Assembly (NCBI GenBank): GCA_011109175.1
Contig: RDEW01000047.1
Coordinates: 364,240-428,239 of the forward strand
Source of the DNA: Dicyema japonicum
Lineage: Eukaryota > Animalia > Dicyemida
DNA length: 64,000 bases
Direction of reading: 5' to 3'
The notes below the pieces were generated by a model. That model saw nothing but the letters and a program-made list of their open reading frames with translations, was not told where the DNA came from and ran no database searches. The translations under genes were made by a program, and so were the position numbers. Positions 1 through 64,000 of this stretch are shown one piece after another. The first letter of the stretch is position 1; every line of letters starts with the position of its first letter.

Positions 1-1488
1 AAATATTCATTTTGTCCCCCACAAACGGAAATTGTTCTGTTATGAGAGATAACAAGTCAGATCCATCAGAAACTGCCTTTAATGCACATTCTCGTAATTT
101 GGCATGGCAGTCCTGTCGATTTCCACCGCGTTTGACGGCTTCCATCAAAACCTTCTCGGTAGCCATGAAAGGGAGATGCATCATTACGTTTTTAGTAACA
201 TTTTCACGTCTGACTGACAGACCCTGTAGAATGTACTGAAGAGTATTCAGTATAGAATCGGCTACGAGAAATGACTCTGCAATAGTAACACGTCTGAATA
301 TTGCGAAGTAAAATACCTGTTAGCACTATCATCCAGGGATCTCTCCAACCACTGAGTAGACAATGTCATCAAGGGATTCTGAATGAGAGACATGAGATGA
401 CGCGACAAAGAACAGCATCGTTCAGACAAAATGGGATTCCGTTTATATGGCATAGCAGAGGATCCTTAAATTAGGCCTAATATCACCAATTTGGTTTTGT
501 TGGAACGGTTCTGCCAGCTCACAGTCGTGTGAGAGAAGTCTAATGTCTGTGCAAATCTGAAATTAACATGTCTTCACTTTGTGAATTGATGAGGCAACAC
601 TTGAAAGGGCAGAAATGAGGGAAATATCCTGTTTTCGACTATAAGTCTGTCCCGTGACCTTAAAAACCCTAAAGTGAGAAAAAAAAGAACTTTTCAAACC
701 CAAAATGTTTAGCCAGAGTAATTTCCAATGAGTCAACCTGTAGATTAAATAAAAATGTAACATTGACGGAATCACCCAGAATGTCAAGGTAGCTATCCTG
801 TGATCCAGTGGCGCCCTTAAATCCCTTCATCTTGAGGTTATCTCGAACATGTTGGAGAGCAAGTAAATCGTTGAGAAGATCGTCAGCCCATAAACAAGCT
901 CTCTTGCCGTAAGTTGTTGCCTGGGCTGGTCTATTTGTATTTCGTAGGGAATTTACTGGTAATGTGTGTATGCTATGGCCACGAGGTCACTATTTTCTCT
1001 AATAAAGTCGGACAGTCTGTATAGACACCGAGCAATCTGAATAAAAGCTGAATACGTACCAATTGGAGGATTCTGTCGAGAGCTTGTCGTTGAATAATGA
1101 CATCCTATAGATTATCCGCAATATTACAGCGTTGTCGGTTATGTCGTTGGAGGTGGCTCCCAAATGTATGATTGGGCTAGCCAGAGGACACACGTGACAG
1201 TACGTCTTTAAGTGTGCCATTACATCGTGTCGAATTTCTGATTCTAAGCGATTTGCCATTTCAAAATCAATATTTGACTGATTCTCATGCATTTCTGATA
1301 TTTGTTGCTTAGTTATTTGGCATCCCGCTTCCTATCTTATATTGAATTTGTTCTACCAGTTGTGCTTGAGCTAATTCAGTCCAGATCATCCTCCATGTGG
1401 TTACTTTGTGTTCCTCACTAAATAACCTGAGCATCTCAGCGCTGGCATATCGAGTTTCCAACGGACTGTGATATATTTTCGTATCCAT
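1..1488 (-). CDS. ADSL: Adenylosuccinate lyase; nine micro-introns (1332-1356, 1105-1127, 1037-1059, 931-956, 738-761, 669-690, 557-577, 465-486, 294-316); 3' end runs off the window
   Basis: Manual splicing gives [19 protein letters not shown]...RHDVMAH...[13 protein letters not shown]...[19 protein letters not shown]...KGATGSQ...GQTYSRKQD...[11 protein letters not shown] (fumarate-lyase superfamily signature)...[14 protein letters not shown]. All nine introns are GT-AG, 21-26 nt. Confidence 0.96.
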
Positions 1489-1611
1489 ATTAATTTGAAC
1501 TAATAATATATTGATTTTTGTTTAAAATAATTTAAAAAATGAATATAAATAATGTTTTGAAATAATATTATAAATATATTTTAAAGTTTACATTAAAAAT
1601 AATTTACATAA

Positions 1612-1790
1612 AAGCTTTGTGGTGATTATCCGATGGAGTAACGGAGGTGGCCTGACCTAATGTGATCAGGAGGCCACCTGACGCCAACGAACTCGTGTAA
1701 GGTCAAGGGAGGAGTATCAAGTAAGCTGAGAGCCTGGATCAAAATTGTAACGATAACTTTGTTTTTTCGGCTTAACGGTGGTCTTTGAAA
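1612..1790. ncRNA. Candidate structured non-coding RNA, unassigned family
   Basis: GC-richer ORF-less island directly after the AT-only tract upstream of ADSL. Perfect 9-bp stem aggtggcct (1645-1653)/aggccacct (1671-1679), box C/D-like words gtgatta..ctga..gtgatca..ctga, and a downstream T-run. Confidence 0.25.
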
Positions 1791-2179
1791 AAAAATTTAA
1801 TTAATCAATATAATCTGTACTTTTATCTCTTCTATCAAGAAGATCGTAGCTGTCCAGAAAAGGACATACAGAGTGATAGAACAGTGGATTTCGGCTACAA
1901 AGGCTCAGCAACGACATTTCTGGAGACACTAATACGTATAAAATGTGTGTGACAGTTTTCGCTCTGTGTGACAGTTCTTCGTAATTTGTGTGATCTAAAA
2001 AGAGGAAATACGCTTTCAATTACGAGAGCTGTTTACTAGTTCATAACAGTTTAATTTTTTTTCTAAGAAATGAGTCAACTGTTAAGATTAGTTTACTTTT
2101 ATTTTTAAATTTGTACAAAAAAATATAGAAACAAAATTAAAATATTTATTTCAATTCCAACATAACATGTAAGTCGCGT

Positions 2180-5115
2180 GACAATAATTTCTCTTTTTTC
2201 TTTCTGATGGCGTCATTTTATCCACCTTGCTAAGGAGACGCTCAACTGGCATTCATAAATATCTTTTTTAATTGATCTAAAGAACTAAAAACTAAAGCAT
2301 TTTTGTGGTTGGTCGAATGGTTGCGTAACTAATCAAACTGGGGACATTTTAAAGAAAAGAGTTACACTGCCACATCCTACAAGGATGGACTGACAAGGAC
2401 GGACTGTATCTGTGTGGGAACGTCGAATCAAACCCCGGACCCCTAAAGATCATGCAAATAAATATNAATCATTTTTGTGGTTGGTCGAATGCCACGTAAC
2501 TAATCAAACTGGGGACATTTTAAAGAAAAGAGTTACACTGTCACATCCTACAAGGATGGACTGACAAGGACGGACTGTATCTGTGTGGGAACGTCGAATC
2601 AAACCCCGGACCCTTAAAGATCATGTAAATAAATATAAACGGGATCAAATGTAAAATTATCGAAGTCAAACCTTATGGGAAATTATCGGATTGACGTCCT
2701 TCTATTACAAGAATCCAAACTCATAAGTGCGAACACAACTCCAAAATTTCGTGGATACTCAGTTATTCGCAAAGATAGATGTGGAAAACTTGGGGGAGGC
2801 TTATTAACTATCATACGAAGCGGTATCCCTTATAAAGATATCAACAAATACATTTACAACCGCCCCCTAAACCATGACGTATCGAAGTTCTGGCCACAAA
2901 AATTCCAACTCCCAAGGTTACATTTTACTCTGATCAATTCATATCTGCCCATTCATCATCAGCCACTTGCCCTAAACTTTCGTCGATCAGCTCACTAAAG
3001 AACGTTCTTCTTTGCGGTGACCTAAATACAAAACACCCGCTCTGGCTGAGACGTCAGACGTCAAACAGGCGGGGAGACATGCTAATCGAAGACTTGGGAA
3101 TTTTTTGCATCTTAAACGACCCTGACTTTCACACAAGAACTTCCTCAAGACAAAATGATAAACCATCATCCGTTGACGTTTTAATCGTTTCTCCCCTTCT
3201 GGCCTCTTCAATTTCATGGAGCGTGAAAAACAAAACTATGAGAGATCATAGTTTCCTTACTTTGATAAATTATAACCTTGCTGACTGGCCAAGATTTGCG
3301 AGCTATATTGACATGCAGATTAAGTTATCAATACTACATGCTGCCTCATCACTAAACAACAGCATAAAGCAGTTCTCTTCGTTCATTCAAGAAGCCAGAA
3401 AATTATTTATTCCATGGGAGGACAACCGACAATCAAGCAATTCAATTCAGTAGCCAAACATTTAGTTAAAGAAACTATTTAAAGAAAAATAACATACCGT
3501 CGAAGGAGGATATAATAAGAATTCGTACACTAAACAAGGAGATTAACAAATATATCAGTAAAACAAACGAGAAACGCTGGACAGAACTATCAAAAGCCCT
3601 AACAGAAAATTCCTCAGTACAGAAGGTCTGGAACAAAATCAAGTCTATCAAAAGGTCTTTTGATGAATCGCAAAATAGGATATCATTACAACCAAACACC
3701 TTAATGAAATACTATTCTTCCATAGCACATTAATACCACTCCAAAGAAAACTAAGTACTCTTAAACAGAATAAAACCGAAAAGATCATACGTATGGACCA
3801 TTGTTACGGTAAAGGACGTCCATTGGGCAAGATCAAAGGTCCAAAACTCCAAAGCCCGAGGTAGACAATATTTCTACAACAGAACTATAGCATCTAGGAC
3901 CTCTTGCTTTAGATTTAATTGCCTACATATTCACAATATCAATAAATATGAACACTATTCCGGATGTCTGGAAGAGATCATACATCAAACCGATCTTGAA
4001 ANATTTAATTGATTACATATTCACAGTATCAATAAATATGAACATTATTCCGGATGTCTGGAAGAGATCATACATCAAACCGATCTTGAAGCCAGGAAAA
4101 TCCGAAAATGACCCCTTTTACTACAGACTAATCTCGATCCTATGTTCACTTTCCCGAATACTCGAAAGATTAGTTCTTCAAAATATCAAAGACTACATCC
4201 CGTCTCTCCCTTCCAACTTGGATTCCGGGCTAAACACTCCACAGCAACATACCTAACGTCTCTGTGCCAGTTTATTGCGGAGGGATTCAATTCCACTAAA
4301 CCACACCAACGAACAGTCTTGGTCTCTGTGATATAACAAAGGCTTTCGACACTATCGCCAGTCCTTTTTAATCTCTACATAAGCGACATGCCACAAACCT
4401 GTATTGAAAACTGCTTAATCCTCTTTTATGCCGACGATATCATTCTTGCCTCCAAAAACAGAAACATTCAATCAGCGACTCATTCTGCTCAACAAATGCT
4501 TGACAAGCTGGAACTATTGCTCTCGAAGCATCAGCAACAAAGTCCTCTGTCACGTTGTTTACCACTTACAATAGAGAGACAGCAAAAATCTTTATGAAGA
4601 ACTATTAACAAAACACCAAAGATTCTGGGAGTCACTTTTATCCGACATGTTGAGAACATAGTAACTTTTGCTCTGAGGAAAATGAGAATTTTAAAAGTGC
4701 TCTCAAAAACACTTAGAGACCAAATTGGTGGCCTTGTTACGATTTATAAACAATTTATCCGACCCACGATGACGTATACAAGTCCTTCGTGGGCAATGCA
4801 GATTTCACGATCCTCCTCATTGAAACTATCCGCAATCGAGGAGACCGAAATAAGGATAATTGGACCAGAACACAAAATCCAGCCCATTGAAAATTTTTTA
4901 ATCGAATTACAGCGGAAACTCTTAAAGGAGTCCATACACTATCGAAATGTCTACAATCATACAGAAATTTTGAGCCGATGACATGTCTAATGAAAAGAGC
5001 TGTCCAGGATTCTCGACCCCACAGGACTCGCCCTCTTCCTTGTCTGTTTTGGATCACTTAGTTGAGAACCTTTTATTTCTTTTCTTTGACCCAGTGATCC
5101 TGGAGGTAATAATGA
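2180..5115 (+). mobile_element. Near full-length, decayed single-ORF Ingi-like non-LTR retrotransposon (2A-APE-RT)
   Basis: 2A-like GLYLCGNVESNPGP at 2401-2442; APE motifs (LKIMQIN, LLQESKL, GYSVIRKDR, GGGLL, GDLN); RT motifs (WKRSYIKPILKPGK, YRLISILCSLSRILERL, FQLGFRAKHST, RTVLVS..KAFDT, FYADDI, YKQFIRP); 3' stem-loop at 5051-5100 and a TAAT tail. Many frameshifts and stops. Confidence 0.88.
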
Positions 5116-5601
5116 TTTCTTATTCCTTCATGTATATAGCTTAGATGTCAATGGGAGTACTCAAGCCCGCGGCCATTTAACGTCAATTCTTTTATAACAG
5201 TAACTCTCGGTTTTCTAAGAGCTTAAAATTTTTGAAAAAAATGTCTCAAACTACTAGTGGGTGAACACATTAATATTTCTAGATTTATGACAACATTATT
5301 TGCTTAGTCAAATAGCCTCTACAATGACACCGACGGTCTATGAAGCATTAAGACGGAGATTGCAAACAGCAGTCGACATCAAATATAATCACTATGACGT
5401 CACAAAATCAAAGATATCACATCCCTACATCCACGATACCCTATGGACTAACATATCTCGCACAACAAAGCTTAAATACTTCCTTCTACCAGCTCAACAC
5501 TACACATTGGGGAAATTCCATGGTAACCTAATCACCTTGGTAGCAGATATACTACCTAAATAGCACATACTTTGATTTCTAGCAAGTGAAGGTCTTAGAA
5601 T

Positions 5602-6609
5602 TCATTCTTTTTGAGAAGGCAAACAAAAATAAAGGTTAAAATCAGAGTGAACCACCAAAAAACGAATAACTCTGTCGTCCAGAATGCCTAAAACTCACAA
5701 AAACAGCCACTTGCAACTACTCTTTTAGGGTTTGTCTGATAGAAGCTTAGAAACTGCATCAATCTCGAAATATCCACGCGGACTGACCCACTCCTATAGC
5801 GTCCACCACTCACATCCAAAAATCCCCCTTCTCTCACAAACTACGCCAACCAGAATTGTCGAAAAAATCCAAATCCCCAAAACTAACAACCACGTGTCCG
5901 TCGACTCCACTTTCGGCCTCAAAATACATCCTCCCGTCGTCCTTCACGGAAATCATCTATGATGAGACAAAATCAGACCACGTGTGCTGAAAAGCTCTTC
6001 ATGTGATCCAATATTGTCCGAACGTCCTTAATTTTTGGAAATTCGATACTCATCTACAAATAACATAGAATAAACGTCAAATTCTATCAAATCGGGTTCC
6101 TCGAAATCTTTCCACCTGTTTGGAGGAATGAGGGTCACAGGGATGTCGTGGACAACATTTCTAACTCCGTTTTCGGCGTTCTAAAGTAAAAAGTGAGTAA
6201 ACCTTGAGCTCCTGTTCGGTGGAAAGACAGGTGGAATTGAGAGACGTGAGTTTTAGTTTTGTGATTCTGGCCTGTGTGCAGTGCTTGAGAGCTTGTTGCA
6301 GGTGGCCGAGGGAAATGTGGAAGTAAATTTCATTAAAGTCCCCAGTTATTCCCTCAAAAACGAATTCCTGGAAAATATTTTCCTGGAATGTCAAAATTTC
6401 ACCTACAGTGGAAAGTTGAGACCAAAGACAGACGCCCCCAAAGACCAGACTATCTGAGATTATAAAGTAAAGGGAAGAATTGCTTAGTCTGAGAACGCAC
6501 TTCTTGCTTATACTTTTCAGTGAATGAATTAGTTCTAAATAAATGTGAAATATTTACTGTAAAACTGAATCCCACATGAAATATCTGTTATTTTGGCGCT
6601 AAACTTCAT
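5602..6609 (-). CDS. HUS1: Checkpoint clamp subunit HUS1 (9-1-1 complex), seven introns of about 20-24 nt
   Basis: Spliced product MKFSAKITDISCG...KKCVLRLS..LYFIISD...GGVCLWSQLSTENIFQEFVFEGITGDFNEIYF...KLKLT...VVHDIPVTLIPPNRWKDFEEP...VRVDISRLMQFL...NPKRV...LYFCLPSQKE* is co-linear with human HUS1 as recalled. Confidence 0.92.
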
Positions 6610-6684
6610 AATTTATTATTTTTTAAAACAAAGTTTAATATTTATACATGCAATAAATGATAAAATTTTCCTAATCTAATTTAG

Positions 6685-8440
6685 AATCTCTCAAGGACAA
6701 CTCTAGATTCTACGAGGCTGTGAAACAGATGAAAAGAAAGAGACCCGATAATAATAAGAGATGACAAAGGAACGCAGATTGTGGACCAAAGGGAAGTGGC
6801 GGAAATTATCGCTGCCCACTTTGGAAAACTTTTCAATCCAAGGAACGACACTTTCATTCTAGAACGAGGGAAAATGGACGAGGAAATCACACCATATGAA
6901 GTTGAACTTGCGAGTTCCAAGTTGAAAAACAACAGGACTCCTGACCCCGACGGACTCGGNGAAAATGGACGAGGAAATCACGCCATATGAAGTTGAACTT
7001 GCGAGTTCCAAGTTGAAAAACAACAGGACTCCTGACCCCGACGGACTCGGTGGTGAATTCTCCATATATGGAACCCAAAAGCTGTATGAATGCATCGCTA
7101 GGATCCTGAATGAAATGTACTATTATGGTCACATGCTGACCCTGAGAGAGGGTATCTTGATACCTATACAGAAGGCGAATAAACCAAGATCTAAGGTGGA
7201 GAACTTCCGTCCGGTCATATTAATGAATTCACTTCGGAAAATTCTGGCGAACATAACATTACAAAGGATGGAAGGACGCTTAGATACTTTTCTGTCGCTA
7301 TACCACAGCGGATTCCGAAAAGGAAGATCTACTTCCGATGTTTTGTGGTCCCACAAGTGGAGATCTGCGGCCGTTCAAAAGTTCAAAATGTCTACAACCA
7401 TCTTGGAAAGTTTCCTAGACGCTTCCACTGTCAGAATGGCCACCACCCTCCTAGCTGATACTAAGCTCACTGTAAGAGTCGGAGGAGCCTTGTCTCGCCG
7501 ACTTGAGACGAGTGTTGGCACTCCACAGGGAGACCCATTATCACCTATACTTTTTGTCATATACGTTGAAGCTGCTTTACGAGAGTCAAAACCGATAATT
7601 GGTGAAAAGACAAACATTAGTGTTGTATGCTGACTACGTAGACTTTATTTCAAACGACAAAATACCCCTCACCCGCTTGATGGAAGAAGTGTCTGGAAGA
7701 CTAGCCGAATGGTTCCTAACAGTAAATCCGGACAAGACTGAGGTAACTGAACTCAAGAGGGAAAAAACAAGGACGGAGGAATACTGACGCAAGTGCAAAA
7801 AGCTTGGCTCTCTCCTAGGAGACCATGAAGACATTACAAGAAGGAAAACCTTAGCACAAATTGCCCTCTCCAGACTGAAGAACACCTGGCTTCACAAAAA
7901 GGGCCTTTACATTATAACAAAAACTCGATTATACAACTCGCTAGTGAAATCCATACTACTAAATAACGCTAGTACCTGGGCCTGCTCAAGAAATGAACTG
8001 AAGAGGCTTAATGCGTTTCATAGAGACCAACTACGGCATATGATGTTCGAAAGAAGTGATACGAGGATGTCATTTAATCTTTCTTATAAGAGGACGAAGA
8101 CCTCAGAAATTTCTAATGAGATTCTGGATACACGTTGGAGACTTTTCGGCCATATTTTACGACTGGACCTAGATGTCCCCGCGAACGTAGCCATGGAAGA
8201 TTACTTCATGTTGGAGGCCCCCCGCTTCCGTGATCGCCCAAGGACGACACTGGCAGTCGTTCTCGACGAGGACCTCAAAGAAATGGGACGGCATCTTGGA
8301 AGTGGAAAGGATCTTGACTGGTTGCGCACTGCGGCTTTGAATAGGAGGAAGTGGATGAAACTAACCAGTGATTTGCTAACTCGTGTTTACATGCTTTGTC
8401 AAGTCCTATGAAATAGCGATAAGTGCTTATAATAATAATC
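6685..8440 (+). mobile_element. 5'-truncated RTE-clade non-LTR retrotransposon (RT and C-terminus), frameshifted
   Basis: LKNNRTPDPDG, NFRPVILMNSLRK, HSGFRKGRST, VGTPQGDPLSPILF, YADYVDF, RWRLFGHILR, RPRTT motifs; (TAA)n tail at about 8430. Confidence 0.9.
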
Positions 8441-8552
8441 TAATTTAAGCTTTTCCTAAATAGAACCAGAATTTATTTAGGAAAATATAGCGATAAGATT
8501 ATTTTCATGATTTAATGTTATCCGCGTGGCGCCATGTAATGTTAATTGGTTG

Positions 8553-8845
8553 AAGTTTTCTGCTTGCTTGTCTGTTCCTTCTCTCTCTTCCTATTAGAGT
8601 GGCGTCATGTGATCCACCTGTCTAGGTGACGCCCAGTGCCAGGCCGGCACAAAAAAGGATCATTTGCTCTTCCCCACTCCACTGGAGGGGTTTCCACAAC
8701 TGCATGTAATGGACGTCTTACCTTTTATGCTAATTCCGGATGGACTCTGTTTCTGTAGAAGTGGAAACTGGATACACTTAATTAGTTGTTTACTTTAACT
8801 TCTTTCTCGGTGTATCCGGGGTTAATAATAAAAATAAAAAAATAA
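8553..8845 (+). mobile_element. Short non-coding bipartite retroelement (5' pseudoknot plus 3' stem-loop of the Ingi-like LINE)
   Basis: Homologous copies at about 51260-51765 (+), 49470-49663 (+, 3' part) and 16895-16966 (-, 3' tip). Shares the GGCGTC..ATCCACC..GGTGACGC 5' motif and the GGAT(A)CAC..GTG(T)ATCC-GGGGTTAATAA 3' end with LINE copies. Confidence 0.8.
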
Positions 8846-9059
8846 AAAATCAGAAAGTTGTGTATTAATGTTTGTAGCATAAGCGTCTAATCAGCCTGTT
8901 GTATGTGAATTGAGTCATCGCAGAGAATATATCGAATCTTTGTTTTGCATTTGTGTCTTAGTTGCCTTATAGTCGAAAAAGCTTGAGTTTCTGTCTCCAC
9001 AGATGATGAATAATACTAGATACTCTAGAATTATTTAAGTTTTTATCTATACCCACACC

Positions 9060-9330
9060 TTTCTGAGCATCTATGAGAATTCCTTGCTCACATCGATTCT
9101 GAAGACAGAACAAATCGATAAATGACCCATCGTCCTACCGCCAACCAGTCTCTATAAAATTAAAATTGAAGGTTTTAGAAAGACTCATACTAACATTGAT
9201 TTCCCCTGGTGAGGCTGGTCTAGGATTCGTCTCCAATTTTATCGCATACAACTTTAATACAAAAATCTCTTATGCACGGCTTTGGTGTCTTCAATATAAA
9301 AGCAAAAGTCCAACTAATAAATATGATCTT
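9060..9330 (+). mobile_element. Highly decayed RT fragment of a LINE
   Basis: Residual NDPSSYRQ / LKVLERLIL motifs. Confidence 0.5.
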
Positions 9331-9604
9331 TACGGTATTTATATTCAAACATATCAGATCCTTGGTGTCCATGGTGATGAAGATCGGTCAACAATGCCAA
9401 TTAGAGAACTTGTTGGTAAGTCGAAGAGAGTAAGACTCTCTACTCATATATTGCAAAGTGCCATGGTTTATAGAAGGAAATACCCTCTTTACGATCTTTA
9501 TTGGTTTGATAAAGCTGCTATCATTACCCTTGATGTGGCGCTTTGATGATTTCATACATAAGTCAACGAAGTCTTGATCAAAGGACTTTCTCAATGTTGT
9601 TCAC

Positions 9605-9850
9605 CTGGTGGAAGGTTTCACGCATCTACAATGCAGAAAGGGTTTGACGAGTGACGCCGTCATCAGTGGAAACTCACTGCGGAACTGGATTGTCTAGAAA
9701 GGACCCACACACAAGAAAAATAAAATAAAAGTGAAGATCATTCCTTGGTTCTACGAGTAGCTAAAATTAACTGTTCTTTACTTAAATAAAGTGTGTGTCT
9801 TGCCTATGCGAAGTTATAAATATTATGGCTCTCGTGAAAAGGCTATTAAA
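9605..9850 (+). mobile_element. tRNA-derived SINE family A, body and 3' part
   Basis: gaaggtttcacgcatcta...tgacgagtga..tcatcagtg..actgcggaac matches 63925-63997. The 3' part matches the reverse complement of 10350-10510. Confidence 0.65.
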
Positions 9851-10349
9851 AAACATTAAATCTCTCAAAGTTAATCGTCCTATCACTTGAAACAGATGAA
9901 ACTAGAAATCAAATTAAAAGTCAACTAATTGGTTCCTGTGGATGAAAATCAGTTTATTGACTAATCCGAGATAGCCTGATAATTTATACAAAATCTTAGT
10001 AGTTTAAGTATCCCAAACATATACAAACTTATCTTACGTTCCTGCACTAACCATAGACTCGTCAGGTCATCATGAAACACTCAAAAGATAATAAATTATT
10101 TAATAATAACAAACGCCTTCATTATCATCACTTAGACCGTAAAATATTCTTACAACAACAATCTCTTGGTTGTCTGAAAAAGTATCAGCTGTTGGGAGAC
10201 TCAACTGCATTCCCCTTGCGAATTTCCCTAATCTAAACAGATATACAACAAATATTATACTAATTTCTCTGTCTTCTCCACCAAAACAGATTAAAAAGGG
10301 GTTGCAGGTCCCTGCCTATTTCAACCTCCCACTTGTTGGTCTGTGATCA

Positions 10350-10512
10350 CTGAATAATAACAGCAATTTCGTGAGAGCCATGATATTTTTAGCTTCGCAT
10401 ACACAAGAAAAAAAACTTTATCTTTAGAGTTAAGAACAGATATGCTAACTAATTGTTGAATAGAACCAAGGAAATTTCAAACCTACTTTTTCTAATGTTT
10501 GCATGTGAACCC
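10350..10512 (-). mobile_element. SINE family A, 3' fragment
   Basis: Reverse complement shares ttccttggttcta, ctgttctt.act, tatgcgaag.ta.aaatat.atggctctc with 9740-9835, and aligns to 33015-33120. Confidence 0.6.
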
Positions 10513-10819
10513 TATAGACAATTACTTTTGATTGCGTCACTAGTCAAGCCAAGAAACTTCGTAGATTCGAACAGAAAGCATCTGAGTTTTGTCCTGAACT
10601 TGTGACACTGCGCCATTCTGGCGATCAGTGAGTTAGCTAAGAACATTCCTTTCTTAACTTTCGATACTGTGGCAATAAATAATCTATATATCTGAAATTT
10701 CATAATTTAGACTTGTTAGAATATACATTTCAATCAGTAATAACAAATTATCTTATGTCCAGTTTTTATGTTTTTCACTAATTTCCTTCAAAAAATTAGT
10801 TTAATTTCAACTATAATAC

Positions 10820-13590
10820 AACTGTTTTGGCTTGCATTCAGTATAATAACGTGGCGTCATGCGGTTCATCTGTTGTTGTGGTGGAGCTTAGTGCAAGTTC
10901 TGCATGGAAGATAACCGTTCGACTTTCCCTACCTTTCTGCAATCTTCAGAAGGGTGGCCTACCAACTCTCCCGTTTTCTCTTTACTACTTCTGTCTGGTG
11001 ATGTAGAACCTAATCTGAGACCCAACTGCACGTTGACTATTCTACAACTAAACGTAAATGAAATCCGCAATAAAGTATTGGATTACGATCCCTCCTATTC
11101 CATTTGAGAGTGGACATTGCCCTCATCCAAAAATCGAAGTTCTCTATAAAGTCCCCAACACCTTGTTTTCCTGGATATTGTGTACTTTGCAGGGACCGAA
11201 CAAGAAGTCTCGGAGGAAGATTATTGGCTATCGTTAAAGATGGGCTTAAATTCACGGATGTCACCCCTTCTGTATCTTCTTTCTGCGAAGGGGATCTTAT
11301 TCTGGAACAGATTTCTATTGAAGTTCTTTTTTCTTCGACGAGATGTTATACATTATGTAATGTCTATATCTCGCCTCAGGGGTCATGTACTATTTCCTAC
11401 ATCCCCAACCTATTGAGCCTGGGTGGACTAGAGAATCTGCTACTATGCGGAGACCTAAACGCCAAACATCCACTCTGGCTCCGGACTCAATTAGCCGACA
11501 GTCGCCGCGAATACATCTTTTCCCTGCTCAATGATCTGACTATCCTTAATGATCCGGACACCCACACAAGGACCCCGTCCGCAGAAGGGACAGTCCAACA
11601 TCCTCGGACCTGTCCCTCTGTTTTCCCTCTATGGCTGGATGTATTTCATCGTTATGGTTTCTCAAGCGACCATAACCCGATTGTGTTGAGACTTAAAAGG
11701 CCTATTTGTTCACCGTGTTGTTCTACAAAGTTTAAAAATTACTTGAAAGTTGACTGGCAAGGTTTCAGGACATATGTGGACATTAGTCTTCTTGACCTTA
11801 CTATGGTTTATTGTACAGTAGAGAAGACGGCCAAGATTCTGTCCGCTATCATTCTGAAAGCTGATAAACTATTTATACCTGTCGCCTCTTACAAGAAGTT
11901 CAATCCAAGATTATCATCACAAATTGTGTCACTCATCAAGAAACGAGATGCGCTGAAGAGGCAAAGAACACAGACCAATAACTCTTTCTACTCCATACGT
12001 TTACTGAATACCAAATTATCTGAGCTTATCCGAACTAACAACAGACTCAAATGGAGCTCCCTAGTTGGACGATTATGTCACAAAAAACTCTTGTGCCACT
12101 TTTTGGAAAATGCTAAGAAGGATCAAAAGCCTTATCAATGAGAAAGACCGCGGAACTGAGGCCGTTACCNAAAAGCCTTATCAATGAGAAAGACCGCGGA
12201 ACTGAGGCCGTTACCCGCAACGCTTCGGAACCCAGTCGCAAACTCGCAAACAAGATTATGAAGTACTACGTATCGATCAGCCATAAAAAGTTTTCTCGTT
12301 CTACATTTGTTGAACGGCGCCGGCCACAACAAGAACCATATTCCACCTTCTTCACCCCCGATGATGTTGACAAGGCTATTAAATTGCTATGTCCCACTAG
12401 TGCTTGTGGTCCCGATGGTATTTGCATTATTCACCTCAAACACCTTGGACCTCAGACACGGGCCATACTATCAAGACTGTACAATGACTCTATCAACTAC
12501 CATACGCTACATAATATATGGAAAAACTCCCTGATTACGCCAATCCTAAACCCCAGAAAACCAAAAGACGTTCCCTCTTCTTACCGCCCCATCTCAATAA
12601 TTTGTGTTTTATCAAAAGTACTGGAAAAGCTTGTGTTAATGCGCATCTTTCCTGTTCTACATCTACCAGAGTTTCAACATGGTTTCAGGGCAGACCGTTC
12701 TACAACGACTCATTTGGGTTCTATCTCCCAGTTTATTACTGACGGCTTCAACATGAGAACACACTTACGGACGGCCTTAGTATCCATCGACATACAGAAG
12801 GCTTTTGATTCTGTTCCGAGGAAACTCCTAACGCATAAGATTTTTAACTCGAACTTACACCCGAACATCAAGCTATGGCTGGAAAATTTCTTAACTGAAC
12901 GACGCGGAAGGGTCCGGATCGACAAAACCACTTCAAAATCAAGACTACTCCCTAATGGGGATCTGCAAGGCTCCCCTTTATCTCCTCTCCTTTTAAACCT
13001 ATTTCTACATGACCTACTTACTACTAATGACCAGGACACTATGTTTATATCCTATGCGAACGACCTAATTATCGCTACAAGAGATAAATCTCCTTCCATG
13101 ATAGTAGCAACTGTTCAGACACACCTAAACCGAATTTGTGACTGGCTATCTGCAAATATGTTAGTGTATCAGGATCCATGTCTCAGTTCACATTATTCAC
13201 TACGGACAGAAGGTTTAATTGTGGGCCTGAGATATCCATCGGAAATATTCCCATCCCTTCTACGCGGATCTAGAAGATCCTTGGTGTAGTTTTTAACTCT
13301 TTGTTGACGTTCTCGAGTCACGTGGAGGAGGTGCTTGCCAAGGGTCTTCGGAAAAAGAACATTCTGAATGCGATGATAAAGAAGAGCCTTTTCCCCAGGC
13401 CGCTTGCGTCAGCAAGGTCTATCAACAAGTCATCGTACCAACCATTGAATATGCCTGCTCCGCCTGGAGGTTTGCGATTCCCCTTTCGAGAGTGGACCGT
13501 TTGAACTCCCTCAGGCAAGAATTATGCACCACACGGACATCCCTATTGGCGACGTTGAAAAATGGCCAGGGTTTCCTAAGTTCCTGCAAG
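10820..13590 (+). mobile_element. Ingi-like non-LTR retrotransposon (5' pseudoknot, degenerate 2A, APE, RT), 3' end missing
   Basis: LLLLSGDVEPNLRP followed by LTILQLNVNEIRNK; APE ORF 11104-12141 (CGDLNAKHPLW, SSDHNPI); RT ORF 12138-13289 (ACGPDGI, SYRPISIICVLSKVLEK, FQHGFRADRST, DIQKAFDSV, LQGSPLSPLL, SYAND). Confidence 0.9.
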
Positions 13591-13599
13591 GAATTGCGC

Positions 13600-14780
13600 T
13601 AGCGACATAATACGTCACCTGCATAATCTAGACTCATCATTTCTGGAATGTCGGATAAAAACAAGTTGAACAATGCAGGGGACAGTGGAGATCCTTGAGG
13701 TACACAGCTCGGTAATAGGCGAGATGTTTAATTATGACTGCTTCACCATACTCCCCACGTCGTCAGGAAAGAAAATCGCTCAGCCAAGGTTTTACATTCG
13801 GATTAATAGAAGTCTCAAAAACCTTTTTTGTTAACAGAGGCCTTGAGATCGAGTCGAATGCTTTTTGAATGTCCACGGAGAGCAAGACTATTCGCATATA
13901 GGTTTTTGATGTGTTGAAACCATCGGTGATAATTGGGAGACAAATCCTAGATGCGTCGTAGTTGAGCGACCTTGTTCGAAGCCATGTTGGAAAGCAGGTG
14001 ACAGAAGATCCCGGAAAATTATTTTTAGAACAAACTTTTCCGACATTTGGACATTGTGAATGTATGAGAGGGAGATCGGGCGGACGAAGCAGAATCATCT
14101 TTTGGCTTTTTTGTTTTCAGCATAGGTCGGATCAAGGGATTCTTCCAGATATTTAAAAGAACATGTGTGCTGATAGAATAACTGTAAAAGTCCGTTAATA
14201 CAACCTTGGCACGTAGTCCAAGATGTTTAAGTTTGATCATCGGGGTCAAGGGCAAATGGAATCACGTGCAGTAAAGTACTAGAATCACCAACCTCAACAT
14301 GTTTGAAAAGGTAATTGTGAGTGTGAGTTTTGGATTGCAGTACCCCATCCGTACGGAACGATCGAAGTCCTTGTGGCTTATGAGGACGTAGTGTTTTATT
14401 AGTTTATTCACGTGATCTTAGGTAGATTGTAGGTAGATTGTCGGAGACAGGACTGCCTCCTCATTGATATGACTGTTGATACTTCATAGCGTTTTCCATT
14501 TCGATGGCGAAAAGGATATGCTACAGAGATCTGTTCCAAGGTATCAAACCCCTTCACCGTGAATACAATTCGGCTCCTGATAATTGTTGAAAGTCCTCCA
14601 CCGCATTCACCATGTCCTTTCAAATAATGCGGACTCGTAAGGTACAATCCGTATTAGACTGTTCCAAGGTATCAAACCCCTTCACCGTGAATACAATTCG
14701 GCTCCTGATAATTGTTGAAAGTCCTCCACCGCATTCACCATGTCCTTTCAAATAATGCGGACTCGTAAGGTACAATCCGT
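13600..14780 (-). mobile_element. Decayed Ingi-like LINE fragments (APE and RT)
   Basis: IITDGFNTSKTYMRIVLLSVDIQKAFDSI, WKNPLIRPMLKTKKPKDD, GGGLSTIIR, VPQGSPLSP on the minus strand. Confidence 0.8.
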
Positions 14781-14864
14781 ATTAGAGCACACCAGAGTCC
14801 AGATCAAGGTGAACAGTGTTGTCCAACTTGAGGTTGCGGGCAAAGATGAGGTCGCTGTTAGACT

Positions 14865-14926
14865 GCGTCGGGATCATGTGATAATTAGTTTGTTTTTACC
14901 GTGGTCTTAGGTTGTTAAATAAATAA
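14865..14926 (+). mobile_element. Isolated 3' terminus of an Ingi-like element
   Basis: gggatcat..taattagtt..gtggtctt stem-loop followed by a ttaaataaataa tail. Confidence 0.5.
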
Positions 14927-15679
14927 TCTGGTTATGTGACCCGAGGTTTTATGAAAAAGTTTGATTTATTGTCTTCCAATGTTAATATTTTTTAAACTAA
15001 CATAATTCGAACTGAAACCTTTGTGTATTCAGCGTTTTTTTATTTAATGTCAATTAGCATCATGTGTATAATTATGATAAAGATCATCCTGACANNNNNN
15101 NNNNNNNNNNNNNNNNNNNNNNNNNNNNNNNNNNNNNNNNNNNNNNNNNNNNNNNNNNNNNNNNNNNNNNNNNNNNNNNNNNNNNNNNNNNNNNNNNNNN
15201 NNNNNNNNNNNNNNNNNNNNNNNNNNNNNNNNNNNNNNNNNNNTTTTTAAACTAACATAATTCGAACTGAAACCTTTGTGTATTCAGCGTTTTTTTATTT
15301 AATGTTAATTAGCATCATGTGTATAATTATGATAAAGATCATCCTGACATATCATCTTTTGCCTGACAAAATTTGAACTCAGATATTTCGCAGTCGACAG
15401 TTCCTTAGATCAGAACTTCGGGTTTTTAATTTTCAAAGTGAACTTTTCAAGAAATTAATCAATGTATACGAGTGAATAACTAAGTTCATGACCTTTTTAT
15501 TTGCCCAAGATCGTCAGGACCCGGCGTAGTCGTGCAGAATCTCTAGAGTGACTTTACTCGTAGACACGGTTCCTGGTAGTCACCAAATTCTTATTCAAAG
15601 CAATGTAAATAAAGAAAAAAAATTAATTCAACAATTAACGAACAAATCAAAAAAGCAAGAGTCTTGCCGGAAACTAGTA

Positions 15680-16288
15680 TCACGAACGACTTCTCCTGTG
15701 TCTTCTATTGTGGGTAGCACTTCGAGGACTGCCTCTTGGTAACCTCCTTCGAACTGGAGATCTATGACGTCTGTGAGGGGATCTGGGCCTTCTTGAACGA
15801 ATTGGGGAATGACGAGAATTATTATTCCGATTTGTGCTCACCAGAGACATAAAAATTTGTCTTCCGTCGATTTGTCCCTCATTCATATGTTTGATGGCAT
15901 CTTCAGCCGATGTGGGCTTCTCAAAGGTTACATAAGCGTACCCCCTGGAAAATTGAGGATGAGAAGAATCGATCGGGAAATTGATATTGAGGATATCTCC
16001 ATAGACTCCAAAAATCTCTGAAATATGTTCTTTGTTTATATTCTGAGTCAATCCACTGATGTAAACTTGAACTGCTTTTGTGGGGGGAGACACTGATCGC
16101 TTCTTTGGGGAAGGAGGTCGTTGTTTCGTTTCAACTGGACGAGAACTGACAGACTCAATAACTGCAGCAGCATCGGGAGAACTGCTTCGACTGGATGACC
16201 CGGAAGAAGTGAACGATGAACTCGAAGAACTTTTACTTCTTTCAGACGAATCTCTGCTACAGGATCTTCGTTTGTTATTTGAAGGCAT
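15680..16288 (-). CDS. RNPS1: RNA-binding protein with serine-rich domain 1 (EJC-associated ASAP/PSAP subunit), intronless, 202 aa
   Basis: Ser-rich N-terminus; RRM VYISGLTQNINKEHISEIFGVYGDI...HPQFSRGYAYVTFEKPTSAEDAIKHMNEGQIDG; Arg/Ser/Pro-rich tail. Confidence 0.93.
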   Translation of the reverse strand: MPSNNKRRSCSRDSSERSKSSSSSSFTSSGSSSRSSSPDAAAVIESVSSRPVETKQRPPSPKKRSVSPPTKAVQVYISGLTQNINKEHISEIFGVYGDILNINFPIDSSHPQFSRGYAYVTFEKPTSAEDAIKHMNEGQIDGRQIFMSLVSTNRNNNSRHSPIRSRRPRSPHRRHRSPVRRRLPRGSPRSATHNRRHRRSRS

Positions 16289-16419
16289 TCAGCAAACGTT
16301 AATTATATTTTTAAATTTAGTTTTATATTAAATTTAAATATTTTAATTAATTGATCTTATTAAGACCTCTTCATTTATTTAAAATGATAAATAAATAAAA
16401 TTTGTGATATATCAGTCCA

Positions 16420-16640
16420 ACGGAACAATCGCTCCCGAGGAAGATCAGAATCGGACTGGCTCGCCTACGATGTGGACACCACCCTTTTCTGGCTGGCAGA
16501 GTAGTTCGGGACTTTTTTCCCTGCCCTGGACCACCGGATGCAAAAGTCGAGGATTTCTGGGAACGGCCTGTCCGGACTGCACGCTCTCTGATGGTCGCCG
16601 GCTTCCCACTTGCTGGCGAAGCCGAGGTTAATAATTTAAA
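16420..16640 (+). mobile_element. 3' end of a second Ingi-like LINE subfamily
   Basis: Frame reads GLARLRCGHHPFL...VRDFFPCPGPPDAKVEDFWERPVRTARSL, resembling an Ingi/I-group C-terminus. Terminal hairpin ggcttc..gaagcc plus gaggttaataat. Confidence 0.6.
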
Positions 16641-16726
16641 TTTAATTTATACTTGTGCAGCACTAATTGCTGGACGCCTAAGGACGGTCAGCATCCTACA
16701 AGGTAGTGAGGTCTTGGTTAATCACA

Positions 16727-17355
16727 GTGACCGGTTCTAAACGAGTGACCGGTTCTAACGCTAGGTTGAGAACGAGGCGCAAAATCGATTTAACCGTTAA
16801 AACCGTTTAACGTATGACCGAAAGTTAACCGGTTTAGACAGTTAAATCTGAGCTGTTAAGTATCGAAACCTAACAAAGCATTATTACTATTAACTTATTA
16901 ACCCCGGATATACCGAGAAAGAAGTTAAAGTAAACAACTAATTAAGTGTATCCAGTTTCTATTTCTATTATTACCATCATTTCGACAGCAATGCTAACGG
17001 AGCGATTTTTCTAAAAAAATTGAAGTTTTTTTTATAATTTAAATTTATAAAAAATTTTAAATCTGAATTAATGAATGCTGAGAATAATTGAGAAATTTTA
17101 ATTTCTTAATGAGTCGTTATTCTTGAGTCGTCTAGGGAATCGAATACACTAACAGGAGACCCTCGTGAGTGCTGCTGGTTATTTGAGCAAATTTCGCTCG
17201 CTATCCTGAGAGGGTATCAAGACAGGCAGCCGGTGTATAACCGTTTACTCTCTTTTCTTTCTTTAATAAAAGTTTTATTTAAAAAAAATGCGCTAATTAA
17301 TATATTCAAGTTTTACGTGAAAATCGATTTTTGCGCCTCTTTCTCAACCGGTCAC
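16727..17355. mobile_element. MITE-like non-autonomous DNA element with imperfect ~40-bp terminal inverted repeats
   Basis: Left gtgaccggtt..ggttgagaacgaggcgcaaaatcgattt versus right aaatcgatttttgcgcctctttctcaaccggtcac (17321-17355); non-coding interior. Confidence 0.65.
16891..16966 (-). mobile_element. 3' tip of the bipartite element/LINE inserted into the MITE
   Basis: Reverse complement of 8757-8830. Flanked by attattactat (16880-16890) and attattaccat (16967-16977), a probable 11-bp TSD with one mismatch. Confidence 0.7.
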
Positions 17356-17689
17356 AATAACTAAGTTTATTAACGTCCGCAGGGTAAAGGTAATATTAAG
17401 CGACCAAAATTAAAATCGCGATACCTCTCAAATGAAGACAGCATGGATCTCCGTTGATTCCAATATTGTTTAACGTGCTTACAGTGACCACCTTCCCACC
17501 CGAGTTACCCAAAACTTTATCCTTTTATCCTATTCAGTGTACAAGCAGTACATCAAGCCATGCATTTTTTGCGGTAAAAAAACCCATAAATCTACTAAAA
17601 ATGTTGAGAAATCGCAGCTATTTAAAAAAGTGCATAAACAGCTACGGAGCAATGGGCTTTAGAAAAAATTGCCACTCGAAAACTATGGA

Positions 17690-18530
17690 CTTAACCCGCC
17701 CATCGGAATACCTAACAATTCTGTAACTAAACTTTAATGGAATTTTTATACTCTCACGAAGTGGACATTAAATTAATGCAGGAAAATCGATTCTCACAAC
17801 CACGTCCTACTCCTTTATTCAAAGGATTCTCATCTATTCGCATGGACCGTCATAATGGGACGAACGGAGGAGGGGTTATCACATTCGTGAAATTATCTCC
17901 TTCAATAATAAAACCGAATCAACACGCTCCAGATTTCTATCAGATCCCCATTTGGAGGTTATCTCGATGCTGATGACAATCAACAAGGTGGCGTAAACAA
18001 TCACCAACCTATATATTCCCTTTCCTCCAAGTTGTTCGAAAGGATAAAAACCTGACCTTTTTGGATCTCGTCCTTGAAGAATATAATCGTGTGCGGGGAC
18101 TTTAATACCAGGAATCCTCTATGGTCTGCCGGTGAGAAACCGGATCGACAAGCGGAATATGTCTCGTCGGAGATTGAAAGCCTCGTCGTCATAAATGACC
18201 CTCTGTAACAACTCCCCTGATATCTCTAGTTGTCCTGCTCAGACTTTCCATCTGATCACAGCTCGACATTGTTGAAGGTCAAAACATTCAATCAAAGTCG
18301 ATTCGCTAAAAAAATCAACTAGAAATGTTCAAAATTGAACAGTGCTTTTCGGACTTTACAGTCAAAAATTTCCGCTCGGTTGATTCTGCAATTAAAGTCT
18401 TCAACAAATGCATAGTCACAGCAGACAGAAAATACGTTCTCAGGGTATTCACCTCAGGGGTAAAACAACTCATTGATTCTAGGAGAAAATTTCCCCGGGA
18501 CCTCAGGTGAACATCAGAGACTTGTGGAAG
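17690..18530 (+). mobile_element. Decayed APE endonuclease region of an Ingi-like LINE
   Basis: YLTIL*LNFNG, LMQENRF, FKGFSSIRMDR..NGGGVITFVK, IVCGDFNTRNPLW. Confidence 0.75.
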
Positions 18531-19999
18531 CGTCCAGCACTATAAATTCGTTAAGCATCTTAGGTATTGAGAAACATTGTTTTCTCATGGACTATTCAAG
18601 GTGCTCAGGAGTAGGTTCGGCCTAAAGCATTAAAGCAAAAATTAATGAACTTAAATATAAAATAGTTATTAAAGTCATATCAATTTGTATGTATGATAGC
18701 TGCCTGTGTTCGAAGCCTACAATGTGCTCATTGCGTATCAGTTTTTACTTTAAAAAATAGTTTTCTAATGAGAAAAATATTCGGAATAAGAGCTCAGAAT
18801 CTAAACATGAAAATTTGTCAACTTCCTCAATGCAGACGTACTTTATTAGACAATTGCAGACTATAAAAGTTATCTTAGTAGTTATATTAATTTATGTTTG
18901 GCAACTGGTTGGGAGAGAAAGGTATTTCGCTGTTAGTCAGCCTATAATTTTTTTTGAAAAAAAAATTTTTTTGCAATTTGAACTAACTATTTCTATCCCA
19001 AGTGGTTTTCCTGCAAATCTTATAGCACTTTAAGTCAAATGGTCATTTAAGGTTTATCTAACAAAAACAAACTCTCATCATTAATGGTGCGAAATAAGGC
19101 TTTGCTAAGAAGGGACAGAGCGAAATCCGTCGATCAAGTAGGTAGCGGACGCTCTATTTATAAAGCACAGTTATGATAATCAATTCAAGATATCTAGCGC
19201 ATTCTAGTAAATTAATTAACTTTATATATTAAAATTTAATTATTTTTAAAGTAAATATCAAATTTGAATCCATCTTCTTGTGCGCACAATCTAGCAGCGG
19301 TAAAAAGATAGTCACTTAGGCTAAAATAACATCAAATGTGACCGATTTAAATATTTCTGGCAAATAAGAGGTCCCTCATTGCCTGTAACTAACTCTACAA
19401 GCCTTCTTTCCGCCCTTCGGCAGATAGTCCTAGAGAAGTGCAGATGGGAGGCTGAGAGCCCACCGGACTGCAATTAACTATAAAAACACAGGAATTATGA
19501 AATCCTTAAGAGGAGGGAGACTAAGACTGTGGTCGTCAATCCATTCTTCCAGTCTGTCCACGTGCTCATTGCTTATCATTTTATTTACTAAGAAATAACA
19601 GCCAGCTACTTTTGGGGACGTTTGGGGAGGCTATGACTGTCCCCATATCTTGAAGGTTGCACTGAATCTTAAATGACTAAAATGAAGACCGAAAGTAGTT
19701 GAGAATCTATTTTCTGTAGTTTATGGGTGTATGAACGTGCAACGCTGCAATATATTTTAATGAAAACCCGATTGATGACGATAATTCGTCGATGGTTCCA
19801 AGAGCCTCAAATATTTTATCGGTTTTTGGCCTTCGTTCACCTGTAAATAAACTTGATTTTCCTGAGTCTCCTCTCCGAGTATAAATTTTCGAATAACGCC
19901 TAATTTAATTCGTAAATGAACCACCTCACAAATCCCAACATTTTAATTTATTTAAAATTTATTTTCAAATTATTATTTTATAAACCTACTATATAGGCG

Positions 20000-21070
20000 G
20001 TAGTGAGACATCTCCCTGATTTGAAAAACGACCGGGGTCGATAAAGATTATAATTTCTTTATCAAAAGATGCACTTCATTGTACTAGTCTATGTGTCGTG
20101 TATTACAGAAAGGCATCACTAACCCGGAAACGATCCTGATTGGGCCTGCACCGGGCAACTTATTTGATCCCAAAACTGGACAACCCTCAGTCTGCTACAG
20201 ATTATCGACCGATAACTTGCATACCAACCCTGTATAAACTGATGACCAAATTGGTGGCTAATGAGGTCAGGAGCTTTGTAGAAGCAATTGGGATTCTCTC
20301 CGAGAATTAGTTGGGTACTGTGCGAAATTGTCAGGTGGAAAAAAAGAAGGCTTTGATCAACAAGTGCCTTTCTTTGTCTCACGGAAACTCACTTTTGTCT
20401 ATCTGGGTGGATGTGAAGAAGGCTTACGATTCAGTTGATCATTCTTACTTTGTCGAGTGCCTACACAGGCTGTGTATGCCTGTGTGGTTCATCAGTTTTG
20501 TAGTGGCAGTGATGAATAGGTTGAGTATTCATCTAAACTATAATGGGCACCGGATAGGCGAGGTAAAACTCAAGAGGGGGATCCTCTAGGGGGATAGCAT
20601 GTCTCCGCTGCTCTTTGTTCTCTGTTTGGAGGCATTGAGTCGCCTCCTCAATGACCGGTTTGAGAAAATACCAGTTCATTGTGAAAAGATTTGTTTCAGT
20701 ACAAATCACCTTATTTTTATCGATGACTTGAAAATGTATGCTCGAACAGCCGAAGAGCTCTACTCCATGAGAGTCTGTGCCAGGGAATTATTTGAGAGTA
20801 TAGGACTAGATTTTGAATTATTTGAAGTCTGCGACCAACAAGCAAGTATGTAGCGAGTTAATAAGACTCCTAGAGAAACACGATGGATACAAGTATCTGG
20901 GTGCTACCGAAACTCCAAAGTCCCTTATAATGCCTAAGACAAAGCGACAAATTACTGAAGGCAATTCGTAGAAAAGCAGCGTTATTATGTAAGACGTCTT
21001 TAAATCCAAGAAATTTGCCCCTAGCATTAAATGAGTATGCTGTTTCGGTGCTAAACTACTACATAGGTGT
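20000..21070 (+). mobile_element. RT fragment of an REL-endonuclease (R4/Dong/NeSL-like) non-LTR retrotransposon
   Basis: YRPITC, QLGTVRNCQ, WVDVKKAYDSVDH, KRGIL*GDSMSPLLFVLCLE, NHLIFIDDLK, GYKYLG. Confidence 0.85.
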
Positions 21071-21099
21071 ACTATAATTATTTTAATCTAAGATTAAAT

Positions 21100-23600
21100 T
21101 TTACAGTTTCTATATTTTACTACAATAATTTTTAAATCACGTGCAGATTTTTGTTCATTTTTTGCTTGTCTTAAAGTTATCTACACCTTTTATGGGCTTA
21201 AACTACGATACAAAAGTTGAAATTGCTAAACTTCTTTCAAAAAAGAAGCATTCAATTCGAAAACTCGCGAGAATGTTTTACACAAGTATCGGAACAATCT
21301 CTAGAATCAAGAGAAACATTGTTCCATTCACAAAAATGGACAGATTTATTCAAATGCAGAGACTTCAGAGTCAGTCACTAGTGAAAAGCATAAACTTTTG
21401 GATTCAAAAGTGTTGGATGTATTTCAACACCTAAGAAAACAAAACGTTCTCATCTCCGGACTTTAATCCAATAATCGGTATTATTGTAATTCTTAAAATC
21501 ATTTTATTAAGGCTGAAATTCGCATCTAGAATCTTATTCAAAATTTTAAGGCTTCAAACGGATGGTTAGAAAAATTCAAATCAAGACATGAACTTAAGTT
21601 CAAAACTTTGTCTGGAGAAAAAGTTTCAAGTGACAGTTCCATGATTGATGAGTTTTTAATTCAATTTAATAACAAAATTGACGAATATGGAAAACAAAAC
21701 ATTTTCAATTGCGACGAAACGTGTCTTTTTTTCAGACATAGTCCACTGTCTTGCTTTGCTGCAGCTATACAGGAGAAAAATTAGACCCTTTAATTATGGA
21801 AAGTTTTGTAATCTAAAATGCTTCAAAAATTTCCTCCCGTCAATCCATAATGTTGTTTATTTGTCATCCAAAACTGCATGGATGACAAAAGATGTGTTTA
21901 GATTTTGCCTTCATAGGATTAATGAACATTTTTTATCACAAAATCGGAAAATTATTCTGCTATTGGACATTGCTGGGCCTCATAATAATCTGGAATTCTC
22001 CAAAAGATGTGTTTAGATTTTGCCTTCATAGGATTAATGAACATTTTTTATCACAAAATCGGAAAATTATTCTGCTATTGGACAATGCTGGGCCTCATAA
22101 TAATCTGGAATTCTCTAACATAGAATTATTTTTCCTACCTAAAAATACAACTCCGATACTTCAGCCACTGGAGTTTGGAATTATCAAATCTTTCAAAGAC
22201 CACTATTTTACATCTTTAATAGATTTTTTATGTTTTACTGACCATNATCTTTCAAGGACTACTATTCTACATCTTTAATAGATTTTTTATGTTTTACTGA
22301 CGATCAAGATTTTTTTATTGAGTCCCTAAAAAAGATAAATTTACTTCATGTGCTATTATTGATTTCTGATGCATGGAAGGAGGTTTCATCAGAAATTATT
22401 ATTAATTGTTGGGAAAAAGTGCTTAGCGAACATCAACCCGAGGATTTTATGGTCATTTCATCAATGAAAAAATTGAAAAAGCTATCGAATATGTTTTAGA
22501 AGAAAATGACTGAGTCAGAGCATAATTTTTATAATGTAATTGAGGCTGAATATGTAACTATAAGAACAGCCATTGATAACATAAATTTATTTATTTATTT
22601 TATTTAACCCCAAGACCACCAGGAAATATAGGTCAAAACTAACTAATTAGGTGATCCCAGCTTCCAGCAACATCCGGATTCTTTTTAATTGGTCTTCTGG
22701 TGATCAAACCGCACCCCAGAAGCGTCTTCTCTTGCTTCTGCAAAGGAATTCTATCGGTGTGCACTTTTTTATTCCCGACCGAAATTCCTCTGCATGGGCC
22801 ATTTTTTCCTTGAATGGGTTTCCCAGTTCTTTGCAGAAACGTAGGAAACCCTGGCCATTTTTCAACGTCGCCTCATCAGAAACGAGGTCGCCAATGGGAT
22901 GTCCATGTGGTGCATAATTCTCCGCCCGAGGGAGCTCAAACGGTCTACTCTCGAAGGAGGAATCGCAAACCTCCAGGCGATGCAGGCATATTCAATGGTT
23001 GGTACGATGACTTGTTGATAAACCTTGCTGATGCAGTCGGCCAGTGGGAGAGGGCTCTTCTTTATCATCGCATTCAGAATGTTTCATTTCCGATAACCCT
23101 TGGCGATCACCTCCTCTACGTGACTCGAGAACGTCAACAAAGAGTTGAAAACTACACCAAGGATCTTCTGGGTCCGTGTAGAAGAGATGGGAGTGTTTCC
23201 GCCCATCTTTAAACTTTCTGACCGTTGTGAATAATGTGAACTGAGACTTAAATGCTGATACTCATAACGTATTTGCAGATAGCCAGTCACAAATTCGGTT
23301 TAGGAGTGTCTGAACAGTTGCTACAGCCATAACATAAATAAAGTTGAGGAAAACAATTTAAATATGTTGCTGGATTGTCTTAAAGATTTTTATTATTTTA
23401 GAAAAATATTCATGCGCAATTTAAAATTTAAATATGGCTATGGACAAAAAATTACTGATTACTTTAAACAATGTTAATTTTCTGTAAATTCTAAGGTTTT
23501 TAGTCAACGAAGTATTTTTATATACTCAATAATAACAAATTTTTGTACGACTATGGAGTAACTTCTATTTTTGGAACATTTGTTGTTCCAAATGTAGGTT
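21100..23600 (+). mobile_element. Decayed pogo/Tigger-family DNA transposon (CENP-B HTH and DDE_1), interrupted by a LINE
   Basis: SIRKLARMF..SIGTIS, FKASNGWLEKFKSRH..FKTLSGEK, NIFNCDET, KTAWMTKDVF, RKIILLLDNAGPH, FFLPKNTTPILQPL.FGIIKSFK. TIRs not resolved. Confidence 0.88.
22587..23328 (-). mobile_element. 5'-truncated Ingi-like LINE (same subfamily as 10820-13590) inserted in the pogo element
   Basis: Near-identical to 13100-13590; 3' stem-loop at 22612-22658 and (TAAA)n tail; 11-bp TSD ataacataaat at 22576-22586 and 23329-23339. Confidence 0.9.
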
Positions 23601-24761
23601 AGACTTTATAGGGTTGAAAAATGACGTCTTCGCCCAATCCAGGTATGGAATTTTTATCTTTTAAACACTGCTTTTCGATCGTTCCCTCTGAGATTGTAGT
23701 CTTCTAGAATTTTTCAGTAAAAATTATCCTACATTTAATTTTTTCTATCCGATTTCTATCATGTTAGATTATTTTTTATTTATAAAAGTTATGATTATCA
23801 AGATTTTATTTTTTATATCGGAAAACCTAAATTTCTAGCGTGTGTTACTCTTTATGCTCCCACTACTTCATCAAGTGCCCTTTTTTACTTTAGTTTCCTG
23901 AAGGCAGGCTACAGAAACTTCATAACGACTAAAATTATCCCTTAATTGTGGCCTTTGCAGTTAGGTCGCAATTATTCTCACATTGAATGTCATTAGCACG
24001 AGTTCTCTAGGGTGTGTATTAGTCATAGTGCAAAAAAAGGGACGTCACCACTTCAACCAAGAAACGCTGCATCAATTATAGTGAGATTTAATAATTAACG
24101 TCAAATTTTGATTTATCAAGATTAATTTAATATTTATTTTTAAATATTGTTTTACAATATGGCGAACCTTTTAATGCATTTAGCGTTAAGTTCCCACGTT
24201 GTTGTGGTTGTAGTGGTTGTCGTGTGTTATCTGTTTTATCGTATTTCTTACTGTGTTGTATATTCTGTAATATTCTATTAATATATTATTGGATTAATCA
24301 TATAGTGTCGAAGGCGGTTATCAAAATGTCTAGTATCTATATATTTAGATGACCTATTAATATGGATTGTTCCTCACTATTTGATTTGTCTTATCACTTT
24401 AAAGTATAATAATGAAACTTTTACATTAGAGTCATAATATTTATTGTTTTTTATTTTTAATGAAAGAATGATTTATTATTATTTTACAAAAAACAACCAA
24501 CATTTTGGATAATTTTATCGAGATATCACAGTTGTTTTTTTATATTTTCTTATATTCAAAAAGCCGTTGTTTATATATATATTTTTTGTATTCAAGAAGC
24601 AGTTGTTTTTATATTTTTTTGTATTCTAGAAGTCGTTGTTTTTAGAAGCCGTTGTTTTTATATTTTTTTACATTCTCGAAGCCGTTGTTTTTATATTTTT
24701 TATATTCAAGAAGTCGTTGTTTTTATATTTTTTTATATTCAAGAAGCCTTTGTATTTATAT

Positions 24762-25540
24762 ATTTATTTATTTAATAACCCTAAAAGGGAACACCAAGAA
24801 AGAAGGAGTAAACCAACTAATTAAGTGACCCCGGTAGGTTTCCACAGGATCGAGAGGTTTTTCTTATGTTCCTACAGAGTACCCACGGCTGTCCTGAATA
24901 GACGACGATCATCTTTCATCAGAGTTTGAAGAGGAGTGGGTTTTTTCCTCAAATTTTGTGTATTTGAAGCTTCTTGCCTTGAATGGAAGAAACGACTTGT
25001 TTCTTGGCCAGACAGACCGATGAAGTCGGAGCCATTATTTTTCATTGCGGCGTGGTCAAACATTGAGGGGAAAAAATCGGGGGTAGATTCGTTAGACGTG
25101 CCAGTTTGCCAATTCGGGAATATATCTTGAGTGGATTTAATATCAAAGCTCCATAGGCCCATGAGGCACAAGCATACTCTATCATCCGTTTTAGGAATTG
25201 ATTGAACAAGACGACAGCGCATTCCTGTGACGCCCTGGACTTTAAGAGCGGTTTGATTATATTTAGTTAACTGAGACCATTTGTCAAAACGTTTATCACA
25301 TGTCTGAGAAAATGTCATCAAATGGTCAAATGTCAATCTCAGGATAGTTGGACGAATCTGTAATGGTGAGGAGTCTCTTTAAATGTGTAAATCCAGTGTA
25401 TGTTTTTCTTTCCTGTTCGTGATGAAGATTGTATACGTTGATTTATCCCTGGATGTGGAGAGACGATTCAACTTCAATCAGGCTCCCAGTACGTCAATAT
25501 GTGACTGAAGCTTTGAATTTGCTGTACCCACGTATTTATA
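24762..25540 (-). mobile_element. 3' fragment of an Ingi-like LINE within the minisatellite
   Basis: Minus-strand ggggtcac-ttaattagtt..gtgttccc stem-loop and (TAAA)n tail; decayed RT C-terminal coding (ILGLTFDHLMTF). Confidence 0.7.
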
Positions 25541-25599
25541 TTTTTTTATTCTAGATCCGTTGTTTTCACATTTTCTTATATTAACAACAACAATTCAAC

Positions 25600-25862
25600 A
25601 AGTAATTATGGAGTTAATTTAATCGTGTCCGCCTTTGCGGACTGGACACTTCACATGTATGAGAATCCTTTCTCTTGAGGGAGTATAAAACCATCCCTCG
25701 CATCAGTCTTGGAAGAATCACAATTCGGAAGATAAAGAGGATTGTATCGACATCCAACATTAGTTTTCTGGTGCAGAACATCGCTTGAACGGCCTTCTTC
25801 CTTCGCTCGTGATGTCCTTCCGATACGATCCTCTTCCATCCACTGCAATCCCCAGGTATTTC
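25600..25862 (-). mobile_element. Fragment of a Jockey/I-like LINE related to the 58460-62480 element
   Basis: RRKKAVQAMFCTRKL..IFRIVILPRL resembles the region 61930-62220. Confidence 0.55.
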
Positions 25863-26334
25863 ATGCTTTCTTATATTCAAGAAGCCGTTGTTTTCACATT
25901 TATTATATTCTTGAATCCGTTGTTTTTACATATATTTTTTGTATTCTCGAAGCTGTTGTTTTTATATTTATTATATTCAAGAAGCCGTTGTTTTTACATA
26001 TATTTTTTGTATTCTCGAAGCCGTTGTTTTCACATTTATTATATTCTTGAAGCCGTTGTTTTTACATATATTTTTTGTATTCTCGAAGCTGTTGTTTTTA
26101 TATTTTCTTTTATTCAAGAAGCCGTTGTTTTTATATTTTCTTATATTCAAGAAGCCGTTGTTTTTATATTTTCGTATATCCAAGAAGCAGTTGTTTTTAT
26201 ATATGTTGGTCTTCCTCTTGACTTTGGTATTAATGTCATTGACGTGTTCGCCGAATATTAGGAGAGTATCCAAATTGTTGGAGATTTATTCATAGAAATT
26301 TCATATCCAAATGATTTGATTTTGGAAGAGTATA

Positions 26335-27030
26335 TTATTATTATTATAAGCACTTATTGCTATGTCATAGGACTTGACAAAGCATGTGAACACGAGTTAG
26401 CAAATCACTGGTTAGTTTCATCCACTTCCTCGTATTCAAAGCCGCAGCGCGCAACCAGTCCAGATCCTCTCCACTTGCAAGATGTCGTCCCATTTCTTTG
26501 AGGTCCTCGTCGAGAACGACTGCCAGTGTCGTCCTTGGGCGACCACGGAAACGGGGGGCCTCCAACATGAAGTAATCCTCCATGGCTACGTTCGCGGGGG
26601 CATCTAGGTCCAGTCGCAGAATATGGCCGAAAAGCCTCCATCGTGTATCCAGAATCTCATTAGAAATTTCTGAGGTCTTCGTCCTCTTATAGAGAAGATT
26701 AGATGACATCCTCGTATCACTTCTTTCGAACATCATATGCCGTAGTTGGTCTCTATGAAACGCATTAAGCCTCTTCAGTTCATTTCTTGAGCAGGCCCAT
26801 GTACCAGCGTTATATAGTAGTATGGGTTTTCGTCCTCTTATAGAGAAGAGTAGATGACATCCTCGTATCACTTCTTTCGAACATCATATGCCGTAGTTGG
26901 TCTCTATGAAACGCATTAAGCCTCTTCAGTTCATTTCTTGAGCAGGCCCAGGTACCAGCGTTATATAGTAGTATGGGTTTCACTGGCGAGTTGTATAATA
27001 GAGTTTTTGTTATAGTGTCAAGGCCCTTTT
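26335..27030 (-). mobile_element. RTE LINE 3' copy nearly identical to 7895-8440
   Basis: ORF 26365-26871 matches ORF 7944-8411 (TWACSRNELKRLNAFHRDQLRH...RWRLFGHILR); (TAA)n tail. Confidence 0.92.
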
Positions 27031-27302
27031 TGGAAGAGTATGACTTTCCTGTAGAAATTTCCAGTCGATTGTATATGAGCCAATGTTCCAACATAACAAT
27101 ATAACTTTGAAGTTTCATCCCTGCATAGTTTTCCTAGGAATTCAAATATTCACGCCAATTAGTTTCAAAGGTCATCTTCTGGATAGAGTTTTTGGATTTT
27201 GTTTGAAATATCTTCATATTGAATTATTATCATTATAAAGCAAACGTCTTGCCAAATGACAAAACCAGTGTAGTACCAAACATTAATTTTCTTGGTTAAT
27301 TT

Positions 27303-27745
27303 TTACCACTTTCCACGATCCTGAGCCAAATCCCTCAAGTAATCCATATCACCAGCTATAAATAAAAGTGCGGAGTCGGCCAATTCTAAATATAAATCTG
27401 AGTAGAAGTCATCAAATTGAGCCGGATCTTTGTTAATCCAACCACTGTGAGGTGCGTATTCATTGATAATGGAGACAATGTCAGTGCTTGCTTTGGCATT
27501 AATAAACTTCATTTGTAGAACTCCGATGCGGTCATTAACTGCCCATACTCTGTAGATATGGAGGAGGAATTTTATTTTGATGTCAAAACCCTGTCCATAG
27601 TACCTGTTGACAGTCGAGAGAAAGATCAATTTGAATTTACCACATGTTTCTTCGTGGTTATCTTGGATTTTGCTTTCCCGTAGGCAACCGATTGCGACAT
27701 CATAATTATGTAGGTCTTGACAGAGGGAGATCCTTTTACAAGAAG
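27303..27745 (-). mobile_element. RTE-type APE endonuclease fragment
   Basis: YDVAIGCLRESK, GQGF, VNDRIGVL, IINEYAPHS, FDDFYSDL, FIAGD. Confidence 0.75.
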
Positions 27746-27749
27746 AATT

Positions 27750-28780
27750 CCATTTCTTATTAATGTCATTAGTCATCCACCAAGCTTTATCTTTCTCTCT
27801 TTACGGATAACGGAGTATCCGGGAAAGGTTGGGGTTCGTATGTTTGCTTTGTCTTTTGGACTAGAGCAAAATCAATTTCATTTCTATTGAGTAAATTGTT
27901 TCCTATTCCGTTAACCTGGACCAGCCCTGTAGAACTCTCCTCTTCAATGTATCATGTCTGTTGCGTGGGAATTAAAATTTAGAAGGCTGTCGTACTTGAC
28001 TCCAAGGACAGTGGGGGACCTTGTCACTGGAATCCGAGTGGGACCAATAAAGATACTCGGTTCATCCTTGGAACGACGGTCCGAAGTGAAAGTGGAACAG
28101 ATAAACTTGGTTGCAGAAATCGTTAGTCGATTGCCAACAATCCAATCGTGGAGAGTGTTCAATTTTGTTTGAGTTTTAAGGGATGCGACTTGCGTCGAGC
28201 GGTTCTGTATTGCAATGACTACATCGTCTGCGTAGGATAATAGCAGGGAATCTTCGTCTTTATTATTAGGTTGGTCGTGTAGGAATAAGTTGAATAGAAT
28301 TGGTGAAAGTGGAGACCCCTGGGGTACCCCGTTCGGTAGTAATCGTGATCTAGATCTGAGATCACCACTGACTACTCTTCCATGTCTTCCAGACAAAAAG
28401 TTGGCCAGCCTTAATTTTACATTCGGACGAATATTAGTAGAAAATATTTTTCCAACCAGGATTTTCCTCGAAACAGTGTCAAAGGCTCTGTTGATGTCAA
28501 TAGAAACCAAGATTGTGCGTTTTTGAGGCAGGGAAAGGGTGTTAAAACCGACGGCAATGAACTGCGATAGGGTTGCCAAGTATGTAGCGGTGGACCTACC
28601 GTGGAGGAAACCATGTTGAAATATAGAACGTGGAAGATACGGAATAATGACTGATAATACAAGTTTCTCCATAATTTTTGACAGTGTGCTGGTAACGGAA
28701 ATAGGCCTGTAGGAGGCAGGTTCTGTCTTTGGTTTCCCAGCCTTCAATATCTGTTTGATGATAGAATTCTTGGCCAATAA
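27750..28780 (-). mobile_element. Ingi-like LINE fragments: RT core (27944-28777) joined to an APE start (27750-27925)
   Basis: SYRPISVTSTLSKIMEK, FQHGF, RTILVSIDINRAFDTV, GVPQGSPLSPILF, SYADD; PTFPGYSVIRKER..LGG. Confidence 0.85.
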
Positions 28781-28989
28781 TCGTCCCTTTTACGATATCT
28801 GATAAATGTTTTTTTCCGGTAACCGCACATAACCTCCATTTAAAATTCTCGACAAAAGTGTGCAATTTTTTGTGTCCCGTTATTTTTTGATTTTGCTTTA
28901 AATTCGTTAAATAAAGCGATTATTTGATTTAAAAAATAAAATTAATAAATTAGACTAAAAAAGAGCTCAAATATTTTGATTTTATTTTT

Positions 28990-30270
28990 TTCAAAAAAAA
29001 GCATGAAAATATCGATGAAGAATTTTCTTTGACTGGTACTGTATGGATTCTCTGGCTTTGCATAACTCGGAGTTGAGATGAAATAAGCAATCACCGCATG
29101 ACCGTCCTGGGCGAAAACCAAATTGATCACTTCTGAAGTAGTCTTCTTTTTCAGCTAATTTGTAAGCCTTCAAGAGACAATTTTTTCCATAATTTTTGAA
29201 ATTGACCGAATCAGGCTGAACGGGCAATAGTTAGCAGGATCATTCTTTTGTCTTCTTGTCTTCGCTACCATCTGTACAATAGTCTTCTTCTATTCGTGTG
29301 GAACATGCCCAATTTTGATGCATACGTTAAACATATCTTTGAATTATTGATTTTTTAATGAAAAAAACTTTAGAATGTATTGATTTTTAAGTATTAATAT
29401 TAATAGCATTTTCGAAGAACCAAAAATGTAATTTATTTAATTAAGGTTCTGCTTGTGCCGTATTTTTCTTCAGGTTATTCTTTCTCCCACAATTCTCTTA
29501 TCTAACTTTCTTTATGCTCCAGGGTTACTGACAATTATTCTGAATGTATCCATCTGGCTCATCCGAAGAATGTGACCAAATAGACGCCATTTTGATTCAA
29601 GGATATCCAGACTCAATGGTCTTGTATTATATATTTTGTATAGATTCTTGTTTGTAATTTTTTGGNACTTCCTTTATGCTCCAGGGTTACTGACAATTAT
29701 TCTGAGCGTATCCATCTAGCTCATCCGAAGAATGTGACCAAATAGACGCCATTTTGATTCAAGGATATCCAGACTCAATGGTCTTGCATTATATATTTTG
29801 TATAGATTCTTGTTTGTAATTTTTTGGATAGTTAATGCCATGCAACAGTAGGAGTTGTTTACGATGGAAGGCATCTAGTTTGTCCATTACCGCTTGTAAG
29901 ACTCCCCAGGTTGCAGCGTTGTTCATTAGAACCAGTTTCACGGAGGCATTGATTTTTAATGAAAAAACTTTAAAAACAACTTTACAACTTTATTCGAAAA
30001 ATAGTCTGTCTATGGGGCCTGGACACTTCCAACGTATGCCATCTCCATTATTAATTTGCTTCAATTGTTTTTTAATGGCATGGACTCTCCATCGCCAGGT
30101 TCACTATCTTTCGTAAATCCGCACCAAGTATATTGTTCAGTTCTTTCAGCCTTGATATTATCTCTTCTAGTTTTGTTGCGATCTTTTCTTGCACATTCCA
30201 TTGGGGCATCCTTTCGACTCTCGTGGCTTTTTGGCTGGTTCGTTTTTGGTAATTCTGGGGCCGATTATTC
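28990..30270 (-). mobile_element. Decayed LINE RT fragments (Jockey/I-like 28990-29330; RTE-like 29450-30270)
   Basis: DPANY.P.SLI..ISKIMEK, DQFGFRPGRSC; WRLFGHILRM. Confidence 0.6.
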
Positions 30271-30499
30271 TCAACGCACGTTATAATAACGACCGAGAAA
30301 ATACGGCAACTCATCTAGGCACTATCAGACCTTTTTTGTCTGCTTATGGTGTTGATGATGGTGGGCTAGTAAATACGAAGGCGTTGATCGAATTACAATA
30401 TAATAATTTGATGGAAAAGATCAACTTAATTTCATTATGTCCTCTTAAAAGCATTGGGCAACTCACATATCGAGCTTAAATCGTCGACAATATGGCTAA

Positions 30500-31570
30500 A
30501 ATAAGGTGATAACTCACCACGATCGGAGGCGGTGTACACATATATGCAAGACTGCAATATTTTTGGAGTCGATCAACAAATACATGTCCCCATTGTAAGT
30601 CAAGGAGCATGTCGGTTGATCATTTAGCCACTCGGTGCGGATCCATGCTCTGCCACAACTATGTGTGGAGTCATAACGAGGTAGTAAGGTGTCTTCACCT
30701 TCTAATATGCAATAAGTATGGTATTTGCCACACCAGAAAGTTGCCGACTCATAAGGTGCAATCTGTAGTAGAGAACACCAGGGTCCAAATTAAGGTAGAC
30801 AGTGTTATCCGTACCTCGGTGCTAGTCAAGCACAATAAACCGGACATTGTGCTACATGATAAGGATTCTGGCCAAGTCCTTATCATAGAGGTTGGCATTA
30901 CGTCTCAAGACCGTTTGCAGACTGTGGAGGTGGAGAAAAAAAGGAAGTATGACTTTCTTGCAAACGAGATGGGGCAGATGGTTGGTTGCAAGGTCCTCGT
31001 TATTCCTATAGTAATGACGTGGGAAGGAATTGNCGACTCATAAGGTGCAATCTGTAGTAGAGAACACCAGGGTCCAAATTAAGATAGACAGTGTTATCCG
31101 TACCTCGGTGCTAGTCAAGCACAATAAACCGGACATTGTGCTACACGATAAGGATTCTGCCAAGTCCTTATCATAGAGGTTGGCATTACGTCTCAAGACT
31201 GTTTGCAGACTGTGGAGGTGGAGAAAAAAGGAAGTATGACTTGCTTGAAAACTAGATTGGGCAGATGCTTAGTTGCAAGGTCCTCATTATTCCAATAGTA
31301 ATGACGTGGGAAGTAATTGCAACAAAGTACCACAATGGTTATCTGAAGCAGTTGGGGTAGATAGGAAGCTCAAGGTCTATCTACAGTTCACTGTATTAAA
31401 GCGGACCCTAGAGAGCCTGACACTGGAGTATAGCCCGGAGATGACATATGGGCAGAGGGTTCAATTGAACAAAGCGCTCTCAGAGTTGTTTCAGCAACCA
31501 GAATCGAACCTGCCTGAGGAGGCTGGCGAACAGGCAGGCGAGGAAGGTTGTTGATTATTAAATATTAACT
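30500..31570 (+). mobile_element. C-terminal CCHC plus restriction-like (REL) endonuclease of an R4/NeSL-like non-LTR retrotransposon
   Basis: CPHCK..SVDHLATRC, SHNEVV, HNKPDIV..D, IIEVGIT, EKKRKY (PD..D/E..K pattern). Confidence 0.88.
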
Positions 31571-31639
31571 TTTTATTGTTGGTTAAATAAAGTGGGGTTT
31601 AATTTAAATCTACTATGCAATTCGTCAATGTGAGCAATG

Positions 31640-32075
31640 TCCAAATGTGTCGGTTCCCGAGAGAAATACCGGGAAAATATGAGAATGTTACTGAGAGAAG
31701 ACGGGATGACCTGATGGCCTTTTCAGTCTATCGAAACAATAAATTATACAGACTGAATGATTGTGGACTAATAAGTCTGAACGTACTTGAAGCCCGCTGG
31801 CGCTGTTTTAGGCATATTTCACGGATGGTTGAACAAACACCCTGAATGCCGCCATGGAAAAATTTTTCGGTCATTTCGAATCTCCTGCATTCAGAGGATG
31901 TCCAAGAAGTTGATTTCTTGGATACTTGCGGAGGATTATGCAGTGATTGGGCGGACTGATGGACGCAGATGATCTGGACGAAATCAGGAGACGATCACGA
32001 CAATGAAAAGGACGGAGAGGACTAACGGAAAGGATAGTGAAAAACATTGCACAAGCGAAACCATAAACAGTGTTT
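31640..32075 (+). mobile_element. Divergent RTE-like 3' fragment
   Basis: NNKLYR..LEARWRCFRHISRM..TP..AME. Confidence 0.55.
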
Positions 32076-33014
32076 ACTGGTAACGCGGATTTGCGTTAAC
32101 TAACTAACGTGAGTCTAAGGCAGAAGAACACGGGATGGCTCATTTATTGAAAGCATCTCAGGACTGAATTGGGCGAGGAAAGTCAACAAGAAAGTCTTAT
32201 ATGATGTTTAATCCACTGGTTTTTGAGCCTTGAGATTACTGATTTTAGATAGAGATTATCTGAACATGTACTATGAATGAAAATGGATGCAAGGGTCTGC
32301 CACGTTTCTGTGAACGTCCATTAGTCACATTTACTGCAGTACCTGATTCAACTTCGTCAAACTGAAACTAAGATGTGGAGAACGCCTCAACGACTCAAAA
32401 GAAGATTAAAACTATTATGGTTTTACTTATGTTCCTTTGATTCTGTGAACGTCCATTAGTCACATTTACTGCAGTACCTGATTCAACTTCGTCAAACTGA
32501 AACTAAGATGTGGAGAACGCCTCAACGACTCAAAAGAAGATTAAAACTATTATGGTTTTACTTGTGTTCCTTTGATGACAATGTACACAAACTTCCCAAA
32601 ACCATGCTGCTGAGAGCAGATATTGAGAAAAATCTCTGCAGCTAACCACGTGATGGGAGTTTAGACGGTATTTGGTTATATCCTAACGAGAGAAACCACA
32701 GTCAGCAAATCGGTAGTTTTATATTTTTTCGACGGGGATAACGTTATTGAAAAAAATAAAAATGGGACATACAAAATGAGGTATTCTTTCTTCTTATAGT
32801 GGGTAGATTTGATGACGCTATCAGAGGGAAGGAAGAGAAATTTTCAACCAATTAGCCACATAGCACCGCATAACACCCCGCGACTTGCACAACCATAGAA
32901 ACCAGATACATTTTAATTAACCTTTAACCTCTTTCAGTTGATAAATAATTAACCGCTGAAAACAGCTGTATTGATGTAATATTCTGGATCCCGATATTGT
33001 GCTCTGTTCATCTA

Positions 33015-33285
33015 CAGGAATAATAACAGCGCTTTCAAGAAAGTCCTAGAGCTCTGCGTGTGCAGGACACACTTTTTTAGAGTTAAGATAGTTATGCTAA
33101 CAAATCGTTGTAAATAACCACGTTATTAACTTTCTGCTTATGGTCACGTGTAAGTATCAGTAGATAATCTGGTTCCGCAGTACGGTATTTACTGATGAAA
33201 ACGCCTCTAGCCAGGCTAGGAAGCACCATAGATGCATGGAACCTCCATCTTGAATGAACGGGAAGTATCTGAATTTGTCCGACAC
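33015..33285 (-). mobile_element. SINE family A copy
   Basis: Reverse complement ttcattcaagatggaggttccatgcatctatg..catcagta..actgcggaac matches 63912-63997, then continues into the 3' body shared with 10350-10510. Confidence 0.65.
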
Positions 33286-33378
33286 TCGAATAAAAATGAA
33301 AAATTCAATTAACTGGAATCAAGTAACAAAATTTTTATAACAAAACTCACTGAAACGTTTTATAAACGGAAAACTAAA

Positions 33379-34432
33379 TCATAAATGCCACAGCTGTACA
33401 GTCTTGTCGGGTTCAAGAGACCCTGAAGCAATGATGGGAACATTAGGATGACAATCAACAGACATCACGACTGAGTTTCCGCAAGTAACACGGTCTCGTA
33501 ACTTGCGAGTCCCCAAATCCCACACATAGAACGCTCCATCCTCCGAAGCACTGTACAGAGATTGTTCCGTAGTTGATTGGAACGGTTCAAACACAACCGA
33601 CAAGCAAAATCGTTTGTTCACGTGTCCGTCAAAAATAGCCACAACCTTGGAATCTCTGAGATCCCACAATTTCAGTCGAGAATCCATGGTAGCGGAAAGA
33701 ACATACCTTCCATTTGGTGAAAAAATAGCCGCGGAAACCGGAGGATTATCTCCGTGAAGAAGGCTTCTAAGACATTGGCCAGAATTTGTGTCCCAAATAC
33801 GACAGAGACCATCCAGACTGCTTGACAACAAAAGGGATCCATCTCGTATAAATTTTACGGAGGAAACAGGATCTGAATGAGCTGGTAGAGTTCGAAAACT
33901 TCGTCCACTTTTGATGTCCCAAACTATAACAGACTCATCGAAGGATCCTGAGCAGATAAGATTGCATTGGGGATTCGTCGAACAGCAAAAAACAAAGCTT
34001 GAGTGTCCTCGTAAAGTCTTCAAACATTTTCCACTTTGAAAATCCCATATTTTAAGAGTTTTGTCGTCAGAAGCAGTAATAACGTATTTGCTGTCCAATG
34101 TCCAGCATAAATCAGAAAGTCCCAGTTTATGTCCACCAAAGGATTTTTCAAATTTTCCATCAAATGCGTTATATACTCTAAGTATGCTGTCTGCACAGCA
34201 GACCCCAATCCACCTTCCACAAGGACTGAATAAAACACGTGACACAGACTTTGAAATCCCAGCAAGTACCAAAGGATTTTTCAAATTTTCCATCAAATGC
34301 GTTATATACTCTAAGTATGCTGTCTGCACAGCAGACCCCAATCCACCTTCCACAAGGACTGAATAAAACACGTGACACAGACTTTGAAATCCCAGCAAGT
34401 GAATATTTCGATTCATAAACAAGATTCCCCAT
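33379..34432 (-). CDS. WDR5: WD40-repeat protein WDR5, intronless; contains a 133-bp tandem duplication (34135-34267 = 34268-34400) that is probably an assembly artefact
   Basis: After removing one copy: MGNLVYESKYSLAGISKSVSRVLFSPCGRW..YNAFDGKFEKSFGGHKLGLSD..ASDDKTLKIWD..GKCLKTLRGHS.FVFCC..NPQ.NLI.SGSFDESV..TLPAHSDPVS..DGLCRIWDT.SGQCL..NPPVS...FSPNG. Confidence 0.93.
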
Positions 34433-34554
34433 TATAACTGATATTGCGCAATCTACATTGAACAAATGAATATTAAAAATTAAAATCAAAAATTAAATAT
34501 ATTATTTTATAAAAAAATTCATTTTTAATTTAATTATCAGAGGCCACAATAATT
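34433..34554. promoter_or_regulatory. Very short AT-rich bidirectional promoter between WDR5 and VPS35L
   Basis: Head-to-head ATGs at 34432 (-) and 34555 (+) with an almost A/T-only core. Confidence 0.6.
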
Positions 34555-37500
34555 ATGCAAGTGGACTGGTTTTTGACCAATTTAATACTAGGAAACCCCT
34601 TGAAAGAAACTACATTCGAGAGAATTTGACATATAAGATTCCAGGCAAGCAAGTGTCGACTCATCCACTAAAATGTACTAAAACAGTTCTCTTTTTGCTA
34701 ATTTTCAGCAACCTACATTTTCTAATGCACCTTTCAGTGTTCTTAGTTCGAATAATCTAAACAAGTCAAACGACCCCCTTTCAGCAGCCATGCATTCCAA
34801 CAATATAAAAACCCATAAAAATTGCAGCGTCTTCTTATTATGGATTTTTAGTTTATAACTGAGTTGGAAAGGGCTGTCACCATTAAGGACCCCGAATGGA
34901 TTCGCCAGAAAGCCTCTCTCCTCTCCCAGTACCTTAAAAATGACAAATCCCACCAGTTTGTTGATGATTATTTCGATTTGGAGATGACGTTGCCTGGTCT
35001 AGTTTACATTTATTGAAGGAATTAACTGCATTAGGGAAAAATTCACCGACCAGTTTTTTGTCTTCAAAAACCCGCCAACAGTTTTTGAAAAAACTAAAAA
35101 TTAGGAGATTATCCCCACGAAGTTTACTTTTGAGACATTATCGGACTGCATAAAGTATTTATACGCCGTTGAGAACAACATCCTGTATTTCTGGAACGAA
35201 AACGACAGACTTTCTTCCTTAAACACATTAATCGATGTAAACACGTGGTTTGACACAAAGACGCTCAATATCCTCGAAAATATCTGGGATAATGATTTGT
35301 TCGCACTTCTAATGGTGATTTAGATCGAAGTCTTTGAGGTTTTTTCCTCCCTCGTATATAAACGAATGCTGGAATTACAGAAGGAGAACAAGAACGCGGA
35401 CAAACTCAGCTCCTTATTCACATCAGGTATTTCAAGGGATAATTTCAGATTTTGATAAATCAGCTTATTTGGAGTCCAATTTGTTCGAAATTGGCTGGAA
35501 TTGGATTTACAAGGTTGAGTCCATCATCTCTCCCTTCCAGCGGATTCTAGTTAAGCTGGTGATCTTCAAATGCTATCAAAGTATCGTCACTAACTAGTTT
35601 TTCCTCCGTTTTACCTAGTTACACCACCCAGACGTTCGATTCACTGATGAGATCTATTAGAGGCGTCTCCAATCCAGTTTTGGCTCTTTATGTAAGGTAC
35701 TACGCCTCCCGAGTCATCCATCTTTATTTCCCCGAGGAGAAGGATCACTTCGTTGTGGCATTGGAAGACTTTGAGCGAGAATACGTGGAATTGGTACTTT
35801 TTCTTCAAAATTGAAGAAATTCCACGATAAACTGTTTCCCTACTCAAAAGTGGCTCCTGCCATCTGCTGGATCATATATACCCTTTTTGATAACTCATCC
35901 CTCCCCTTCTGTCGTCACCACTTTGCTAAACTCATGGAGTACAAATCATGGTGGAGATTTTCATTACTTTAGCCCTCTATTTTTGTGTTCTCTCATTAGA
36001 TTCACCCCCGACATTGTTTTAATGGACTACATACTCCGCATTTTTGACATGATCAGTGAAATGGAGGATTATGGCACCACCAAGGTTGTAACGTGGAGAC
36101 TAGCTTAGTATATTGGATGCATCCACGTGGGACGTCTTTTGAATCGACAAACTAACCAGCAGAATTATATGATGTACCTAAAGAAGGCCTGGAACATTAT
36201 TGATTCCATAGCTTCCAAGATTGTACCATTTTCCGTGATTTCTAGGAATATTTGTCTGTTGTTGTCGTCTGGGGTGAATTTGTGGCACGTTTTTTCCAAG
36301 TTTTTTCAATTTTTTATTTAAGACTAAACAAATTGACTCCATGATTGCTGCCGTGGCGGACAGATTCTACGGAGATGACTCGTCTGGAACCCTCTATCAG
36401 CAAAAGTTGTTCATGTTCCTAAAAAATATTGCCACATATACTTCGAATGTTATCGCCTGCTTCAATTTGGTACAATGTAGCATTTTACCGCAGACAAGCT
36501 TCCGTATTGTGCTACAACTAATAACGGATTCCGCCAATGAGCTGGACATTTGCGCGACAATCCTTTCTAGAGTTATGGAAGATGAGCAAATGATGACTGA
36601 TAGAAGCTTGATTGATGCTGTCCTTGAAATTATCGGCATTATTAACGAGAATGATCGGTTTTGTCGCTTAAATACGTAGATGTGACTCCAGTTTGCCTCC
36701 TGGAACCGTTATTGAGAAGGACTTTACTAAATTTGTTGAATCAGTCTCATTTGGAGATGACTTTGAGCAACAACTTCAGTTTTACTGCGATGTTCGTGCA
36801 CGTGCTTTCAAGTTTCCCAGCATTATAATCCGTGTTATCCACGTTTGAGTCATTTTAAGTTTCAAGTACACAGTTAGACTTATTACTCACGTGTTCTTTC
36901 TCAGACATGACGACAGGACCTCAGAATTCATGCGAGTTGAATTTGACTGATTTAAATAGTCATGTTCAGCTTTTTTGCTCATCACGATTCCCTCAATAAA
37001 GGACGTGTTTGAGAGACTAAGAATTTCTCCTTTATGTCTGCACGTGGCCTTCACTACCCGTTGCGTAGGACAGGGACATGCCATTATGGACTTGATGCTG
37101 AAGGATTTCGCTATATTTTTCAAAGACTATAAGGAGTTGCTGGAAAATGGAGATGACTGTGTGGCTGCATTTTTGTCGTCGGTTGTGCTGATTCCTGTTT
37201 ATTTTGGTTGATAACCTTAAGGATGACCCGTTTGGAGAGATGAATCACTATTTTACTGAATTTTTAGACTTGATTATCGATAGTTACATTTCCTCGTCGT
37301 TAAAATCCAAATATTTGACGTGGGGAGTCGTAACCGTAAGTGCTATGTGCCAGAAGAGCTATGTGATTAACCTCCATGGGGGTTTATCTTATTAATTCCA
37401 AGTAGTGTCAGCTAATGACTTGCTGTATGGGGGAGATCCAAGATTTCGGAAGTTACTACATTCATTTGGAGTCAAGTTAATCTCAGAACTTAGCAAATTA

Positions 37501-37783
37501 TTTTCAGGATGTCTAGATTATGAAAGGATGGTTGGTCATTTATATATTGAGATTTCTTGCGATCGTTGGAGCGAGGAATATTTATGGACTGTTGTATGTT
37601 GTAGTGATCTTACAAACAGTGAAATTGTTGATTTCTTCCATAATAGCTGTTTTGTGCACGTGCCTCGTCAGAATGGGCTGAAATGGTTCTCTGTAATGTT
37701 TTGGTTTATTATAGACAAATTTGAATGATAATGGGGATTCGTATCAGTCGAGGCAAAATAATATTTTTATGACTAAAATTTAA
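34555..37783 (+). CDS. VPS35L: VPS35 endosomal sorting factor-like (C16orf62/UPF0505, Retriever subunit), many micro-introns; 3' end approximate
   Basis: N-terminus MQVDWKPLERNY...THPLK...DPLS; internal GWNWIYK; C-terminal SANDLLYGGDPRF resembling the human SNDSLYGGDSKF motif as recalled. Exon-sized ORFs separated by ~22-nt GT-AG gaps. Confidence 0.72.
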
Positions 37784-38593
37784 CCATTTATTAATTTAAT
37801 TTTTGAATTTAATTACAATTTATAAATTTTTACTTATTAGGGACCATTTACACCGGGAGTCGAAGATTCTTGGTAATCATCTTGAAATTCAGAGTTTAAG
37901 ATATCTCCAACAATCATTTGACCCTAACCACTTAACCTTTCCATTAATAGAATCCAGTAACCGCAGTAACATTTTTGGACCCGCACTGACCTCAAAGGAA
38001 CACTCCAAAAAATCCACCCTCTGACTGAAAGTCTGTGTTTTATTTTTTTTGAAGCTTTAAAAAATAGTTTGAAATATTCTCCCCATGTGATGTGGAACAT
38101 TATATAACTTTAACACAAATCGTTTGATTTAGTTAATATAATTTACATCGTTGCCTTTCACGGTGGAAACAGAAATAACTGGAGGAGCCACTGAGTTTCA
38201 CAGAATGAGTTTAGTCGGACTTCCCAGTATCTTGAGGAAAAACAGTTACTTCCTGCTTATACCTTCAGTTATCTCGACAACAATAGTGCAGAACTTGATC
38301 CATTCCGGAGCCTTCGTTCACAAGAATTAGAACTTTCTGTTTATTAATTCCATTTTTTGAAACCACACGTTAAAAATATCGAAATTCTTTCAAGCACTTG
38401 AATTTACTACCCAAAACAGACATAATTTACCGCCATAATCTTCATTTTTTTTGAAATTTAAATTTCCATTACCAGAAGCATCAATGTTTGCTAACACTCC
38501 AAAGCTAACGTAGTGTTTGGAAAGATAAGAGTTGCTTATGTTTTAAGAAAGAATAAAATACTTTATATTTAAAAAATACAAAAATGATAAATT

Positions 38594-39942
38594 TCATTGA
38601 TAATAATCGTTTTTGAAGAGCCATTTTGATAGATATTTTTCAATCCACTTAAAGTCGGGTCTCTGACTAGGATATTCGAGCCAACAATTGAGCATTATAT
38701 CCCGATACCATTGATAGGGTACATTGACTGGAATCTCACTAGGAATCGTCAGTCTTTTCCCTTGTTTAAGGAAATAGAACATCTCCGCCTTCTGCATCCC
38801 TGCAAAAAATCAATTTGAATCAACCTTTATAGGGGCACTCGCCAAAAGTCACAATTTCCCAAAATAGGACGCCAAATGACCAGACGTCTGATTTTGTGGT
38901 AAAAATCGATTTTTCCAAAGCCTCAATCGCTGTCCACCTGATTGGAAACTTCGAATCTTCCATTAATGCGGACAAAAAACCGTGATTATTGAAGAAATCA
39001 TAATCGATTTTCTTAGTCAATCCAAAGTCCGCGATTTTGCACACAAAATTTTCATTTACCAAGACATTTTCCGCACGCAAGTCTCTGTGGACTAAATTTT
39101 TGCTTGAAATAAAGTTCATTCCAGCGCATATCTAATTTTTTACAGAAAACCACTTGCAATGCAATTCTGGCTATGGTATTTTCATTTATATTTTTTCCAT
39201 GGTCTTTTCTGAGGACTTTCTTGAGACTTCCTTTTCTCATATACTCCATCACCAGGATAAGTGAATCTTGGTAGATGGAGAGACCTAGTAGTTTGACCAG
39301 ATTGATGTGGTTGAATTTTTGCATCATTTTGGCTTCTTCGATGACAGAGTTCTTATCGTATTTTTTGACTTTTTTCAAAGCCACGAAGGTATCGTTCCAC
39401 AAGGCAGAATATTAAAGAATAGTACCTCGATACACGACTCCAAAGTTTCCGCTGGCGATTTCAACTGGATTATTTAATTCTTTGTATGGAATTATCAATT
39501 TTTTAGAATTCGGAACTAAATCACTGACGAGGGGATCAGTCAGTCTGCAGCCTAGGGAGTCGTTGACTATTTACACTAAAACACCGAACCTTTGTAATAT
39601 TTTATTAGTTCAGAGAATGAAATAAATCTCTTAAGTTTGATAGCGCAGACCTTTCTGCTTTTTATTTCAATTTTAAAATGCTTAACATCAGATTCACTGA
39701 TTAACACAGAAAGAGCAAAGTTGCCGTCTTTTCCTAAACTTTTGACTCTCAACCTGAGGACGGCCTGATCACAAAAATTCCGGATTTAAAATGTGAGAAA
39801 TACATTCGGATTTCGGCCTCCATTCGGTCAATTCTCTGAAAGTAGGCAGCGGGAATTTTCATTTTGTCTAAATTCACAACATTCGTGTACACTTTGTCAC
39901 ACAAACCACTTTATTTTCATTTTTAGAGAATTTAGATCCCAT
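38594..39942 (-). CDS. Src-family-like non-receptor tyrosine kinase: N-myristoylation motif, SH2 and kinase, no SH3
   Basis: MGSKFSK start; SH2 ([36 protein letters not shown]); kinase [47 protein letters not shown]...P.QRPDF; C-terminal DYYQ. Six introns of 20-25 nt. Confidence 0.88.
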
Positions 39943-40399
39943 CGGCTATCCTGAAATCTCGGCTGAGCTGGAAAATAAATCATAATTTGCGTAAATGAAT
40001 TTGTGGTTATTATTAGTTTGATTATTTCGGATGATTTACCGAGGTTCAGGATCTAAATATTTTTGTAATTGAGACCCCAATTTTATGTGATAAGCTTAAA
40101 TTTCCCCCGTGAGACACGTGGGTATTACTTTATTCGTTATTTTATCATCGTACTCTTTTAGTAACGTGATTATCGGATGATATTTTCCTAGATTTAGCTA
40201 CAAATTATGCAGAAGATAACTACGATGATATGCCACATGTAGTTGCAAATTTTCCAATCTGGTGAATGTCCTACTTTGTGTCCACTTGTGTCGTATTGGC
40301 TTACCAGTGGAAATAATAGCCCGAAATCGGAGGGCATGTATTATTCGCTTCTGGACAAGAACTTGTTTTTGATACCAATGATTCAGTTTGTAGTCATTG

Positions 40400-41100
40400 T
40401 AAGAAGGGTAAGAAATCAGTGGATCAGTTGGCTACACGTTGTAGCAGAATGCTCAATAGGACTATGTGAAGAGACATAACGAAGTTGTTAGGTGCATTCA
40501 TCTGCATTTATGTAGATTTATGACATCAAGAAATCTAAAGTCTTAAAACACACTCAGTTCGATCAATTGTTACTACGCAGAAGGTGGAAATCCCAGAGTA
40601 CACTTCCATCATGACTGACACTAAAGTGCAGCACAATAAACCAGATATTTTGAAAAAATGAGATTGAAACTCATGACTGACACTAAAGTGGAGTAAAATG
40701 AAAAATGAGATTGTGATTATACAAGTGGGAATCACCTCACAAGAAGCACTCAAGCATACAGAGGTGGAAAGCTATACAAGACTTGCTCGTTGGAGAATCA
40801 AGCATTCTATATGATGCTTTTGTGAGAATTATCCCTGTGTTTTTGACATGGGACGAGATTATTTCTACGTGCTACAGAAATCATTTGAAAGCTTTGTCGA
40901 TTGATGTGCCAATAGAACCTATATTCAATCAGTTGTGTTAAAAAAAACATTAGAAAGTATGATTGTCAAGTGTGGAGTCAAGATGCCATTTAAGGAACTC
41001 ATTTACAAGCGGGAAACTAATTACATCTGTGAAGCGACGAACTTGCCATTCGATGAGGAAATGGAAACTTCGCGTCCACTTGTCCCATATCGGCTCTTGG
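40400..41100 (+). mobile_element. Decayed REL-endonuclease fragment, second subfamily
   Basis: SVDQLATRC, RHNEVV, HNKPDI, IIQVGITSQE.L..TEVE motifs with frameshifts. Confidence 0.65.
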
Positions 41101-41721
41101 ATATAACAAAATAGTGGGGCTCAAAGAATCGTTATTTCCAAGCACCATCAAATTGGGACTCACGTGTCTACAGTGTAGAAATAGTCAATTTCAAGGTGGA
41201 AGAGGAGTTCGAGACTCTTTGACAGTCTTGGATCTTTAGGAACGACATGTTTTGATGAAATCACGTGGCCCATCGACCATATTCGTTGTAATAAGATTTA
41301 TTTTGTTTTTATTTTTTTTGGCTTTCTCTGAGTCTCCTTTGACGTTGATATCGTTATAATGAGTCGAAGATGTACTCGATGTGACTTAAGTATTTGAAAT
41401 GATGGTTAATTATAGTTTTTTTGAACTCAACGTGAGAGTCTTAGATCCCTAGGAGCGACCTTTCTTGGCGACGCATTCCCTAATGTAGCCATGTTAGTGA
41501 AATTAAAACTCGCAGAATCAACAGTTAAAAGAAATGAAAGTATTCCAAAGACTCANGTGACTTAAATATTCGAAATGATGGTTAATTATAGTTTTTTTGA
41601 ACTCAACGTGAGAGTCTTAGATCCCTAGGAGCGACTTTTCTTGGCGACGCATTCGCTAATGTAGCCATGTTAGTGAAATTAAAACTCACAGAACCAACAG
41701 TTAAAAGAAATGAAAGTATTC

Positions 41722-42600
41722 CAAAGACTCAGGGTAAAACCAAACTAATTAATCCTGTGATCCTGAAGCCTTCTAGTAGAACTCTCATCCAAGTAATGTG
41801 ATCTAGAGGATATTGTCCAGGAAGTTGAGGTCGATGACAGAACTTGTCATCAGAAAGCGAAATTTTCTCCCGGTGGAATGAATAGTTGGATGTTTTTGAA
41901 TGCCAGGCAGGCATTAGCCGTCTCCTGAGTAGGTTGGCTCTGATGACGCTACCAGAAGGTAGGAAGAAAAATTTTCAATCAAGTAGCCTTATAGCAGCAG
42001 CATCAACTGCCAGAAGAGATTAGGTAAATGTGATAGTTAGTAACAACCACTGAATTTTTTAGTGACTTTTGCAATCCAAGTCTTTGCAAAGTGCATTGCT
42101 GAGCAGAAAAGACTCATTTTTTGTAAGGGAACATTTAGGAACTAACAACCACTGAATTTTTTAGTGACTTTTGCAATCCAAGTCCTTGCAAAGTGCATTG
42201 CTGAGCAGAAAAGACTCATTTTTTGTAAGGGAACATTTAGGAACCGATGGATTTCTAGTAGTTTAAGTTAACAATCTGAGAGATTTTATCATGATATCGA
42301 CTTTAATGTGGAATATTGTTATTTTATCAGCAGAAAGTGCTTAATAATGGAAGGGAGAGTCTAGAGTGACATGATGGTTCCTCTATAGCAGTAGTCTTAC
42401 GATCATGAAAGATAACTTGATTCGTCATGAGTCCTGACAAAATTATAATCATCCTAAGACTGTAAGTTGATAGCATGTAATCGTTTATTTTTGATTTTTC
42501 TATAATCACAGAATAAATTACCGACGTTTCAGAGCATGCTTGCTGAGCACAGATATGGAGTAAATATTTCGAGAAAGCAATTCATATAAGCATCCAACCA
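41722..42600 (-). mobile_element. Probable decayed 3' part of an Ingi-like LINE
   Basis: Minus-strand ggatcacagg-attaattagtttgg..ccctgagtctt resembles the family 3' stem-loop; coding signal weak. Confidence 0.4.
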
Positions 42601-43308
42601 CCTGGTAAAGCTGGCGTCTCAGTTTGGTAATGATGAGTTCATGTCATAACCAATNNNNNNNNNNNNNNNNNNNNNNNNNNNNNNNNNNNNNNNNNNNNNN
42701 NNNNNNNNNNNNNNNNNNNNNNNNNNNNNNNNNNNNNNNNNNNNNNNNNNNNNNNNNNNNNNNNNNNNNNNNNNNNNNNNNNNNNNNNNNNNNNNNNNNN
42801 NNNNNNNNNNNNNNNNNNNNNNNNNNNNNNNNNCTGAAGTATGTATTCATAAGAATTTAAAATATTCAAATTAACACTTTGATTCATCAATAGTTTAACA
42901 ATATAGAAAATGATCTTCACAACCCCTGCCCATTTTCCGTGCCAACGTCCTCTCTTTCTTGACCGCTGGAACATGATTTGTTTTTTTTCGAATAAAATAC
43001 AATTTAAGCGATGTTTCTCGTGTCGCGATTAGTTGTGGGTTCTATTCGCACACCACTACATACCTGGTCAAAAATAACATGTGGACATATTTCTTCCACG
43101 TGGACTATTTGGAATGATTTACACTTTCAATTCAATTACAAGATCGCCTTCATTTCTGGACAGCCTAATTCCCTTGCATATATTATCGATGAATAATCAG
43201 CGAACCCGGAAGTGCGGATAACCAGCTTATAATTAGTTATGACATATTTTTTGCGTCGATTGAAACATAATTTAAGCACCTCAAGTCGAACGTATTTACA
43301 AAAATTCG

Positions 43309-44903
43309 ATGAACCCTCCTGTTTATACACGAAATAGGCTTGTGAGTTGTGGATCTTCACTTCTTTCCGATGGGGATAACATGGCGTTGCTCAAAATCAT
43401 TGGAAACGGCCGACAGGTTTTATTTCAAAATATTTCCAGTCTCTGAGTGCTGCTGTAGTCCAGATCTTCAAGGCAAGCGAACCAAAGTACGATAAGTGGG
43501 TGTTGGATGCCACCGGGATCGCCTGTGTAGTGAAAGATCACAGAAATCGCTGTTATGCCATATATTTGTACTCTCTTGAACAAGTAGGCTGAAATTTAAT
43601 GTAGAATCGAATTTTACTGAACGAGAGCATTTATTCTGGTTTTTGTTACAACACACCAAAACCAACGTTCCATACATTTGAGACCAAGGATCTGATTTAT
43701 GGACTCAACTTCACTCAGAGAGCAGAGGCAGATCATTTCATCCAAACACTCTTCAACAAGACAAGAATTAAGAGTAAACTCAAATTCATTATTTTTTACC
43801 AGAAAAACAAGCACCAACCACGGTTTCCTCAGTCACGTCGAGTACATCTTCCACTCCTGATAGCTCTATCAATGTCAAAGGAAAAAAGAAGAAAAACAAA
43901 TTAAATCTTATCACAACAAATATGGTCAGTGGGCCAAGTGATTTTCAGTATTCCCTATTTATAAAAGTATAGACATGTCTCACACGTGGGTTGGGATCCT
44001 AATAAGGGACTAAATGTTTTTTTATATGACTATTTGATAGATGGACAAAGTTGACCCGGCCTTGCTTGAAATTTTCAAAAATGCAGGAATTAACGAAAAT
44101 TTAATAAAGGATGAAGAAACTCTGGACTTTGTTTACAATTTCATTAACCAATATGGAGGAATGGAAGCTGTGAGGACACAAACAAGAGGTTTTTAGTATT
44201 ATGAATCTTCAGAGGATGCCAAAGCCCCCGCTAAACGTCCACAAAAAGCTCCACCTTCCATGCCCCCAAAACTTTCAGATTCCTTGCATATTCCATCACG
44301 ACCACGAATTCAGCCTCCATCTCATCCTGGTAAACCAGCTCCAACGCCTCCTTCGATATCCAAAAATGTATACAATGAACATCATCCATCTCTCCCAGAA
44401 CGAAAAAGTTTTCTTAAATAAATATATTTTTGGTATTCCTACTCCGGAATCTTCTGTTTATGCAGCTAAATCTGAACCTTCTCCACCTCAATCTTCTGGT
44501 TATATTGATAAATCCAAACCCCTTCCACCTCAATCTCCGATTTCTGTTGATAAATCCGAATTGTCTCCACCACCACCACCGCCTCCAATACAGACTTCCT
44601 CTCCCGTAAGTAAATCAGAACAGCCTAGTATATTCATATAAAAATCCTAGAGCCCGGGATTTCCTCAATGCGTGGTGATCTTCTTTCAAGCATCCGTCAG
44701 GGTGCAAGTTTGAACAAAGTTCACACATTTCTTTATTTTAAGGTCGTTGATGAACCAAAAGAGGCTGTAGAAGATGAAGGTGGAATAGCCGGACTTCTTA
44801 GAAAAGCCATCGAAAGCCGTCACAATGCTCTCAACTCCGGTACTTTCTATTTCTCATCGCAGATGATGATGATTGGGCTGACAGAGACGAATGGAGCGAT
44901 TAA
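43309..44903 (+). CDS. WASP: Wiskott-Aldrich syndrome protein family member (WH1-basic-CRIB-proline-rich-VCA), micro-introns
   Basis: WH1: GSSLLS..SLSAAVVQIF..GIACVVKD..; basic KGKKKKNK; CRIB VSGPSDFRHVSHVGWDP; poly-Pro; WH2 RGDLLSSIRQGASLNKV; central GIAGLLRKAIESR; acidic DDDDWADRDEWSD*. Confidence 0.93.
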
Positions 44904-47570
44904 TATCGTCGCTTATTAATTTATTTTGGACTTTTCTAATATATTTTGATTATTTGACATTATAGATTATAAATTATAGAATTCCTGTTGAATGATATAT
45001 TTTAGTGATTTATGTTTAATACTATTGTTGGTAGATTATCATTGAGTTATCCTTGTTCAATTGATCCTATCAGTTTTCACTAATCGTTATTGCGAAAGAC
45101 AAAACATGACGTCATTCAAATTAAATTTCTAGTCAATTCAAGCTTAGTGAGAGTCTGAACTTACTAATGGTGTTTAATCAAAGCATAATTGATTAGCAGT
45201 AATAATCAACGATCATTGAGCCCATTTCCTTACAGGTCGTCAGAGGGAATGCGTTCTCAATCCCGAGAGCAACCAGTAGTTGTTAACTTTGATATTAGTA
45301 TAAGATACATTTTCGCTAAGCAATAACTAAAGTTAGACATCCATCTATCCCACAAGTCCACTTATTGGACTAACAATTTCTTGTATGCCAAACAGCCCCA
45401 GAACCACTGGGCGTACATTATCATTGTTTTATCTATTGATTTCATTTGTAGGTCCGAAGGAAATGTTCCGTATTGATTACCAGAAACTAACATGTTCATC
45501 ACCACAAGAAATTGTACAAAGCATAACTATAAATATGATATTCCAAAAAGCTCAAAATTCAGACAAGATTAACGGAGCTATTATTTATTAACGGCAGACT
45601 TATTAAACCCAACACAAGCAGGCTAATTAATCCAAAAAAGAAACTAAAAGACGTTTGCTTTTGCCGACTAAATCCATCTTCAATAGTCCACTACAGGCCT
45701 TCGCTTACAAAGAGGGGTGGAGTAGTAGGTCCACCTTCTTCGATTTTCATCACACGTTTTACTGTCGCGAGCATCACTTTATTAGAGCTATTTTCTAGTT
45801 CCAAAATAAAAAAATGAATTACAACCCGCAATAGTAATAATTGGGGCGATTTTTGTCGATAAAATTGAAAATTAATATTTTCTTTAAAATTGTTTAAAAA
45901 ATATAAAATATAGTTTTTAATTAAAAATATTATATAAATATAAATTTTTAGGTCAATAAATTCAAAATTGTTATTGATTTGTATTTTTAAATTCCTCAAG
46001 TTTTTAGATAAAATAGTAGCGTGCGATCAACTATCATTATACCTACTGTGATACCGCGTTCAATCAAGAAAGACATTGAAAAGATTAAGTCTATCTTTAG
46101 AAAATGTCCTCATAAATTTTCTACAACACACAAGGATATCTTATTTTCAATTTATTTTAATAAATCGTTTTTCCCTTTAAAAAAATTTGTGACACACTTG
46201 TAACTACAAAAAACAATTTTTTATTGAATCACATTGATCGTCTGAGAAACATTAGATTAACAGGTTTATTCCATATGCTGATTCATGGATAGATAAGGTC
46301 ACTAAGGATTTTGTAGAATCNNNNNNNNNNNNNNNNNNNNNNNNNNNNNNNNNNNNNNNNNNNNNNNNNNNNNNNNNNNNNNNNNNNNNNNNNNNNNNNN
46401 NNNNNNNNNNNNNNNNNNNNNNNNNNNNNNNNNNNNNNNNNNNNNAATTTTCTACAACACACAAGGATATCTTATTTTTAATTTATTTTAATAAATCGTT
46501 TTTCCCTTTAAAAAAAATTGTGACACACTTGTAACTACAAAAAACAATTTTTTATTGAATCACATTGATCGTCTGAGAAACATTAGATTAACAGATTTAT
46601 TCCATCTGCTGATTCATGGATAGATAAGGTCACTAAGGATTTTGTAGAATCCGATATTCCCTTGCATAAGTAGAACAGTAAAAATTTAGGAAACTTGTTT
46701 AAGGATAACTGATGACTATTTAAGTGAACAAATTTATTCCAAAGATCACATTAAAGATCGATCTATAAAACAATGTGATCTTAATGCGTCCAAGCAGATC
46801 ACAACTTTTTAATGTTTCTCCATTGAACCACACAAGCTCTGCCAATTACGGTGTAACTGGAAATATGCTAAATCACAAGAGGCAGTCGATTATGTGGGCG
46901 GGGCCAGTTTTAACTTTATTAAAAATACTAAGATTTTAGAAAGTCAATCCGAAGTTAGGGAACACGATGGAAGGTCCCAAGTAAAAAAATGGATTTTTGA
47001 AATTTTGACAATTAATTCGAATTGCCTTTACTAATACGAAACGGCTGCCAATCGACTTGTAACAAGGCAGTCTCCTCAGAAAATCGATCAAACACAAGGT
47101 AATTTTTAAAGATAAGTCCCAGATACTTTTGTGTGGTTTTTGAAATCTCGAATAAGATTTTCGATGAATTCGACAACCTTGCACATTTAAAGGAGGTAAA
47201 ATAATAGAATAAAGAAAATTTAGTAAAAAAAATCCTTATCACCTTTTTCACATTTGAATCAGTCGTCTCCTATCTTGTCCCTTAAAACCACACGGAGGTT
47301 CCACTTGTAGTTCAAAACATAAATGAGCTTTTCAGCAGAAAACTTAATTCTGTGGTTGTATTCATCCATCCTTTCACAAAATGCATGTAAAAAACAACCG
47401 AAGCAATAATCAGCAATTCCTTAATCTTTCCCATGAAACTCGGACGTATTGCCTCATTCGTGCAATAAATTAAAATCTCTAGAATTAGAGAGCATTTCAA
47501 ATATAGCGAAATTTGATTCCAAATTCGGATTTAATAAAATATAAATATCAAAAATTGATTGCGCTATAAA

Positions 47571-48190
47571 ATGAACTCCGAACCACTTTTCAAAGTTTTG
47601 CCCAGTTATGGATCAGTAGAATGCCAGAAATTCAATAAAAGTAAAATCGTTGGCAGATGCCCTTGTTTTTCGTGCAAAAGTTTTTTCCACAGAGAATTGA
47701 AAAGAATAAGCACAAAGTACGAAACCCCGACATCATCTTATTCGTCGCAAAAAAAATCAAGTGCAGAATCACTTGGCATAAAACCACCTCAAAATTCGAA
47801 AAAAATAGGTGGAGGCTTTGGGCCTTTTTTATTGGCTCTGACAATTATTACAGGTGGAGTTTGTGATCATTGGTAGGAATTATGTCTCTTGGGTTTGGTG
47901 GGTTCTTTCTGTCCAAGCGAAGTATTCATTGCAAAGAGGCGCGCATCGAATCCCCTTCCCTTGATTTGAACAAAGATTTGCATTTTATACAAACACGTGG
48001 AAACTGGGTTGAATATAGATCTGAGGACAATCAAATATATTTTGTTGGGAAGTCAATTAGTGATGTGGGGGAAAATGGAGATGGAAACTATGTAATCCCC
48101 TCAGGTGATAACGGGGTGGAAATACGCATTATAAAATCGGACAACCAAGAGGATCAGATAATTAAAGATGGGTTATTTTACTGCATTTAA
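47571..48190 (+). CDS. Hypothetical single-pass membrane protein, one 23-nt intron (47854-47876)
   Basis: ORFs 47559-47876 and 47870-48190 join in frame through a GT-AG micro-intron, giving a hydrophobic segment FGPFLLALTIITGIMSLGFGGFFL followed by SKR; AT-rich tract upstream. Confidence 0.55.
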
Positions 48191-49469
48191 CTTTAAAATT
48201 TCTGTTTCATTATTGGCATAAACAGTTTTATTTTTTCTTTCTTTTTCGTTAGTTTTATGTAAGTTTGTGTTTTCATGTGTTGAGTTCCGCAGGCCGCCAC
48301 AATTGCCAGGATGGCATCATATTCGCTCCCCTACAAGGTCATTTTTGGAAAAGTTCCCACGACTGTGTTATCGGTCCAGAAGACTTTGTCCGGATAGCTT
48401 AGGTGATTCCAGAACTCGTCTCCAGAGAGCGAAATTGTCTCCTGGTTGAATGAATAGATAGATCCTTTTGAATGCAAGCCAGGCATTGGGATTCTCTTGA
48501 GTAAGGTGGATCCAATAACGCCATCAAAGGGAAGAAAGAGAAACCTTCAATCATGCAGCCACATGGCTCCACATGGGGCTAAAATGAAAATATCGAGCAA
48601 CAAGGAATGTTTTATGGACTTAATAAATAATAAACAAATAATTANGAGCGAAATTGTCTCCTGGTTGAATGAATAGATAGATCTTTTTGAATGCAAGCCA
48701 GGCATTGGGATTCTCTTGAATAAGGTGGATCCAATAACGCCATCAAAGGGAAGAAAGAGAAACCTTCAATCATGCAGCCACATGGCTCCACATGGGGATA
48801 AAATGAAAATATCGAGCAACAAGGAATGTTTTATGGACTAAATAAATAATAAACAAATAATTAACTGAAAATCTGAACTTAGAAGTGTTATCCTTTGCTT
48901 TAAACAGATATTATTGCCAACTACCAGTCTTGTCCTAATTCTTTCAATTTGTGGGGCTGAAAAATCCAAACTTGAATTATTACTGTATTCGACGATTCCT
49001 TATTTTAAAAATTCAATTTTCAAATGTCTCCTTAATCGGTCATTTTGACCATAAATAGATAAGAAAAGAAGACTTTTTATTTCCATGAAGTGATGTGAAC
49101 ATTTGGTGTAGTACAAGTGCATCTCCAACTCAGCTTTCAGATCTCTGTTTGTTGATTATTGCTGAGAAGTTAATATGACTGAACATACTAGCAGATATTG
49201 GGTTTTTTCACCAGATCTTCATTCTATTGGATATCACTTGAGAATTCACCATTCACTCTCATTTGCGAGGATGGCTAACCTCATTATTTTCCTGAAGACT
49301 TAGAAGTACTCTCTTGTCATTATCAAATTTTCACTCATGTTAACTGCCAAATGTTTTGTCCATAGTTCAGTGGTCTTCACCTTGTTCAATTTTCATCGCA
49401 ATCATTTGGACCACTCACCATGAAGTTAGCTATCCCCTTTTTTGAATAGATTCTTCTGTAACTTGGGTA

Positions 49470-49663
49470 CCTCGCTCTCCCCACCTCACTTGATAAATTC
49501 TCACAACTGCAAGGAATGAACTTCTGCCACCTTTTATGCTGGTTCTGGAAGTATTTGTGTGACATCGGAAAGACTCTGTTTCTGTGGCAGCGGGAACTGG
49601 ATACACTTAATTATTTGTTAACCGTTAACTTCTTTCCCGGTGTATCCGTGGTAATAATAATAA
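49470..49663 (+). mobile_element. Diverged 3' part of the bipartite short element
   Basis: cacaactgca..ccttttatgct..gactctgtttctgt..actggatacacttaatt..ggtgtatcc..gtaataataataa. Confidence 0.75.
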
Positions 49664-50091
49664 CACCACCAATCTAACTGTTAACTAAAGTACAGCACTA
49701 TAAGAGATCTATTGGAAGGATGTTATGATTAAAACTGATAACAAACAAGTTGAACACTTGAATTTCATTATTGATTTCATATTCTTAAGTGATTTTAAAT
49801 CAAAGAAATACGCGGCCTTTGGGGATTGTTTATACTTCGTCCCAATCGCCTTTGAAACATGGAATGATTGGGACAAAGTAAAAGAGTAGTCAATTCAATC
49901 GGAAATGCGGTTGCTTTATAATTCAGAAACCCTCCCGAACGGAGATAGTTTTAACACCACCTTTTAATGGCCATCGTCCACCGCGATCCCTACTGTCCCT
50001 TACCAGGTGTAGCATGCCTTGTTGCTAATGTATTTGCCTCAGTTTATGTATCTAATGTAGCTATAAATTTGAGCTAATCTCACTGCTTCCT

Positions 50092-50195
50092 TATTCGAAT
50101 CTCATTGCTGTCTATTTTGACTGAAGGTTCCACGCATTTATTATTCTCTCTGACCTAATAAGTGATTCCGTTTAGTAATGCATCAGTGCGAAACC
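50092..50195 (+). mobile_element. SINE family A fragment
   Basis: ttcgaatctcattgctgtcta..gactgaaggttccacgcat matches 63896-63938. Confidence 0.65.
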
Positions 50196-50505
50196 GCCCT
50201 ATTTAATACAGAATTAGCAATTAACAAAAAACAGCCCAATTGGTTAAGACGCTGATACCTATTCTTTAATTCATACCAAGATCTCCTTTACCTATTTTTT
50301 TCGTCCCATCTCATCTTTTTTGAAGACTGCAGAAGAGCAGACGCACTTACTATATAGACAATCCCTAAGCCATTTGCACACGTAAAAAGGGGGAAAAAGG
50401 TCCCACACGAAAGGCTGCTAGCCAATTTTTCAACAATAGAAAACCAATCGTAAAAAAGAAAACTAAAGAAAATTATCAATTAATAGAAAATCATCAAAAG
50501 CAGTG

Positions 50506-51142
50506 TCACCAATCACACTCGACCAGGGCCCTAGCAAAGACATAGTCTCTTCCATTAAGAGTCATCACTCCGTCCTTTAGATTTGCCTTCCACCTGTTCT
50601 TAGTTCGAATGACTTTCTCATACTGGCAAATTATCACATTATCTGAGTCAAATTTGTCGGGCTGTTCATCGCTCACATCATCATCCGAATTCAATGCTTC
50701 CTCACTCGCATCCTTCTGATCGGTGGGTCCGTCGTCAGTATTCAGATCCTCCAAATAAGCGAACCTGGACTCGTCTTCTTCATCTTCGTCTTCCTCGCTT
50801 GCTTCATTCCCCCACTCATCGTCTTGAGATCCGTCCATATAGTTCTTCAAAAGCACCAGCGGGGGTCCCTTTTCGATGATTGACTGTAAGTTGCTGTGAG
50901 TGACGCTGCTCTCAAGTCTAACACAACTGGATGTCTTTTTGGTCAATTTAGGTCCCTGTTTAAGTTTTTCCTTCCATTTCTATCCTAAGAATTGAAGGTA
51001 ACCTCAGAGAGAAGTGTGAGCACCTGACTGTCAACTCCTTCGTTAGAAAACAGACCATCCAATGAGCTTATGACATCCTCTATTACATATTCATTGAATT
51101 GTGACTAGAAATATTATTTTCTAATACAGAAGAAATAGACAT
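50506..51142 (-). CDS. GTF2A1: Transcription initiation factor IIA large subunit (alpha/beta precursor), two 23-nt introns
   Basis: N-terminus YVIEDVISS..FSNEGVDSQVL..L..KWKEKL; C-terminus LNSDDDVSDE..FDSDNVIICQYEKV.RTKNRWK..LKDGVMTLNGRDYVF..A..ECDW. Confidence 0.93.
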
Positions 51143-51259
51143 AACAAAGCAAATTATTTCTTAAACAATTTATTATATAAATAATATATTTTAACAAAAT
51201 ATAATAATAAGAATTAACCAATCGAAATATGTCCTGATAATTTCATCACATAATTGTTT

Positions 51260-51765
51260 TAAGTTTCTGTTTGTTCGTCTGTTCCTCCTCTCTCTTCCTA
51301 TTAGAGTGGCGGTATCTGATCCACCTGTCTAGGTGACGCCCAGTGCCAGACCAGCACGAAAAAAGATCAGTTTGTGGATGAACGTTAACATTAGATTTGA
51401 AGGTCGTGGGTTCGAATCCGAAAGATGGAGTTTTCAGCTAAGGTCAATTTTTGTCAAACAGACCCACTCGTGAGGCGACGAGTCCTTCTGACACGACACA
51501 GTAGTTAAAAGGGATTTTCCTACCTTTCTCCTTGACCAAATCCTCTGATGAAGATTGGATTATGAAAAATATTCCGCTGTTCNGATCATTTGCTCCCCCC
51601 ACTCCACTGGAGAAGTTTCCACAACTGCAAGTATGGACGTCTTTTACCCTTTATCTCGATTCCGGATGGACTCTGTTTCTGTAAAGGTGGAAACTGGATA
51701 CACTTATTAGTTTTTTACTTTAACTTCTTTCTCGGTGTATCTGGGGTTAATAAATAAATAAAAAC
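51260..51765 (+). mobile_element. Second full copy of the bipartite short element, interrupted at about 51375-51583 by a tRNA-like SINE segment
   Basis: 51260-51374 and 51584-51765 align end to end with 8553-8845. Confidence 0.8.
51375..51582 (+). mobile_element. tRNA-derived SINE-like segment (family B)
   Basis: B-box context aggtcgtgggttcgaatcc; A box degenerate; no complete cloverleaf. Confidence 0.45.
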
Positions 51766-52059
51766 AAGTCAAAATATTAAAAAATTCTTAAATTCGTAAT
51801 GACATGTGGTGCCATGAAATTAAATTAAAAATTGTGACTATTTAAAATTTGGCAAATTAGTAAAGAGAATAGGATTTTTTTCCTAGAAAAATTTTCAAAA
51901 TGTGGTCGATTTGCGAGAGTCGAGTGTAATTTTAAATTGTTGNNNNNNNNNNNNNNNNNNNNNNNNNNNNNNNNNNNNNNNNNNNNNNNNNNNNNNNNNN
52001 NNNNNNNNNNNNNNNNNNNNNNNNNNNNNNNNNNNNNNNNNNNNTGGGGTTAAAAATAA

Positions 52060-54640
52060 AAATAATAATATAGTCTGTCAAAACTCTTTCTACCTCAGGC
52101 AAGAGATTGGGTAGACGGTCATTAAAGGAGAACCACGTCATTATCTTTTTCAGCATATTTAAATAGATTCTAGGAGGGATTTTTAACGTGACATGTGCTT
52201 CTCACCTCATGTTGAAAGTGTGAGGACTAAATACGAAAAGAAGATCAAAGAAATAAAATGTCTCTTTGAATTATGGAAGATCGGAATCGCCGTATTCTAG
52301 AAACTATCTACAAGCAGTAAATCGGACAATTCTTCCAACCATTAATATTCCTCATAAATTCCATTAAGATCGAAGCTGCCAAAAAAGGACATTTAAAGTG
52401 CGGAGTGATTGACTTCTTGAAAAGACTTTTCAACAATGTTTCTGAAATCTCTAATTCGCATGAACTGAGGGGCGTACCTCTTCAACTATGAGCATCTGGT
52501 TCTATGCTTGATGTTGGTTTTTTAAAGTGCGGATCGATTGACTTCTTGAAAAGACTTTTCAACAATGTTTCTGAAATTTCTAATTCGCATGAACTGAGGG
52601 GCGTACCTCTTCAACTATGAGCATCTGGTTCTATGCTTGATGTTGGTTTGTGTAGGCTCAAGGGAGAAGGTTGGATCAAGATGGGATCATTTAAACCGTT
52701 AAAACTGGCTACACTTCAACGAAATGCCCACCCATATCAGCGAAGATATACTTTTTCTTGCATCATCGCATCAAGAGACCAATGTCTTCACATAAATGTT
52801 GCTTACAAGATTTATTAGACCACCTTAGAAGTTGGTTTAAAAGAACTTATTATATACAAAAACTGAAAGTAATGGACAATGATATTTACATCAAATATAA
52901 TAATTTATTCCACAAACTCTGTCAAGTCATTGGGAGTTGAGGAAAGAGAAATCCTTTTCGGATCCCGGCTGGGCAATGTGCATCACCTGAGTAATGTGAA
53001 TACAAAAACGTTTTCTATTAATCGAAAAATGAACGGAGCAAAATAACGACCAGGCAGTGCATACGAGGGATTTGAATCTGCAGCTTGACTCTTGAGACAC
53101 TACAACCGCCAAACTACCTGGTCATTTTATTTTAACGAGTTTTTTTATGACCTTCCTTCTGATCACAACTAAATATTATTGACTTTGAATTTCAAAAATG
53201 AGCGGTGTTTTTCTGACTTTGAATTTAAAAATTTCATTTTGATTTAATCCCCAATTAAGCACTTCAACAAATGCATACTTACAGCAGACCGCAAATAGGT
53301 TCCCAAGGGCTTCATCCCTGGGGAAAAACAACTCTTCACCATAGAGATCAACGATCTTATACAAAAAGAGGCGCGCCATAAAAAGGAGTGGCGTCCGGGA
53401 CACCATTTCAGTCTGCAGACTACCCAGCATAAACCGGATGATTTTTGACCACATCCTCCAAGACAAAAGGTTGAGGTGGAAGGAATTTGTCTCACGTCAG
53501 GACCATCGGACCAAGCCAACCAAGTTCTGGAACTCACTGAAATACATTTCGTTTGGACAGACGCTACATACAAATTCCAAGAATCTTGAACAATCATTTC
53601 TAGAACATCAAACGACCTAATAGCCCATTAAAGCAATATTTGTTAGATCAAAATGGATAAATCAAGTCGTGTCCACAAACTTAATCCTCCTTCGTCGGCG
53701 AGTATTTCCCTATTCAAAATAGACTCGTTGGATATACGTGCTTTGATAATGAATGCGACTAACTTCCCCACAAAAGGGTCAGACGGATATGCACATATCA
53801 TCTAAAAGATCATGGGGCAAATTGACTGTGGGCTCTTACGGACATCTATAAAGCGTCCTTGAATTCTGGATTTGTGGTTATGCTCTGGAAACAATCAACA
53901 ATAATCCCGACTCTCAAACCTAACATGGACTCGCATGACGCAGGATCCTTTCGACAAATTTCTATTTTCTGTACTCAATCAAACCCCTCGAGAGATATAT
54001 TCTCAGCTGCATGTTCCCTACCTAAACTTGTCCTACTCTCAGCACGGCTTCCTCGTCAAGCATTCGACCTCAACTCAATTAACCAGGTTAACAGACTATA
54101 TTGCGGATGGATTACCAATCATAAACCGACACTCCGCACTGTCCTAGCTTCCATTTATATTTCCAAGGCCTTCGACAGGACCACCTGACACGTTGTTTCC
54201 AACAAGATTACCAAGACGAGTATTCCTCCATTCATTCAAAAATGGATGAAGTCAATCCTCTATGGCAGACTGGACATCTAAACGGAATCCCAAATGGCAC
54301 TGCCCTCTCTTCTGCGTTTTTCAGCCTCCGCCTTAGTGGCTCGCCGAGCTTGAAGATACACTGGTCCTGTCATGCAACTTGACTCTCGCGGCTCGGGATG
54401 AAAAATTACTTTCGTTTCTGACCGCCTCTAAACATATTTGGAATCTCTAGAGTACTGGCTATTAACCAACCACCTCTCCCCTTCCCCCTCCAAGCCCAAC
54501 GTCGCATTATTCACCTCCGACCGACATCTGATAATACAAAACCAGAGCTTAATCAAACACCCGAAAATCCTTGGATGTACAACCAATACCTCACAAGTGG
54601 ACCACGTACTCACAAAAGCAAATAAGAAAAGGATATAACA
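52060..54640 (+). mobile_element. Decayed Ingi-like LINE fragments (RT C-terminus 52060-52650; APE-RT 52930-54640)
   Basis: LWKQSTIIPTLKP..SFRQISI, QHGF..KHSTSTQL, RTVLASIYISKAFD, LEYWLLTNHL, PKILG. Confidence 0.75.
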
Positions 54641-54649
54641 CAATTACTT

Positions 54650-55400
54650 AATTCTTGAATAATATCCAATTTCATAGTAATATGGCATCCTTCTTCGTTC
54701 TTGTCATATTTTTAATATTTTGGGATAATTGGTCAGCAATATAAAGAAATTGTTCGTATTCATGAACTTTCTAATGTTGGTTCTTTCCTGACATTATGAT
54801 CTTTTGATACTTCTGTTGTTTGCTTAACAATTCAAGCATCTTTCAATATTTTTGCAAAAAACGTGCAATATGACGGAAAAGCTGGCAACGAAAACATTGA
54901 ATTTCTGGATTTCTAAGCCATTCCGCCGTAACTTTTGAGAAACCAATTTTAAAACCAATTCTAATTAAAGACTGGGCTTCTCCACGGTTTCTATTATTAG
55001 TTTTGCCATAGGTATCTCTCCGCGTTTGTCGAATCTTCTAAGCGTGAAATTTGAAGAAATAATAGTTCATAGGTATTCACTTAGATCCTCAAGTTCTACC
55101 CCGGTTGGAAGATTTTTTAATACAATTTCCGAGTTTGGCAACCTAATTTGAGGATGTTTGTGTCAATTATCCCCAAAAGGCAACTTTTAATTAAGATCCA
55201 TTTAAATAAAATGGCATCTTCTAGGTTCTTAACTGAAAACAAAGTCCCCTAAAATATCGAGTCATCCTGGCCTAAGCCAGAGATTATATTTGCGATTCTG
55301 AGACTTCCAATATTTTTATTTGTGACAGTAAGCTCTACTGAAATGTTTCGATTACTGTTAATTGAATTTTTCATCATCCAAGAAATCATAGTAACAACTG
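54650..55400 (-). mobile_element. Gag-like ORF1 fragment of a Jockey/I-like LINE
   Basis: Minus strand EIVLKNLP... and QCFRCQLFRHIARF(C)...RCLNC zinc knuckles. Confidence 0.6.
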
Positions 55401-55805
55401 AGTAGTTCTATCGAAATTTTTGAATAAGTGTTTAAGGTTGTTTTTTTTCAAAAAAAGACACCAGAAGCAACACTGAGGGCATTAGGTTTTCACATAGCCT
55501 TCAAGATGAAATGGTCCACATTGGACGAGAAAGAAAGGAATTAGTAATAGCCATTTTTATCAGTAGCTTGAGTACGAGTCTTTCTAAAATTTTGGAGGTG
55601 ATACAAATTAATTTTTTATGTTATGTTGATAAACTTCCCATTAGATTGATTAAAATCAGTTGAAGGTTCATGGTTAGGAAAACACCAAAATATAACAGTG
55701 GCCTGTGCGTAGGTGGTGGGCCATGTGATATATTTCAAACATAAAAATACGATTTCTATAATGAAACAAGTAAATACATAAAAAAATTTATTAGATTCAA
55801 AAAAT

Positions 55806-56829
55806 TTAAGCCGAAGCATAATCACATAAATTCACAAAAATGGAAGCAGCTGAAACCTTACTGAGAGTTTGCGCTTCGTTGAGTCCGTGGTACCACTCCA
55901 CGGTTCCCCATTTATCATTCTACTGTAAATACACAATTTACTTGAAAAGACACTTCCAATCTAGCAAGTCTCGTCGCCTCCTTCGGAGTTAACACACCCT
56001 CTGACAACAGAACACCTAGGATTACAGATTTTAGTTGTTCTGTGGCATAGAGAAGTCCTGAAATGAGATATACTGACAAACCAGTAAGTTTACCAAGCGA
56101 ATAAGAGCTCAATAAATTTTAGTTGTTCTGTGGCATAGAGAAGTCCTGAAATGAGATATACTGACAAACCAGTAAGTTTACCAAGCGAATAAGAGCTCAA
56201 TAAATAGAATATCCTATCCTTGTCCAGTTTATTTATCTCCACACAGTCAATGTTGGTCGTGTATTCGAGATTGACGTTAATTCTGTGATTGAAGTTGATG
56301 AACCTCACCTTTCGTTGAAAGTACGAATAACAGGAAGCCACTTTTTGGTCTGCATTTCCATCAAATCTTCGTTCCGTCCTTCAAAAAAGCTGGAGTTTAC
56401 AAACTAAGTCTAACCAGATGGAATCGGTCTGTAAGTAACTGACCAAATCATCTACGATCGATTCCTTGCTTCTGGTGCAGTCAATAAAAATCTCACACAA
56501 CGTGGTCTTGGCGTTTGAATAAAATTTCAACCAGAAACATAATTTTCTTATCAATCACTTTCGGCTGAGCCAAATATTCTGAGCACACTGAAAGAGCTAG
56601 ACTTTGATTCGATAGAGTGAACAAATTCCCATTTGTAGTCCTTAACTTCCTTTGGTCGAGGTATACTTGGAAAAATCCTACAAATGAATGTTAGAAATAC
56701 CGTCTTCCCGCTTGATGTATGCTTCCTTGAAGAATTTCTGGATGTCTAATAATGCTATGACTGATATTTACCTCGTTTGAAAACACTCAGCCATCTAAGG
56801 AAGGTATCACTTTTAATCAACTTTAGCAT
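55806..56829 (-). CDS. ATPAF2: Mitochondrial F1-ATPase assembly factor 2 (ATP12), micro-introns; short artefactual duplication near 56025-56200
   Basis: QKFFKEAYI..GFFQVYLDQRKLRT.NG..FTL....LALSVCSEY..Q; YATEQLKSVIL; EATRLARLE..FQ..KWGTVEWYH. Confidence 0.88.
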
Positions 56830-56899
56830 CCACTAACAAAGTATTTGATTATTAATTATTTTATAAAATTTAAATTAATAATTATTAGTACTTGGAATT

Positions 56900-57445
56900 T
56901 AGTCGTCAACAGTCTTATCAACAAAAATGCTAGAAAGATGTAACCGTCACCCACACCTCAATCAGGTGTGTGACTGGCTATATGCGAATTTGTTGTCTGT
57001 AACTGCNTATTAATTATTTTATAAAATTTAAATTAATAATTATTAGTACTTGGAATTTAGTCGTCAACAGTCTTATCAACGAAAATGGTAGAAGGGTGTA
57101 ACCGTCACCCACACCTCAATCAGGTGTGCGACTGGCCACCCGCGAATGTGTTGTTTGTAACTGCATCCAAGTTTCAGTTCACCCAATTCAGACTGAAGAT
57201 TTAAAGGTAGACTCGAGGTAGTCTTTGGAAACATTCCTATTCCTCCTATATGAATCTAAAAATTTTTGAAGTAACATTCGACCTAATGAAGTTTTCCAGT
57301 CACTTAGAGGAGGTGTTAATTAAAGGGCTTCGAAAGTAAAGCGTCCTTAATGTTATCATAAAGAAGAGCCCCTTCACTCCTGCAGCTTATATCAGAAACT
57401 ACCTTCAAGTTATTGTGGCGACAGTTGAATATCCCTGTTCTGTAG
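56900..57445 (+). mobile_element. Ingi-like LINE RT C-terminal fragment (related to 13070-13460)
   Basis: HLNQVCDW..AN, GNIPIP, FSSHLEEVLIKGLRK. Confidence 0.7.
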
Positions 57446-58459
57446 ATAGAGAGGACAGTATAAATAATCTTTCGATTACCACACACGTGTAAATATAACT
57501 ATATGTTTGTACGTTCTATAATAATAAGAATTTTTGATGATGAGGAGGGTAGTGGTCGGTTGTAGTACCTAATGGTGAGTGTCGCTATCGTAACCGCATA
57601 AATTTTTTAAGACAAAGTCGGTGGTGGCACCAGATGTAAGGTACCAGCGATTGTGGAAATCGGGTTTGTACGTTCTATAATAATAAGAATTTTTGAAGAT
57701 GAGGAGGGTAGTGGTCGGTTGTAGTAGCTAATCGTGAGTGTCGCTATCGTGACCGCATAAATTTTTTAAGACAAAGTCGGTGGTGGCACCAGATGTAAGG
57801 TACCAGCTATTGTGGAAATTGGGATAAACTAAATTTTTACTTTTTCTTATATCTCAGTGTTTCCAAGAGATAACAAATCGTATTTATTTTGGTGACTTAC
57901 TGTCTAATGAAATCGCTCTATTAAATGATTCACCCCCTTCATTTGTGTGATCTAATACTTAAAGTGCTCAAGAAGGTTTCATTTGAAAGAATTCATATAT
58001 GAATCTAATCATCTGGTTGAGCGGCCGACTCAAATTGATGNNNNNNNNNNNNNNNNNNNNNNNNNNNNNNNNNNNNNNNNNNNNNNNNNNNNNNNNNNNN
58101 NNNNATTGTTACTTTTTCTTATATCTCAGTGTTTCCAAGGGATAACAAATCGTATTTATTTTGGTGACTTACTGTCTAATGAAATCGCTCTATTAAATGA
58201 TTCACCCCCTTCATTTGTGTGATCTAATACTTAAAGTGCTCAAGAAGGTTTCATTTGAAAGAATTCCTATATGAATCTAATCATCTGGTTGAGCGGCCGA
58301 CTCAAATTGATGCAGAAATGTGATTAGCTTTAATGAATGGAAAGAAGATAGTCTCGTGGATTGTTGGTAACTCTCCTTTTAAGAGGAGAATGGTCTCTGA
58401 ATGTAACTACATCGAATTTGGCAGATCTTCTCATGAGAAATTAAAGCTACGGTTGATCT

Positions 58460-61400
58460 TAGAATGGTTCAAAAGTAAACAAAAAAGGATCTAAAAAATC
58501 TGCAGTGAAAGCCACAACAATGAAAGCCAGTATCTCTTCTCGTCCTCCGGAAAGTGCTACAGCTGAGTCATTCTCGTTGAATAACAAGACGCCGCATAAG
58601 GCAGAACCTGTTAAACCAGAGAATGTTCTTACAAAACACAAGCCCACGGAAGTGTCCAAACTTACGGATGAACCAATGAAAGCTGATTCTTTAGAGAACA
58701 AGACTATATTAATCACAGTGGATTCTACTATGAATGCGATATAGATTTCAAACGTTTTACAACACTATGACCAATACGGATCTAGGAAAATGAGCCACAG
58801 AGGACTGGGCTCATTCCGACTGGATTTCCATAACAACTTCCACGTGACCACCTAAATGGAGGCTGTGAATGAGACCTGTCCCTTTGGTCATGACAATCAC
58901 CGTTTCAAGACAATCTCAAAAAAACCGTCTGAGATTGTCCTCAGGAACCTTTCTTTCTGGGTGAAAGAGACTACCTCCAGGAGATGGCTCTCTCAGTCAC
59001 GAAGGTTACCCGAATGACCAGAGGATCGCAGGCCATGCCAATGGTGAAGGCCTCGATCAATAGTAAATCGGAGGCCACATCACTAATACGCTGTGGCTCT
59101 ACATCGGAACGAACAAGATCTCTTGTGAGTGAATGAGAAGAGGACCGCCGATCTGCTACAACTGTCAGCAAGTGGGTCACTTTGCATACCAGTGCACGGG
59201 AAAGAAGAAATGCTTCCGTTGCGCGGGAGAGCATGACACTCTCAGGTGCAATGTGGATCCGGGTCTTGAACCTAAGTGTGTTAACTGCGGATCAACAAGA
59301 TATGGAGGATGCCCTGTGCTCATGGAGGCCAGGCAAAAGTTAAATCCTCGAATCAACGATACGGAACCAAAACAGATGAATGTTATAACCAACAAAGTGG
59401 AACCGCCAGCCCAAAAAAGAATAATTGGCCCAAGGACTAACAAGAATTAAGCTGCTCCTCTTGCACGAGAGTCGGCCTGGCTACCCAGGGAAAAGTTATC
59501 AGGGAGAACTAAAAAAGAACTGGAGTAAATAATATCGAAACTGAAGGAACTAAGCGGCATACTCGGGATGGATTTACGAAGAATGGTGGACCTGACCATG
59601 GAGAGCAAGAACCACCAACAAGAAAGTTGAAAAGAAACCTGAAGATAGTGCTGGTGAACTCCCGATCCCTGAGGAAGAAGCGTCATGATTTGGCACTACT
59701 ATTGTCGTCTACCAAGATTGAAATCCTGGTGGTCAACGAGACCAAGGTGAAAAAGATCAACATCGCAATACTACAGCGATATAATTCTATAGAAATACCA
59801 CGGACCGAAGGTGCAGAAGCTGGTACCACATTGTTCTACAGTGATGTTCTACAGATACGTGAGCCAAAAGTTATTATGAATACACATTGTGAATTTGTTT
59901 CCGTCGAGGTGAAATGCTGTGGCCGTTGGATACACGTTGGAGGAATGCATTTAAAGGACCTCAGAAACTGCTTCACAGAAATTGAAGAATTCTTCATAAG
60001 AAACGATATGTCTGTCTTAGTGGGAGATCTAAATGCCAAGAACATTAAATATCGATGCCTCGGAACCAACGAGGATGGAATCAGGCTAAGAAAATTGAGT
60101 AATAAGACTGGCGTCGAGATTTTGACGTCGGAGAAGCCGCACCACGGTGGAGACATGCTTGGGGTGTTCCTGGTCACCACTGCTCTACACTTATGTGGAG
60201 AGACCGATGATCATGTGGGACATCGGGAGCGACCACATCCCCCAAGAGATGTCACTGAATCTGACTTCGGACACTACGGAGTCAGTGTTTACAGGATACG
60301 ACCTATCAAGACTAAATTGGGAACACTATAGAAGATACATATCTAGAAACCTCAAAAACTGGAAGGAGGGACCTTATTCCCGAAATGATATTGACAACAT
60401 AGACAAAGACCTTTCCATTTTAAAGAAGAGATACTTACTACTTTATGCAAGGAGAAGACCCTCAAGGACCAATTATAGGAAGAGCATCAATCTCTCCCCT
60501 CTTACGTCATCTATGATTAATGAAAGAAACCGCCTGAGGAACAAACTCATAAGGTGTGTCGACTGGATGAACCGGATTGCATTGACCGGTCAACTGAAGA
60601 TAATCAAAAAAGCCATTGAAGAGGGAACAAAACTGTCTCAAGAAGAATGTTTGAGGGTCGAGGCAAGCAAACTAAACACCGAAGACCCCTCGTTCTGGAA
60701 ATTCTACAAAAGAAATAACTGGCCAAAAAAGGAATGACATGAAAATTTCTTCGACCAAGCCAGAAGGTAGATCATGTTCTATGGAAAAAGCACCAGATAT
60801 CTTTAAGAAGCAACTAGACCGCATTTAGGGGGTCAACCCGATAGAGCAGATCCCGAGGGAGAAGTTAGATGCTTCACAAGAAATTCTAGCCTACTCTTTG
60901 GACGATCTCATAGATACTGAAATGAAGATAACGACAGAGGACGTCATGATTGCCATCAAAACATGCAAAGCTAACGCCCTTGGACATGACCATATTAGCA
61001 TGAGATTGTTCAAAAAAGGCCCAGAGGATCTTCTCCTCGTACTGAAGAATTTATTCAACACGAGCATAGATTATGGCTACGTTCCCAAACGCTGGAAAAC
61101 CTCCATAGTCAGAATGATCTTGAAACCGGGAAAGTCGGGGAGGGACCCTCTCAGCTATAGGCAATCANGAATGATCATGAAACCGGGAAAGTCGGGGAGG
61201 GACCCTCTCAGCTATAGGCCAATCAGCCTCATCTGCTCTATTTCTAAGATTGTTGAGCGAATTATTTCAAGAGGCTAAACGACCACATAGAAGAGAGTGG
61301 TTTCCTCCTCGCAGAACAATGTGGCTTCAGACCTGGAAAATCCTGCACGGATTGCATCTACCAGATGCATTCGACGGTATTGAGAGGTCTGGAATTCAAG

Positions 61401-62480
61401 AGACTAGTCAACCTGGTATGTTTGGTAGCGTGTGGCATGAAGCCCTCCTATCAAGACTAGCAGCTGCTGATATACAAAAAAAACTTTTCATATGGATAAA
61501 GAACTTTCTAACAGGTCGGACTTCCGAGTACGTGTTGGAGCAAATATATCAAAAGATATCATACTGAAAAGGGGAGTTCCACAGGGTTCTGTCTTGAGCC
61601 CACTTCTGTTCAACGTGTTCATGTCAGACTTCCCAATTCCACCGGAAACGAACACCAAATTATTGATATACGCTGATGATATTCTGATTACGGATACGTA
61701 TGGGAAATCAACTCTATCGGAAAGAAGAATCAAGTCATTCATTGAACAAGTGCAGGACTGGTGCACCAAGAGAAGGGTGAAACTATCCACTGAGAAGTCC
61801 AGCTACTTGAGAGTCAGTCTCCTACGGAGACATCGTACTCAGCCCTACTCACTTAGTATTCCAAAAGGAAATTCACTCGCTACCTCGGGATAGTTATCGA
61901 TGGGGAAGGTTCCTTCATGGAGGACATCAGACGAAGAAGGAAGAAGCCGCTACAAGCGCTTTTCTGTACAAGCAAGTTATTCATAAGCTTGGAGACCTTC
62001 TTGTTTATCTTCATGATAATCATTCTGCCAGAGCTACTATATAAATGNCGAAAGTAAATTCACTCGCTACCTCAGGATAGCTATCGATGGGAAAGGTTCC
62101 TTTATGGAGGATATCAGACGAAGAAGGAAGAAGCCGCTAAAAGCGCTTTTCTTTACAAGCAAGTTGTTCGTAAGCTTGGAGACCTTTTTGTTTATCTTCA
62201 TGAGAATCATTCTACCAGAGTTACTATATAAATGCGAAGCATGGTTTTTCTCTCGCCAGAGATAGAATTATGTTACTTATGGAAAAAACAAAAAAGTCAG
62301 CAATAAAGTTGGCCTTGGGGAAAAAGTTATTTGATGTCTTCAGTACGGGAGAAGACAAGATTCTTGCACCGGTTACAGATCTTCTCATGGTGGATGCGAA
62401 TATCGTACACGTGGGAATAATGATTGACTCATGAGACATTGAATAAGGGAAACGTCGGATATAGGGACGTTCCTGGACGA
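58460..62480 (+). mobile_element. Two-ORF Jockey/I-group LINE, decayed: gag-like ORF1 and APE-RT ORF2
   Basis: Three knuckles CYNCQQVGHFAYQC / CFRCAGEHDTLRC / CVNCG; APE LKIVLVNSRSL, VVNETK, VGDLNAK, GSDHIP; RT ALGHD, SYRPISLICSISKIVER, GVPQGSVLSPLLF, IYADDI. Confidence 0.9.
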
Positions 62481-63156
62481 ATTTTTTTCAGCCAAAATTT
62501 TGATTAATTTGGAAAGGCNGAGTTCATCGATGCCACACAAGTCCACTTAAATCCAGAGGAAATGGAAGAATAAATACCTCTCCAAAGAATGTTATGTGAG
62601 AGAGGAAATGATTTTTATGACGTCATTCTAACGCTGAAAATCATCTGTGACAGGTGGGTCACGTGACACCATGCTAGTAGTGTGGGAAGAGAAAAAACAT
62701 AACAAGGTAAGAGAAACTTTCGACCAGGTAACAAGGAAGAATTGAGTCTTCATTTTTCTAGGCATGACATCCTAACTAGTTAAACAGATTTTTGGTAATC
62801 AGAAGCAAGAGTATGACGTTATTGGGTTATGAAAATTATAAAGACAAACTACCTAAACAGTTGTCCTGCATTTATGAAAATTTTAAATAATTTTTATATC
62901 AGAAAAGAGTGTCCTATAATTAGCATACTTTTTCGTGATGTTAGCTGTAGCTCGATGATAAGTACGTCAAGAGAGACATACCTGTAGTTAATTTGATGAT
63001 AGTTTCTTGGTAGGCGGACAGAATTTGTAGGGAAGGGCGGTTAATGGTAGTTGAAGAAAAATAAGTTATATTTTTATTTATTTATATTAAAATAACATTA
63101 TAATTTGAAAATAAATAAATTGATAATAAAAATTTTCGAGCACGTTTCACCGGTTA

Positions 63157-63504
63157 ATGGTATGGTGTACAAGTTTATTAATAGTCTATTGCTAAGAAGA
63201 TATTCCCTTTGCTTGACAGAGTAATTGTTCAGAAAGCCCCCAAAGAGGTTGCCTCCAATAGGGGGATACTGATCCCCAACAAATCACAAGAAAAGGTGCA
63301 GGAGGGGAAAGTGGTTGCCGTCGGTCCTGGTGCTCTAATGATGAGGTTTTCTAAACATGGTAGAATGGCGTGCGACAGGCAATGTTAGTCAAAGTGGGAG
63401 TCAACGTGGTGATCCCCGGATATGGGGGAACGAAGATTATGATTGACGATGATGAGTACTACTTCTACAAAGAGGGTGATTTGATGGAAAGATTTGGCGA
63501 GTAA
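63157..63504 (+). CDS. HSPE1: Mitochondrial co-chaperonin HSP10/cpn10; intron 1 at 63160-63184, intron 2 ends at 63363
   Basis: M|SIAKKIFPLLDRVIVQK..GILIP.KSQEKVQEGKVVAVGPG..|NG....VKVG..VVIPGYGGTKI..DD.EYYFYKEGDL; ATG-only first exon as in vertebrate HSPE1. Confidence 0.9.
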
Positions 63505-63845
63505 ACTTACTAACTGTCATTTTCTTGGATTTAATAAATTGGTCTATTACTTTCTTTTTTTGACACGTGTTACTCTTGTGATATTTGATTTCATTCTCTA
63601 GACTTTGTTTTATGAGTTTAAGTATTTACCCCCTACGTGTTCCATTAGTTCTTTAAGTTAGCCATTATTCCTAATTTTGTGGTACAAATTCTTCAATTGA
63701 AGTGGAAGGAGCTTGAAGTAACTTTGAGGAAGATTCTTCGTAAAAACTCGCAGGCATATAATGATTTATGATGAGCTGGTAAGGTTTTGCTTTTTAAATC
63801 TTTTTTTATTCTATAAGAATACCCGTGCAGATTTGTTTCTTACAG

Positions 63846-64000
63846 TCTACGGATGGCTCAGTATAAAAAGTTACCCACCAAAATCATGTCCCGGGTTCGA
63901 ATCTCACTGCTGTCCATTCGACTGAAGGTTCCACGCATCTATGATGTTTCTGGAATGACGAGTGATTTCATCATCAGTGTTTTATTACTGCGGAACAGGA
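63846..64000 (+). mobile_element. SINE family A 5' head (tRNA-derived), runs off the window
   Basis: A-box-like tggctcagt and B-box gggttcgaatctc followed by a body shared with four other loci. Confidence 0.7.

Follow-up and report, generated by a model that had tools for sequence, protein, structure and literature searches.

An HDV-like pseudoknot shared by compact 2A-bearing LINEs and a dispersed ORF-less element in Dicyema japonicum

The closest described counterparts of the elements reported here are the L1Tc/NARTc pair of Trypanosoma cruzi and the ingi/RIME pair of T. brucei. As in Dicyema, a single-ORF endonuclease-RT LINE begins with an HDV-like fold, carries a 2A peptide in frame before the endonuclease, and has a short ORF-less partner that retains the 5′ and 3′ ends (PMC3185411, PMC3383444, PMC5814959). 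The likeness to L1Tc/NARTc drawn in a first-pass annotation of this DNA was apt with regard to the HDV-like fold, the N-terminal 2A and the bipartite partner (PMC3185411, PMC5814959). The L1Tc ribozyme, however, spans nt 1-77 and cleaves at +1, whereas the Dicyema fold is preceded within the copies by 9-18 nt (LINE) or ~80 nt (short element), and these upstream nucleotides are inherited. Unlike L1Tc and ingi, the Dicyema LINEs are without RNase H, end in a stem-loop and (TAAA)n and not in poly(A), have their AUG embedded in the fold, and live in an animal host.

In animals, an N-terminal 2A just before the endonuclease has already been published for single-ORF LINEs (CR1, L2, Rex1, Crack and Ingi-1_AC, molluscs included), in a study that mentions no ribozyme and draws no link from the 2A to either a structured RNA at the 5′ end or a non-autonomous partner (Odon et al. 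2013; PMC3708506). Vingi LINEs resemble those of Dicyema in their compact single ORF of ~1000 aa, with endonuclease and RT and without RNase H, and in having non-autonomous bipartite derivatives and SINEs that reuse pieces of the 5′ UTR (PMC5786205, PMC13708176), but no 2A was detected in Vingi (PMC3708506), and no HDV-like fold reported from this group turned up in our literature search. RTE, Ingi, Vingi and R2 elements all have described bipartite derivatives (PMC5786205), and the short internally deleted elements (SIDEs) of R2 are like the Dicyema derivative in keeping a 5′ HDV-like ribozyme and a 3′ protein-binding RNA (PMC3414825). R2 itself has a restriction-like endonuclease, is specific to rDNA and has a ribozyme that demonstrably cuts the co-transcript, whereas the Dicyema elements are dispersed and their LINEs encode an APE-type endonuclease. 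UnaL2 and UnaSINE1, which Kajikawa and Okada are said to have described in 2002 as a stringent-type pair whose 3′ stem-loop and short tandem repeats are recognised by the LINE RT, share the order of these 3′ parts with Dicyema; the heads of the UnaSINE1 type are tRNA-derived and Pol III, in contrast to the LINE-derived head in Dicyema.

Dicyema japonicum is a tiny parasite of octopus, and the window analysed here, a stretch of 64,000 nucleotides of its genome, holds both LINEs and short elements (Table 1). Pfam and tblastn place endonuclease and RT domains in the window LINEs. These had been annotated as single ORFs, but LINE1 is broken into ORFs of ~100 aa and a frameshift next to the n at position 12171, which is flanked by a 45-nt duplicate, splits LINE2; the n characters of LINE1, at 2466 and 3993, likewise have duplicated sequence on both flanks. 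The GGCGTC 5′ motif is present in LINE1, LINE2 and the short element, as had been noted. The 2A reported upstream of the endonuclease is preserved in LINE1 (NVESNPGP) and has decayed in LINE2 (NLRP), and the stem-loop said to close family members was found in LINE1 and the short element but not in LINE2, whose 3′ end is missing. The window LINEs are two dead members of a Dicyema-specific radiation of compact single-ORF endonuclease-RT LINEs.

Table 1. Coordinates of LINEs, short elements and their relatives in the window
Feature	Position	Strand	Remark
LINE1, decayed family D copy	2174..5113	+	D is the family nearest the short element
LINE1 5′ CGCGTG head	2175-2180	+	then pyrimidine spacer
LINE1 knot remnant	from G1 at 2209	+	GGCGTC 2209-2214
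LINE1 2A, CGNVESNPGP	2413-2442	+	repeated at 2584-2613 by assembly duplication around n at 2466
LINE1 endonuclease	about 2672-3414	+
LINE1 RT	about 3470-4873	+
LINE1 3′ stem, UGGAUCACU / AGUGAUCCU	5050-5058 / 5093-5101 (5050..5101)	+	34-nt loop opening with stop codon
LINE1 tail start	5102-5113	+
Short ORF-less element, full length	8521..8845	+	8-nt deletion in head
Short element head	8521-8552	+	conserved, CCGCGTGGCGCC...
Short element pyrimidine-rich spacer	8553-8600	+
Short element nested double pseudoknot, HDV-like	8601-8662	+	GGCGTC 8601-8606
Short element body	8663-8768	+
Short element 3′ stem	8769-8777 / 8810-8818	+	stem-loop 8769-8818
Short element end, GGGTTAATAA plus A/T tail	8819-8845	+
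LINE2, decayed 3′-truncated family A copy	10841..13593	+
LINE2 knot	10853-10917	+	GGCGTC 10853-10858
LINE2 AUG	10859-10861	+	in frame with decayed 2A
LINE2 decayed 2A, SGDVEPNLRP	10994-11023	+
LINE2 endonuclease	11083-12120	+
LINE2 RT	12249-13593	+
Inverted LINE fragment abutting LINE2 end	13593-14498		LINE2 stops at 13593
Third SINE2-type knot remnant	41886-41953	-
Two knot remnants, second short-element family	48458-48525, 48677-48744 (48458..48744)	-	SINE2 type, cf. L020:2563-2775
Older diverged relative of short-element 3′ module	49474..49668	+	71% identity, same GGAUACAC/GUGUAUCC stem
Second short-element copy	51260..51765	+	5′-truncated, headless; 207-bp insert 51377-51583 ending at an n
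Old decayed relative of short-element 5′ module	62595..62739	-	65% identity

Intact relatives elsewhere in the genome measure ~3.03 kb and have a single ORF; ORFs of 1037 and 1030 aa contain endonuclease and RT domains only, and Pfam found no RNase H domain in the intact ORFs. Their 5′ leader of 9-18 nt ends in AGCGTG and is followed by a nested double pseudoknot of 65-72 nt, the knot. The AUG abuts the 3′ side of P1, so most of the knot lies within the ORF, and in four LINEs (L041, L058, L062 and L063) this AUG is in frame with the 2A and the frame is open. The leader thus encoded, 52-59 codons long, closes with a canonical 2A (GDVExNPGP), which in families A, B and C reads GDVE(P/T/Q)NPGP, and the endonuclease-RT portion comes after it. 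The motif has the features of a 2A, namely D(V/I)ExNPGP, a hydrophobic upstream tract, and an in-frame position before the enzyme, and skipping activity is predicted; like this activity, the transcript ends and the translation start are those that the sequence predicts. At its other end the ORF terminates within the 9-bp 3′ stem-loop, with the end of the ORF in the 5′ strand and the stop codon opening the loop, and GGGGUUAA and a (TAAA)n or (TAA)n tail follow. Family B is young, its copies sharing 98.8-99.7% identity across 3.0 kb.

The 5′ fold is a nested double pseudoknot of HDV-ribozyme topology (P1, P2, P3, P1.1 and P4), and it is supported by covariation. Pairing holds in 84.6% of cells across 22 knot instances and drops to 33-45% once the partners are slid, although these pair statistics are inflated by the relatedness of the copies and by the use of one set of sequences both to derive the structure and to count its pairs. 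The covariation score is 0.31 compared with 0.04-0.13 for slid partners, a value reached by 0 of 500 shuffles; three pairs of the P2 pseudoknot helix are changed on both sides, and P4 also has both-side changes. In the short element the knot is built from P1 GGCGUC/GACGCC, P2 UGAUCC/GGAUCA, P3 ACC/GGU, P1.1 UG/CA and P4 GUGCC/GGCAC, with an A-rich J4/2 directly after P4, and the AUG right behind P1 has UGA as its next codon. For the 3′ stem, RNAalifold gives the same nine pairs (21 ends, six families), four of them with compensatory changes, and eight or nine of the nine hold in every instance.

The short element is about 330 bp long and retains a 5′ terminus of LINE type and, ~80 nt from it, one whole knot, together with the 3′ stem-loop and the tail. 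Its start had been put at 8553, but a conserved head precedes that point and the actual start is at ~8521; the second copy reported from the window is real, though truncated at its 5′ end and interrupted by an insert. It is a dispersed family of ~1000 copies with target-site duplications and 5′ truncation. Whole-genome pattern counts, which allowed at most three mismatches and gave zero for reversed-pattern controls, fall from the 3′ end (980) through the knot (751) and the knot with an intact junction across the predicted cut, including the upstream 21 nt (708), to the head (453). Among ~2003 first-look candidates, the 40 that were scored share 95-97% identity with the window copy (itself 100%). 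Exact flank repeats of at least 9 bp (10-17 bp) border 9 of 18 full-length elements, compared with 15 of 330 mismatched controls. A segmental duplication of two copies, which the first-pass annotation had named as the result that would sink its proposal, is therefore not what this element is, and the proposed system of a LINE and an ORF-less partner that keeps LINE-type 5′ and 3′ RNA modules holds at ~1000 copies. ORF-less, dispersed, 5′-truncated, flanked by target-site duplications and bearing LINE-type ends, the element matches those of the RIME/NARTc/SIDE type in these features.

Read in the manner of L1Tc, with which that annotation compared the system, the 5′ fold would be an HDV-like ribozyme that actively cleaves itself, removes the RNA ahead of it and so fixes the 5′ ends of LINE and short-element transcripts; we consider this unlikely. 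The L1Tc precedent (PMC3185411) and the covarying double-pseudoknot topology favour it, as does the catalytic C that families B, C and A2 and the short element have between P4 and a GAA/UAA-rich J4/2. A strict descriptor including C[G/U]AA matches 8 of 26 regions upstream of a 2A compared with 44 of 1040 shuffles, and the close outside relative L066 carries a canonical HDV-like ribozyme flush with its 5′ end, where G1 meets the flanking (TA)n. However, family A has a U at the catalytic position, P1.1 is U-A/G-C instead of two G-C pairs, J1/4 is CA, and no Rfam HDV model matches, which carries little weight as Rfam misses L066 too. Two family B copies bounded by target-site duplications start 18 and 9 nt upstream of G1, and 453 short elements retain even the head, ~80 nt upstream of the knot. 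Because nearly all short-element knots (708 of the 751) and young LINE copies keep sequence upstream of the predicted cut, ribozyme cleavage does not set the transposed 5′ end, and the supposed L1Tc-like ribozyme does not define it. Some cleavage by Dicyema knots may nevertheless occur, given the catalytic C in four of these groups and the canonical ribozyme of L066.

That the Dicyema LINEs belong to the Ingi clade proper, as direct relatives of trypanosome ingi/L1Tc, is more doubtful still. The 2A, the HDV-like fold and the bipartite partner are L1Tc/ingi hallmarks (PMC5814959); in an unlabelled FastTree tree of homologues, the closest neighbours of the RNase H-less clade bear RNase H, one group of them with a 2A; and this 2A-bearing RNase H relative, L073, has by eye an HDV-like fold at its 5′ end. 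But Pfam finds no RNase H domain in the Dicyema LINEs, the stem-loop is followed by (TAAA)n or (TAA)n and not by poly(A), a 2A is known in the CR1, L2, Rex1 and Crack clades too (PMC3708506), and the size of ~3.0 kb and ~980-1040 aa matches published Vingi (993-aa single ORF, without RNase H; PMC3708506, PMC13708176) at least equally. The compact ORF of ~1000 aa, the two domains, the lack of RNase H and the bipartite derivatives are all Vingi-type (PMC3708506, PMC5786205, PMC13708176), though not exclusive to Vingi. For the short element, a classical Pol III SINE with a tRNA, 5S or 7SL head, or a mere segmental duplication, is scarcely credible. Its ~330 bp are a typical SINE size and the second window copy contains a B-box-like word, GGTTCGAATCC, but this word sits outside the element, in the insert, where ARAGORN detects no tRNA; there is no significant Rfam small-RNA match, internal TTTT runs would terminate Pol III, and the head resembles LINE 5′ ends, while a family of ~1000 copies, dispersed and with target-site duplications, excludes segmental duplication.

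The 5′ and 3′ modules of the short element had been expected to map to one autonomous LINE; they are ~78-84% like several families, and no single parent was found. The last 74 nt align best to the 3′ end of family B (57/68), which makes family B the best current candidate partner, on ~84% identity over 68 nt. No LINE joins the short element's knot to a 2A, all 14 pattern matches being short-element copies, and sequence-level reading of 328 kb of the 67.5 Mb genome found no autonomous LINE with the element's own knot or GGAUACAC stem. With modules that resemble several families and no LINE combining this knot with a 2A, internal deletion from one identifiable autonomous element is not supported.

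The explanation we favour, with a probability of about 0.7, is that a LINE RT mobilises the short RNA in trans, that the 2A frees the leader, and that the knot is selected as a cis-acting RNA that does not define the 5′ end. The RT would recognise the 3′ stem-loop and tail and copy the short RNA by target-primed reverse transcription, which would yield the observed target-site duplications and 5′ truncations; Vingi and RTE trans-mobilisation set-ups use both 5′ and 3′ UTRs (PMC13708176). The 2A would release the enzyme from the knot-encoded leader peptide. Selection would maintain the knot as an RNA structure with possible roles in RNP assembly or 5′-end handling, start-codon presentation or RNA stability, and not as the cutter that fixes the 5′ end of the transposition template.

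Dicyema shows in an animal, with alterations, the design known from trypanosome L1Tc/NARTc, which combines an HDV-like 5′ fold with a 2A and a bipartite partner; among the papers searched, the fold and the 2A are named together for T. cruzi only. It also offers a concrete rationale for the 2A of single-ORF LINEs: because the start codon sits inside a selected RNA knot, the first ~20 codons would be dictated by RNA structure and later shed. An abundant ORF-less partner indicates which RNA parts are needed in cis, which bears on efforts now under way to employ compact single-ORF LINEs (Vingi, L2, RTE) with templates flanked by 5′ and 3′ UTRs, and the system goes some way towards explaining why repeats make up 49% of a very small animal genome. 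More tentatively, an HDV-type ribozyme may have fronted an old group of marine-animal LINEs, some with and some without RNase H, to which the Ingi/Vingi lineage with trypanosome L1Tc may also belong, and this ribozyme may in dicyemids have become a non-cutting, translated knot that holds the start codon. The 2A would then persist for its ability to shed a peptide which the knot is bound to encode, and since the ORF-less partner retains the knot, the knot would be needed in cis for retrotransposition itself and not for translation alone. If this is true, the module of ribozyme, start codon and 2A would be one ancient functional unit, not a trypanosome peculiarity.

The first-pass annotation of the window proposed a LINE with a non-coding partner, and this system is real. 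In the two decayed LINE copies, LINE1 (family D) and LINE2 (family A), the GGCGTC motif, the 2A peptide and the enzyme domains lie where they had been placed, apart from slight corrections to the coordinates (see the table), and in the ORFs of LINE2 Pfam recognizes both an endonuclease and an RT domain. The accompanying description of both copies as single-ORF elements did not survive, as LINE1 is shattered and LINE2 is split beside the n character at 12171. LINE2 also has no 3' end, since an inverted LINE fragment abuts it at 13593. Single n characters occur in the window at 2466, 3993, 12171, 51583 and 62518; duplicated stretches of 45 to ~165 nt flank each of 2466, 3993 and 12171, and the n at 51583 also has duplicated sequence on its flanks. 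These sites look like artefacts of assembly gap closing, and the duplications give rise to the false frameshifts and the false second 2A of LINE1.

Positions of features (window positions unless a locus is named; L numbers are individual loci or sequences read)
Feature	Position	Strand	Detail
LINE1, motif	2209-2214		GGCGTC
LINE1, 2A	2413-2442		CGNVESNPGP
LINE2, motif	10853-10858		GGCGTC
LINE2, decayed 2A	10994-11023		SGDVEPNLRP
Short element, complete knot	8601-8662		preceded by head and pyrimidine-rich spacer; followed by body, stem-loop and tail
ORFs upstream of short element	6965-7633, 7944-8411		
Second short-element copy, 207-bp insert	51377-51583		tRNA B-box-like word GGTTCGAATCC
Second ORF-less family, ~215 bp	L020:2563-2775		target-site duplication AAGGCTCTCTAA
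Second ORF-less family, knot remnants in the window	48458-48525, 48677-48744, 41886-41953	minus	
RT fragment	27950-28777	minus	protein 90.6% identical to young family B
Other LINE fragments	13593-14498, 22653-23200, 24851-25525, 53784-54349, 60940-61845		

The published Dicyema japonicum assembly comprises 67.5 Mb in 377 scaffolds, with a GC content of 36.7% and 49% repeats, and the paper describing it says nothing of transposons beyond "LINE-1 ORF2" copies (PMC6736024). GC in 2-kb bins of the window ranges from 31 to 44%. Our genome-wide searches covered 67,542,437 bases in 377 contigs, and the RT search returned 7803 first-look candidates, young intact families among them. Family B encodes a 1037-aa ORF (locus L061) and its copies are 98.8-99.7% identical across ~3.03 kb, while family C encodes a 1030-aa ORF (L062), with 99.65% identity between two copies. 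The proteins of families B and C consist of endonuclease and RT domains only, with RNase H absent. Families A, B and C have a canonical 2A, GDVE(P/T/Q)NPGP, directly 5' of the endonuclease. In each of them, an AUG stands directly 3' of the GGYGTC helix in a frame that leads into the 2A, and this frame is open in four loci (L041, L058, L062 and L063). A leader ending in TTAGCGTG is common to all families. Head-to-tail arrangements of LINEs are common, with one element inserted immediately 3' of the (TAA)n/(TAAA)n tail that closes the preceding one (the L037:3816-3901 region; L041 upstream of 220; L061:3250-3440), which suggests a target preference for A/T microsatellites.

The 5' region of these elements was modeled as a nested double pseudoknot of HDV topology over an alignment of 22 Dicyema instances. 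Under the model 84.6% of cells are paired, compared with 33-45% in controls with slid 3' partners, and the covariation score is 0.31, compared with 0.04-0.13 slid and 0.18 shuffled, a value reached by none of 500 shuffles; these statistics come from copies that are related to each other and from which the structure itself was derived. Both sides of P2 change between families (CGGUU/AACCG, UGGCU/AGCCA, UGGUU/AACCA, UGAUC/GAUCA), and P4 shows both-sided changes as well. A first, loose HDV descriptor gave thousands of matches and was dropped. A strict one, requiring C[G/U]AA within J4/2, matched 8 of 26 regions upstream of a 2A and 44 of 1040 shuffles, with family A excluded by design, since U replaces its catalytic C, and the outside relative L073 missed through register and length limits. 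Rfam gave no ribozyme match for the window at gathering thresholds, or for the short element and outside relatives in E-value mode; this negative is uninformative because the predicted canonical fold of the outside relative L066 was equally missed. At L045:3509-3578 (minus strand), the P1 region and AUG read GTGACGTCATG, a perfect CRE-like palindrome (TGACGTCA), from which most families are one mismatch away, and the DPE core of L1Tc Pr77 is likewise CGTG (PMC5814959). A promoter role of this region at the DNA level is possible.

Whether the knot releases the 5' end of the transposed RNA can be judged from where inserted copies begin. Cleavage at the canonical site would place the first nucleotide of the knot, G1, at the start of new copies. 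Instead, in two copies of family B that have clear target-site duplications (GAATGGTCTGAA, ATCGTCAAAAA), the inserted sequence begins 18 nt and 9 nt 5' of G1. The short-element knot core occurs 751 times genome-wide and a 33-mer across the predicted cut 708 times (at most 3 mismatches), so at most ~6% of short-element copies could start at G1. The genome thus argues that the transposed RNA is not produced by canonical-site cleavage, and the Dicyema knot is internalized and probably non-cutting, with the start codon inside it.

The LINEs and the short element also share a 3' stem-loop. A 9-bp stem keeps 8-9 pairs in all 21 ends from six families, and RNAalifold returns the same stem with compensatory change at 4 pairs. 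Its 5' strand is formed by the final codons (G-I-T), the stop codon opens the loop, and GGGGTTAA and then (TAAA)n/(TAA)n follow. The short-element stem (GGATACAC) has an extra A-U pair inserted (GGAUACAC/GUGUAUCC).

The short element starts at about 8521 and not at 8553 as first annotated, and its head (CCGCGTGGCGCCATGTGG...) resembles a LINE 5' terminus, with P1, AUG and the start of P2. Its copies have a mean pairwise identity of 96%, and counts of its segments drop from 3' to 5' (980, 751, 708, 453), the signature of 5' truncation in target-primed reverse transcription. Exact flank repeats of at least 9 bp (10-17 bp) bound 9 of 18 full-length copies, compared with 4.5% of mismatched controls. 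A Pol III SINE was considered and rejected: TTTT runs lie inside the element and no small-RNA head was found in it, which makes it a bipartite ORF-less LINE derivative. The proposal that its ends derive from an autonomous LINE holds insofar as they are of LINE type, but within the 328 kb of genome read as sequence for this comparison no single autonomous consensus accounts for both. Its last 74 nt are nearest to family B (57/68) and its knot is ~78% like families A and D; no LINE combining this knot with a 2A was found, all 14 pattern matches being short-element copies.

At nine short-element 5' junctions (L004, L005, L008, L011, L017, L021, L024, L028 and L030), a variable stretch of 5-22 nt separates the 5' target-site duplication from the conserved head and in some cases duplicates part of the head (e.g. 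TAGCCGCGTG); it may have arisen by template jumping, by untemplated addition, or through initiation at a site 5' of the head. Just 5' of the window copy, 7900-8440 is itself highly repeated among read-derived contigs, and the contigs over 7900-9500, in which an empty-site allele was sought, break at the repeat. The insert in the second copy, in which ARAGORN calls no tRNA, may be a piece of a different, tRNA-derived repeat. A second ORF-less family shares the two-part head and also has a knot and a 3' hairpin; by eye it may carry a decayed 2A remnant as well. Its retained parts point to an origin by internal deletion.

The closest proteins to the Dicyema elements are marine metagenome sequences with 41-47% identity over the RT, and an N-terminal 2A is present in 23 of 120. 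A PDB search with the RT returned only L1 ORF2p and R2 (E ~1e-12 to 1e-7). One relative, the TARA scaffold L066, has a predicted canonical HDV-like ribozyme fold (P1 GGUGU/ACACU, L3 UCCCCGU, J1/4 GG, J4/2 with CGAA, P2 GAGACC/GGUCUC), its G1 abutting flanking (TA)n and a 2A 89 codons further on. Another, L068, has P1 and then AUG, and visual inspection of L073, a relative with both RNase H and 2A, suggests an HDV-like fold. A FastTree phylogeny groups Dicyema families A, B and C together as a monophyletic set, inside a clade that lacks RNase H and in which 2A is frequent; the clades next to it bear RNase H. This pattern fits, without proving, a Vingi/Ingi-like relation in a tree built without named reference RTs.

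2A peptides are known from animal single-ORF LINEs and went undetected in Vingi, in work that makes no mention of a ribozyme (PMC3708506), and bipartite ORF-less derivatives are known for RTE, Ingi, Vingi and R2 (PMC5786205). The design combining a ribozyme with a 2A has been described for L1Tc (PMC5814959), and in the literature we searched we found no report of the combination in an animal. The Dicyema system works much like L1Tc/NARTc, from which it differs in its internalized and probably non-cutting knot with the start codon inside, in a 3' end made of a stem-loop and microsatellite, and in LINEs that lack RNase H.
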